A stretch of 63,989 bases of DNA, taken from the NCBI GenBank assembly GCA_034780895.1, contig JAUZTB010000027.1:12059641-12123629 (forward strand), read 5' to 3'. Below the pieces are notes generated by a model. It saw nothing but the letters and a program-made list of their open reading frames with translations. It had not been told where the DNA came from and searched no databases. The stretch comes from Rhynchobatus australiae (lineage: Eukaryota). How positions within the stretch are numbered: the first letter of the stretch is position 1; each line of letters starts with the position of its first letter. Of the stretch, positions 1-63,989 are shown piece by piece. Both the position numbers and the translations under genes were made by a program.

Positions 1-1639
1 ATGGCCAAGTAGTCACTGTTGTTCTAACACTGACAGCATCCTCTGGTCCAACTAAATACAGAAATCCAGAGTTGTTGTTGATATTGTGACCCTTTTAAAT
101 TGTGTGTTATAACAGTTTTTATAGACATAATCAACACAATCATAATTTTAACTTTTCATACAACATTCCACAGTAAAAATTAATCAAAATATTAAGTTTT
201 GTTAAATAACGTGTAACTATATTTTTAAACAATGTCCTAACACAAAATTAGTGCTGAACAATGTCCCTAGTCTAGGAAAAATGAATTTGTATAGGTGTGA
301 AGTGCCATTCCCTCTTTTCGCCAGTTTCTTTCTTAATCTTATGTGCATGGTCTAATTTTTTGTTGCTTTCTGTATATTTCTTAAAGTTAAAAATTAAAGC
401 ATTTCTTGGCCTGCTGCTGTGAGTGTTCTTCAAACTCTTCAGCACCCTTTGAAAATTCATGCTGAAAAGAAGCATAATCCACGAAATGATATCACTCTTG
501 TTGGGTGTCATGGATCCCTTTTAGGAGGTGGCAGATTCTAAATCACATTAGAAAGTGAGAAATGCATGCCACAAAGCCAAATTAACCTTTGCAGTGTGTC
601 CATTATTCATGCAATTATTGCACTATCTTTTGGAGGCAGTGTAAAGTTTGTATTTGGGTGACTTTCTGCAACGCAGTGGGTCTGGTGCTGCTGGTGTGCT
701 GTCTCTCAGTACATGTGCAGGTCAATAATATGTTTGCTCAATACACTACATGCCAAAAATTACCCGAAGAAAACATTGTTGGTGTTGTCTCCTCCAGTCT
801 CGCAATGATTTGAGAAGATTGCTACTAATGCTATTTTTCTAAGAAATTTGGCAAAATAGACAGTAATGTCTCTTCTGCTCCTTCTGTGGTACAAGGTAGA
901 GGTATATTGAGCAAGTTTTTTAAGGGAGCGATATCTCAACATTTGGAACTGGCATCAGTTTCATGTTAAAGATTGTGTTGTAGTTTTGGGAATCTGTGTC
1001 CCTATGCACATGAACCAAGAAACCCCACTGACAAGGAAGCTGGTTTGCCCATTCACGAGGAGTAAGTTCTACACAATGATAATATCGGAATTCCCACTGG
1101 GCATAAAGCTCTTTTTTCCCCATCCACAAAAAAAAAGAGACCTGCAGACTTAAAGCCTGTGGACTAACCAAGTGCCACCATTCCTATGCACAACAATAAC
1201 CAAGACTGAAAATAAGCAGAAGTACTTGCAGATAATTGTCTTTGCCTCATCCATTAAAAATTCAAAGTCTGTTTCTCACTTCCCTTTCTTATCCCTAAAC
1301 TCCAGTCTCACTCCTCATCTACTACCCTCTTCTCCACTAAAACTGGAGAGCCTTAGAGACCACACACGCATCAATCTTTTCCAATCATTTAAGCCTAAGG
1401 AAATTCAACTGAGCCATAATTCATATTGGCTTTATCACCATATATAATAAGAAGTGAAGCCTGGATTAAAGCAGTTTATGGGCCATCATTAGCCCAAGTG
1501 ATGTGTGTTGATGCTTCTGGATTGAAGGATCCATTTCTAACCATATTTCAGGGCACGTGTTGGGCACTCTTGATCCAAGTACATTTTACTCTTTTGAGAA
1601 ATGTTCATTAAAGTAAGATTTGTGCCTGGGGGTAAAAAT

Positions 1640-1965
1640 TGATGGCAGATTTTGCAAGGTTGTTTATACATGATTCCTCCATCTTGAGAATCTAGAACTA
1701 GATACCCTGAACATAGAATAAAATTGGTTATTTAACAATGAGATGAAATTTCTTTACTCAGTTATGATTCTTTTTTTCTTAAATATAGAAAGTTGTGAAT
1801 GCTCAGTTATTGAAGGCTGTGATTGATTGGATTTTTGGGCACTAAAGGATTTGGGGAATTTTTGGTTTGACCAAGAACAGGATGGAGCACTTTCTGCTAT
1901 CTTATATAATGACAGAGTAACCTTGAGAGCCTATATAGCTTGCTGCTATTCCTTATGTTCTTAAA
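1640..1965 (+). mobile_element. Old CR1-clade 3' fragment
   Basis: gaatctagaactaga...gagatgaaatttctttactcag...ttgctgctattccttatgttctta, a degenerate CR1 tail pattern. Confidence 0.5.
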
Positions 1966-3349
1966 ATAGAGCTGCATTGAGCTGGCAGCTGGCTGGAAAG
2001 TAGCAGATTTCAAGATTGCCCCAATGCAAAAGATGACACATGTGGAAACCTGTTTAATCGCTTTGGACATCTCGAAGAGCCATATATTTCACACTAGACT
2101 AAGAATCACTTCAGAAAGAGCCAAACAAATTCAGCTATTTTTTCCCATTGCAGTTACTTTCACTTGGCTGATGTGAAATAGTAGTCATGAAGGAGCAATA
2201 CTTGCAAATTAAGCTTGCTTTGATCTCTCTGGCCTTCAGTATTTACTGGCTGTGAACAAGTAAATAGCCCAGATTGTACTGAACTGTAGCTGACAGTTCC
2301 ATGCAGAATCACAAGCTAATAGCAGTTGATCAGTCAGCTCATTCCTGGCTTCAGCTTCTGTACTTGGCAGCACTGAAGTCAGGAACACACAGAAGCTTAG
2401 ATACTTGATTTCTTACTCTGCTGTTGGACTCTGCACTGAGTCAAAGCACAGATTGTAGCTAATCCTCTACCCTCCTCACAAGGACAAATTCAAAATTCCC
2501 CTCAAATTTATTCAACAAATGAGCATTCACAACTGTAGGCGTGGAACTCAGTCGCAATGTGCTGAGAGGCTATTGCATTGCATGTTTGGCCCCTCAGCTT
2601 TGCATCAGCTGGCTTGGACCCATGTATTCGAACGGGGTTGTTGATCTAGATTGAATCTTTTTTTAATTTAATGTTCATATTTTTCATTTGCATCACTTAA
2701 ATATTTTTATAGGTAAACTTATTTTTCGTGTTTTATTTTTTAACTTTATTTTTAGCTATGTTAATCCTTTAAAACTTTTTTATAGTGTCTCTGATCATCA
2801 GCTGTCAAAAGGCCATTATGGCAGACTGAAGGGGAGGTAGCATAGGATCTGCTACATGAAGTACAGTTGCTGCTTGCAACACACTCCTGATGGCAGCATT
2901 GGTAGCAGGACCAGAAGCTCAATTTGTTGGGTGGGGTAACAATAGTGTAGTCATGGGATCATCTGGGGGTTGACTACAAGGCAAAGGCTGAATTCTGTCA
3001 AAAAAATATAAATTCATTCACTTTTATAGTCCCGATTACCTTGAATGGTGACAGACAAGACTTTTACTTTTAAGAAATCTACTGTTTGTCACTACAGTTT
3101 AATTTAGGTTGGGTATGCATACATTTCTGTTGCATGAATCCTTCCAAACTCCTTCGTTTAACCTTTATTGCTGTGTCTATTTCAAACAGTGGGCCATCCA
3201 GTCTGAAACACCCTTCCCATGTGTTCTGCTCTTTAGTTGCAAATTATACATTTAGGTTTCCTGCACCATATAAAGCCTTGCTTAATCATACAATTCATAA
3301 TGTCTGTGAATTGTTTTCTTCCATGATGTAAAATAGCAGTCTTATTGTG

Positions 3350-3460
3350 TAATAAAAACAGTTAATGCTGGAAAAACTCAGCAGGTCAGGCAACATCTGT
3401 GGTAAGAGAAACAGTAAACATTTCAGGCCTGTGACCCTTTATCAGAACTGGGAAAGAGAA
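3350..3460 (-). mobile_element. Penelope-like terminal fragment, older subfamily
   Basis: aataaaaacag..aatgctggaaaaactcagcaggtcaggcaacatctgtgg...tttcaggcctgtgaccctttatcagaactg. Confidence 0.7.
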
Positions 3461-3461
3461 A

Positions 3462-3745
3462 TACGAGGACAGCTTCTATCCCGCTGTTATAAGACTATTG
3501 AACAGTTTCAGAGTATGATAAGATGGACGCTTGACCTCACAATCTACCTCGTTATGTCTTTGCACCTTATTGTCTACCTGCACTGTACTTTCTCTGTAGC
3601 TGTGTCACCTCATACTGCATTCTGTATTGTTTTCCCTTGTGCTTCCTCAAAGCACTGTGTAATGAATTGATCTGTATGAATGGTATACAAGACAAGTTTT
3701 TCACTGTACCTCGGTACAAGTGACAGTAATAAACCAATTCCAATA
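3462..3745 (+). mobile_element. LINE 3' end (Rex1/Babar-like) nested in the Penelope fragment
   Basis: ggacagcttctatcccgctgttataagactattgaac (end of ORF), then a 3' UTR ending gtgacagtaataaaccaattccaat. A homologous inverted copy lies at ~61415-61585. Confidence 0.6.
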
Positions 3746-4269
3746 ATAAGTTAGTTTTCAGTTGGAGAGGGGGTGAAGGAAAGACATGTAGAACAAAGGG
3801 AATGTCTCTTATGGTGAGTTGAAATGGCTTCATGGGGACAGTTACCAGCACATTAAGCCACTTGGTCTGTGTAATGCGTTGTTAATCACAAGGTTATGGG
3901 ACTTGCCCAGCAGGTCCGACCTAATTGTGTGATAGAAGTATGTCATGGTTTGTCATTGTTTGGAAATTGTGCAGTCGGGAGCTAAGCAGGGAAGAGGGGT
4001 CCTGAATTCTGACCTGTTTTCCTTGTTGTCAGTGATGATGTGATGGTCTCTTCTGTGGTGTATATAATTTTGTATATCTTTGAGTTTTTTCCCATTTTTA
4101 AAAATAATTTGATGAATATTATGTTATTAAAATTACTTGGAGTCTTTGCATGGCTATTTGCCCAAAGATGAGCATAAAGTTTTGGCTCCTATTAACTGTT
4201 GAAACTTTCTAGTCTTTATTTTTAATCAATGCAATATGTTTTTTAAAAGATGTGCAATTAAATGAAAAA

Positions 4270-4577
4270 TGTTTTTCAAGATGATAAGAGGCATAGATAG
4301 AGTGGACAGTCAGAGACTTTTCCCAGGACGACAATGGCTAACATGAGGGGACATAATTTTAAGGTGATTGGAGGAAGGTATAAGGGAACACACTGCCGGC
4401 AGAGGTTGTGAGGGCAGATACATTAGGGACATTTAAGGGACTCTTAGATAGACACATGAATGATAGAGAACTGGAGGACTATGTGGGAGGGAAGGGTTAG
4501 ATAGATCTTAGAGTAGGGTAAAATGTCGGCACAACATCGTGGGCCGAGGGGCCTGTACTGTGCTGTAATGTTCTGTG
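4270..4577 (+). mobile_element. CR1-clade LINE 3' fragment
   Basis: IRGIDRVDSQRLFP-type ORF2 end plus the 3' tail gggccgaggggcctgtactgtgctgtaatgttct. Homologous to 15100-15450 and 39412-39740. Confidence 0.8.
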
Positions 4578-7500
4578 AAAAATTGAAAGGACTATTTAGC
4601 TACCATTATTGGCATTTTAAACAAAAAAACCCTTAGAAAATGTCATATCATGAAGGAATATATTGCAGTAAAAACATTTTTATTCCCTCTTGGATTTCGC
4701 ACTGTTGTGACTGTGAATGAGCCACATGGAGACTGGAGACGTAGATGTAAAGGTCATTATTCAGCACGACTATCAGGCATTCTGTGAATTTGTCTCTCAT
4801 GGAGACACTAGAGAAACTCTGCATTTCAGTGAGGTTTTATACCTTTTAAACCCAAAGATAATAAGCAATTAAATACAGTTTGTGTTTTCAATACCTACTT
4901 CAACATTTTGGGTTTTGACAGGTAATTTTGTAGAATTACATACTAACAATGGGAGCGCACCTCAATTGAGAGCATCTTTGAATATTCAAATACTGGTGGA
5001 TGGTCCGGGGGTTCTGAGCACAAACACCAGACACCCAATTATATTAGTATGTTGAGGAATGGCTCCCTGGATATACATACACCCAGAATATTAATTGACA
5101 AAACAAATGGCTTGAACTGTGTGTTAAGTGGCAGGGAGATTTCTTTAACTATGCATTAGTACAGGAGATGTCCACTTAATACCTTCCCTGATCTCATCCT
5201 GGGAGTTTCAGTGAGGTTTGATTAATGTAAATATTCACTTATTGTCTTCCCCTGTGTAGTTGCAGTGGTGCAGAATCAGAATATCCCATACCCAATGACT
5301 GGTTTCAATGTCCTTAAAGTATTGTAGAATGTTACAATGTTAAGTTGTTTTTGAGCAGTGGGTCCCTGTTTGTATTAACTGACTGTTACCCCTATTCCAT
5401 AACTCCTGAAAGATATCCCATGCTTAACGATCCTTAACACACAGTAGTTGCTGAAAATGCAGGTGCCCTGCTGGAGTGTCCATTGTGCTGCAGTGTGATT
5501 CACCAAGCCATGGAGATAATTTTAACTTCCAGTCCGTAAATCACTGATTGATCTTGGTTTTTAGTTCTGTGGCACCAGTCCTGTGTTGATTCATTTCATC
5601 TGTTGACTGTGACATTGCAACCCCAACATCAATATTTTTGGATTATGTTGTCAATGTTCATAAAGATAGCACTGTCAATGATGCATGAAGACAGGGATAA
5701 ATCAATATTTTTTCCAGTTTTTCAATTTTTTTATAATTCAGAGTGGGAAATTCATTGATTATTTACTGCAAGTTATCACACTGAAACCAAGGTTATAGAC
5801 TCTTGTGTGCTGTTTTTTCCAGGAAACTTAGTGTAAGTCACACAGTTGTGGATAACAGCTTCTCACTAGGAAGCAGAAAAACCAGCAGCTGGGGATCAGC
5901 CACCATCTGCCAACCCTGTGGAAAGTTTTTTTTGTATTTGACTTGGAATTACCCTAAGTGAAGATCTGAGAGCAATTTTGCCCTATTTTGGTCACAAAAT
6001 CAGGAGAGTGCCATTGAATTTGAAAGTGCTTTACAAAGATATAATTGTGCTTAACTGCTACAGTTTAAGTGGTGACACTCACCACTTCCAATTCTTCTTC
6101 AGTTGGTTTGTAATAGCTTTTAAATTTGTCTGAGATTTGCAACTTAAGGTAGGTTCCAAACTAGCAATCCTTCTTGCTCTCCATACCACCGCCATCAATC
6201 GCCATTCCTCCATCACCTCCAATCCCAAACTGCTCTAATGAAAGATTATTGACCTGAAACTTTAATACTTTCTCTCTCACTCCACAATTGCTGTCTAATT
6301 TAGAGAATATTTTCAGTTGTTTTTATTCTAGATTTTTAGCACCTCCAATATTTAGATTTTTCCCCCACATTATAGCGATATCAACTCTGTACTTTAGTTT
6401 AAGTGATTTGTGGGGTTTTTTTTGCATTTTGCTTTATTATATGGCCATTCAAGTGTAATCTGCATGGAGATTATGGAAGAAATGTAAAAAAGATTATAAG
6501 AGAAGGGATTGTTAATTTTACCAAGTATTCTAACCTTCCCTGATCAACATATTCTTTTTCAAATAGTCATTTGTATTCAATGTGGTGATGGATGTTAGTA
6601 AGCTCACTGTTATATTTGAGAATAGTTATTTGGAGATTTGTCTTTTTGCTAATTAAAGAGAAAAGCCTACTGTCTTCAAGTCCTCCATCCCTTCCCTCAA
6701 TTTTGAGACATAAGAAACGTACCTAATTTCCTCACCTGTTAATATTCTTAGATGCTTATCATTTATATCAGTATAAAATTCCTTCCTTTCACTGATACTA
6801 AGTGTTGCCTGTTCCTCTGTGGATTTTTTCCCCAGTCAAGAAATGTTTATCAGATGAGATTTTCGACTGCACTTTCATTGAGTGGTAAAGGTAGTAAGCA
6901 GTGATTCCTGCATGTTCCCTGCCTGGTTGTGTTAACCAAATAATGTCGGAATCACAGGAAATTTAACATGGCCAAGTCCCATATAAGCTGTGTTTAAGCC
7001 TGTGCCTCTGTTCTTCTTCCTTGTTAGAATTTTATTCTAATCCCATTTCACTGTTCTGCTGTCTTTTACTAACATTTGTTTTAAATCTAATACCAGTTGA
7101 AATCTTTTTTCTTTTTCAGTCTTGTATTCCTGTAAATGAATGGAAAAATAATCTACCAACCCTACTTTTATCTGTTTAGTAATGGTCCTCGATAACCACT
7201 GAAAAATACAATGCCAGAGATGAATAGATGGCTAGAAATAAGTGAAGCAAAGAACTAAGCAGCGAGTAATTTTGCTTTCGCAGAATTCTACAGACACAGT
7301 AATTAACCTCGGTGCTAGTGGATACAAATAGTCATATACTGTTCTGTCTGATTGCTTTACAGATATCAAAAGTGTGAATGTTGTGCCTGGTCAGGGTTTT
7401 AAAAAGCCCTGTGATGCAACCCATGTTGTAACACTTATTTTCTTTGCTAGATGGATGATTGGCCCATAAAGGATAGAAATTTTATCTCTTCAGGGAAATA

Positions 7501-7629
7501 ATTGTAAATGGATTTCTTGATATAAAATTTACCTTTTCCAAAAATAAAGGATTACAGGTGTTTTGCAAAAGATCTCTATTGTTTTCATTACTGGGTTCTA
7601 ATGAGTTAATTTGTCTATCTACTGTCTAG

Positions 7630-9457
7630 GGAACCACCACGCAAGAAGAAGAAGAGCGAGTGGTTAAATCAGAACCACTTGAACAACATTGCAAAAAAGC
7701 AGGAAACCCAATCTGCCCAAGACACAATGGAGGTGAACAGGGGAACCTACATTGAACACTCCCATGGAGATATCAGCAATAACCAGGCTCCAGCGCCTGT
7801 AAAACAGATTCAGAAATTGTTGTTGCCAAAGCCCAAAGCTGCACTTGTCAAACTTCCCGTTATGCACTTAACACCTTTACCAGTTCTTTTATCTTCAGGC
7901 ATGCCCATGGATAATTCTGTTAAGTCTATTGTTGTTGCTGTTGACAATCAAGGATCTGTTGTGAATACAGTGCAGGTGTTGCCTGCCTCAGTGGGAACTC
8001 TGATACCAACCTTGGAGACAAAAGCATTGAATTTTAAAGGTGACCTTCCTACATCCAAGGTGCCCAGCATCATGATGGTTGAACCTGTCAGCACTGCAGT
8101 GCAAGTCAACATGGACTCGGGCTTTGCCAGTAATCATGGATTACAATCACTTGGAGACCTGGGTCAAAAGAACAAATATACTTCTATGAATGTTCAGACA
8201 GACATATCTTACCTTGCACAGAGCACAGCACCAGAATCTCTCACCATGTACTGTGCTACAGAGAGCACTGTGTCAGCTTGTGCACAAACTGATCTGAGTT
8301 TTGGTGCTCAAGTGTTGCTACCTGTAAGTGTCCAAACACAAACGTTTGAACCAGACACCAAAATCACCACGTCGATAAGTGCTCAGACAGATCCTTTTGG
8401 TCAGCCCTGTTTTCCATTATGTAATGTTTCCAGGAAAACTCAGACTTTGGTAAATTCTGGTCAAGAAAAAGACCCAACAGTTCAAACGCTAATTAATACA
8501 AATAATCATGAAGAGATTTTTGATCATTCTTTAGTTCCCTCTTGCAGTGTGTGTAGGCAAACTCAAACTACGTTTGCCTTGGAAGCAATGGGTATGGACC
8601 AAAGACTATCCCATACAACCAGCAATGATGCTCTTTTACAGAACACTAGTAAATCAGCTGTTGATTTTCACATTCAGTCCACTTTACTTCAACAAAACTC
8701 AATGACAGACAATCAAACTCAGACAATTAACCTTTTTAATGACTTGGAAAATATCCTATCTGAAAGCATAGCAGATCATTCATTAGAACACCGGGGTCTT
8801 TTATCTGATGCCAGCAATGGCTCTGGTGACAGTATGACGGGCAGCCAGTCACAGAATGCGGGTATTGACTTTGACATTGAAGAATTTTTATCTGCAAGCA
8901 ACATACAAACCCAGACAGAAGAAAATGAGTTTGGTACTTTACAGACAGTATCTGCATTGGAATCTTTGGATATTGAAACTCAGACAGACTTCTTGTTTTC
9001 AGACCATCCTGCCCAGGTATACAACAGCAGGGGACAGTCCAGCTATTTAGGACTAGAAATGTTTGATACACAGACTCAAACGGACTTCACTTTCTTATTG
9101 GATAGTGGTCCACATCTACCTCTTGATAGCATCTTGAAACAGTCCAGTTTCTCCCTAAATGCAGAATCTTCTGGGACAGAAACCCAAACCGAGGACCTGC
9201 ACAGTAGAAATAATTTCACTAGTACCACTGAAAGCCAGGTTCGGCTAAACTGCGCTGAAACACAGACAACCAGCAGTTCCTTTGAAAATCTTGGCAGTCT
9301 TTTTTTCACTAGCAATGAAACACAGACCGTAATGGATGACTTTCTCTTGGCTGATATGGCATGGAACACTATGGAGTGTCATTTCAGTTCAGTCGAGACA
9401 CAGACATGTGATGAGCTTGTTTCCTTACTTGAAAGTGCTGATAAAAGTACCAATTGA
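7630..9457 (+). CDS. ATMIN: ATM interactor / ASCIZ, terminal coding exon (zinc-finger exons not intact in this window)
   Basis: Acceptor ...ctactgtctAG|G at 7628-7630 (phase 2), then an open frame from 7631 (EPPRKKKK...) to TGA at 9455-9457. Contains ATMIN hallmarks QKLLLPKPKAALVKLPVM, DFDIEEFLSASNIQTQTEE, LESLDIETQTDFL, NETQTVMDDFLLADMAWNTMECHFSSVETQT and many TQT (DYNLL1/LC8-binding) motifs. The track's TTG start at 7679 is not a real start. Confidence 0.97.
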
Positions 9458-12400
9458 GTTGTAAAGACTACAGGGAACATGGATTTCAGCTTTGGGGTGT
9501 GGAAGTACCAAAGTTAATACTATGTTAGTGTGCACCTTGTTTTGGAGCAGTCTTTCGGGGATGTAATTTTCACTAGAACTGGAGATAATTAGTAATTTTC
9601 ACTAATTATCTCAGATGTTTAAATTGACGTAGGTATCGGGGTCTCTATTCCCCTTACCTGGGGACTCTACGTACTTTCTCATGAATGACAAAACGGCCAA
9701 GTTCTATGCCTTTTAGGCTTCTGATGAAACAGAACTCTAATTCACCATTCATTATTCAAGCATTACTTCCATCTCTCCTATTCAATTTGCCTGTTTGCTT
9801 TCGTCTCTGTGCCTTCATCGGGCACACAGTTAGACTTGAATATTCCATTGGGCAATTGCACGATCAGGTGAAAAGCATTATGTACCCTGATCCTACTATC
9901 GTATATTTCAACTTGGTACAATTTTTTTTGTGTGACGCCTTGTCTTTCTCTATTGTCTTTTGTACTTGACTATTGGCTGACCTAGAGTTTCATGACCATC
10001 TGGTATCTTTGTCTGACGGATGGCGTGACCCTTTCAAGCTTGCAAGAACAGACTTCTGAGTAAGAAAGCACATGGTGCCACATTGGCAGCACAAGTTATG
10101 GTTTGAGCATTCTGTCCAGTCTAACAGCACTATTTCCATAATTGTGATGTTAAGCCATTGAATTTGAGGTTATTCTTCTAATTTCTTGCAGACTCCTGAC
10201 AGTCCTGGAGGATTGGAAACCCCAATCCAGCCAAGCCCACATTGGTCTACATTCTGAAGGTTGTGTATTGGGGAGTACCTAATGTGGTGACAGTACTCCT
10301 GGGTGCACTCCATCTAAGAGCACAAACTGATTACATTTTGACTTTGAGTATGATTCAGACACTTAGTTTTAAACTGAAATGTCAGACAGTTGAGTATTTG
10401 TAGCACATTGGAAGAAAACTTTGAACAGAAATGAAAACNNNNNNNNNNNNNNNNNNNNNNNNNNNNNNNNNNNNNNNNNNNNNNNNNNNNNNNNNNNNNN
10501 NNNNNNNNNNNNNNNNNNNNNNNNNNNNNNNNNNNNNNNNNNNNNNNNNNNNNNNNNNNNNNNNNNNNNNNNNNNNNNNNNNNNNNNNNNNNNNNNNNNN
10601 NNNNNNNNNNNNNNNNNNNNNNNNNNNNNNNNNNNNNNTAACTGCCACATTAACACATTTGGTCTTGCCCAATCAAAGGTATTCCTTTTGTTCTATTGAT
10701 CCTTTCCCCACCTTCTCTGTAGCAAATTAAGTTCTGATAAAGGTCTTGAGCTTGAAAAGTTAACTGTTTATGTTACTGCAAATGCTGTCTGTCATACCAA
10801 GTATTTCAAGCATTCTCTGTCTTTATTTCAGATTTCCAGCATCTACAATTTTATTTTCATTTGAACAGGTGAATGCCCATAGTTGCAGCAGAATTAATGT
10901 ACTTCCTGCAATCAAATTAAAGTTGTTCTGCCCACCTACTGCCCAACTAAAACACCAGATCATCTCTTTAAATAAAAATGGAATTCCTGCCCTTTCAAGA
11001 CACTTGACTAGTGAACCTGATCCTCCTATTCCTCCAATGTAGAAGTCTGCAGGTGTAGCAATTCTTAGCTCTTCTGTCATTAGCTACTTAATTTGCATCT
11101 GGCAGCTTTGGCTCTTTCACTTACAGGATTATTTCAGTCTCGTAGCCCCCAAAACTCGTGGGTTTCATAGCCTAGATGTTTAGAAGGCATTTCACATGAC
11201 AATGTGAAGTTATTCTCTGCTCGTATATAATACTTGCTTCTATTTTTAAGAGGATAAAGTGAACAAGATTTTCTTGTGTTATGTAGGTGATGGACATGAA
11301 GCAGTCAGGAATATTATTGAACTATGTGTGACCGATCCTTCCTGACTTGTAAGAAATCCTCAACTGAGGATCCAGCCACTAACGCTGCTTTCAGATCGAT
11401 TAAATTGGGCTATAATTAAAATACAGTTCATTTCTCTCAATCTCAATGTGAAGTGTAACTCTGAAAACATTACGTTTGATATGTTTAATCATCCTTGCTT
11501 AATTAGAGAATTACTTCTATCTAGTGCAGGTCCAGGGCTGGATACCTGCAAGTTAATGCCACTCAAGTACCTGGGCATTTGCGGGGAATATGGAGATCAG
11601 GTAGTATTGGAAACTAGAGCCATTTGAATCTAGGCTTGCAGTGTATATCATATTTGGAACCTCCTTAAAATGTCATGAGGTCCTTTCAAGCCTAGACCAA
11701 ATAACATACACCACTGTGTGCNNNNNNNNNNNNNNNNNNNNNNNNNNNAACTTTTTGGAATATACATTTAAGTGAATTCTGTAGGAACTCTTTTTGCTTC
11801 TTAAATCTCACGCTTGATTTTTTTTTGCCAGCATCCCAGTAAAAAATGTTTAATCTTCCAGTTCTACATTTGTATATTCTGCACTCTCAGATGGACGCTC
11901 CTCTTCCATTTACAATCCTTTGAAAAGTGACATTTTCTGGTACTGCCAATAAACTTGGAGCTTGAGTATAACCAGAAGCACCTCTGGAACCTAGTGTCTG
12001 CCTGAATTGGTAGCTAAGCCACGATGTTGCTATGAACTAGTCCAAGTTGTTTTACAGAACTGTGACAAGGATTAACAAAATCAATGAACATTACCAAGTC
12101 AGGGATCCATTTGTAAGTGTAAACTGCTATAAGACAAGTTTCTCAGTAGAGCTATTGTGTGTATTTGGTTGTCATGTCGTAAATTTAAGGAATAAATTTG
12201 TATTTGGAAAAAAAAGTTCAAAAATAACTTGCAGCTTGACTTTGTAGGCACTTCACAACCGTGAGGCATAGGAAACCTGCCAAAAGGCCATTTTGAAGGT
12301 ATATTTATGGCAGGAGTGGGATGTGGAGAATTCTGCAGTGTTGGGAAAGTGTGGCAGGGACTTGGTATGGTGTGGAAAGCCCTTTCACAATGTGATGATA

Positions 12401-14770
12401 GAGTTGGGCATTTGTCTTCCCTGGTAGAAGAATGGATAAGCACTGGCCAAGTTAGCGTTCTGGATTACTGTCGAAATGCAGAATTCAAATTGGAGTGTCA
12501 GCTGAATTTTGGAAGCTTCATAGTTTTATTGATGACCTGTGATCTGGTCGCTTTCTATACTTCACAAATCCTGTTACTTTTATTGAATATTGTGTTTTAC
12601 TTTCTGAAGCTGTATCTGGTTGATGTGTGTGCCATTTATTTCACCAGCACATCATGCACATTTAGATCTAAAACCATGCAGCATACAAAGTGACCATCTA
12701 TATTTGTACTGCATTGCTATTTTTCAATGCTAAATGTAAGTTTGCGACTGAATTTGTTGATTGTTAAAATGATTCCATCACAAAGTTGGTTGTTTTGCAC
12801 AGCTTAATAAGTATACCTGCACACACATCAGCTAAGTTTTTGTGTGTGTATTTGTGTCTCAAGGATGCCTAAGCTATTTTCAGCAACAACTTCTCCCATG
12901 AATCCAATTGACGTATAAGTTGTCCTTGTCAATAATTAGATTTACAAGTAAAATACCCAGGTCAAGTATCCAAGACCTCTGTTTTCATCTGCTCTTTAAT
13001 ATATTAGAGTTATGCTGTAATCATTGGACCTATTTAACCCTGATTTTAAAAGAGTATTGGTTCATGCACTTCTAATGTGTCAATGCACTGTTTCTATGAC
13101 CCTAATAACTCATTGCCTTAACTTATTTTAATCACTATCAGTGCCAGTTTTAAACCTATAACCACTGATATTATTATTTTTGTATAATGTAACTTAATAT
13201 GTTGTTGGCAGACAAACTGCTCATTTTCCCCCTAATCCAGTAAATAGTCTCTTTCAGCCATGATTTATTGAAATGCTAGTGCAGCAAGAAGAGTGAAATA
13301 GTTTATTTTTTCAAGTTTATTTTGGCACATTGATAAAATTATTAGTGTTTGTTGCTAATAGAGACCTTGACATATTTAACAGACATTTCAACACACAGTA
13401 CTTGGATTAATTGTAACATTTCACTTAATTGGACCTCTGCATTATTTGATTTGACAAGCAACCCATGGACTATAACTTGGCATTATAGCCTTGACTACTG
13501 TTTTCACTAATGTTCACCCATTATTCAAATAGATCATTCCTCTGTTTAAGTTTGATGAATGGCGGAAGTGAGAGATTATGGCTTTTTTTTTCATATTTTT
13601 GTACCAGTCTTCTTGCAAAAGAGACTTTTCATGCTGGATGAGTAAATAGTAGCATTATTTCTTGAATGGATAATGATTTAATGATGCAGTTCATTTTACT
13701 TTGTGCATCCTGCACATATTAAGTGCCCTGCTATTTCTATTGGTAGAATGTATTAGGATTGCTTGCTTGGAGGCCCCTTTTGTAAATGGACATCGCCAAA
13801 GTAAGCTATCCTATTGACGTTGACTGTCACTGTGATATTTATTTCAGGTTGATAAGTAGCATGCTGCTTGAAATTTACCTTTTAACTTATGAATGGCAAC
13901 AGACCATTAAAGATTATTTCAACTTGTAACAGTTTCTGCATCAGTCTCATTCACAAACTTTTTCAACTTGTGATGGGACATTGAGACATTTCACTGTTCT
14001 CCAGATGCCTTTGGTAAATAGAGATAATTTTGGCACATTGTTAAGTCAGACCAGCTGTTAGTCTGAAATGAAGTTGCATTATAATTCTTGCGTTCTTTGG
14101 ATGCTGATTGCAGCCCAGACACTCTAGTTGGAATGGTAACGTTAGATAAGAACAGGACCGGGATTGATGCTGAATCTTCAGATGCTAAGGCTTGCACATG
14201 GAGAAAAGCCACCTGGTCGAGGTTGTGGAAACCTACTGGCATCTGTGGAATAGGAGTTGGTGACCTCTGGAAGGGAAAAAGCAAAATTGGCACAAAGAAA
14301 ACATCACCATGTCAATTTTTAGAAGTTTTTTGTCTTTAATTTTGACACACCATGAGGAAAGAAATTCATGGTTCATGACTTCTGCCTGAATTAGCCTTTG
14401 TAGAACACTACACAGAAGGGTTTATGTGACTAGGATATTTCATTGATAAACAACTGCTGCATGCAGCATTAACTTATACATTTCTGTTACATGAATTTCT
14501 CTGAAAACACCTAAAGAATTGTTATCCTGTGTATAACCAATGAAAATTGTATAAATGCATGTAAAATAGTGAAGATCTATATGTTTTTTTTTGGTCATTG
14601 TGAGTGAGAATTTCTTTAAGTTTATGCTAGAGTAATGTTAAAATGTCACAAGATTTATTGTACTTCAGTTAGCTGAAATTTTGCACATTAAATTATTTGC
14701 TGGTGTATAATGTTAGTGGATATTTTGTGTCAAACACCGATGCTGGTTAGAATTCTGCAAAGTTGCACAA

Positions 14771-14776
14771 AATAAA
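14771..14776 (+). terminator. Candidate ATMIN polyadenylation signal (implies a ~5.3 kb 3' UTR)
   Basis: AATAAA at the end of a long AU-rich, repeat-poor stretch, followed by GT-rich sequence (tgtgtcttagtttggtttgt). Repeat density rises right after it. Confidence 0.5.
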
Positions 14777-15099
14777 GATCAGTTTATTCAATATGAATAG
14801 TGTGTCTTAGTTTGGTTTGTTAGTATCTGNNNNNNNNNNNNNNNNNNNNNNNNNNNNNNNNNNNNNNNNNNNNNNNNNNNNNNNNNNNNNNNNNNNNNNN
14901 NNNNNNNNNNNNNNNNNNNNNNNNNNNNNGTTAGTATCTGCCTTTTGAAGTGCTTTTGTCAGATTGTCTTACATTATGGAATCTAGTTATAGTGACTTGC
15001 TTTCTTAAGTTTTATCGGGGGAGGTGGGGGGTTAGCTGCACACCTGGCATTTTGTCAAATCAGTGCATAGTTTTGTGTCTGGATTATACTCATTGTCTT

Positions 15100-15450
15100 A
15101 ACTGCATCTATCAGATATATATAGGGTAGGTAGTCATGTCTTTGTATCATAGTATGGGTATGAGAAACGAGGGCATAGGTTTAAAGTGAAAGTTAAGAGA
15201 TTTACAGGGGATCTTAGAGGTAGGTTTTGTTTTTACACAGTGGTTGATATCTGGAATATCTGCCAGAGGAGGTGGTGGAATCAGACATAATTACATTAAG
15301 AGGCATTTAGACAGACACTTAAATAGGTAAGGCACAGAATGATATGGTCCTAATGTGGGCAAATGGGATAGTGTAGATGGGCAAAAAGGTTGGCGTGCAT
15401 GTGGTGGGCTGAAGGGCCTGTTTCTATGCTGCACAACTCTGACTCTGATT
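15100..15450 (+). mobile_element. CR1-clade LINE 3' fragment
   Basis: gagggcataggtttaaagtg...ggtgggctgaagggcctgtttctatgctgcacaactctgactct. Confidence 0.78.
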
Positions 15451-16221
15451 GGAAATACCTAAATCAGTTTTGTTTGTGAGGCATTCAGCTANNNNNNNNN
15501 NNNNNNNNNNNNNNNNNNNNNNNNNNNNNNNNNNNNNNNNNNNNNNNNNNNNNNNNNNNNNNNNNNNNNNNNNNNNNNNNNNNNNNNNNNNGTGAGGCAT
15601 TCAGCTATTACAAAAACAATTCTGATTTGTTTTTCCTTTGGTCTTGAATGCTTTTTTTTGAGGTCTGATCTTGTGGATAGATTGGGTATGTTAATGAAAT
15701 AAAACTAGAGAAAATGCCACTTAACTGTAGATTCTGAACAGCTTTTTCCACCTAGGCCAAAGAATCACAGTGTACAGAATCACACAGTGTACCTGCTTCT
15801 TTCATTGAGATTTACACTGGGGATTAGAGTTTATGAAAATCTACATGCAAAATCAGCCACAAGGGTTCTCTCCCTCTTACCAATATTCTTGAGGTGAAAA
15901 ATACCTTCAGGTTATGGTTCCAATATTTGCCTTGCTCAGGCAGTCATTCGCAAGAAACTCAACACAAATAAAATCAGGAACTGGAAATATTCAGCAAGTC
16001 AGGCAGCATAGGTGTTAACTCTTAATCATCATCTTGTATTTTTTTTAACTTCAGTAACTTTACCAGACTAGTCAATAGCAGTGAACGTTTGCAAATGAGC
16101 TCAATCCTAGACTCAGCATCTAGATCTCAGTACTTCAATTGGGCTTGCCAACTTTGAGTGTGGAAATGCTAACTTTATTTCTGTTTACTCAGAGATGACT
16201 GTACAAGATTATTCATTATAG

Positions 16222-16345
16222 AGTCATTGAGTCATACAGCACAGAAGCTGGTCCTTCAGCCCAACTGGTCCATGCTGACGAAGATTCCCATCTGAGCTAA
16301 CCCAATTTGCCCATGTTTGGCCCATATCCCGCTGACCTTGTACCT
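16222..16345 (-). mobile_element. CR1-type 3' tail (LINE or SINE)
   Basis: gagtcatacagcacagaagctggtccttcagcccaactggtccatgctgac...cccatgtttggcccatatccc is the reverse complement of the CR1 tail seen elsewhere. Confidence 0.65.
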
Positions 16346-16851
16346 GTCCAGGTTCTCTTAATTTATGGTACTCACACTGTGTCAGTTTAATCTGCAGAAA
16401 ACTTTGCCATTCTGTCTCCATGAGGAAAAATAAACCCTTGGGACAAATCTAATTTCTTGAGATTTGAGAAGGAGACCTTTTTCAATTTGTCATACTTTCA
16501 ATGACTATATTTCCTTTGCTACATTTACAAGTGTGAAACTAATTGAAGTTACTTTCGTTGTAGTAAACGTTAAAAGTCATATCAGATCTGTTGGTGACAC
16601 AATAGGTGGGAGAGGTTTTCAACAATAACCTTCATTCATATCTACATAATAGCAAAATATTGCAAGGTTTAAATGTTATAACATTAAAAAAATGACACTA
16701 ATCTATGTAAGATAGTAGGAAATGGATAGCCAAGAACTTGGTAAGAGGAGGGATTTTGTTTTTTGGGGACTGGTGAGGTTAGAATGCAAAAACATTGATA
16801 TCTTCCAGGGTTGTTGTGCTGGAGGGGATTAAAGAGATGGCAAGGGGCCAG

Positions 16852-17675
16852 AGAAACAAAGGACTGCAGGTGCTGGAATCTGGATGAAAAACACGATGAT
16901 GCTGGAGGAACTCAGCAGGTCAGGTGCATCTGTGGAGAAAAGCAGGTGGTGAACATTTTGGGTCAGGACCCTTCAGGACTGAAGGCATTAAAAGGGAAAG
17001 CCCAATTTATAGGAGAGGAAAGCAGAGCAGTGATAGGTGGACAAAAGAGGGGAGGTGGGGTGGGCACACAGTAGTGATGGGTAGATGCAGGTTGAAGATG
17101 GTGATAGGCAGATGAGGGGAGAGCAGATCCATTGGGGGATGGGTCAAAGGTTAGAGAGGGAAAAAAAAGGGATAGAAAAAAAGAGGTTAGGAAAGGGAAG
17201 AAAAGGCATGGTGGGGGGTGGGGGGAGAAAGGGTGTGGGGATTACTTAAAGTGGGAGAATTCAATTTTCATGCCGTTAGGCTGAGTAGTGAACTAGGGAG
17301 TTCTGGAGAGCAGTCCCTGTGTGTGAAAGGCAGAAAGGGGTGGGGAGGGGAAGATAGACTTGGTAGTAGGTCCCATTGGAGATGGCGGAAGTGGCATAAA
17401 ATGATGGTTTTGGATATGTAAACTGGTGGGATGACAAGGGGGATCATATTCCCTATTGAGTCTGGGAGGGGTGGGAGTGAGAGCAGACGTGCGGGAAATG
17501 TCAGAGATACGGTTGCAAGCTCCCTCGACCACAGTCGGGGGGAAGTCCTGGTTAGAAAAGAAGTTGGACATCTCGGGTGTCCTGGAGTGGAAAGCCTCAT
17601 CATGGGAGCAGATGCGGTGGAGAAATTGAGAAAAAGGGATCACGTCCTTACAAGTGACAGGGTGGCAAGGGGCCA
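16852..17675 (-). mobile_element. Penelope-like retroelement fragment, same family as 26712-28372
   Basis: HPVTCKDVIPFSQFL..ICSHDEAFHSRT.EMSNFF matches the copy at 27702-28256. The terminal region (gatgctggaggaactcagcaggtcagg... agcagtgataggtgga) is near-identical to 26722-26893. Confidence 0.85.
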
Positions 17676-18597
17676 TACTATTTAAGTAATTGAACATAAG
17701 GAGCATTTTTAAATCTCTCAGTTTAACCAAGAAATGATGTTAGATCAGAAAAATGGGCACAGAGATTGAATTGGATGGTGCAAGTTAAAACACAGTAAAT
17801 AGTGTTTTGGATTACTTTTATGGAACATTGAACAAAGGAGACTGGCAACAAAGCTTACAAAGCTCCATCTAGTGTTAGGAGAATATAGCTATAGACATGG
17901 CTTCCAGTACATTACCACTCAATCAAAGAACGCATGGTACTCGTGGTGAAATGGCATGCATTAGAAATATAATATACTGGCCCAGATTTTGCACTTGTAA
18001 TGAGAGAAAAAACTATTAGCACTTGTGAATACACAGAAACTGTTAGTAGCTTTGGTATTTACAGACATGCATAGTTTAACATGGGAATCCTAAATCTGCC
18101 ACCTTTGAATCCTACTCCACAGACCTTATGAGCAAGGAAGATCGCTGATTAATGAGAAATTATTTACATACTAGTCCTGCTGCAAGGATAGGCTGAAAAT
18201 GTTATACTTAATATTTTTAAAGCCAATGTCAGTTTTTAATAGCTAGGTTAGCCACACTTTCTGCCCAAAAGAAATCATTAATTTAGGGTGTTTGGATTGT
18301 AATTCCCATTCGTTTTAAAACAATGGATTTTAAATGTCAACTTCATAAGCTTCTACCTTGTTTCAGACTTTATTTCACAGTCTGTTTTTAAGAAGAAAAA
18401 TTGTGTTATGTTCTTCCTGGCTTTCCCTCTGTGAGAATTCTGTGATGAGATTTGTCTGCTAAACCAGCTTGCTGATATAATGCTACTCAATGCCAAGTAT
18501 CAGTTTGAACATCAGGTAAAGGGAAGTCCACCACACAGATGGTGGATCATTATGGGTGTTTTTTTTTTAAGGCCAACAAGCAAGAACTGTGCACCAT

Positions 18598-18725
18598 GGA
18601 ATAAAAACAGAAAATGCTAGAAACACTCAACAGGTCAGGCAGCATCTGTTATGTGTTCTCTTTCCATGGATGCTGCTTGACCTGCTAAGTATTTCTAGCA
18701 TTTTCCATTTTTATTTCAGATTTCT
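18598..18725. repeat. Fold-back (inverted) element made of two Penelope-like termini
   Basis: aataaaaacagaaaatgctagaaacactcaacaggtcaggcagcatc (~18600-18646) pairs with gatgctgcttgacctgctaagtatttctagcattttccatttttatt (~18669-18716) around a ~22-nt loop. Confidence 0.85.
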
Positions 18726-19772
18726 GGCACTTTTTTTCTCATTTTTCCTTTTCCTGTGCATTGTGGATTCATCATTGACTACAAAATCCATGCCAGTCAA
18801 GGCCCCTGAGTCAGGGTTGCATTATATTTTTTGGGTTCTCATTTACCATTAACCAGACATCCTCCCCATCCCACTCTTCATCTCGTCTCTCTGCTGCAAC
18901 TCATGAAGAAATGTAAAAGCCCAAGCTGCCACATAGCTTATTCCACTATTAATTAGACCATAGCTGATCTTAATTCTGCTGCCTTCCTGAAGCATTAATA
19001 CCCCCCTGGTCCTGCATGAATCCCAGCTTTGTAATTCTTAGTTGTTACAGCATGAGTAACTTTTTGGAGAGTTTAGGACTGTGTGAAGAAATGTTCCTTG
19101 AGAGTTAGCATCCCTGAAGGGACTATTGAGATTCTCCCACATAAATCCAATTTCTCTCTCAACCCTATCAATCCTTTTAATCACCTGCATTAGATCAGCC
19201 TTTAATCCTCGCCTGGTCTAATGAAGCAGTCCTCCCAATTTAACCCTTTTAGTCCAATATCATCTGGTGAATCTGCTTTGTATAAAGACTTGGGTAACTA
19301 ACACCTCCTCTCATGTTGCCTTCCAGTTCTCTTGAGACAGAAGGCTGGTTTTTCCAAAACAAACCATCTGTGGAAGGGGAAATTGAATCTGAATTAAGAT
19401 TGTATCAGGCTCACACAGTATAAAATTGTGAATGCTTATAGATTCTTTCCTCTGTTCTCGTTGAGCTGAAATAAAATTGTGACACAAGACCATATGCATT
19501 ATAAAGGTCATGATTTAAGACCTTAAGTGTTGCTATGAATGAAGTATAACAATTAAACATCATTTAGGTCCTGAAAATAATTGGATTCATTTTTACAGAA
19601 TAATTTACAGGAACATTTATAATACTGTGAGAGGAGAGAGAAAGATTGTACTTGACCCAAATACAGCCTTGCTGCTCTCCAATAAACTGCTCCGATTATA
19701 TTGTGTCAATATTATTGGGTTGCTAATTTCCCCTTGCCAGAGCCATAGGATTTAGGTGAAGTAAACTTAATA

Positions 19773-20762
19773 CTATAGAAGTCTCAGTGGTAAAACAGAG
19801 ATTGCTATTCTGGGTCCTGAAGGTGGTGATGGGCCTGGCTGTGGGAGCATAGGTAGGATATTCTGGCCTGTGGCTTTTTGTCCTATTCCACTTGCACTTT
19901 TATCAGTTGAGCCACTGTGACTGAAAGCTGACTTCCCAGTGCTATCTTGCTTTATGTTCTTCGTGTGATGTTTTATTATTTTCGAGGGCTGTACCCTTAC
20001 ATTGTGGCATTCCATTAGTTTGGAGACTGGGGCACCATTGATGGGCAAGTTACGGTTGTCTTGCATTAAAGAATATCGCCAGCACCAATGATACACAATC
20101 CTTGTAATACCAACAGGAGGAGAAAGTGCAGTCTTTTCTAACTCGCTGACCTGTAACATAGCCATATTATAACAATGGGTCCTAAGGCAGCACTTGGTGG
20201 TACTGGTGTTACTCTTCTCCAACGTTTCAGTCACAATTTTCAGATTTTGATTGCCATTTTGTGTACCCAAACTAAAAGTCGCCCCTGGTTTGACCCCTGA
20301 AGCAAATGCTTCACCGCCATTGGCCATTTTTACAGGAGGCAGTAGCGAGAAATGTTTTTTTACTGGCTCTTGTTGACTGGTGCTGAAGATAATTTCACAC
20401 TCTTTTTCTTTAGGTGGATTAATTTCGGTCTCTGTCTTGTCTTGGTTTTGAACTTCTTTGCTTGCCTCACTTGCTTGCACCTGTGAAATTGTGGAGCCAT
20501 ACGCATGTATCTTGGTTTGTGAAAAAGCAGGGGGAGTTCTCTGTGGAGAGGAGTTGACATTCTCCCCTTTGGGAATATACACCAATATGCTACTGGATGT
20601 TTTGGAATGTTCAATATCTTGGCCAGTCTTCCTTTCTATGACAGGCACCATCTCTGCACAGACCACACAATGGCTGCCACTTCTCTCCTCTCTTCTTGAT
20701 TTCTTTGTCTTTTTCAATGTAGGAATTGAGTAATGGAGGTTATCTGTTCTCCAGCCATGCAC
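19773..20762 (-). CDS. C16orf46: C16orf46 (DUF4529) homologue, terminal coding exon
   Basis: Acceptor gtttctttttccAG|GTG at 20762 (phase 0) joins in frame to give GWDDA-VHGW. Motifs KKTKKSR...SHCVVC, LLPPVK, HWCWRYSL and C-terminal RIAISVLPLRLL parallel the human protein. Tail-to-tail with ATMIN as at human 16q23. Spliced product about 408 aa. Confidence 0.87.
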   Translation of the reverse strand: MHGWRTDNLHYSIPTLKKTKKSRREERSGSHCVVCAEMVPVIERKTGQDIEHSKTSSSILVYIPKGENVNSSPQRTPPAFSQTKIHAYGSTISQVQASEASKEVQNQDKTETEINPPKEKECEIIFSTSQQEPVKKHFSLLPPVKMANGGEAFASGVKPGATFSLGTQNGNQNLKIVTETLEKSNTSTTKCCLRTHCYNMAMLQVSELEKTALSPPVGITRIVYHWCWRYSLMQDNRNLPINGAPVSKLMECHNVRVQPSKIIKHHTKNIKQDSTGKSAFSHSGSTDKSASGIGQKATGQNILPMLPQPGPSPPSGPRIAISVLPLRLL

Positions 20763-22324
20763 CTGGAAAAAGAAACCTTTAAAATTACATTAGCTGTTTC
20801 ACAGAAATGTAAGTTAATGCACCCTAAAGAGCTATGATGTAGAAAGAGTGCTATGTCACATGGGTAAGTGAGTAATCAAGAATCTCAAATTCAATACTTC
20901 AGTTGAAACATCTCCATCTTCACCAGTTCTGGTCCAACTTAACTATTGCTCCAACCTGCTATTAAATTAAATCAATTTTTTTTTATTTANNNNNNNNNNN
21001 NNNNNNNNNNNNNNNNNNNNNNNNNNNNNNNNNNNNNNNNNNNNNNNNNNNNNNNNNNNNNNNNNNNNNNNNNNNNNNNNNNNNNNNNNNNNNNNNNNNN
21101 NNNNNNNNNNNNNNNNNNNNNNNNNNNNNNNNNNNNNNNNNNNNNNNNNNNNNNNNNNNNNNNNNNNNNNNNNNNNNNNNNNNNNNNNNNNNNNNNNNNN
21201 NNNNNNNNNNNNNNNNNNNNNNNNNNNNNNNNNNNNNNNNNNNNNNNNNNNNNNNNNNNNNNNNNNNNNNNNNNNNNNNNNNNNNNNNNNNNNNNNNNNN
21301 NNNNNNNNNNNNNNNNNNNNNNNNNNNNNNNNNNNNNNNNNNNNNNNNNNNNNNNNNNNNNNNNNNNNNNNNNNNNNNNNNNNNNNNNNNNNNNNNNNNN
21401 NNNNNNNNNNNNNNNNNNNNNNNNNNNNNNNNNNNNNNNNNNNNNNNNNNNNNNNNNNNNNNNNNNNNNNNNNNNNNNNNNNNNNNNNNNNNNNNNNNNN
21501 NNNNNNNNNNNNNNNNNNNNNNNNNNNNNNNNNNNNNNNNNNNNNNNNNNNNNNNNNNNNNNNNNNNNNNNNNNNNNNNNNNNNNNNNNNNNNNNNNNNN
21601 NNNNNNNNNNNNNNNNNNNNNNNNNNNNNNNNNNNNNNNNNNNNNNNNNNNNNNNNNNNNNNNNNNNNNNNNNNNNNNNNNNNNNNNNNTTAAATGTGAG
21701 ATTGCCCTATTGTATAAGAAAAAAAATAGTTTCTCTGCTTCATTCCCAGATGCCCAATAACTGCTGGTAGCGAGGAATCTTATGCCACGGGAAAGAGACT
21801 ATTTGGCCTATCAGGCCTCTGCTAACTCTTATTTTTCTTATCTCTTTTGAAAGTTACTATTAAATTTGCATCAGCTGCCCTTTCAGCCATAGCACACCAA
21901 ATCACAGACATGCTACACTTTTTAAAAAATTGTCTCCATCTCTCCTCTGGATTGTTTGCCAAATATCTTAAAAATGTGAACTGTTTATTTCTCTCCATAG
22001 ATGCTGCCTGACCCACTGATTTCCTCCAGCATTTTGTGTGTGTTGCAGCAGAAGCAAAATACAAGTTTTGATGGATAGGCCGAATAAAGCTTCAACAAAA
22101 AATCCATTCAAAAGACCTTTGGACATTAAAACAATTAGACTTTTACTTGGTAATTGTATTTTCCTATATTTAAAAAAAATAGTCCTAACTTAGGAAAATA
22201 TGTTATAAACACCAGTTTATTAGTGAAAAATATATAATGCCCTATTGTTATAATTCTACAATAATGACAAGCCAACAAAGAGCAATTTTCTGCGATACAT
22301 ATTAAATGATTAACTTTTTAATAT

Positions 22325-22670
22325 CTGTAATAAAAGCAGAAAATGTTGGAAACACTCAGCAGTTCAGGCAGCATCTGTGGAAAGAGCGGTTAGAGCTTCA
22401 GTCAGGGACTCTTCATCACAACTAGGAAAGAGAGCATCTCTTTCACCGTATCATTCTTATCATTCATGAAAAATCTCTTCCAGTGTCTATGAAAGTGAAA
22501 GTGGTTTTGCTTCCCAAGTCCCCTAAGCTTTTTCTCTTTCCCAGTTCTGATGAAGAATCCTAGACCTGAATCATTAACAGTTGCTACTTCCACAGTGGCT
22601 GCCTGAACTGGAGGGTTTCCAACATTGTCTAGTTTTATTTCAGATTGCCACCATCTGCAGATTTTTTTCT
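22325..22670. repeat. Fold-back element with inverted Penelope-like termini
   Basis: Left arm ~22330-22425 and right arm ~22540-22660 are imperfect reverse complements, each with a hammerhead-like remnant (cttcatca / ctgatgaag). Confidence 0.75.
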
Positions 22671-25004
22671 TTTGATTTTTAACAATACCTGTAGATGGGA
22701 CAACAGCAGAAGGCAGGTCTTAGACCCATACCTATAGAGTGCAATGCACACAAGGTTCACCAGCTATCCATCACGCTCTGCATGCATATGCAGAGCTCTA
22801 ATTGATTAAATTTAAACCATTTTAAAGTTTGAGTTTGCACTGTGTCAGAGTTAAAATGTTTTGTTTGTGAATCTCAAATATAATAGAATGCATGTGATCT
22901 TATTTAATTAAATTTTAGGGAACTTGGGAGGCAATACTATTTTCACTTCCATAGGTACTAGAAGGGACTTTGCATTAATGATAAAAATGGTACAGTGAAG
23001 CTGAAACTAAATACATTAGTTGAATTTAGTCCTAAAATTTTGTAACCCTTATAAAACACCAAAGTTTTGTTCTTGCAGTTTCTGGGACTATTTAGACCCT
23101 GAGGTTAATCTACAACTCGCAGTCNNNNNNNNNNNNNNNNNNNNNNNNNNNNNNNNNNNNNNNNNNNNNNNNNNNNNNNNNNNNNNNNNNNNNNNNNNNA
23201 TGATTCATGCAAGTTATCTAACAAAGTGTATTACAGAAAAAAATACTGTAGGTTATTTATTTTTGATAGAATTTTTCTAGGCAAGGATATAAGAGCTGTG
23301 GAGCCAAAATCAGCAGAAGAAATTGCGACAGAATCAACCATAATCCCTTTGGATGGCAGTACTGCCTAAAATCGCTAAATACCCTTCTCGTTTCTTAAAT
23401 TCCTCTAAGCCACAATTAAGTGAGTTAACAATAAAGAATCTGGCTGGGGTTGGGGGCTGGTGGGAGCGAGTCATTGCAATAGGGTTTGATGTTTCTGCTT
23501 CTCATCAGAGTCTGTCACATTTCACTAGCCAGTCAAAGGATGGGCAATTTATCAAGTGCTACAGAAACTTTTTATACCATTACTGTAAACAACAGCAAAG
23601 AAGGAGCATGCCTCAAGCAGTAGCTGATAGCAGCCAAACAGTTANNNNNNNNNNTGCTTGCTATGTTGCCTAATAAGGCACTCACAAAGATGAGATCCTC
23701 TCCTGAAAATATCCATATATCTGAAATGGTATTATTGCACTTACAGATATTACACCTTCTACAGAAGGAAAACAATTTTAAAATGCTTTATTCACATGCT
23801 GTAGGTTGGCCAGCAGTATATTTGAATCTCCAAAATTCTCTGACCAAGCAACTCTGTATGTTTTGAGGATTGTTCATTAAAATATTGACTTCACAGTTTT
23901 CAAGTGAATACACATTTAACTTTGCGGCTACATATATTTTGTTATCATGGAATAATGCTAGTACTGTGTATCATCTGATACACTGTGAACAGCACCACAG
24001 CAGGCACTGTATACAGGAACTTCCAAAACCTCACGTTAAAGCAAACTTTTGGTCACCCAACCTAACATCTTCTCTTGGGCTCCAATGTTCTTCTGATTAG
24101 CTTAACAATGTCTTCCATTAAGATGCTACATTGATGGGAATTGCTGTTGTTAAACTAATTGGTTTACCTAGGTAATATTATCAGAAAGTAACACACAAGT
24201 ATATAATAAATACATTTGTTAAATCTGACAAAGGTGTTCTTTCAAACTGACAGAAAAATTCTACATTTAGTAATTACTCTGTTATTGCCAAGTTGCTCCA
24301 ATTCCCTGAAAATAATTTGCACAGTTGTCCATTCTCCAACATAACCAGCCGACTCCTGTGTTTATTTTTCCACTGAAGAGAGCAAGACTGCTACAAACTT
24401 GGAAACAGAACTATAATTGTCTTACTTGAGTATGCCAGACAATGCAAATTACTCCAAAAGCCAAAACTGGAGTTACTGGAAACCTGATGTAAGAACAGAA
24501 TCTGCTGAAAATATTCAGCAGATCAGGCAGCTGACGAAATGTTAATAAAAATTATTAGCTCAGTTCCTCTTTCCAGAGATGCTGCCAGATATGCTGAACA
24601 TTTCCTTCTTTTTCAATCTTTTTATTGAATTTCAAGTTAATTCAAATTAATATACACAACATTAATGAATATACATATGGTGCGAAGAGATTGGGATAAC
24701 AATAATAACAGTTAATAATATACACTCACAGGGAGTAAAATATATAATGTGGACCTCCCACTCTCTTGCTAAGTGAGCATGATACAAAAAAAATTGAAAA
24801 GAACTTTAGCTGTATGAAAAGAGAATCCANNNNNNNNNNNNNNNNNNNNNNNNNNNNNNNNNNNNNNNNNNNNNNNNNNNNNNNNNNNNNNNNNNNNNNN
24901 NNNNNNNNNNNNNNNNNNNNNNNNNNNNNCAGATGGAATTAGAGTGGATTTAGTGCCGGACGGATTCCAGCTGATGTCTGGTGTGTAAAAAAAAATTAAG
25001 ATGG

Positions 25005-25410
25005 AAATGTGGTCACCGTGGTTCAACGGCTAACACTGTTGCCTCTGAGTCAGAACATTCTGGGCACAAGTTTCACTCCACAGGCTTGAACGTGTAAAAA
25101 AAAACTGAGGCTGACACAAGTACAACAGTGAGGCAGTGCTGCACTGTCACTGGTGCTGTCATTAAGATAAAACATTAAAACAAAGTATTGTCTGTTCTTA
25201 TGAATGTAGAAGATCATATGATACTATTTCAAAGAAGAGCTGTGGAGTGTTCTGGTTTATATTTACCCATTGGCCAACATTGCTACAACCAGATGATCTG
25301 ATCGTAATCTGATGGGGATTTGCTGTGTGCAGATTTGTTTCTTTCCTGCATTACAGTAGCGATTACTTTTCAAAATTATTTAATTTGACATCCCAAGGTT
25401 GTGAAACTGC
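25005..25410 (+). mobile_element. SacSINE1/DeuSINE-like tRNA-derived SINE
   Basis: tRNA-like head (gtggttcaacggctaacactgttgcctctgagtcagaa) followed by a Deu-like core (aggctgacac...gtgctgcactgtc...gaagagc...gtgttctgg..tatttaccc). Paralogous to 45840-46275. Confidence 0.65.
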
Positions 25411-25732
25411 AATTTAACTTTATGTAATATCTCAGCAGCCTCCGGGAAAGTATTTTAATTGCCAGATAGGAATTTCTTTTTTTTTGCTCTTGCCAGAGGC
25501 AAACATATCAAGCAGGGATCTTCACAAATGGTATTTGTTTTAACGAGCTCGTCTCTCCAGAAAATATAGGACCATTCCATTCAGTCTTCTATTTTTATGT
25601 AGTGTATTCGTTTAAAAATGATAAATTAGAAATATACAGAAAAGTTGGTGATCTTGTTAATGTCAATTAATTATGCTTGTTGTATTACATGTTTAACAGA
25701 AAATTCTATGGTGAGAAAGTTAAGCCACTTAC

Positions 25733-25969
25733 TGCATCATCCCATCCACCACAAAGGATAAACTGATCCATTGGCTTTTCATCTTCATCAGCTTCCTCAC
25801 TAAGTGTGATGAGAACATCAATGAGTTTTCTTTCAGATTCCCATGAATGTAGAGAATGGGTGCGGCTCATAGCCACATCAATGTCACTACTATCATTAAT
25901 GTCCTCTCCAGGAGATTCAGACAATGAATTATTTTTACTGTCAACCACATCTTCCTCCTGAAATTCCAT
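25733..25969 (-). CDS. C16orf46: C16orf46 (DUF4529) homologue, first recognisable coding exon
   Basis: Minus-strand acceptor cttctattcttttgtcAG opens the exon at 26011. ATG at 25969 (MEFQEEDVV...), 79 codons ending ...LITLSEEADEDEKPMDQFILCGGWDDA, then donor GTAAGTG (phase 0). Resembles human C16orf46 ...EFIIGTGWEEA|VQGW. The frame is also open from 26011, so coding could begin in an upstream exon. Confidence 0.85.
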
Positions 25970-26339
25970 TTTCCAGTTACGGTTTTTAGCAGGCAAGCTC
26001 CAATTATTTATCTGACAAAAGAATAGAAGCGTGAAGTTAATGCCTCACTAAATTCAAGTTAAAGCAGCATCATTAAATATTAAATAAGGCATCACAGTTA
26101 ATATTTGATGACATTGCTTCAAATGCACTTACTATCAGATCAGTTGCTTCATGTATAAAGGAAGATGCCTTCTGAAAAAGTGGCAAGCTTTTGATGCACT
26201 CAGGCAAAATAAAGATAGTTTAATCACACACGTATTCCATCCTCACTCTTCCTGGTGAAAATTACAATGCTTTCAAAACCAAACATATGCAGATAATCTA
26301 TAATTTATAAATCTTGTCTTCAGCAAATAATACATTAGA

Positions 26340-26625
26340 ATCAGAGTCCTGTAGAGAGACAGCACTGAAACAGGCCCTTCGGCCCACCAAGTCCACACTA
26401 ACCATCAACCACTGTTTACACTAATCATACATTAATCCCATTTTCCCTGTACTATATCGATTCCCCAGATTTGACCGCTTACTTACACACTAGAGGCAAT
26501 TTGCAGTGACCTATTAGCCTGCCCACCTTTGGGATGTGAGAGGAAACCCACACAGTCACAGGGAAAACTAACTATAACCCTGGTGCTATGAGGCAGGGGC
26601 TCTTGTAGTTGTGCTACTGTGCCAC
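26340..26625 (-). mobile_element. HE1-like (V-SINE) elasmobranch SINE
   Basis: The minus strand has a tRNA-like head (ggcacagtagcac...ctgcctcatagcaccaggg), a V-domain-like core (ctgtgactgtgtgggtttcctctcacatcccaaag) and a CR1/HER1-like tail (gtgggccgaagggcctgtttcagtgctgt). Confidence 0.7.
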
Positions 26626-26711
26626 CGAATCATTATATAGTAAATATTATTTGTGTAAAAACAGTGCATAGGCTGATTTATCATAAGGAACGTCACAGGA
26701 TCTCCACTAAT

Positions 26712-28372
26712 AAAAAAACATGATGCTGAAGGAACTCAGCAGGTCAGGCAGCATGCGTGGAGAAAAACAGACGGTCAGCGTTTCGGGTCAGGACCTTTCT
26801 TCAGGACTGAAGATAGGAAAAGGGGAACCCCAATATATAGGGGGAAAAACAGAGCAGTGATAGGTGGATGAAAGAGGGGAGGCGGGGTGGGCANNNNNNN
26901 NNNNNNNNNNNNNNNNNNNNNNNNNNNNNNNNNNNNNNNNNNNNNNNNNNNNNNNNNNNNNNNNNNNNNNNNNNNNNNNNNNNNNNNNNNNNNNNNNNNN
27001 NNNNNNNNNNNNNNNNNNNNNNNNNNNNNNNNNNNNNNNNNNNNNNNNNNNNNNNNNNNNNNNNNNNNNNNNNNNNNNNNNNNNNNNNNNNNNNNNNNNN
27101 NNNNNNNNNNNNNNNNNNNNNNNNNNNNNNNNNNNNNNNNNNNNNNNNNNNNNNNNNNNNNNNNNNNNNNNNNNNNNNNNNNNNNNNNNNNNNNNNNNNN
27201 NNNNNNNNNNNNNNNNNNNNNNNNNNNNNNNNNNNNNNNNNNNNNNNNNNNNNNNNNNNNNNNNNNNNNNNNNNNNNNNNNNNNNNNNNNNNNNNNNNNN
27301 NNNNNNNNNNNNNNNNNNNNNNNNNNNNNNNNNNNNNNNNNNNNNNNNNNNNNNNNNNNNNNNNNNNNNNNNNNNNNNNNNNNNNNNNNNNNNNNNNNNN
27401 NNNNNNNNNNNNNNNNNNNNNNNNNNNNNNNNNNNNNNNNNNNNNNNNNNNNNNNNNNNNNNNNNNNNNNNNNNNNNNNNNNNNNNNNNNNNNNNNNNNN
27501 NNNNNNNNNNNNNNNNNNNNNNNNNNNNNNNNNNNNNNNNNNNNNNNNNNNNNNNNNNNNNNNNNNNNNNNNNNNNNNNNNNNNNNNNNNNNNNNNNNNN
27601 NNNNNNNNNNNNNNNNNNNNNNNNNNNNNNNNNNNNNNNNNNNNNNNNNNNNNNNTTGGATACATAGGCTGGTGGGATGAAATGTGAGGACAAGGGGGAC
27701 CCTATCCCTGTTGGGTCTGGGAGGGGTGGGGGGTGAGAGCAGAGATGTGGGAAATGGCAGAGATGCAGGTGTGAGCTCTCTGGACCACAGAACAAGGGAA
27801 GCTATGGTTAGTAAAGAAATTGGACATCTTGGATGTCCTGGAGTGAAAAGCCTCATCATGGGAGCAGATGTGGCAGAGGCGGAGAAACTGAAAAAAAGGG
27901 ATAGCGTCCTTGCAAGAGAGAGGGTGGGAGGAGCTGTAATCAAGGTAGCTGTGCATGTCAATGGGTTTGTAGAAGATGCCGGTGGAAAATGAATCTCCTG
28001 AGATGGAGATGGAGAGATCGGGAAAAGAATGAGAGTTATCAGAGATAGTCCAAGGGTATTGGAGAGCCAGGTGAAAATTGGTGGCGAAATTTAAGAAACT
28101 GTCGAGTTCCGTACGGGTGCAAGTGGTGGCACCAATGCAGTCGTTGATATAGTGGAGAAAGAGTTGAGGACTGGGGCCAGAGTGGGCTTGGAACAGAGAC
28201 TGTTCAATATAGCCAATGAAGAGGCAGGCAGAGTTGGGGCCTATGTGAGTGCCCATGACTACACCTTGGTCTGCAGAAAGTGAGAGGAATCGAAAGAAGA
28301 GTTGTTTAGGGTGAGGACAAGTTCAGCCAGGTGGAGGAGAGTGTTAGTGGAAGGGGATATGAGTTCAGTGGG
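26712..28372 (-). mobile_element. Penelope-like retroelement, 5'-truncated and degenerate, interrupted by an assembly gap
   Basis: ORF 28256-27702 encodes PLE-type RT motifs: MGTHIGPNSACLF, YIND (decayed YIDD), FYKPIDMHSYLDYSSSHP..CKDAIPFFQFLRLCHICS. The terminus at 26712-26893 carries the hammerhead-like core. Confidence 0.88.
26772..26809 (-). ncRNA. Minimal type I hammerhead ribozyme motif (degenerate) in a Penelope-like terminus
   Basis: The minus strand reads CAGTC-CTGAAGA-AAGGTCCTGACCC-GAAAC-GCT-GACCG. CUGANGA and GAAAC are intact; the cleavage triplet is mutated to GCU. Confidence 0.62.
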
Positions 28373-29129
28373 GCAAGAGCACGCAGAGACAATAGGTTTG
28401 CTGGGGCAGTCCTTCTTGTGGATTTTGGAAATTGTTTCTCCAGTTTCTCTAGAATTTCTCTCTTTCTCATCTCCACTAATACATTTATCACCTAGAAGTT
28501 TTTAGTTTACGACATCTAGCTCACCCTGCCCCCTACTTCAAATGGTGTTACAAATGGACAACGTACGAAAGGGCTAAAACTTGATCCCTGGGCAAAGTTA
28601 GAAGGGATACCTTGAGAGCAAGAAGAGAAGCTTGTGCTCAAAACCTAGAGTAGTGAAGGATAGAGCTAAGAATGGTTGTCCCATGGAGCTTCAAAGTGCA
28701 GGAGAGGTATTGGGTGAAAAACCTGTGTTTGACTATGTCACAGGCAGTAAAGGGGTGAAGGAAAGTTGGTGTTCCATTGCATGCTCCATAAACTCCAATA
28801 GAGTCAAACTCCATAGAAGAGCAGAACCCTACATGTAGAGGTCAAACATGAACTTACAGGAAAATCAAATGGGCATGTGCTTGCAACTCAGTACTACGTT
28901 CAAGGACTTTGTAGAGAAAAACATATTTGGAGGTCTGGCAGAAGTTCAGAGGCTAAGGGTGAGTCACATGACTATCGATCAACCATTTGTAGTACATTGT
29001 GTTCTTGTTTCAATTAGGAGTTCGGTTTCAAGGTTAGGCATTCAAGATTAGCATTTGTGCTAGAGGTAATGCGTTTGATGGTGTTGGTGTTACTAAAGCT
29101 GCCCTACTATGAATGGCCCAGAAAATAAA

Positions 29130-29420
29130 TAGAAAAAAGAGACACAGCTGATTCTGCAGATGCTGGAATCTGGACCAACACTCAGAAAGTGCTGGAGGAA
29201 CTCGTTGGGTCAGGCAGCATCTATGGAGGGAAACAAGCAGTCAACATTTCAGGTCGAGACCCTTTATCAGCACCGGCAAAGCCAGAATGAAAAATGTAGT
29301 GGGGAGAAGCACCAGCTGGTTGGTGATAGGTGAGCACAGGTGAGGGGGGAGGGGTTAGGTAGGTAGGTAGCTGGGAGGGGTAGGGGGTTGAGAGGGAGTG
29401 ATGTGAGAAAATAGAGAAAA
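29130..29420 (-). mobile_element. Penelope-like terminal fragment (non-autonomous)
   Basis: ctgcagatgctggaatctgg...gctggaggaactcg..gggtcaggcagcatctatggaggg...cagtcaacatttcaggtcgagaccctttatcag, the same terminus as the RT-bearing copies. Confidence 0.75.
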
Positions 29421-29759
29421 ATAGACTTTGAGCTGGGCCCAGGAGAAGTTTGGTTTGATTTGATGGGCCAGTTGAGGAGTTATGCAGCAGAGACAATTGA
29501 ACAGATGGTCTCAAACTGAGTGAGGAAGAAATCCACCAGCTCCCCACTTCCTTTGCTGGACAGACTCTGCATGAAAGTTGTTGACACAACAACTAAGCTG
29601 TCCCCACAGTAAAAGTCCTTTACTTGCCTGTTCATTCACACATTTGTCTCCTCACACACAAAATATATTTTTTCTTTGACTGTTGACCATAAAAAGTTAA
29701 CAAGAGACTGATTCCCGGGGCAGGGGTCAGCCCCCTGTGTTTGCTCTCTTCACTCAACA

Positions 29760-30074
29760 AGAACTTGGATGCCCCATCAACGGTTCCCATGGCGACGAAT
29801 GGCGCCGGTCGCGCTTCCGTCAGACGCAGCCGGACGGGGCCGGCGGTCGCCCCGGCAACGCGTGGCGCCGCCCGCCGACGGAAATGATGAGGGGGAACCG
29901 GCCGGAAGAACGGGGGATGGCTTAACGGGTGGCGCACAATTCGAGAAGCTTCGACGTGGACGGTGTGCGGGGGGCCTCGAAGGAATAAACCTGACGGGGG
30001 GGAGGGAGGCCGGTGGGAGGTTGACGTGAACCAGGGCGGCTGGTCGGTCCGAGTGGTAACGTGAGGTGCGGGAC
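29760..30074. promoter_or_regulatory. CpG-island bidirectional promoter (C16orf46 minus / MPLKIP plus)
   Basis: Sharp rise in GC and CpG from ~29770 to ~30800. X-box-like GTTCCCATGGCGAC (29783-29796) and GTCGCCCCGGCAAC (29846-29859), ETS cores (CGGAA/TTCCG), a YY1-like ATGGCG, and HSE aTTCgaGAAgcTTCg (29939-29953). Confidence 0.8.
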
Positions 30075-30689
30075 ATGTTCCGGCCCGTGAGGCAGGGCTT
30101 CCGGAGCCCGCCGCCCGTAGGCCCGAGTCCGGGCCCGTTCCCCGGCGTGGGACAGGCCGGAGGGGGCGGCACCTTCCCCTGGGGGTTCCCAGGCAACGCC
30201 GGCACCCCTCCTTACGGGGTGCGGCACCGGGCCTTCACCAAGTCCCCTCAGCAGCAGCAGCAGCCGGGCCCGGGCCTGGCGCCCTTTCACCAGCAGCAGC
30301 ACCGGTACAAGAGCCCGTCCCCCGGTCACCACCACCAGCAGCAGCAGAGCTTCACGCCTCGCCACAGCCCCCGGCACCGCGGCCACTACTCCTCGCCGCC
30401 TTATCACCCTCTCTCACCCGGTCAGGCCGCGTCTCAACAACCTTCGCCCGGCTCGGGGCATCGCCGTTACCCGGGCTCACCCAGGACATCCACGCCCTTC
30501 GGTGGTGGAGGAGGAGGTGGCTGCCTCCTGGAGAGGAAATCGCCGGCGCCCGTGGAGCTGTATTACAAGCCGTCCATGCTGCAGGACCCGTGGGCTGACC
30601 TGGAACCGGTCTCCGCCTCCGACATCAGCCGGCAGTACAGTAACGTGCAGGCCGCCAGCTCCACTAAAAGAGGCAGGTACTTTAGCTAG
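30075..30689 (+). CDS. MPLKIP: M-phase-specific PLK1-interacting protein (TTDN1) homologue, intronless CDS, 204 aa
   Basis: ATG at 30075 (gacATGt). G/P/Q/H-rich N-terminus with TPPYG and HSPRH, then GSPRTSTPFG and the conserved C-terminus YYKPSMLQDPWADLEPVS..DISRQYSN...KRGRYFS, matching human YFKPSMLEDPWAGLEPVS..DISQQYSN...KKGRYFC. Confidence 0.93.
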   Translation: MFRPVRQGFRSPPPVGPSPGPFPGVGQAGGGGTFPWGFPGNAGTPPYGVRHRAFTKSPQQQQQPGPGLAPFHQQQHRYKSPSPGHHHQQQQSFTPRHSPRHRGHYSSPPYHPLSPGQAASQQPSPGSGHRRYPGSPRTSTPFGGGGGGGCLLERKSPAPVELYYKPSMLQDPWADLEPVSASDISRQYSNVQAASSTKRGRYFS

Positions 30690-33600
30690 CAGCTTCTCCA
30701 AGCAACAGCAGAGCCGGGCAGAGAGCAGATTGGACCCCTTTCTCCCACCTGCACTCCGGGTAAGGTAGCAAAACTGACCTCCGCAGTGCTGTCTCACACC
30801 CGGTGAACACTTGTCAAGAACTTATCGTGGTTCCCACTGTCAATGCTTTCCGGAGACAAAAGCCTTTTTTAAAAAAAAATTACTTTTTTTTTGCAGATTG
30901 ACTTTTTTAATGAGACCTATTTTTTTAAACCACACCGAGTTTTTCTTTTCTTTGCAACACATGGGAGCTCTTTGGATGTTATCTGGGAGAGTGCAACCGC
31001 TGCAGAATAGGAAAGTGCCTGCTCCAAGTAACTATTTAAACCGTTCTTTAAAATCACCAGCCAGTGGACAGTGACTAATTGTTTTGCAGGTTTCCTCCAC
31101 TTCTATGCATNNNNNNNNNNNNNNNNNNNNNNNNNNNNNNNNNNNNNNNNNNNNNNNNNNNNNNNNNNNNNNNNNNNNNNNNNNNNNNNNNNNNNNNNNN
31201 NNNNNNNNNNNNNNNNNNNNNNNNNNNNNNNNNNNNNNNNNNNNNNNNNNNNNNNNNNNNNNNNNNNNNNNNNNNNNNNNNNNNNNNNNNNNNNNNNNNN
31301 NNNNNNNNNNNNNNNNNNNNNNNNNNNNNNNNNNNNNNNNNNNNNNNNNNNNNNNNNNNNNNNNNNNNNNNNTTTTGTGTTTTTAGTTTTTTCCAGAAAT
31401 TGTAGATAAGAAATTGAGCGAATTCTTTCATTTTGAAAACAACTTCACCTAAATGTAAAATAATTTGTCTGGGTTTGCATTTATAACACAGTGAAGATGG
31501 GGAAGAATTTTATTATGGTGTCAGGAGAGAGATTTCTTTTGGTGACATAGCTCTAATTGTAGTTTGTTATTTATCATAAATTTTGCTTGTTTTTTTTCTA
31601 AAAGCTTAGAGCATGTAGAAATGATGCTCTTTGTACCTTGATTATGGACAGATGGGTACACTCTTTAATTTTGTTTGCAAGCAGTTGATGGCCAGGAAGA
31701 AAAAGGTGTTATCTTTCTCTTATATTGGTACTGGAGCCTAGTAAAACCCAGTTATTCTTACATGTATAGCTCCTGAGGTTTGCTGAATATTTGGCAAGGT
31801 CATCAAGGTGAACAACAATGATGTGTACATTTGGCATGTACTAAAGCACTTCATGATGGAAGTCTTTGAATGGTGACGGTGACTTATCCCTTTCTCCTCT
31901 TTCCCCATACCAACTATTGCCCTAGCTTCCAGCTGGGTTTGATTTGCACAAAGGGCAACAGTTGAAACTAGGGAACTTGTACTGCTCTAATCAAACTCCT
32001 ATTTAACTTTGAAAATAGCAGGCTGTTGCAAATCCATTAGCGGCTCTATTAGGTTTGGAAAACAATATTATGGTGAAATGTTGTTTGATGGGAGGAAATG
32101 TATTCAATATATTTTGTTTCTAAACATTGAAATAATTGACTTTTTTTTTGTCTTGTCATACTTTGGTTAATAGTCACAGTCATGTTTAGGAAGGGGGGGA
32201 ATAAAGAAATGTATATTTGTTTTATATACATGCAAAACTTGTCAGGGCCACATCTGTTGTCTTTTAATTGACAGATACATCAACTGTGTTTCTTAATATT
32301 GTTTAGATTTTAGCTTTGCAGGAACAAAATACTGTACATTAGTGCTTTCTAATATGTTATCCTTGTCAAACAGCACATCCTCTTGTTTAACTCCAGGAAT
32401 CCTTCAGTAATATTAAAAAAAAACTATGTCCATTGCATGTTTCCTGTCTTATCACACTCCAGTCACGTTTGAACTGGCCTATTTGAAGAGTATGAAGAAA
32501 CTTCCTTTGGGTTGCCTTATGGGACCCTGTGGAAGAATATATGTTTACATTTCCTGTTGTGCTTCTCCAGTTCCTTTACAATGAAACAATCCCCCATTTG
32601 GAATGTACCGTTAGGAACAGAAGAATGGGATGTGTGCAATCCATTAATTGGTTCTCCAAGTCACACTATAAAAGGCAAATCCAAATCTATAACCCCAATA
32701 ATAGTTAAATTCTGACTAAATCTGATGCGTACTGACAGCAAGTTGATTGTACTTTGTTGCAGTGGTGAGGCATGTGTTAAGTGTTTCTGTCTGAATTATC
32801 AATCAGAAGCAATATTGTTCAGATGGTTTATTGTTGATTTCTAAATGGTTTTGTGATCCTTTAAATTACTTACTACTTTTTTTTGAGACCTTTCAAAATG
32901 AGGGTTAGTCTTCAGTAAATTGAAAGTGACATTGTGTAGGAACATAATGGAGTTAGGACACAGTAAGCAAGAGTACTGTAAGTGCTTAAAGTTTGCAAGG
33001 TGATAATTTGATGTATAAGTAGAGAATACTATGAAAAGAGAGAGTGATCAGTGATTATGAGAGTGCCCTGGTTAGTATTGTCACCCAGTGTATTCATATC
33101 TTTCTATCAATAGGTACTTGTGTGGGGTGAGGTGGGGAAAACTACAGAATATGTTGGGGGAAAAAGTCAGTAAGTGATTAGAGGAGGAGGGATGGGAGTT
33201 GGTTTACATTTGAAACACTTTCATTTTCTTTTTTGACTTGGAGAAATAGGGTAATAGGAGGGATTGTGTTTAATGACTTGCAACAAAGATTGTGACAGTA
33301 ATGAACTTTGCATCAGCGGTTGATGCTTTTTGCAAACTGGAGATCGAGTAAACAAATTACCACCTTCATTGTACGTAAATGGTTAAAAGGAAGATACTTT
33401 AAGTATTTAAATTTATTCTTCTGCACACATCATAACCCACCATCAATGAAGATATAAATTGAAACATATGTCAACCTGAGCCAAGTTTGCACCCATTTTA
33501 CATTTTGAGTTGGAAGCGGTTATACCTTTTGCAATCCCATGCCTAAAACATGTTATCGGATATGTGATAACCGAATACAAGAACAGGGTGGCTAGACATG

Positions 33601-36600
33601 GTTCTGAGTCTGCTTGCATGAAGCTGACTTTTATCTCTATTGATGTTTGGGAGCTATTACCATATGACAGCTTCATTATACATCTAACCAAATTTCTCCC
33701 TGCTCAATTCTCAATTGGAAATCAGCCTTTTTGCACAGTTTACACTCATTCTGGATGGGTGTTTGGAGTTGGTGGTGATGAGGCTTCATAATTTTTGGAA
33801 ATATTTTGAAAATAGCACACACTTGAACATTTGAGTTGGTCGTTTATTTGAAATATTGTTCTGTTTTCAAATGATTATGGCAAAATTCCAAGAAAATATT
33901 GCTCGTTGAATAACAAAAGGAAGATCTGGTAAGGATGTTGAATAGGTCATGTTGAAATAATGAATGGATAGTGATTCAATTTTCTATCCATGTGTATTTA
34001 ATTCAGACACAAGTTTTTTGAATGTATCTAGAGCACAGATCATTAAAGAGAACATAAATCACCTCCATTTCAACTTGCTTCAGATCAATCCACTATCTCC
34101 AAGTGATATTCCTCTTAATTGAATTACTAATTTATACTGAAGATTTTTTGTGAAACATTTTGAGCACTGTATAATGATCATTGTCACATCCACAAAAATA
34201 ACAAGAATCTTAACATCTGATATTAATCACTTGATATCAGATATTTGAATGTTTTGAATCTGACATACAAATTGAAAAAAAAATTCAAATGTCGTATCCC
34301 TACATAGCAATAGGTATTGTTCTTCAGTATTTGACTATCAATACAGAGAGGTATTGAAATATGAAATCATTAATTTCATTTGTCCAAAACTGTAAGCACT
34401 CCCTTGGCAGGTTGAAACTGTTTTATTGAATTTCAAGATTTAAATCAGCAGCTCCATCTGAAAATTCATGGACGAGTCTGGGTCAAGTACTCTTTCATGG
34501 AGAACTTTGTGGAGTTTTGCTTTTTCTTTGCCACTAATGTACTCCTTGTTTAATGTGTCATTCAGAATATATATTTTTCCTTCTGATGTTAGCATTTACT
34601 TTGCCATTTGTGTTCATGTTTTTGAAACCTCTTTTTAAACCAACATTGGCTAAAGTTAGCATGTACAAACTTAAGATGTGTTTTAACTTCTCACTCTGAT
34701 TTGTTTTAAAAACGTATTTGAATACTGCTTCAATAAGGAATGACTTGAAGTTGCTTGTGAGCTTTGTTTAGAGCTATATAAAAGTAGTTTTTCCTCTTCC
34801 TTTTATTGATGTGCCATTAATGACTGAACTTGTTAATTGCCAGTATTACAGACACCACAGATAATTAAATGTAACTGAAGACACCTTTCATAAGGTGAGT
34901 ATGTCTGTATTTTTTCCTGATACTTAATGAAATGGTTATTGTCAGGATGGTTTACTAATCCAGAGTCATGAATTTAATCTCCCTGTGGCAGATCATAAAA
35001 TCGCATTTAACAGATCTGGTCATTTGTGGTTACATTGAATAATATCTTCAAACCTACAGGATAGCTGTGAAAGCCCATCTTTTCAGGAAAGAGAACTACC
35101 TTTTACTCCACATGCAGAGAATAAATTTATGTCAAGGGATCACATAGCTTGCATTGGTGGTTTAGTGGAAGTTTAATACTGCCAGGAAGACTGTTTCCAT
35201 CATACNNNNNNNNNNNNNNNNNNNNNNNNNNNNNNNNNNNNNNNNNNNNNNNNNNNNNNNNNNNNNNNNNNNNNNNNNNNNNNNNNNNNNNNNNNNNNNN
35301 NNNNNATCATACTGCTGTGATGAAGGGGCAATACCTTACAAGAAATCTAGCTTCAATTTTAAAGACCAAATCCTCTTAAAAACAGTATAACCTAGAAAAC
35401 AGTAGGACAACTTTCATCAGTGAATAGTGTCTGTGAAATGCATTGTTGACAAACATTTTAACTTGTACTTCCTACCTGCTAACTTCATGTCTATATTACA
35501 GAACAAGTTCATTCAGCTCCAATGATCCATCACAATATTTATCTTCCACAAGAGTCTCCTTCCTACTTTTCCGTCTAACCCATTAAGGTACCACTAATCA
35601 TTATTTCCCTCGTGTTCTCCCGGTTTCTCTTTTCTCCCACCCTACAGTGATATGTCCATGCTCTTTGCCTCAAGTACCCTGAGGTTCATTCAGCTTTTGA
35701 GATAGCACCCATAACCTGTAAATACAACAACAGTATAAGATTTGTGCATTGAAATATTTTCATCAGCTCTGACAGTCTGACTTGCAACATTAACTGTTTC
35801 TTTCCATAGATGCTGTCTGACCTGCAGAGTGTTTCTAACATTTTCTGTTTTAATTTTGAATTTCTAGTTTCTGCAGTTTTGCTTTTGATATTTCACCAAC
35901 TTTAATTGGTGTACCATTATGAAAAATATTCATTTGTCTTTGTGACATTGTATGTGTACATCTAAAATGTAATGAAGTGATTGGATCTTTTTAAAGGTAC
36001 CTCATGAGATTTAAGTAGAGTTTATGAAGTTATTGCAGATCCTGGGTGCATGATGCCATGTTGAGGATTGCTTTCCCATCAAATGTTTGTTTGGGGTGGA
36101 GCTTGGCAGGGGTCAGTGGTTGACACTGATGCAGATCCTGACCTCCAGTGCCGTCTGTGTGGAGTTTGCCTTCTGTTTCCCCTGGTTGCCTTCTACATCC
36201 TACTGAGCTGGGTTTTCAGGTTTGTTCCCTGAATTCATGGTCTGGACCTTCAGCAGTATAAGGTGGTTACCAATCCTTCAGTATTCTGACATGGATGGTG
36301 GGGGTATATAAAGCTCTTGCAGCAAATGTTTTTCATTGACTTTCCTGCATGGGTTCTACTCCATTTCCTTAGTGATTCCCTTAATGACTGGGGTTGCATC
36401 CAAGAGGTGTTCAAGTTTAGTGTCCAGTTTTTGCTCATGTGATATGAATAGCATGCAGTGGGTACAAAGTGTGTCACTAATGAATTTAATTCATTGCCAA
36501 TGTATTACAAGTTTTGTCAGGGTAGCTAAGTTGGTTTCTTTTCAGCCGCAGCCACCATTATTATTTGGTTCCCTTAAGTTGCTTTAATTGCTTCAAGAAA

Positions 36601-39259
36601 CCTTGATTTTTATTGTCATCATTCCCCATGGCACCGTTACCAGAAACCCATATACCTATGATCACCATGCTAATCCCATCCCATTCTTTCCCCAAGCCTC
36701 CTTTTGCTTTATTTCAGTTGTCAGCATTTTGACTTAATTGCTAGCTGTAACCTTACTTCATGCTGGTGCTTTATTTTTGCATATCAACAAATTAGTTGCA
36801 ACAAAGTTTTTGTAATTATGATGTTTAGTAAATTGCAATTATTTTTAAATCTGATGCTTTGTGCAGCCCTTATGAAGAAGTAATGATTGAAGTGGTGAAA
36901 AGTGGTTGATCCATTTGTCAAATCACTTTTCATGGAGGTCATTTTTATCCTGAGCATACAATGAGATGTGTATTTTGATATTTCTGTGATTAAAAGCTCT
37001 AATAGAAGTGAATAGCAAGTCACAGAAGTGTCCAAAGGAACTTCTTGTGGTTTAGTATGATGAACCTTTCATTTGAAAAGATAAGCAGAGAGTAAAAAGC
37101 TGTAACAAATGTCACAATGACTCATCTTTGATCCTACCTTTCCTCATCCACCCACAGAAACAATTGTTCATGGGGATTTTTATTCTAAATCTGCTGCAAA
37201 GTTCATGCATGAAGCCCTCTTGGGTTTATTATAATAGTGCCCCGCCTGCTTCCTTTGCAAAGTCTCAAGCTTCCAGCACATGCCAAAGTCTATACCTTAG
37301 GTAGGTCGATAAAAGTGACTTTTGCCTGGGAGAATCAAGCCTTTCTCAATTCACTGCCTTTCTATTGACATTTGTACATTTTCATAAGCATTTGGAGCTG
37401 AATGACACATACACCTCAAAATTTGTTTCTTCAAAACAAACAAAAGATACCAGGCATTATTAATTACTTCAAGTGGTATCAGAAACTGGATTGAAATTGT
37501 AAGGTAGCTACATTAGTATTAATTCCAAGAGAAGACATTAATTCTATTTATCTGTGCTGATTCAAACCTAACCCCAAAGGGTGAAAGGCACATGAGTCTT
37601 TTTGTAGCATTTAGTTTGCTCGCATGTTTCAGAAGATTTCTGAAAGTGTCAGTGCTAGAAGATGAGATACTTCTTCATTAATCATCTTATGCCAGTTTTA
37701 AGTTCAACAAATTAATTGTGTGTGTCTGGTGCTCAGTGAGCTGTTCCATTTGCTATTCTTCATTCACATATAAACAAGGACAGAAAATGTCCAGTGGTTC
37801 ACTCAGCTCTTCCAACATAGTTGTGATGGTTTGGATATCTCTGTTTACGTTTCAATCAACCCGAAAACCAAATTCATTTCTAGGAGTAATCAACAAAACA
37901 GGAATAACAAAATACTGTTCTGTTACACTTGAATCCCTCCTGTATGTTAAATTTATCTTGGTACATTTTAAAGACATGTTCTTAATTAAAGATCACATAA
38001 AATAGTGTACTCATCATCATCATCTTGGCAAAGTGGCCCTGAAATAAGAACCATGAATATTCTGTCAGTAATCTGATCACTTTAGGATTACTGGAGGTTA
38101 AAGTAGAACATTTCTTTTGCATATCAGAAAATTTGATGCAAGATTCATTAAAAATTCACTTACTTGCTATAAATGTCACAGTACTGGTTATTGTTCATAC
38201 CAAAGTCTGTAATTGTAATCTTTTAATACATTATTAAACTCTTGCATCCCACACAAGTACAGTGTGATAAATGTAGAAATTAAATATGCTCTGTTATTTG
38301 AAACCAATGGGAAACATCTTGCACTATTTAAATTTAATGATAAAAGCATTAAGATAATATGACATGGCCAAAAAGTCACACCATACCACACTGAGTTCCT
38401 CTTGGTACCAATTCAAGATTGTTCTTCAAACTTCAGTACATGTATAAGCAAGTGTCAATAATTAATGAGGATCTCACTTTGTGTGTATAGATAGGATTCA
38501 CCATGTTGATGTTTCATGTCTAGATTCCAAGGTGAGTGCTTGCCTGACTACCAGATAATTGAAGGTAGCTTGTTCTATACAGTAATGTTCTGTTCCCTGC
38601 TAAGTAATTGGATAAGCCAAGATGTTTTTAAATGTAACATAGACAACGATCCATACTTCACACAGGCCATTATCAAGCTGAGCCAGAAGGATAACCCAAA
38701 CTGATTGCACTGTGCAGTATATCATGGAACTAATGTGGGACTACGTGATACTAGAATGTTTTTATTGTGTCAATGTGTACACCATGAGATGGGTCCAGGT
38801 TCATATTTGCTGCTCCTGTTCAGTGACATTTGCTTTTTGATTGTTTATTGATAGGAACAAATCATTTTGGTGCAATGGCCAAGAAGTTTAAAAACAGAAC
38901 AAACAGTTCATTCTGTAATTGATTTCTCCTCTTTTATACCTACCCCCCCCCCCCCCCCCAAAAAAAAAGAATTCTGTTGAATTGACTCTTCTAAAAGTAC
39001 TGCTGCAACTGGTGTGGATGACTTCTCTGGGCAACCTGTTTCAAAAGTTCAGCCCCTTTCTGTTGGACCTGGTTTTCGTTCTCCTGAAATTCATCCCTTG
39101 TTTAGTTTTGCTTGCTGGAAGTAATTTGTAGAATAATATAGCACACAAAGGACATTCAGCCTATTGAATCTGTGTCAATTGCTTGAGGAAAGCCAGAAGG
39201 AAAATGGTCATTGGTGTTGGCTGTTGGTAATAGAACTAATACCAAAGGATATTGGGGGA

Positions 39260-39740
39260 TGTCAGAGGGAGGTTTTTCACCCAGAGAGTGGTGGGTGCAT
39301 GGAATGCGCTGNNNNNNNNNNNNNNNNNNNNNNNNNNNNNNNNNNNNNNNNNNNNNNNNNNNNNNNNNNNNNNNNNNNNNNNNNNNNNNNNNNNNNNNNN
39401 NNNNNNNNNNNTAAAATATTGAGAGGGATAGATAGAGTAGACAGCCAGTGCCTCTTTCCCAGGGCACCAATGCTCAAGACAAGAGGGCGTGGATTTAAAA
39501 TAATGGGGGGGAAGTTCAGGGGAGAGGTCAGAGGGAGGTTTTTCACCCAGAGAGTATGGAATGCGCTGCCTGGGGTGGTAGTGGAGGCAGATACATTGGA
39601 CAGGTTCAAGAGGTTGTTGGATAGGCGTATGGAGGAATGTGGGATAGAGGGATATGCAGGAGGAAAGGGTTAGATGGTGTTTGATGGGCAGCACAACACG
39701 GTGGGCTAAAGGGCCTGTATTGTGCTATATGGTTCTATGG
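39260..39740 (+). mobile_element. CR1-clade LINE 3' fragment spanning a gap
   Basis: KILRGIDRVDSQCLFPR...KTRGRGFKI.G.KFRGEVRGRFFTQRVWNALP ORF2 C-terminus followed by the 3' tail. Confidence 0.85.
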
Positions 39741-40307
39741 TAACTCAGAATCCAGTCCATGGCTTTAATCTTTGATAGGGTATTACAAGGTGATGGAGAT
39801 ACTGTGTGTTGAATATTACTGACATTATCTAGAAAATCATTAAAGATGAAATGGTGTGACACAATATGAGTTGGTCTTTAATCTCACAAATGAAGTTGGT
39901 CTTTATACCAAATACTGTCAGTTAAATGCTGTGAACAGACTTTCTCGAGTTTATACTGTAAAGATAATGAACCAGTATTGTTATTTATCTACCTTACACT
40001 GTTAAAATAAAAACTAACTTGAGGGCTTCTTGTTAATGTTGAATTGAAATTTAGTATAGATGTGATTTACAAAATTCTCCTGACATGGGAAATAGCTTGT
40101 GAATTAGGGGCGAAGAAAACAGTATTGGGATGAAAATCTTTGATTTAGTTAATGTTCTTAAACTGTTGTTTCCATAGATTTTGAAAGCTCCAATCGATTT
40201 GTACTTTACAAACTCCTGAATTTGGCCTATAAATAGATTTTCGGCTTTCTACATTATTCATATCAGAGGGCTTACTTAAAGGGGGATAAGTTATCTAAGA
40301 ATGTGAC

Positions 40308-42150
40308 CATAAGACACAGGAGCAGAATTAAGCTATTCAGCCCATCGAGTCTGCTCCACCATTCGATCATGGCTGATTTATTTTTTCCTTCTCAAGCTCA
40401 TTCTCCTTCCTTCTCCCCATAACCTTTGCCCTTCTGATCAAGAACCTATCAACCTCTGGTTGAAATATACCCAATGACTTGGTCTCCACAGCTGTCTGTA
40501 GCATTGAATTCTACAGATTCACCACCTTCTGGCTAAAGAAATTTCTCCTCATCTCTGTCCTAAAGGGACATCCTTTTATTGTGAGGCTGTGCCTTCTGGT
40601 CGTAGACTCTCCCACTACTGGAAACATCCTCCCAACGTCCACTCTATTTAGGCCTTTCAATATTCTGCACGTTTCAATGACATCCCTTTTACACCCCCCC
40701 CCCNNNNNNNNNNNNNNNNNNNNNNNNNNNNNNNNNNNNNNNNNNNNNNNNNNNNNNNNNNNNNNNNNNNNNNNNNNNNNNNNNNNNNNNNNNNNNNNNN
40801 NNNNNNNNNNNNNNNNNNNNNNNNNNNNNNNNNNNNNNNNNNNNNNNNNNNNNNNNNNNNNNNNNNNNNNNNNNNNNNNNNNNNNNNNNNNNNNNNNNNN
40901 NNNNNNNNNNNNNNNNNNNNNNNNNNNNNNNNNNNNNNNNNNNNNNNNNNNNNNNNNNNNNNNNNNNNNNNNNNNNNNNNNNNNNNNNNNNNNNNNNNNN
41001 NNNNNNNNNNNNNNNNNNNNNNNNNNNNNNNNNNNNNNNNNNNNNNNNNNNNNNNNNNNNNNNNNNNNNNNNNNNNNNNNNNNNNNNNNNNNNNNNNNNN
41101 NNNNNNNNNNNNNNNNNNNNNNNNNNNNNNNNNNNNNNNNNNNNNNNNNNNNNNNNNNNNNNNNNNNNNNNNNNNNNNNNNNNNNNNNNNNNNNNNNNNN
41201 NNNNNNNNNNNNNNNNNNNNNNNNNNNNNNNNNNNNNNNNNNNNNNNNNNNNNNNNNNNNNNNNNNNNNNNNNNNNNNNNNNNNNNNNNNNNNNNNNNNN
41301 NNNNNNNNNNNNNNNNNNNNNNNNNNNNNNNNNNNNNNNNNNNNNNNNNNNNNNNNNNNNNNNNNNNNNNNNNNNNNNNNNNNNNNNNNNNNNNNNNNNN
41401 NNNNNNNNNNNNNNNNNNNNNNNNNNNNNNNNNNNNNNNNNNNNNNNNNNNNNNNNNNNNNNNNNNNNNNNNNNNNNNNNNNNNNNNNNNNNNNNNNNNN
41501 NNNNNNNNNNNNNNNNNNNNNNNNNNNNNNNNNNNNNNNNNNNNNNNNNNNNNNNNNNNNNNNNNNNNNNNNNNNNNNNNNNNNNNNNNNNNNNNNNNNN
41601 NNNNNNNNNNNNNNNNNNNNNNNNNNNNGGCAAGATCTCCCCTTAAGGAAACCAGGATGATTTCAGCCTATTTTATGTGTGCTTCCAAACACCTTGAAGC
41701 CTCATCCTTAATAATGGACTCTAACATCTTAGCAACCACTGAAGTCAGTCTAACTGGCCTATAATTTCCTTTTTTTTTGCATCCCTCTGGAACCATTCAT
41801 GACTCTCCTGATTCTTGAAAGATCACTAATGCCTCCACAATCTCTGTAGCTAGCTCTTTCGAATCCCTGGGGTGTAGTTCATCTGGTCCAGGTAACTTAT
41901 CCACTTTCAGCATCCCAAGCACCACCTCCTTGGTCATAGCAACTACACTCACTTCTGCCCACTGACTCTCTTGAATTTCTGGCACGTTGCTGGTGTCTTC
42001 CACAGTGAATACTGATGCAAAAATAACGATTCAGTTTGTCTGCCATTTCTTTGTTCCCCACTACTTCCTCTCCAGTGTCATTTTTCAGCAGTCCGATGTC
42101 CACTCTTGCCTCTTATGTATCTGAAAAAGCTTTTGGTATCCTCTTTTAGT
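40308..42150 (-). mobile_element. CR1-clade LINE (3' end and ORF2 fragment either side of a ~0.9 kb gap)
   Basis: 3' tail at 40308-40400 (ataagacacaggagcagaattaagctattcagcccatcgagtctgctcc). ORF2 remnants LKVDKLPGPDELHPR..KELATEIVEAL and NKEMADKLNRYF at 41800-42100. Confidence 0.82.
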
Positions 42151-43911
42151 CCCTCTGGGTGGAGGATGACTTGCTTCCCCTCTAGTTTTGTGGGTTGTGA
42201 AGTTGCTAATGAGGCCAATATAGGACCTATAGACTGCCACAGATGGGGCAGGAAGTCCTTGATGGGATAGATATTTTGGAGGTGATGTATTCCTTCTGCT
42301 ATTTACATAGGACTAGTATATAATCCGGATGAATGGACTCTGTTCTCAAAGCCATTCTGAATCTTGCTCTGTTTTGAGTGGTTATGGAGCAGGGATTTGC
42401 ACAAGTTGGTGGGAATATTACATTTATTCAAGGAAGCTTTGTGAATACTCTTTCCTCATCCATTTGGTAATATCTTGCTTTGAAGTTGGGAATATACTTC
42501 ACAAAAAATAAAATTAGTTGTTCCTGATTCCAAGGCACTTTTTTTTAAAAGGGTCTGTAAACAAAAAAGTTGAGCACCTCATGACAGTGGATGTGAAATG
42601 GCAGCATTTAGTACACAAGAGGTCTTGGGAAGTAAAAGTACTCTCTAGTATATGGAAGGCATGAGTTTGGTTTATAAGAGTAATCAGTGGTAACATGCTT
42701 GCTTGCATGTTTGGAATTGGTATATATAAACTGCCTATGGCAGGAGAGGGCAATGAATGCTTGGAGTAAAGCAACATCTGTAGAGGCAAAGAGATAATCT
42801 GTTTTTGAGTTGAGACCTGAATCAAGATTCCTGCATTTGCAGTCTCTTGTCTCTCCAATGGATGCTTGGTTGGGGTTGTCCTGGAAATATTCAGTAGCAT
42901 GAAGCCCAAGGTATCAAATGCTTGCTGAACAAATCTATCCTTCTGTTGCCATTNNNNNNNNNNCATCTTGTTGCATGTTGTACCAGAATGGAGGAAGGCA
43001 ATCAAGAGTTGGGCAGGAGGTAGGGAATGATGATAGGGGGTTCAGGGAAAGGATCAGCTGCCTGGCTATTGTGGGCAGGTAGTGGCGGTAGGGTTGGTAG
43101 TTGTGAAGGACTGACTTTGTTAAAGGTATGAAGAGTAGTCAGGAGGGATTCGATTGCTAATTCAGGGTTGCAGTTTACTGACCAGGGAGTGTAATAATTG
43201 GTTGAGGAGGTTGGGTGGTGCCATCGCTGGTCAGCTGATAATTAAGTGGTGGTGGTCAGGTGAATGTAGTGAGTTTGGAAGGGAGGAGGGCAGTCAGCAC
43301 CAGGAAGCCCCAAAGGAGATTGGTTTCTGCATGTGGTCATGTGTACTTCATTGAAAATTGTTTGCATGTTGTTGGATGTTACTGCATACATGTGGAGACA
43401 TTGTCCTTTCGCAGGTCAGGCACTGGGAGGAATATCATGGAATTCGTCCTCCTTGCCCTACACTTTTTCAGTTCTGTTTCTATTCCCATGAACACACAAT
43501 GGTACTCAAAAACTTGGCACTGCCCTGTCCAATTTCTCAGTTATACTGTTACGAACCAGCAACAAAAGAAACANNNNNNNNNNNNNNNNNNNNNNNNNNN
43601 NNNNNNNNNNNNNNNNNNNNNNNNNNNNNNNNNNNNNNNNNNNNNNNNNNNNNNNNNNNNNNNNNNNNNNNNNNNNNNNNNNNNNNNNNNNNNNNNNNNG
43701 CAGTAGGTACAACCCCTTTCCTTTGCTTCACAAGGGCACATCTCCTTCAGTGGAGGCACAGAAGATAGCAGATGCCGGAATCTTTAGTAACAATCTGCTT
43801 GAGGAACTCAGCAAGTTGAGCAGCATCTGGGGGATTGGAGGAGGAATTGTCAACATTTCCAGTTGACAATTCCTTCTGTCCTTTTCCCCCCACCCCCACA
43901 GATGCTGCTTG

Positions 43912-44041
43912 CCAGAGGCAACAGTTGGATCAGAAAGCTTTAGAGGGAAATGGGCAAATGGGATGAGCTTGGATAGGCTCCTTGGTTGGCATAGATCAGT
44001 TGGGCTGAAGGGCCTGCTTCTGTCCTGTATAACTGTGATCT
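43912..44041 (+). mobile_element. 130-bp CR1-type 3' fragment with a 10-bp target-site duplication
   Basis: ATGCTGCTTG at 43902-43911 and 44042-44051 flanks a CR1 tail (gttgggctgaagggcctgcttctgtcctgtataac). Confidence 0.75.
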
Positions 44042-45839
44042 ATGCTGCTTGACCCTCTGAGTTCTTGTAACAGATGGTTGCTGTATGTTGTTTAGTTCCT
44101 GTCAAGGAACCTCTTAAAGAGGAGCATGAACAGCTCCAAAAATTTAAATACATGCAATATAAAATGTAATTAATTAGATACAAGATGTGAACAGGAATTA
44201 AGGAAAATAAGCAGATGCTGCCAACCTGAGTTTTTCCTGGTCAAACAGCATCTGCATAAAGCATTTATCTGAAATAAAATCGTAAAGCACTTTGCAGATG
44301 CTGGAGATCTGAAATAGTTTTTTTTTGGGGGGGGGGTAATTTTCATGTACAAAAGAGATTGGTGGTGAAGATGAAAAGAACACTTCTGGCAGTATTCCAG
44401 GAGAGGCTGCTTGCAGAAACTGCATGAGTTGCTGTAGCAATTTCTGACTGAAACTCTTAATGTTATTGCTTAATTCACCACACTATCCTTGGGATACAGG
44501 ACTAACTCTAACTCGCATGATAATCGTTTTTTAAATAATTTAAGTAAAATGATAAGTCTGAAAATAGAGAGATGTGGGGTTTATTTACCTTCCTGCCACA
44601 CATGATATCTATTTAATAACAGTATTTTGTAGTGTATGTATTTAAACTTTTTTAATACAGTTTGTCACTTTGAGTTCATTGGTATATTATACTCGTGCAC
44701 CTCTCTTGGANNNNNNNNNNNNNNNNNNNNNNNNNNNNNNNNNNNNNNNNNNNNNNNNNNNNNNNNNNNNNNNNNNNNNNNNNNNNNNNNNNNNNNNNNN
44801 NNNNNNNNNNCTTGGAGGTTCCTTGGCAGGAACTGAACAAAATCTGTTCAGGGAAATCGATTACACAAGGTTCACTGAAACGATGGTTGTACTGCTGTGC
44901 CAATTGGGCACAAGTTCAGGTCTCCATGGAAGTACCAGATATCAGGATGCCTGCCGACTCCATCCATCACTTTTTCCTCCAGCTACATGTGAACGAACAG
45001 AGAGGCTCCTCTCAGTGATACAAAATAGAATGTGCTATTTGTCCAACTGACTCCAGGTATTTTCCAGCAGGGTTCTCTACGTCTCTTTAATGGCATCACC
45101 AACTGATACACTCAGAATCCCAGAGAGCTCGTATTGTAGTCAAGTCGAGTTTATTGTCATCTGCACAAGTACTGTGAGGTGCAGTACAATGAAAAACTTG
45201 CAGCAGTTTCACAGGCACGTAGGTACAGACAACACATAACTTATAAAAATTACAGTGGGGGAATACACAACCCAAAAGCAGGACGTTAATGCAAAAAAAA
45301 TACAACTGAAGACGAGTCCAGTCAAGGGAAGAGTGAAGCAATAGTAGACAAATGGCCAACGTGGGGAAGAATAACGTATGAAACCTTTCATTAAACGGGG
45401 GCTCCAACCCAAGGAGATGTGTACAATCTCTATATTCCGTGTGCTGGGACACCCCCCCGCCCGCTCCCCCCGCCCATAAATAATAGTTGATGAGGTGAGA
45501 TGAGACACTTATTTCAGTATTTATTGTTTCTCACAAGTGGCAATTTAAAAAGGGGAGCTCAATCCCAATAAGCGTCATCAATTTGAATACTATTTTCTTA
45601 TTAATATTTTTAATGTATTAGATGAACAAAAGAGGGAAACTGTTGGAAACGGTAAATATTGAAAATTATCATAAAAGGGAATGATGATTATTAATTTTGG
45701 TCAGGAACTAAAAATTGCTTCGGTTGTAGAGATTGATGGCTGAGAGGTACGACAAAATGTTTTCCAACTGAAATTTATACTGCCGTAACCAATATCTATG
45801 AATTCGATCTAACCAGTTCGCAGATCTGTGAGGTGATGT

Positions 45840-46275
45840 TGTGTCTCAGTGAGTGACACACTTGCTTCTCGTCAGAAGGTTGTGGGTTCAAATGCAACAC
45901 TGAAGATAGTGGCGTGAATATTGAGACTGACACTCGGTGTAGTACTGCAATGTCAGAGGGCTAGCTTTTAGATAAGAGGTTAAACTGCGGTTCCAACTGT
46001 TCTTTCAGATTGATTATTTTAAACATCCTGTGCTACCAGCTTGGAGAAGAGCAGAAAGCCTTTTCCTGGTGTTCTTGGCTCAATCAACATTATTGAAACA
46101 CAGGATCTGGCGGTTATCATTTCGCAGATTTGTGGTGTTGCTTGTACACAAACTGCCTGCCTCCTTTACAAGTGTCCATTCTTTCAAAAAAGGCTTAAGT
46201 ATCGACACCATTACAACGTGCCTCTATTGACAACAGAAGAGTCTGGAGTGTAGTGAAAATCTCGCTTTACAATAA
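45840..46275 (+). mobile_element. SacSINE1/DeuSINE-like SINE
   Basis: ctcagtgagtgacacacttgcttctcgtcagaaggttgtgggttcaaat (A/B-box-like) followed by the same core as 25005-25410. Confidence 0.62.
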
Positions 46276-46599
46276 AAGCAGCACACTGCCATTTACACTT
46301 GCAGGGTGAGAAAACTACCAGGACACCAAGCGCTCTTAAATTTAAAAACCTGAACTGAAACCTCCGCAGGCGATTCAAACCGGTGTTTGTATTTTTAAAC
46401 TCGACTGAAATTACAATTCCACCTGTTTGCAAATTAATTATTGAGGGGAAAAAAATTGTAACTCACAAAATGTGATACTTATTTCATGCCATGACATTAA
46501 AATAACGATGGGTGGTCAGTGTCACATTGCTCTTTATGGGATCTTGCTGCGACCTAAAAGATTTTTTTCTCGTTATCACAGCACCGCCAATGATGTTTT

Positions 46600-47060
46600 G
46601 GGCATCTAAATGGCGAAGTGTATACATACAAATCTATTTTCGTCCATTACAATTCATCTTTGCAGTGGGTCAGATGCTACTACACAAGTCGTGAATGCAT
46701 CCGCTGTGCGTTTGTCATTGGTTCCTCTGAAACTGACTACGTCAGGAAACGTCGAGAGGTGAGCAAAGATTGAGAGACATGTGTGTGTGCGCGTATGTAG
46801 CGGTCCCTCTCCCCTCTGCCACGCACTGCCTGCGAACGTGACTTCACTCACGATCCCACCGGGCGGCGCAGTCCTGGCGGCGGGTTAACACAAACCAAAG
46901 GTTGTGGCACGGCTTGATCCGAAATAAGCCCAGTCCTAAAAGATCAGATAAACGCAATCTCCACTGCTGCCAATAAAAAAATTACCAGGTCACGGCGATA
47001 AATGAAAATCGTGATGTTAACCTGGATTTCACACACCAGTGGAAATTGCCTCGCGCGTAG
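46600..47060 (+). promoter_or_regulatory. Small CpG-rich patch, candidate promoter / first exon or enhancer of the PPP1R3-like gene
   Basis: Local CpG excess with ATTGG (reverse CCAAT), a CRE-like ACGTCA, ACGTG, GC-box-like GGGCGG and a donor-like GAG|GTGAGC at 46758/46759, 2.5 kb upstream of the CDS. Confidence 0.4.
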
Positions 47061-49345
47061 ACAAGTTAACCCAACTCGTCTTTTAAATCTATAAGTGTAC
47101 TCCCCATCCACTGCAGCGCTCATGGATTATTAAATCCCAGGATGCAAGTTACTCTCAAGGAGTCCTTGAATCAAAAGCAAATAAAAGCATAACATTCTCC
47201 AGATACTCGGAGGGTAGGCAGCATCTGCGTTTCAGGTAGATCAGAATTGGGGACTGAGAAAAGTTGGAGATGATCCCTTTTTTCTGCCATTTAAAACTTG
47301 CTTTATGGATGGAGATAGATAAAGGGAAGATACCTGACGGGATGCAGATCAAGAGAGAGTGAGTGAAACATGGAGGTGGCGCTGCTGAAAGTAGATGGTC
47401 CAGATAAACCTCGGTGAACAACAGACGCTACGTTTGGATAAGAGACGAATTGAATCTGAAATATCGGGGGTGGGAGAAAGCTGAACACTGAAAATGTGAG
47501 ATACAAGGCTAAAATGGCTTCGACATTGACAATGAAGTTGACACGTTCAGCTAACCAGTTCACGTATGTGGATGGGTTGGTCACACTTCCAGTCAGCAGG
47601 TCATGGGGTGAACTCCCACACCAAAGACATTGGCATGAAGATTGAGACTAAGGGAGTACTGAACTGTCAGAGGTCTGGCTTTTAGATAGAGCGTTAGTTT
47701 AACATAATTGGGTCTGGACGTCTGTATTGTTACAGGTCGACAGGCGAGGTGTTCTTTCAGCTTGCAATGCTGTGTAGAAGGTCGAATGCAGAGAGAGGGT
47801 CAGGGTTAAGGTGCTTGCAAACGTGCAAACTAGCAGCAGGAATAGGCCTTTTGACTCATCAATCCTATTCCACATTTAATAAGATCATGTTTGATCTGAT
47901 TTTAACCTCAACTGTGTTCCAATAACCCACAATAACCTTTTACCCTTGTTTATCAAGAATCTATCTAAAAAAACATTTAAAGGTTGCTTCTAGCAATATT
48001 GTTCCAAAGACTCCTGACGTTCTGAGAGAAATAAATTGCCTCTATCTTAAATGAATAACTTATTCTTAACCTTAAATTTGCAACCACACAAAAAGCGCTG
48101 GAGGAACTCAGCAGGTCGGGCAGCATCTATGGAGGGAAATAGACGGTCAACATTTTGGGTCGAGACCCTTAAGCTCGACTGCAAGCAAATGGGACCAGCT
48201 CAGATAGACACGTTGGTCAACCTGGACGAGTTGGGCCGATGGGCCTGTAGCCGTGCTGCATAACACTGACTCAATAAATAACATTGCGAAGTTTCCTAGT
48301 TATGTGCTGCACCTGCATGCTAACCTTCTGGGAATTCTGCCCCAGGACACCCAGGTCCCTCCGCATCTCAGAGCTCTGCAATCTTTCGCCATTTAGACAG
48401 CATGCTCTGTTTTTATTTATTTTTTCCTACCAAAATGGACATTTAACATTTTCTCATACTCAATTTGCCAGATCCTTACCCACTCACTTAACCTCTCCAT
48501 ATCCCTTTGCAGTATCCTGTCCTCTTCACAACGTTCTGGAATAAAACATACATGAAATGTAGGAATTACTCGGCGGGTCAGACAGCGTCGGTGCAGGGAG
48601 ATACTGATTTAACACTTTCAGGATCGGGGTTCTGATATAAAGTCATCGCCCTGCAGCATTAACGCTTTCCATACCTCTACCTTTGTGTTTCTACCAACCA
48701 CGATTAACCCTTCCATTTCTAACTTGGCTCTTCCCCCACCCCTCCCCACCGCCCTGAACTCAAACAAGATTCACCCTGCACCCCCAACCACTTCCAATCC
48801 ACCTAGTCCTTCCTACCAGCACTAACCCTACCGCTCCCCAACTCTGCACTGAACTCCATTTGGATTTCGCTTCTCACATCCGAGTTGAAGTGTCGCGTTT
48901 CCAAGCAACTTTCGGTCTTCACACCTGGTCCCTTGATGTGTTTTGCTTAAATGTTGCTGCTAATTTGTGGTCCCAGCCAGAATTAACCGGACTCTGCCTA
49001 ATTTACTGGTTGCTGCGCCGAGTGCTTTAAATTTTAAAGAGGTGCCCGCCCCCTTCTCTTCCTCCCTCCTGTTACACGCCTGGGACTCTTCGTCGATTGG
49101 GGTGTTGCGAAGACTTGATCGTCATCCGCGTCACTGCACTTTGAGCCCAGATCCCTCCGTAGGCTGTTTAATGTATTTCCCCGCCGTTTACATAGGAATA
49201 GGTTCCGCAGTGCTACGGCAGGCACGGAGTTATCCAGGCGGACCACAGAAAAAAAAAATGATGTGGTTTTAGGTTCCCCAGCATAGAGGTCCCGGCCCAT
49301 CGCTTGCAAACCCGGTCCAGCCTTTGCTCGACTCGCCTACCATCC

Positions 49346-50233
49346 ATGGAGAAGCCGGCGGTGCATTCGAGTCTGTGCATCCCGCGGAACTTCAGCTGCA
49401 CGGCCGGGCTCAACGGCAGCTTGGCCGAGGAATACGCCGGCTGCGGGGTGGACGGAGGGCTCGACTGTCACCCCCGGTGTCAGCAGCCGGAGAGGAGCCG
49501 AGAAGGACCCGGCAGCTGCGGCGGTCACCCCAGCCCGGGTCAACGCAGGAGGGCCAAGTCGTTGCCAGCCCCCGCCGAGCGAGGAGCCGCCTCTTTGGAG
49601 AAAGCCCCCGTCTGCCGGGCCAGCACGAAGACCGTCCGCTTCGCAGACTCCTTGGGCTTGGAGCTGACCACCATCAGGCACTTCTGCGACGCTGACATGC
49701 CCCAGATCCCGCACCGGGTCATGGCCAGGCTGAGGACGGAGCGACCCGAGCGCCTGCTCTCCGCCGACGTGATGGGCGTCCTGTTGGACGACCCAGCCCA
49801 CACCCTGCAGCCCACGTTCAGCAACCCCGTCAGCTGCCCCGGCTTCCTGGAGAGGGTCAGGAGGGACAAGGTATGCCTGGAGTCCATCTCCACCGACCAC
49901 TTCAGCCTGCTGGGGCTGATCAGGGTCTCCAACGTCGCCTACGAGAAGCAGGTGGTGGTCAGGTACACCCTCAACCAGTGGACCTCTTACGTGGACATCG
50001 GAGCCAACCACAGCGCCCACTCTGCGGACGGCCAGACCGACACTTTCTGCTTTAAACTGGTCACCCCGCTCTTCCTGGACACGGGTGGAACTCTGCAGTT
50101 CGCCGTCCGCTACTCGGTGGCCGGGCAGGAGTTCTGGGACAATAACAAAGGCCTCGACTACCAGGTAGTAAGTCACAAGGTCAAAGTCTCCCCACCCAAG
50201 GACTGGGAGAACGGCTGGATTCACTTCATATGA
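49346..50233 (+). CDS. Protein phosphatase 1 glycogen-targeting regulatory subunit, PPP1R3D/PPP1R3E-like (RVxF + CBM21), 295 aa
   Basis: ATG in tccATGG context at 49346. IPRNFSC N-terminal motif, RRAKSLP, PP1-docking KTVRFADSLGLEL, CBM21 motifs GLIRVSNVAYEKQVVVRYT and FAVRY...EFWDNNKGLDY, and the C-terminal WIHFI typical of PPP1R3D/E. Lies in a CpG island. Possible acceptors at 49272 and 49281. Confidence 0.93.
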   Translation: MEKPAVHSSLCIPRNFSCTAGLNGSLAEEYAGCGVDGGLDCHPRCQQPERSREGPGSCGGHPSPGQRRRAKSLPAPAERGAASLEKAPVCRASTKTVRFADSLGLELTTIRHFCDADMPQIPHRVMARLRTERPERLLSADVMGVLLDDPAHTLQPTFSNPVSCPGFLERVRRDKVCLESISTDHFSLLGLIRVSNVAYEKQVVVRYTLNQWTSYVDIGANHSAHSADGQTDTFCFKLVTPLFLDTGGTLQFAVRYSVAGQEFWDNNKGLDYQVVSHKVKVSPPKDWENGWIHFI

Positions 50234-53200
50234 ATCAAAAAGGAGAAAAGTTTCTTCACCGCGTCTGGGACGGTGGTGTTTGAGAGTCACATCCGGCCCT
50301 TCTCGTCTCCTGCGAGGTTTCGGTTTCTGTTTGAAGGTATTCAGTCGTGGGACCACCTTGAAAATTGGAAATTCTCCTGAACTGCTTCCGTTCAGTGTTT
50401 GTGGCGGGGGAACGTTGGTCTCGGTCACTGTAAGCCATAAGTTCAGTTTCAGTTCTGAGGTTGGGAGTGTCGGAGCTCTCTGTATGATCAGGTGTACATG
50501 AGTAGAAATCACCGACCTGCCGCGTTAATTTTTTGCCTCGGTCGCCACGGAGGCTGCCCGACCTGCTGAGTATGTGCAGCATTTTGTGTTTTAGTTAACC
50601 TGAGCAGTAAACGGGTGTAAGGGAAACCTGAAAGATTAACAATGCGAGACTACTTAAACAGCCACAGGGAGAGAGGTGGGGGCGGCTCATTTTCATCAAA
50701 ATTCCAAACTTGATCCTTGTTATAAACCCCTTTTTAAGTGCACTTTTAAGTTTCCAAATGGCACTTTTTGATTGACTGCTTGATCAGAGATTAATATAGC
50801 TAATTCCTAAGACTAGTACCATCTTTAGAAAAAAAACAATGATTCTGGATAACCTTTCCATCACTTCTGCAAACACATTGTAAGTGTACGTGCCACTTGC
50901 AACAAATGAATGCAGGCATCCATTGACTCCTGCCCCTTCCCAAAGCAAGGTTGCATTATCTGTCAATGCTTCAACGCGGTGACCAGAATAACTTTTCAGA
51001 ACTGATAAGGGTGCTAACGACAGAGGGCCAGGCGAGTTGCTTATTATGGTCTTTGGGAGGTTCGGGCAAAGGGAGTGGGACACGGATGACTTCTCTTTGG
51101 ACGAAGTGTAATCGAACCGAGTTCACTACCAGGGAGCGCAGTTGAGGTGTATGTAACGAAATGGTTGAAGTATCACCCTGAGCATCGTATGCTCAGAGAT
51201 CTGACAAGGATGAAGCCAAGGGATCTGATTAAGCATTGTTCTCTTTCTTAAAAAAAATACTGCAAAAGATATAAAAGAGTATATTTAAAGAATTCTGTAA
51301 TAACTAAATGTCTCTGGACAAGTTTTAGAGTTGTGTGAAAGCGTGCCTAGGTGGTGGGGAAGACGAAAGAAACACTGTGCACTATGACCAAAAGTTAGGT
51401 ATTCTCTTTATATTTAGATTTCATTCATTTGTTCTTTAAAATATAAATCTTTTGAAGCCCTTGTTTAAACCACAAAGCAAAGATGGACTTTAGCATCAGC
51501 ATTAGCTTATTTTCAACAGTAACATCTCATATTGCAAATTTTAAGCTTGGTGATGCAACTTGAAGCTCAATCAGGATGGTTTACTTTGAAGGTGTATCAA
51601 ATTGTTAGCTTTGTGGAGGATGGCCCATTTATTTTATTCTTACCGTTTACTATGTATACATTCTGCTTGGCAATCTGATTAGTGTGCCTATTTAAATATC
51701 CTCTGGTAATTTTGTGAATGAAATATTTCTTTGAAATGAAAGTAGTACCCTTGTGGTTAGGATACAAAATTGCTCCCAGTACGGCAAAAATGCTGTTCTT
51801 AGTTGGCCATTGGGAGACGAAGAAGGTGTGCCTGGTGTAGACCATATTGGATGTGACCAAATCCCATCTTCCCTTTCTTATCCACTAGCCAGAATTTCTG
51901 GAATTAAAGTACTAGTCCATTGGTTCCCAGTAGAGCAATTTCATGCACCCCTCTCCTCAGCTCCTTTCTCCTGGCTCTGCAAAATTATTGTCAGAAGTGA
52001 ATATTAATTTCCCATTTGAAACTGCAGATTGGTTCTGTTTCCATCATCAGTACAGGCAGTGAGGTCCAGATCGTCATCATTTGCTTCATGGTTTTCCTAA
52101 TATTCCCTAGGATCTTCCATCGATCATCTTAAAACTCTCACCACTCCTTGAACCTGCTCCCCTCTATCTGAACCACAATTTGCTACCCCTCTGATAAATC
52201 TCAAATTTCATTGCCTTAAACAGAACCATCCCAGCTTCTCCAATTTAACCCAGTAATTGAAATCCTTTATCCTGTGGAGCCATCATTAAAAGTTTCACTT
52301 GGTACATTTTCCTGGCCACTTTTTAAAAATTTATCTTTTGAGCAACATGTACATTATATGGAATTTAATGCATTATGTCAGACTGTCAGCCATGCGGTGT
52401 GAGGCAATCATTTGCTGACCACATGAAGATTAGAACTTACTGAATTTGGGAAATTCTGAAAATTTGGAATGAACCAGAAGTAGACAGAATGCAGACCAGT
52501 AGGATGGTGAAGATGTTGGGTTTTGATTAAGCCCAAGGAGCCTCCCATGTCAATTTGAGTAGATAAAACACATATACTTCAACACTTGTAAGGAGAAGTG
52601 ATTTTTGAATTTTGTAATTACTNNNNNNNNNNNNNNNNNNNNNNNNNNNNNNNNNNNNNNNNNNNNNNNNNNNNNNNNNNNNNNNNNNNNNNGTGAGCTG
52701 TGGTGAGACTGGAGAAACCCACATTGTTGTTCCTGCAACCGGGAAAATTGAAGGGTGACTTCAAATTTCTGACACGTGTGCCGGGCAAAACTATTTCCAC
52801 TGACAGGTGGGCTGGTAATTAGCTACAAAAACGTGCAGTAAGCTACCATGTCTGGAATGCACAGGCTGAAGCCACATTCAAAGGTGACTTAAAAGAAAGG
52901 ATGAGAAAAACTTCAGGGCTTTGGGAAGAAAATATTGGAACAGGACTAACTCCATAGCCATCACAAGTAGGATGGGCCAAATGGCCCCCTCTCATTTGTG
53001 TGCTCTTTTCTATGACAATATAAACGTTTGTAATTTTTACTGTAACTAATTTTAAGGATTGTGTCAGCACGGAACAAGTGGGCTATTTCCACAGAGTTGC
53101 TTCACTTGATATGTTATTTTTTTAAAGCGGTTTCCTAAAAAAGATCCTTTATTTTGTCAACCAAACAAGGAAAAATATGCAAGCTTTATCTGGGAATATA

Positions 53201-56200
53201 TTTGATTAGAGGGGAATACTCATAACCCAGTGCATGTACTGGTATTGTTCTGCATAGCTCCTGTGCTGTGTTGCTGCAGATTAGTGTTAACATTTTTAGT
53301 TGTGGCTGTATTCGTGCTGTGAAATGTAATGTGTTCATATTGTTTAAAGCCTGAGCAGTTTTGAAGATTAGAAGGGACTCCTTTTCATTGTCCTGTACAA
53401 AGTAAACCATCAAACTGAAATTACTGGTGGTATTGTCCTGCTGAGTAATGTTTCCATAAATTATGTTGAAAGCTGAAGTTCGGGGAAACTTGCCCATTTG
53501 TTTCATGTTGTTTCTGGTGTATGAGGAAACCTGAAAGATATTGGCACACCCTTAAACTGTGCTCTAATCTTGGGCTCCCTTTTCCTGTGATTTCCACTTC
53601 TTCACTGTTCAAACTTCCAGAGAACAGTCTCTACTGTAGATTGTATTCAGACTGATGTTTCTTTAAAGTGTGGTCATGGTGCATACTGATTTATGACTTG
53701 GGTGCCTTTGGATGTTCTGTAGCAATCACTTTAAGCTTTAAAGTTTCATGTGAAAGGGAAAGTAAAATTGCCAAAGTTTAGAAGTAGCCATTAAAATTCT
53801 TGACAATGGTTGCAATGTTTGAAGAAGGAAGATGATCCAATGCATGTGCCATATCTAATATTTATATGTCTCAAAAAGGACAGAAACGGGCCATAGAAGC
53901 TTTTATTAATCTCATTGTAGGAATGGAAGCAGGAATAGGCCAAATGGCCCCTCAGACCTGCTCTGCCATTCAGGAAGACTGTGGCTGATCCAGTGGGCCT
54001 CCAGGCCATTTTCCTGCTTCATTGATGCGTGCCTGTGCTCTATTTTCCTGCTTCATTGCTGTGTGCTCTAATCCTCTTGCTGTCCAAACATTTATCAAGC
54101 TTAGCCTTGAACATAAACACCTGGGCATCTGAGAATGAAATTTGCCACACTTTGTGCTCTCATCTCAGTCCTAAACCCTTTATCCTGAAATAATGCCCTC
54201 AAATAACTCAAAGAAACACCCTCCTGGCATCCACCCTGTTAGAGGTCTACTCACACACAGTTAAAACCCGATTGAGCATAGCAGATCCAACCCCACCCAA
54301 CCATTGCTGTAAATATAACACACTCAAATGTGCCATTGATCTGGTTCTGGGTGAAACACTAAATATAGATTGCCTGAGCAGATCTTCCTGACTCGGATAA
54401 AGTACTGAGCAAGTCTGGTGAGGCCCAACCCAACTTCAGCATATTATTGGAATAAACACTGGACCTGACCTGACCCACACCCAACATGTATAGACTGGTC
54501 TCATTGGGTGGCTGCACTGAGAAACGAGAGTCTAGGCCAATCCTTTCTTTCATAGCAATCAAGTGATAGGGTTTTAGTTACGTAGTAGTGTTGCAATGAC
54601 TATATGGAAATGTTTATCATTTCTGAAACTCCAATTGCCCATTGTCACTATCTTCTTTCTTCCTGTTTTAATGGGAACTATAGTACAACATTTTCATTTA
54701 TCAAAACATTTCACCTCTGCTACTTTTTTCCATCAACAACAGGTGGGTATTAGTTGGCATAATAGAAGAATCTACCTTACCACAGCCACTATAAGAAGGT
54801 GATTGTGATGTAATTGTATTGCACTGTAATTTCACATTTTAAATCCACAATTTATATTGGAAAATCACTTTACTATTTCTGTGCTATTAATACCTTGTTT
54901 AGTTTAACCAGTGAATAGCTAAGCCACATAAATCAGAAAGATCCCAGGTGACCTCTAGTCTGTGCTAAATTATGCTGGAGGTGAAGGTCACCTTTTAGTT
55001 ATTCTACTGGGAGGTGTTGAATGATAACTATGCCTTTCTTAGTTAAATAGTTTCTTGCTCTGCTATCCACTTGAGGGAATACCTGCACACAATTGTATTT
55101 TCATATGAAAGTGAGCCCAAGGTTAGTCCGTACATTGATGGAGCAGAGAAATTGGAGAAATGAAACCAACCTGGATTCTCAACTTAAAAGAAATGTTTTA
55201 CTTTTTCCATTTCCATGCAGTAATGTAAAAAATCATGTAAATCTTTAGCAAACTGGCATCACGTATTTCAGTTGCTTTCAGCAGTGAACACCACTTATTC
55301 TGAGTAGGTCTGGTGCTGTTTAACTAATCGACAATTCATGGATTTCAAACCTCATTCAGTTGTGTAACAACCTCTACCTGAGTTATCTATATGTGAGGCT
55401 TCTGTGAAAGGTGCCAAGATATTATACAGAATTATAACATCACAGAAAGAGATCACTGGGGCAATCGTGTCCACACCAGCTCTTGCTGAGCGAGCTCTCG
55501 CTCTTTCTCTCTCTCACCTTCTTCCACTGGGTCGTGCAAATTATTTTTCCCTCCAGTACCCATCCATTCTTCTTTGAAACCTCTGACTCTATTTCCATCA
55601 TCCTAACTTCAGTGAGTTCTGGAGCATAACCAATTCCTGTGTTTAAAAGAAATTCCCCTTTTATCTTTTGTCCATTCTTTACATTCAGTGTCCCCTGTCC
55701 TTCAACCAACTGATAGTGGGAAGAGGTTCCCTATAAATCCTTAAGAGTATTCAATAAGATTCCTCTTTTTCAATGCCCTCTTCAGATTTCAAACTTGCAC
55801 ATTAAAGTATATCCCCTGTATGTTTAAGTGGTAGACTGCAGAAGAGTGTACGTTCAAAATTATAGGAATGCTGTTCACACACAGTGGTGGAATGTTGTTC
55901 ACACATTCATGATTCTAGTGTATGAAACCATAGAAGAAAACTTCCCTACTGTTATCTTGGCATTAATTTCAGACAAGACATCACCCCCCCAGTCTATTGT
56001 AGAGTAGAAAAGGAGATAACAAAGGGTAATTAAGGGACACAACAAATCCATTGACAGCTCCTATTCTGAAAGATATTTTTGGGCCAGTATGTGCAATTGT
56101 ACTTAAGGACTGCAGAGCTTCCTCCAAATGGAGAGGCAGCAGAGACTGTCTAAAATAAACACAGACAGCAGATAAAAAACCAGAGAAAGTAAGATGAGAA

Positions 56201-57564
56201 AATGTGCATTATCTTATCCAGCAATTTATAAAATTACTTCTTCCCATTGGGAATTTAAAATGTGTTGTAATGTTTTGCTGTGATAAATGTATTTTTACAT
56301 GGATGTAAAAAATTGAATCTATTTTTACAAATTAAACATCATGAGTTGTATTGAATACACAATTTCTGTCAAACTTGACTTTACCGTTCAGGATTCACTA
56401 TTATGTGTGTGTCTTGAAAAATGCAGTCTCTTTTGACTCATTTTAATTTTTTGAAGTCACTGTTTACCCTAGTGCAATTTGCATTTTCCACCCCATTACG
56501 TAATGGCAGAGTTGGCATTTGTTTCCAGATTCTGATAGACAAGCCATGGGACATTAATAACATGGACTTAAAGTTTACCTATATCAGCCTCCCTCTGTGC
56601 AGCTAGCAATCCTTATCTTTTTTTATTCTGACAGGATGTCCATAATTAATATAGGGTTTTTTTTCCGCTTGGCAATAAAAGTAGTGAATTACCAATGCCA
56701 AAAAAAATGAGTCAGTTTGCACAGACTAAATTTCTTTGATATCAACATTAGGATCTTCAGGGAGAATTATCAGATGACGATCGCTGAGGGTTTCCAGAAA
56801 ACTGTTCTGCCTACATGTATCATTTCTTTCTTGATGTATTGTCGTAAGCTATTTTTAAATGCACCAGTATTATAAACATGTTCAGTGAAACTGCTTGTAA
56901 GCTTTTACATATTCCCTGGTTTGCTGAATTCAGGATACTTTTCTGGTATTTCCAATTTGACCTTCTTTTGGAAGGTGCATTAAGGGTTTCTTCAGCTTTT
57001 GAGATTTTGTCATGACCTGTATTGGTGCAATAGTATATCTGTGAACTATGCAATATTAAACTCAATTGGTTATTAGTTCTATCAGATCTGTCAAAGTATT
57101 TTAGTAGAATATAGGTATATCGAATTCTTGTTGTTTCTAGACAATCTCTTCAGTCTGTGTGGTACATGTCTGATCTGTGTGTGATTCAGGTGACTACTAT
57201 TTGTATGTCAATGTGTCTGCATGTTGTTCCATGTTAAGAAGTGTAAACCTGTTATCAAAATGTGCTTTATAATGGTACAAAATAGTTTTGTCATATTGTG
57301 TCAGTTTGAAAGGAATGATTTCTGTATTGACCTTTTATACCTGCAATGTTCAGTTTGTAGTCAAATATTCTGTACTTAATGCAGTAAATCTTGGCTAACA
57401 ATTGCATCCTGTGTAAGGGTCAATATGGTTTGATTACAGGAACCAAACTTGTCCATTGACTAATCCAGGCCAAGTTGACTGTATACAAAATGGTATTACT
57501 GTATTTTCTATTTGTTAACCTTGCTTTGTGAAAACATTGCTTTATATTTTTGTACTTTGATGTC

Positions 57565-57570
57565 AATAAA
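57565..57570 (+). terminator. Candidate distal polyadenylation signal (PPP1R3-like 3' UTR)
   Basis: AATAAA ending an AU/U-rich, repeat-poor block (~56200-57570) containing TGTA motifs. No other plus-strand CDS lies between it and the PPP1R3-like stop. Confidence 0.4.
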
Positions 57571-58809
57571 ATTCTATATTGCACTTCTAGCTATGAGTAT
57601 TTACTTTAACATTGACTGTTGCCTTTAAGTAAAGATGAAGGAATTCTTTAAGTTCCAGGAACTTGTTCAGTTAATTTCCACTTGGAGTGTACCCAAAACT
57701 AGTTAATCCATCTCCAAAATCTTCTTTAAAAAAAATCTGAGAAGTCCATTATCTCGTCCAAGGAGGTGGTGAGAAATATATTGTGGAAGGGCAAATGTTA
57801 GCTGTGGGAACTCTTGGTGATNNNNNNNNNNNNNNNNNNNNNNNNNNNNNNNNNNNNNNNNNNNNNNNNNNNNNNNNNNNNNNNNNNNNNNNNNNNNNNN
57901 NNNNNNNNNNNNNNNNNNNNNAGTTTGGATAGGTGCATGGACGAGAGAGAGGGAGGGGTAAGGTAAAGGTGCAGGTAGATGTGACTTGGCAGAAAACCAG
58001 ACTGGCATGGACTAGATGGAGTGAAGAGCCTGCTTCTGTGCTGTAGTTCTCTGATTCTAAGTCAGTTTGCATTAGTTCCCAGTGTTGCTGTGACCCTGTG
58101 GTCATGGTTCAAAGAGAGCAGCATGTCAAAAATAAACTCTAGGGTGAACAATGGAAAATGTTGTAACTCTTGGTGATCTGGTTGAACGCTTTAACCAAAC
58201 AGCATCAATTTTGCTTTGATGCCTCCCTTCCCCATTACCTCAGACCCCTGACATGGTGTGATACCCCACCTACATTCACTAACTGGCCTTCCAATGCCCA
58301 CTTGAGTGAGTCATTGAAGAGCAATGTGTGACCGTGAACTGGTCTTCAGCTATAGCACAGGAAAGGGGACATTTAGTGTGGGAGAAATAAACACCCACCA
58401 CTTCCCATTAATCTAACAACATTTATGAAACATGTCTGTTTATTCTGTACATTGTAATATTCATAAGATGGATCTATAGCTCTGTGGGTTGCACTGAGTC
58501 AGTCTGTTGTGGATTTGAGTTTCATTCTAGATGAGCATTTTAAAAAATCTAGGTTTTAGTTCCAGTGCATTATTAAGGGAGTGCTGCGTTGTTGAAGGTG
58601 TTTTCATGGGATGTTAAACCAAAGACGAAAACAAAACCCTGCAGGTACTGGAAATCTAAAATAAACAGAACGTGCTGGAAATAGNNNNNNNNNNNNNNNN
58701 NNNNNNNNNNNNNNNNNNNNNNNNNNNNNNNNNNNNNNNNNNNNNNNNNNNNNNNNNNNNNNNNNNNNNNNNNNNNNNNNNNNNNNNNNNNNNNNNNNNN
58801 NNNNNNNAG

Positions 58810-59160
58810 CATAAATAGAATGAAAGGGTGGGGATCAGGTGAGGCCAGTGCCGGATGTTGGAGAGTAGTGAAGGCTTCTCAATCACAGCTGATCTGTCTG
58901 AAGGAGGTGGAAGAGGTCCTAGAATTAGGGTAAGGGGTAAGAGATTTGGAGGGGAGCTGAGAGGGACCATTCCCACCCAGAGAACAGAGAGTACCTGGAG
59001 TACACTGAGAGAGTGGCAGAAACAGAGTCACTGACAACGTTTTAAGAAGTGTCTGGACGAGCACTTAACCTAGATGCAGAAGGTTCTGGGCCTAGTGCTG
59101 GAAGAGGGGACTAATATGGATAGGAGCCCAGAGGTCAGCATGGATGCCGTGTTTCTGTGA
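58810..59160 (+). mobile_element. Old CR1-clade 3' fragment
   Basis: gaattagggtaaggggtaagagatttggaggggagctgagagggacc..cccacccagag...acaacgttttaagaagtgtctggacgagcactt resembles the other CR1 3' ends. Confidence 0.6.
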
Positions 59161-59930
59161 CCCTATTTGGGTGCATTGTCAAAATTCCCGCAGCATTTCT
59201 CGGAAGATAAACCAGAGTGTTATCTTGGTGTAAAATCAGAAAACATTGTAAGTGCTCAGCGGGTTAGGAAGCAGATCACTGAGAACAGAAATGCCTACAT
59301 CCGCTCCTCTCTCCAGATTTCCATTTTGGCTTTTATCTTGTTCTCCGCTGTCCTTGTTCATCGCCTTTCATTTACATCTCCTCCAGGCAGACGAGCTGCA
59401 ATTAACCAACCCTCACCCTCTCTCGGCAGCAATGATCTGTGACGTTCATTTTCTCTTGATCTTCTAAAGACCTTCTGTTCTCTCTACCCCACCTCTTTCT
59501 CTGCAAAATGCCTGTTTTCTAACTTTTCCACAAGTTCCTTGAATTGAAATGTTAACTTTGTTTCCTTTCCCACCCCCTACCCACACCACCCCAGGTGCTG
59601 CCTGATTTGCTGAGTATTTACAGCATTGTCTGTGTTTACTTCAGATATCCAGCTTCAGTATTTTTTTTGTTTTCCAAGTTCTCCCCAGTGTCCTGGCTGA
59701 TATTTATTCCTCAATCAATGTTGCAAAAATAATTGTTTGGTATCTTTTTTTTTGTGGGAGCTTGCAATGTGCAAATTAGTTGCAGTGATTCCTACAACAG
59801 CTTCAAAAATGTTTCACTGTCAAGAGTAAAGTAGTCACTAGAAATTCTGCAGATGCTGGAATCTGGAGAAACGCACACAAAGTGCTGGAAGAACTCAGCG
59901 GGTCAGGCAGCANNNNNNNNNNCAAATAAA

Positions 59931-59968
59931 CAGTCGACGTTTCAGGTCGAGACACTTCACCAGGACTC
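59931..59968 (-). ncRNA. Minimal type I hammerhead ribozyme motif (degenerate) in a Penelope-like terminus
   Basis: The minus strand reads GAGTC-CTGGTGA-AGTGTCTCGACCT-GAAAC-GTC-GACTG: stem I AGTC/GACT, CUGANGA box with one substitution, stem II, intact GAAAC-GUC cleavage site. Confidence 0.65.
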
Positions 59969-60329
59969 CATAACATGGATCTGGTTTTAGTGCTGTCTAT
60001 GACTATAAACTAGCTCAACCCTCTTTCACAGTTAATTTTGGTCACTTTTTGTGTAGGAATCAGATTTGGCTTCAGCGCTAAATACGGTCATATTTTAGCA
60101 CCAAAAGGATGCAATCCAATGTAATAGATTGCACCTTCTTTGTGCATTAAAATGTTGTGTTTAACACTAATGCTAAATTAGGTTCCTGTAAAATAAAATA
60201 TCCAAAATCTAGTATGAGAGTTAGGGTAGTAACCAGCCAGCAACCAGCAGTAAAAGGGGACTAAACATTATTTCCAAGGGGACCAATGGGGAAATGACTA
60301 CTTTATAACTAACGTGCAGTGAGAAAGTA

Positions 60330-61414
60330 TTAACTATTGCAAGGTTTTAGGGAATGGTGTTTATAATTTCTATAAAAGTTGAAAGTGATTTAATTCAATC
60401 CAAAGCAAGGGTGCCAAGTTTGAAATAGAGGCATGGGTTAACTATAATCATTTGGGAAACAACATTAAAAGGTATGATAGTGAACAAAGAATGACCAATG
60501 TTTGACGAATTAGCACGTAGTTTGTCAGTCACATATCTGCCTTCAGGGCAAAAAAAAACTAACAGGAAAAGGGATCTGCTGTGGCTATCAGAGGAAGTTA
60601 AAGAAAGTACTAGATTAAAGGAAAAGTCTTAGAATGTTACCAAAAATACAGTAAGCCTGAAGAGTGGGAAATTTTGAAAATACTGCAAAAAGCACAATAT
60701 TTCATTTTTTAAAAAGAAAGTAAAATTTAAGAGTAGTCTGGCAAGAAATATAAAACCACAGACAGTCAGAGCACATACAGTATAGATAATATTGATTGGA
60801 ATGGAGCAGCTAAAGTTAATATGGGTCCCTTGCAGACTGAGACAAACTAAGTTACACTGCAGAAGAAGGAAATGGCAGGGAAGTTGATGTTTTGGCAGCA
60901 TTCACAGAAGAAGACACTGAAAACCTTCCAGAAATAGTGGGACCCTGTAGGCATAGAGTGAATGATGAACTCAGAGAAATCAGGAGTTGTTAAAAAAAAG
61001 TATTAGAGAAGTTAATGGAACTAAAAGCTGATAAATCCCCAGGACTTGATAACCAGGGTTTTGATGGTGGCAGTCGAGATAATGGTCATCTTCCATATTT
61101 CCAAGGGCTCTAGAATGGTTTCCACAGATTGGAAGGTAACAAATGTAACATCACTATTGAAGAAAGGAAGCAGAGGTAAAATGGGGATCTTCAAACCAGT
61201 AAACCTGAAATCGTAAGCTGGGAAAATGTGAGAATCTATTATTGAGGAAGTGGTAACAGGCTGCCTGGAAAATGACAACAGGAATGGTCAGAGTTGATTG
61301 AGTTTATGTAAAAGAAACTGTCTGACAGATCTGTTTTTGAAGCTGCAAGGAGCAAAATAGATAAAGGCAAACCAGCTGATGTGATGACTTTGGACTTTCA
61401 GAAAGCTTTCAATA
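60330..61414 (+). mobile_element. Decayed CR1-clade LINE ORF2 (RT N-terminal region)
   Basis: Remnant peptides LKADKSPGLD, DWKVTNVTSLLKKG, PVNL and DVMTLDFQKAF, with frameshifts and stops. Confidence 0.78.
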
Positions 61415-61585
61415 ATTAGTTTATTATTGTCACAGTGGAAAACTTAGTTTTGTAAGCCATCCATGCAGATCACTTCAGAACATAAATACAGTGAAGTAGT
61501 ACAAGGGGAAAGCAATAACAGAATGCAGAATACAGTGTTACAGTTACAGAGAAAGTGCAGTGCAGGTAGACAAATAGGTGCAAAG
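61415..61585 (-). mobile_element. LINE 3' end (Rex1/Babar-like), same family as 3462-3745
   Basis: Reverse complement of tttgcacc.attgtctacctgcactg.actttctctgta.ctgt...ctgcattctgt.attg.tttcccttgt. Confidence 0.65.
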
Positions 61586-62644
61586 NNNNNNNNNNNNNNN
61601 NNNNNNNNNNNNNNNNNNNNNNNNNNNNNNNNNNNNNNNNNNNNNNNNNNNNNNNNNNNNNNNNNNNNNNNNNNNNNNNNNNNNNGAGAGTATAAGTACT
61701 AAACAACCTGCTTAAGTATCTGCAGTGAAGAACAATGATCCTTCCTTTGGTCTCCAGTGTGTTATGGTGAATCATCACTGTCTGCCTTCAGCTCTCTTCC
61801 TAAAGTGACTCACTAGGCCTGCTTTGTGGTTGTGCTATTGAATTTGCAACACTTGAGCCTGCCTTTACACTGGGCCTGATTTTAAGTTAAAGAAAAAGCA
61901 TTTACTAAAGTCATCACAAGACTCCCAGTGCAGGTTGTTTGCAGGGATACCTGTCTAATGATATTCCCTTGGTGCATGGACATTTCTTGGGAAGTAGCGA
62001 TTGTTAACTTTCCACAAGACAAATTCTTCAATCTTTAGTTAATGGGACTTGCAGCTACAGGTAGTGAAATGCTGTTCGGTCTGAGTGCTGAAATAACTGC
62101 AGGGGATTAATTCCATGGTCTGGGCGATGGAATGAATCCCCTGCAGTTATTTCAGCACCTTCCTCAGTACCTTTGTTTCATACTGTGGATCTTAGTGTTG
62201 AGGTTGGCTAGTCTCCTTCTGATCATAATGCAAACCCACAAAGTGTTGGTGAGGCTCACAGCTCCTCTCCTGCGCCATTCAACAATTCCCTTTTNNNNNN
62301 NNNNNNNNNNNNNNNNNNNNNNNNNNNNNNNNNNNNNNNNNNNNNNNNNNNNNNNNNNNNNNNNNNNNNNNNNNNNNNNNNNNNNNNNNNNNNNNNNNNN
62401 NNNNNNNNNNNNNNNNNNNNNNNNNNNNNNNNNNNNNNNNNNNNNNNNNNNNNNNNNNNNNNNNNNNNNNNNNNNNNNNNNNNNNNNNNNNNNNNNNAAG
62501 CTCGTCATCACACTGTAACAACATATCCTACCATCTTCTTTCCTCTCTAAAGCACACATGGTATTGCTTCAGCTAGTTCATAAGGTGGCAAGCCCCACAT
62601 TCTGATCATTCTTTTTCTGTAGAAGTCTTGTCAATTCCTCAGGT

Positions 62645-63065
62645 TCGTTCAAGTTTATTGTCATGGGCATACATACACAGTGTATAAATGCCATGAAAAT
62701 TAGCTCTTTGCAGCAGCAGCACAGTGCATCACCAATGTGACAAACATAAGTTAACATGAACTTAAATTAACAAATTATACATCACTTACATGACAAAATA
62801 AAATAATGACACTAGTGCAAGTTGAGAGAGAGAAAAAGAAATATAGTCCGGGGTAGAATTAGGGCTTTTCAGATCAGTTCAAGAACCTGATGGCAGTGGG
62901 GGGAGAAGCTGTTGTTGAACCTTGAGGTGTGGGTCTTCAGTGTCCTGTACCTCCTGCCTGACGGCAGCATGAAGAAGAGGGCATGGCCCAGATGGTGGTA
63001 CTGCCTTCCTGGGGCATCACCTCTTGTAGATGTCCTCGATGGTGGGAAAAGCTGTATCCATGGAC
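62645..63065 (-). mobile_element. LINE 3' fragment (Rex1/Babar-like)
   Basis: caagtttattgtcat tail and ORF-end remnant (ttcaagaacctgatggcagtggg..gaagctgttgttgaacctt..ctgtacctcctgcctgacggcagc), which reads LPSGRRYR...RFNNSF on the minus strand. Confidence 0.62.
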
Positions 63066-63210
63066 TTCCTTATTGGACTTTTTGGCGAAATGCTTATTCG
63101 TATGGCTCCAGGTTACCCTAATACATCACTTACATGACAAAATAAAATAATGACACTAGTGCAAGTTGAGAGAGAGAAACAGAAATATAGTCCGGGGTAG
63201 AATTAGGGCT
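62777..63210 (+). repeat. 90-bp direct repeat (62777-62866 and 63121-63210)
   Basis: atacatcacttacatgacaaaataaaataatgacactagtgcaagttgagagagagaaa(a/c)agaaatatagtccggggtagaattagggct occurs twice with one mismatch. Confidence 0.9.
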
Positions 63211-63989
63211 ACTACCGACATGACTTTTAGAGTGGGGTACGTGTACAATGTTAAAACATGTTGCCTGTCCGTGTACCACTTCATTGGAGATAAGGAAAAG
63301 GACAGGCTATGCTTAACAGTCTTTATTTGTGGCTGAATTATTCTGTTACTTCATCAGATCTTCTCTCATGTTTGGGAATGTTTCTTACAAACGTTCTAAG
63401 CAATCTTTGTCTTCGAGTGCTGTAGGCTCAGCTTGGTGCTCATCACGACTAGGCAGAAGCTGTGAGAGACACATGTTCTCCCAGCTGCAGAAACATTGAA
63501 TATGTAGGTCACACAGATCAGTCGTGTTAGTAAAATTGGAAATATGCAATACCTCACAAGGAAAATTTCAAGGCTCGAATAATCTCTAACCATCTATTGT
63601 AGGGTTTTAATATATTGGTACAGATATGCAGGTATTCTTGTACAATGATGCAAATGTACAAGATTAACTATTATCCCCCCGTCCCCATTATTTCAGTGAT
63701 AGCATCATTTTTGTTTCTTTTTCTCATTTGTTTAAACTATTATGTGACATCCTTGCCCAATCTGAAATCCTGTCTTACTTAAAATGGAAGCTTTTCCTTC
63801 TGTACATGCAGTATTATCTTCCCATTGTGAGTGTTAAGGTCAAATCCAGCCTCAGAAATCATCCAACAGTGACTTGTGCTACATCTTTAGTTGGTTTTGC
63901 CCAGAGTCATACTGAATTACATAATAAATCACTTCATGTTCAATTGAATTTCCTTTGTACTTTGAATGTGTGTCTGCTACAAACTCCCA

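Follow-up and report, generated by a model that had tools for sequence, protein, structure and literature searches.

The short repeat that recurs through a 63,989-nt stretch of assembly GCA_034780895.1 (Rhynchobatus australiae; hereafter the window) is best read as the pseudo-LTR (pLTR) of an endonuclease-bearing (EN+) Penelope-like element (PLE), likely of the Neptune clade. The minimal hammerhead of its master copies is predicted to be weak and dimeric, and its short copies likely come from uncleaved RNA; we give this reading as a whole a probability of about 0.78. Minimal hammerhead ribozymes (min-HHRs) are known from the pLTRs of metazoan PLEs (Cervera and De la Pena 2014, PMC4209133; here and below, statements taken from the literature refer to excerpts of the papers cited). 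Since this class of motif is published, the family is another PLE carrying a min-HHR, and the bare finding is ordinary; its scale and its subfamily structure are what could matter. The role of the hammerhead in EN+ PLEs has been described as unclear (PMC8557442). In the present genome, canonical and core-variant lineages occur side by side and cDNA ends can be mapped, which provides genomic evidence on that role. Among the papers listed in our literature searches, we found no description of a shark or elasmobranch Penelope element or of chondrichthyan hammerheads that would correspond to this family. A 2017 study by Lunse et al., which reportedly deals with PLE hammerhead variants, may cover such cores.

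A profile made from the terminus found 24 copies in the window (E<=0.05) and none in the reversed window, and a second profile, trained on random genome regions, found 21. The preliminary description had listed ten cores, all of which read as described, in position and strand. Its estimate of about ten copies in 64 kb was too low, as the window contains 21-24 copies of a repeat of about 100-140 nt (Table 1). Nine of the ten listed cores lie within significant profile matches; the exception, 48629-48664, is a marginal match (E 0.063) that forms an inverted pair with 48552-48622 and has decayed. About a dozen copies had not been listed, for example 22337-22423 on the minus strand and 21971-22038, 35777-35847 and 50506-50588 on the plus strand. 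The claim that every copy has a core substitution agrees with our reading, in which each of the 14 window copies that reach into the core has a substitution there or has lost some of it. A structure descriptor likewise detected no intact motif across the window, whose copies are dead.

Table 1. Copies of the terminus, and parts of the element at 26712..28432, in the window
Position	Strand	Feature	Remarks
3364..3449	-	Solo terminus	G8A, C15.2U; profile and core reading
6232..6321	+	Solo terminus	Old, heavily decayed
10730..10819	+	Solo terminus	G8A, C15.2A
16850..17691	-	Second subfamily-B element	RT thumb, ORF-end remnant, 3' UTR, hammerhead with short deletion, tail
18608..18704	18608-18649 -, 18656-18704 +	Inverted pair of terminus fragments	Both without core
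21971..22630	21971-22038 +, 22337-22423 -, 22543-22630 +	Three termini	
24496..24612		Inverted pair of terminus fragments	
26712..26771	-	3' end of the copy	Conserved sequence 3' of the hammerhead; lacks the optional tail
26772..26809	-	Decayed minimal type I hammerhead motif	Subfamily B; C3 at 26804
26810..26893	-	Pyrimidine-rich 3' UTR/pLTR directly upstream of hammerhead	Ends YCAG; matching segment in siblings
26894..27655		762-N gap	Ungapped siblings have Cys linker, GIY-YIG endonuclease and most of 3' UTR here
27656..28432	-	Broken 5'-truncated PLE reverse-transcriptase fragment	
29183..29273	-	Solo terminus with tail	Subfamily A; G8A, C15.2U
48090..48179	-	Solo terminus	Subfamily A/E cluster; 5' half of core lost
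48552..48677	48552-48622 -, 48628-48677 +	Inverted pair	Plus-strand member marginal
59876..59967	-	Solo terminus	Subfamily A; nearest to intact in window (A6G)
15981-16014, 35777-35847, 43790-43871, 50506-50588, 59532-59632	-, +, -, +, +	Further dispersed fragments	

The element that carries one of these termini had been drawn as ending at 28372, and its reverse transcriptase (RT) homology continues to about 28432. The RT fragment has an internal deletion, a frameshift near 28268 and YIND in place of the YIDD of its siblings; a Pfam scan of its peptide gave no match. The motif downstream of it, with a predicted scissile bond at 26777/26776, is damaged by U16.1C and G10.1A, and the end at 26712 is the first of the two 3' ends seen in siblings. 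The reported junction between the terminus and a PLE RT is real in siblings and is not present in the window itself; because the gap separates the two parts there, only the siblings show the link, and EN+ membership likewise comes from them, since the endonuclease interval of the window is the gap. A first look at the whole genome (2.23 Gb) gave 16,981 RT candidates, 150 of which were scored, and the best 30 loci were examined for the terminus. In 11 of these 30, the window locus counted, a terminus follows the RT fragment on the same strand, in eight cases at 793-895 nt (890 nt in the window); the other 19 have gaps, short contigs or no match within 1.5 kb.

In ungapped siblings, the order is RT, CX2CxxC linker, GIY-YIG-like domain with CxxC/H/H, a pyrimidine-rich UTR of about 300 nt, and hammerhead. 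The DKG motif, the linker (in sibling L070) and the CxxC/H/H residues are visible in the sibling protein. Pfam scans of six sibling peptides placed RVT_1 above the cut-off in one and gave neither GIY-YIG nor any other match in the endonuclease peptides. Two of four scanned homologues have both RVT_1 and GIY-YIG, the latter above the cut-off, and the sibling C-terminus aligns to the GIY-YIG region of a homologue (38%, E 5e-24); the best named homologue of the sibling protein is a bamboo-shark protein with 60% identity. A full-length, frameshifted copy, L291, has the terminus at both ends of the ORF, which is a pLTR structure found also in L202. Its ORF begins with an ATG 137 nt after the cleavage triplet, and this start aligns to Met1 of the homologues. 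The 3' terminus is present in L292 and the 5' junction in L293. Inverted partners were found at 8 of the 30 RT loci and 19 of 140 copies picked on their flank, and of the latter 76 have the optional tail, 59 lack it and 5 could not be assigned. In subfamilies A to E (see below), the ORF end leads into the terminus, which is also joined to the ORF start. Domain order, pLTRs at both ends and agreement with the published min-HHR consensus thus support the original identification of a PLE terminus with a minimal type I hammerhead, and the repeat, by its sequence, is the pLTR of an EN+ PLE. At one further locus (L053, G000:C33:33771000-33780900), two same-strand RT fragments lie 2.7 kb apart, possibly a partial tandem interrupted by gaps.

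Inverted partners and an optional tail of 30-40 nt are hallmarks of PLEs (PMC8557442). As in the Neptune EN+ PLEs (Craig et al. 2021, PMC8557442), a single ORF encodes RT and then GIY-YIG with CCHH, DKG and a CX2-5CxxC linker, and pLTRs, inverted 5' partners and the optional 30-40 nt tail are found. The presence of the linker excludes Penelope and Poseidon. It is common to Neptune and Nematis, of which Neptune is the likely placement. In the excerpted part of one survey, the only vertebrate PLEs are Neptune and Poseidon (bioRxiv 10.64898/2026.07.22.740005). In contrast to Neptune, a (TA)n target bias was not seen by eye in the flanks of the present copies. A whale-shark preprint describes PLEs as expanded.

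When 146 copies were clustered on the columns downstream of the cleavage site, with the core columns excluded, each majority sequence was hammerhead-shaped. The CUGANGA, GAAA and NUH core is present in the majorities of subfamilies A, B and D, and is absent as such in C (CUGAUGCA), in E (U4A) and in all window copies. In A, B and D, every core position is canonical, and N7, N17 and loop II vary. Exact matches to 28-nt core patterns numbered 681 for A, 1,160 for B and 27 for D (one pattern), with none for the reversed patterns used as control; a pattern with a loop longer by one base had just 14 matches in the genome. The consensus drawn from the window by eye is real and corresponds to subfamily A, whereas the copy at 26772-26809 belongs to B, which has N7=A, loop CCUG, a GUU triplet and a 3-bp helix I. 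Subfamily D is the most diverged and has U2.1-A1.1 instead of C2.1-G1.1; helix I is just 3 bp in B, C and D. Canonical cores persist both in the oldest subfamily (D) and in the two that have diverged least (A and B). A tree of 28 copies linked to an ORF end has B, A and D clades, with E unresolved and one E row sister to A, and gives no order of events.

Of the stems proposed earlier, GGGTC/GACCC (helix II) is better drawn as 4 bp with a 4-nt loop and one extra A after A9 (found between 9 and 10.1 in 134 of 146 rows). Stem III is reduced to a palindrome as had been described, in agreement with the palindromic 15.2-16.2 of published min-HHRs; this pair is C-G with CpG decay. Pair 10.1-11.1 is G-C or G-U in 90 of 144 rows and A-U in 25, a change confounded by CpG decay, and helix II is otherwise almost invariant except for such decay. 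Pair 2.1-1.1 switches from C-G to U-A between subfamilies (47 and 34 of 116 rows), which is the one clean event of covariation. The motif resembles min-HHRs (PMC4209133) in being of type I, with CUGANGA plus one extra nucleotide, G10.1-C11.1, palindromic 15.2-16.2 and no loop III, as well as in its short helix I, U-rich upstream sequence and mainly solo copies of truncated PLEs. It differs from them in a helix II of just 4 bp, and the CUGAUGCA and U4A subfamilies lie outside the consensus CUGANGAH given in the excerpted part of that paper.

The divergence of copies from the cluster majority was 98/841 (11.7%) at non-CpG core positions, 559/3,514 (15.9%) in the flank and 191/520 at CpG sites. 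The lower value of the core fits constraint on the masters with neutral decay of the copies, although heterogeneity among subfamilies in their flank could produce it as well. Among loci chosen on exact cores, the descriptor found an intact motif in 10 of 20, 18 of 25 and 4 of 10. The view of the copies as fossils of an intact consensus is supported for A, B and D, which have intact majorities and exact siblings, and not for C and E, where the non-canonical core was already in the master.

Subfamily C has C at position 9 in 18 of 20 cluster rows, 281 exact matches and 15 of 76 random core-spanning copies. Subfamily E accounts for 12 of 30 rows of the A/E cluster, 214 exact matches and 7 of the same 76 copies. 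We regard U4A as a subfamily trait because U4C and U4G together, taken as a control, have only 84 exact matches (about 14 of them U4G); moreover, U4A travels with its own flank letters. Fixed core changes are therefore found in 22 of the 76 copies, or about 29%. Six copies with U4A and two of the C type are linked to an ORF end, and GAAAC-GU(C/U)-GAC is unaltered in both C and E. Core mutations usually cost most of the activity of a hammerhead, while a U4C viroid variant still works in vivo (PMC3088659); because of this variant, a loss of catalysis in the U4A and CUGAUGCA cores is an extrapolation. A literature search for U4A and A9C variants gave nothing relevant.

A scan with Rfam Hammerhead_1, which had been proposed as a check, does not detect the motif: at a threshold of E<=10, neither the window nor any of six loci carrying exact cores matched an Rfam hammerhead family. 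Neither feature of canonical type I hammerheads that we looked for, a covariance-model match and a 6-bp helix I with loop-loop tertiary contacts, was found. No double hammerhead appeared in the minimum-energy homodimer folds of four real copies, and in the monomer fold of subfamily A the core pairs with the cleavage triplet. Alignment folding of 55 termini recovered neither helix I nor helix II, the signal being blurred by decayed copies; nor did alignment folding show the tail pairing with the post-hammerhead segment in a conserved hairpin. The lack of an active fold in silico, together with the 3-bp helix I of B, C and D and the amplification of two subfamilies with altered cores, might be taken to mean that the motif only has the shape of a hammerhead, was at no time catalytic in this lineage, and is a relic kept for promoter function or protein binding. 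We consider this quite unlikely, as the A, B and D majorities are canonical at all core positions while the free positions vary, and the homologous motif of the anole cleaves in the presence of protein (PMC11167929).

The scale of the family was estimated from eighty 10-kb regions taken at even steps from seven large contigs. These 664,386 called bases contain 150 copies, with none in the reversed control, which extrapolates to about 4x10^5 copies in the called part of the assembly; no intact motif was found in the 80 regions. Against this total, and about 1,900 exact canonical cores in three patterns, stand 4,000-9,000 motifs in coelacanth and Xenopus, obtained by another counting method (PMC4209133); the hosts named in the excerpted part of that paper include no cartilaginous fish. 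The subfamily-B terminus is also abundant in contigs from four runs of four other organisms, and across their copies the only motif positions that vary in at least 10% are CpG places. The repeat had been called one of the most abundant SINE-like repeats of the genome, and the abundance is real, while the copies are truncated PLE ends and not SINEs. One of the commonest short repeats in these genomes is thereby explained.

It is very improbable that the short copies are an independent SINE, or a tandem retrozyme family replicating via circular RNA. Most copies are indeed short, and PLE-derived type I hammerheads of non-LTR retrozymes have been reported in one chondrichthyan genome together with PLEs (bioRxiv 10.64898/2026.07.22.740005). 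Those retrozymes, however, form tandem arrays, whereas the present copies are dispersed 5'-truncated solo ends. They occur solo or inverted, and tandem arrays were not seen, although assembly gaps could hide them. One 76-nt local tandem (L177, 1440-1600) contains an incomplete third unit besides two exact subfamily-B cores, lies next to an inverted RT fragment, and would be compatible with a retrozyme; it is a candidate natural dimer. Two other close pairs (C2:54.55 Mb, C2:0.516 Mb) were considered as tandem dimers and rejected, since each lies on either side of an N gap and looks like an assembly duplicate. The junction of the terminus to the ORF end in A to E and to the ORF start, and the variable 5' ends, also argue against this explanation.

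The 5' ends were mapped in 140 copies chosen on the downstream flank of the motif alone. Two sets of 3,913 and 4,131 matches each supplied the 70 at the head of its list, and all of these lie at one end of a single contig (C1). Fifty-nine junctions were censored, chiefly by assembly gaps, and 81 mappable ends were left. Relative to C3, 29 of the 81 fall at -10..+6 (2.2% per nt at risk), 28 further upstream (0.35% per nt) and 24 at +7..+38 (0.64% per nt). The interval -10..+6 was set on the first 60 copies, and its excess was reproduced in the 80 new ones (p 2e-6); copies picked on exact cores show a like peak at the edge (25 of 67). Only three of the 81 ends coincide with the scissile bond (+28). 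Seven events lie no more than 2 nt from the cleavage site, a slightly raised rate of 1.1% per nt (1.6% in subfamily A), and therefore a minority of cleaved templates is possible.

The peak of 5' ends could reflect a pause or template switch of the RT at the folded motif, or a YCAG splice acceptor, instead of a transcription start; we hold this to be the less probable explanation, though a serious one. An inverted partner is present at 15 of 38 edge junctions as compared with 1 of 36 upstream junctions. A pyrimidine tract and YCAG precede the core at helix I in all subfamilies, and an intron of D. virilis ends at helix I (PMC4209133). However, the edge excess persists without the inverted copies (20 events/751 nt versus 35/9,695). 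The 23 non-inverted edge copies share no spliced exon upstream and nothing common beyond other repeats, and four of them (L013, L155, L173 and L288) have 9-11 nt duplications beside both ends, which look like target-site duplications. As for a donor, a donor-like GTAA opens the UTR of about 300 nt, right at the stop codon, in A, B, C and E, and the GT is missing in most D copies. A pLTR intron (GTAA ... YCAG) is possible from these sequences, and no precisely spliced copy was seen among the copies linked to an ORF end.

The variant subfamilies (22 of 76 copies) and the 5' ends at the edge of the ribozyme (29 of 81) suggest uncleaved RNA as the template, so that the spread of the element likely involved no self-cleavage of its RNA. 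Alternatively, cleavage may be required and the C and E variants may be cut in trans in mixed dimers, as cheaters on the canonical ribozyme; canonical RNA would give CUGANGA/GAAA and the variant only the intact ACGU-H/helix I arm. The retained GAAAC-GU(C/U)-GAC of C and E would allow this, min-HHRs have been reported to work as dimers (PMC4209133), and canonical cores have lasted in the oldest D as well as the least diverged A and B. However, 5' ends at the scissile bond are rare, the six U4A copies are joined to their own ORF end, and in the anole PLE cleavage is dispensable in vitro, with zero RNA-seq reads ending at its site (PMC11167929). Cutting in trans thus seems unlikely to us.

The unit consists of a 5' hammerhead, 137 nt, ATG, RT, Cys linker, GIY-YIG, the UTR of about 300 nt, a second hammerhead and the optional tail, and the hammerhead of the master copies is predicted to cleave only weakly, as a dimer. 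The junction map suggests that the RNA starts at a pLTR promoter near CAGUC, an initiator-like stretch. The protein would nick DNA and start cDNA inside the RNA at two nearby sites, by analogy with the biochemistry of the anole PLE (PMC11167929); priming about 60 or 100 nt past the cleavage triplet would yield the tail-less and the tailed copies. The cDNA would then pass the uncut hammerhead and run off the 5' end of the RNA, leaving solo copies of 100-140 nt as the junction map suggests, and copies with the ORF would come from read-through transcripts only. The ribozyme would likely be accessory, processing or limiting read-through RNA, and be kept in the long term while dispensable in each round of copying. 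The pLTR of Penelope contains an internal promoter (PMC2377424).

The closest biochemical parallel is PAc, a Poseidon PLE of the green anole, which has two internal start sites for reverse transcription in its RNA and a hammerhead that cuts only with protein, cutting being unnecessary for insertion (Frangieh et al. 2024, PMC11167929). Like PAc, the present element has two 3' ends about 35-40 nt apart, a hammerhead near the ORF start and signs of an uncleaved template. In contrast, PAc lacks the Cys linker and belongs to a different clade, its ORF begins within helix II whereas the ATG here follows the cleavage site by 137 nt, and it has been tested biochemically while the present element is known from sequence alone.

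A more far-reaching version, which we put forward tentatively and at slightly less than even odds, is that the broken-core lineages (U4A and CUGAUGCA) each reached tens of thousands of copies, that the hundreds of thousands are run-off cDNAs of uncleaved transcripts starting at the 5' arm of the ribozyme, and that cleavage is dispensable in vivo. If this is true, a pLTR start site combined with internal priming makes SINE-like repeats as a by-product, and the genome offers a natural experiment on the purpose of hammerheads in PLEs. Four natural RNAs of the family could be compared in one assay.

Several other features lie near the termini in the window. A sub-threshold Rfam match to SNORD69 at 52013-52090 on the minus strand (29.6 bits, gathering 37; E 0.27) has a C-box-like UGAUGA and may be a real C/D snoRNA or chance. 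Two open frames had no Pfam match: one of 338 aa at 19773-20789 on the minus strand, probably a host exon, and one of 615 aa at 7610-9457 on the plus strand with many TQT motifs, which we presume to resemble the last exon of ATMIN. On the plus strand, an intronless ORF at 49262-50233 has CBM_21 (E 1e-29) and presumably represents a glycogen-targeting PP1 subunit, and a GC-rich single-exon ORF at 30060-30690, about 1.6 kb from the RT end of the element, matches Pfam MPLKIP (E 1.5e-13). Just past the 3' end of the element, at 26345-26600, is another repeat, which we take to resemble the shark HE1 SINE.
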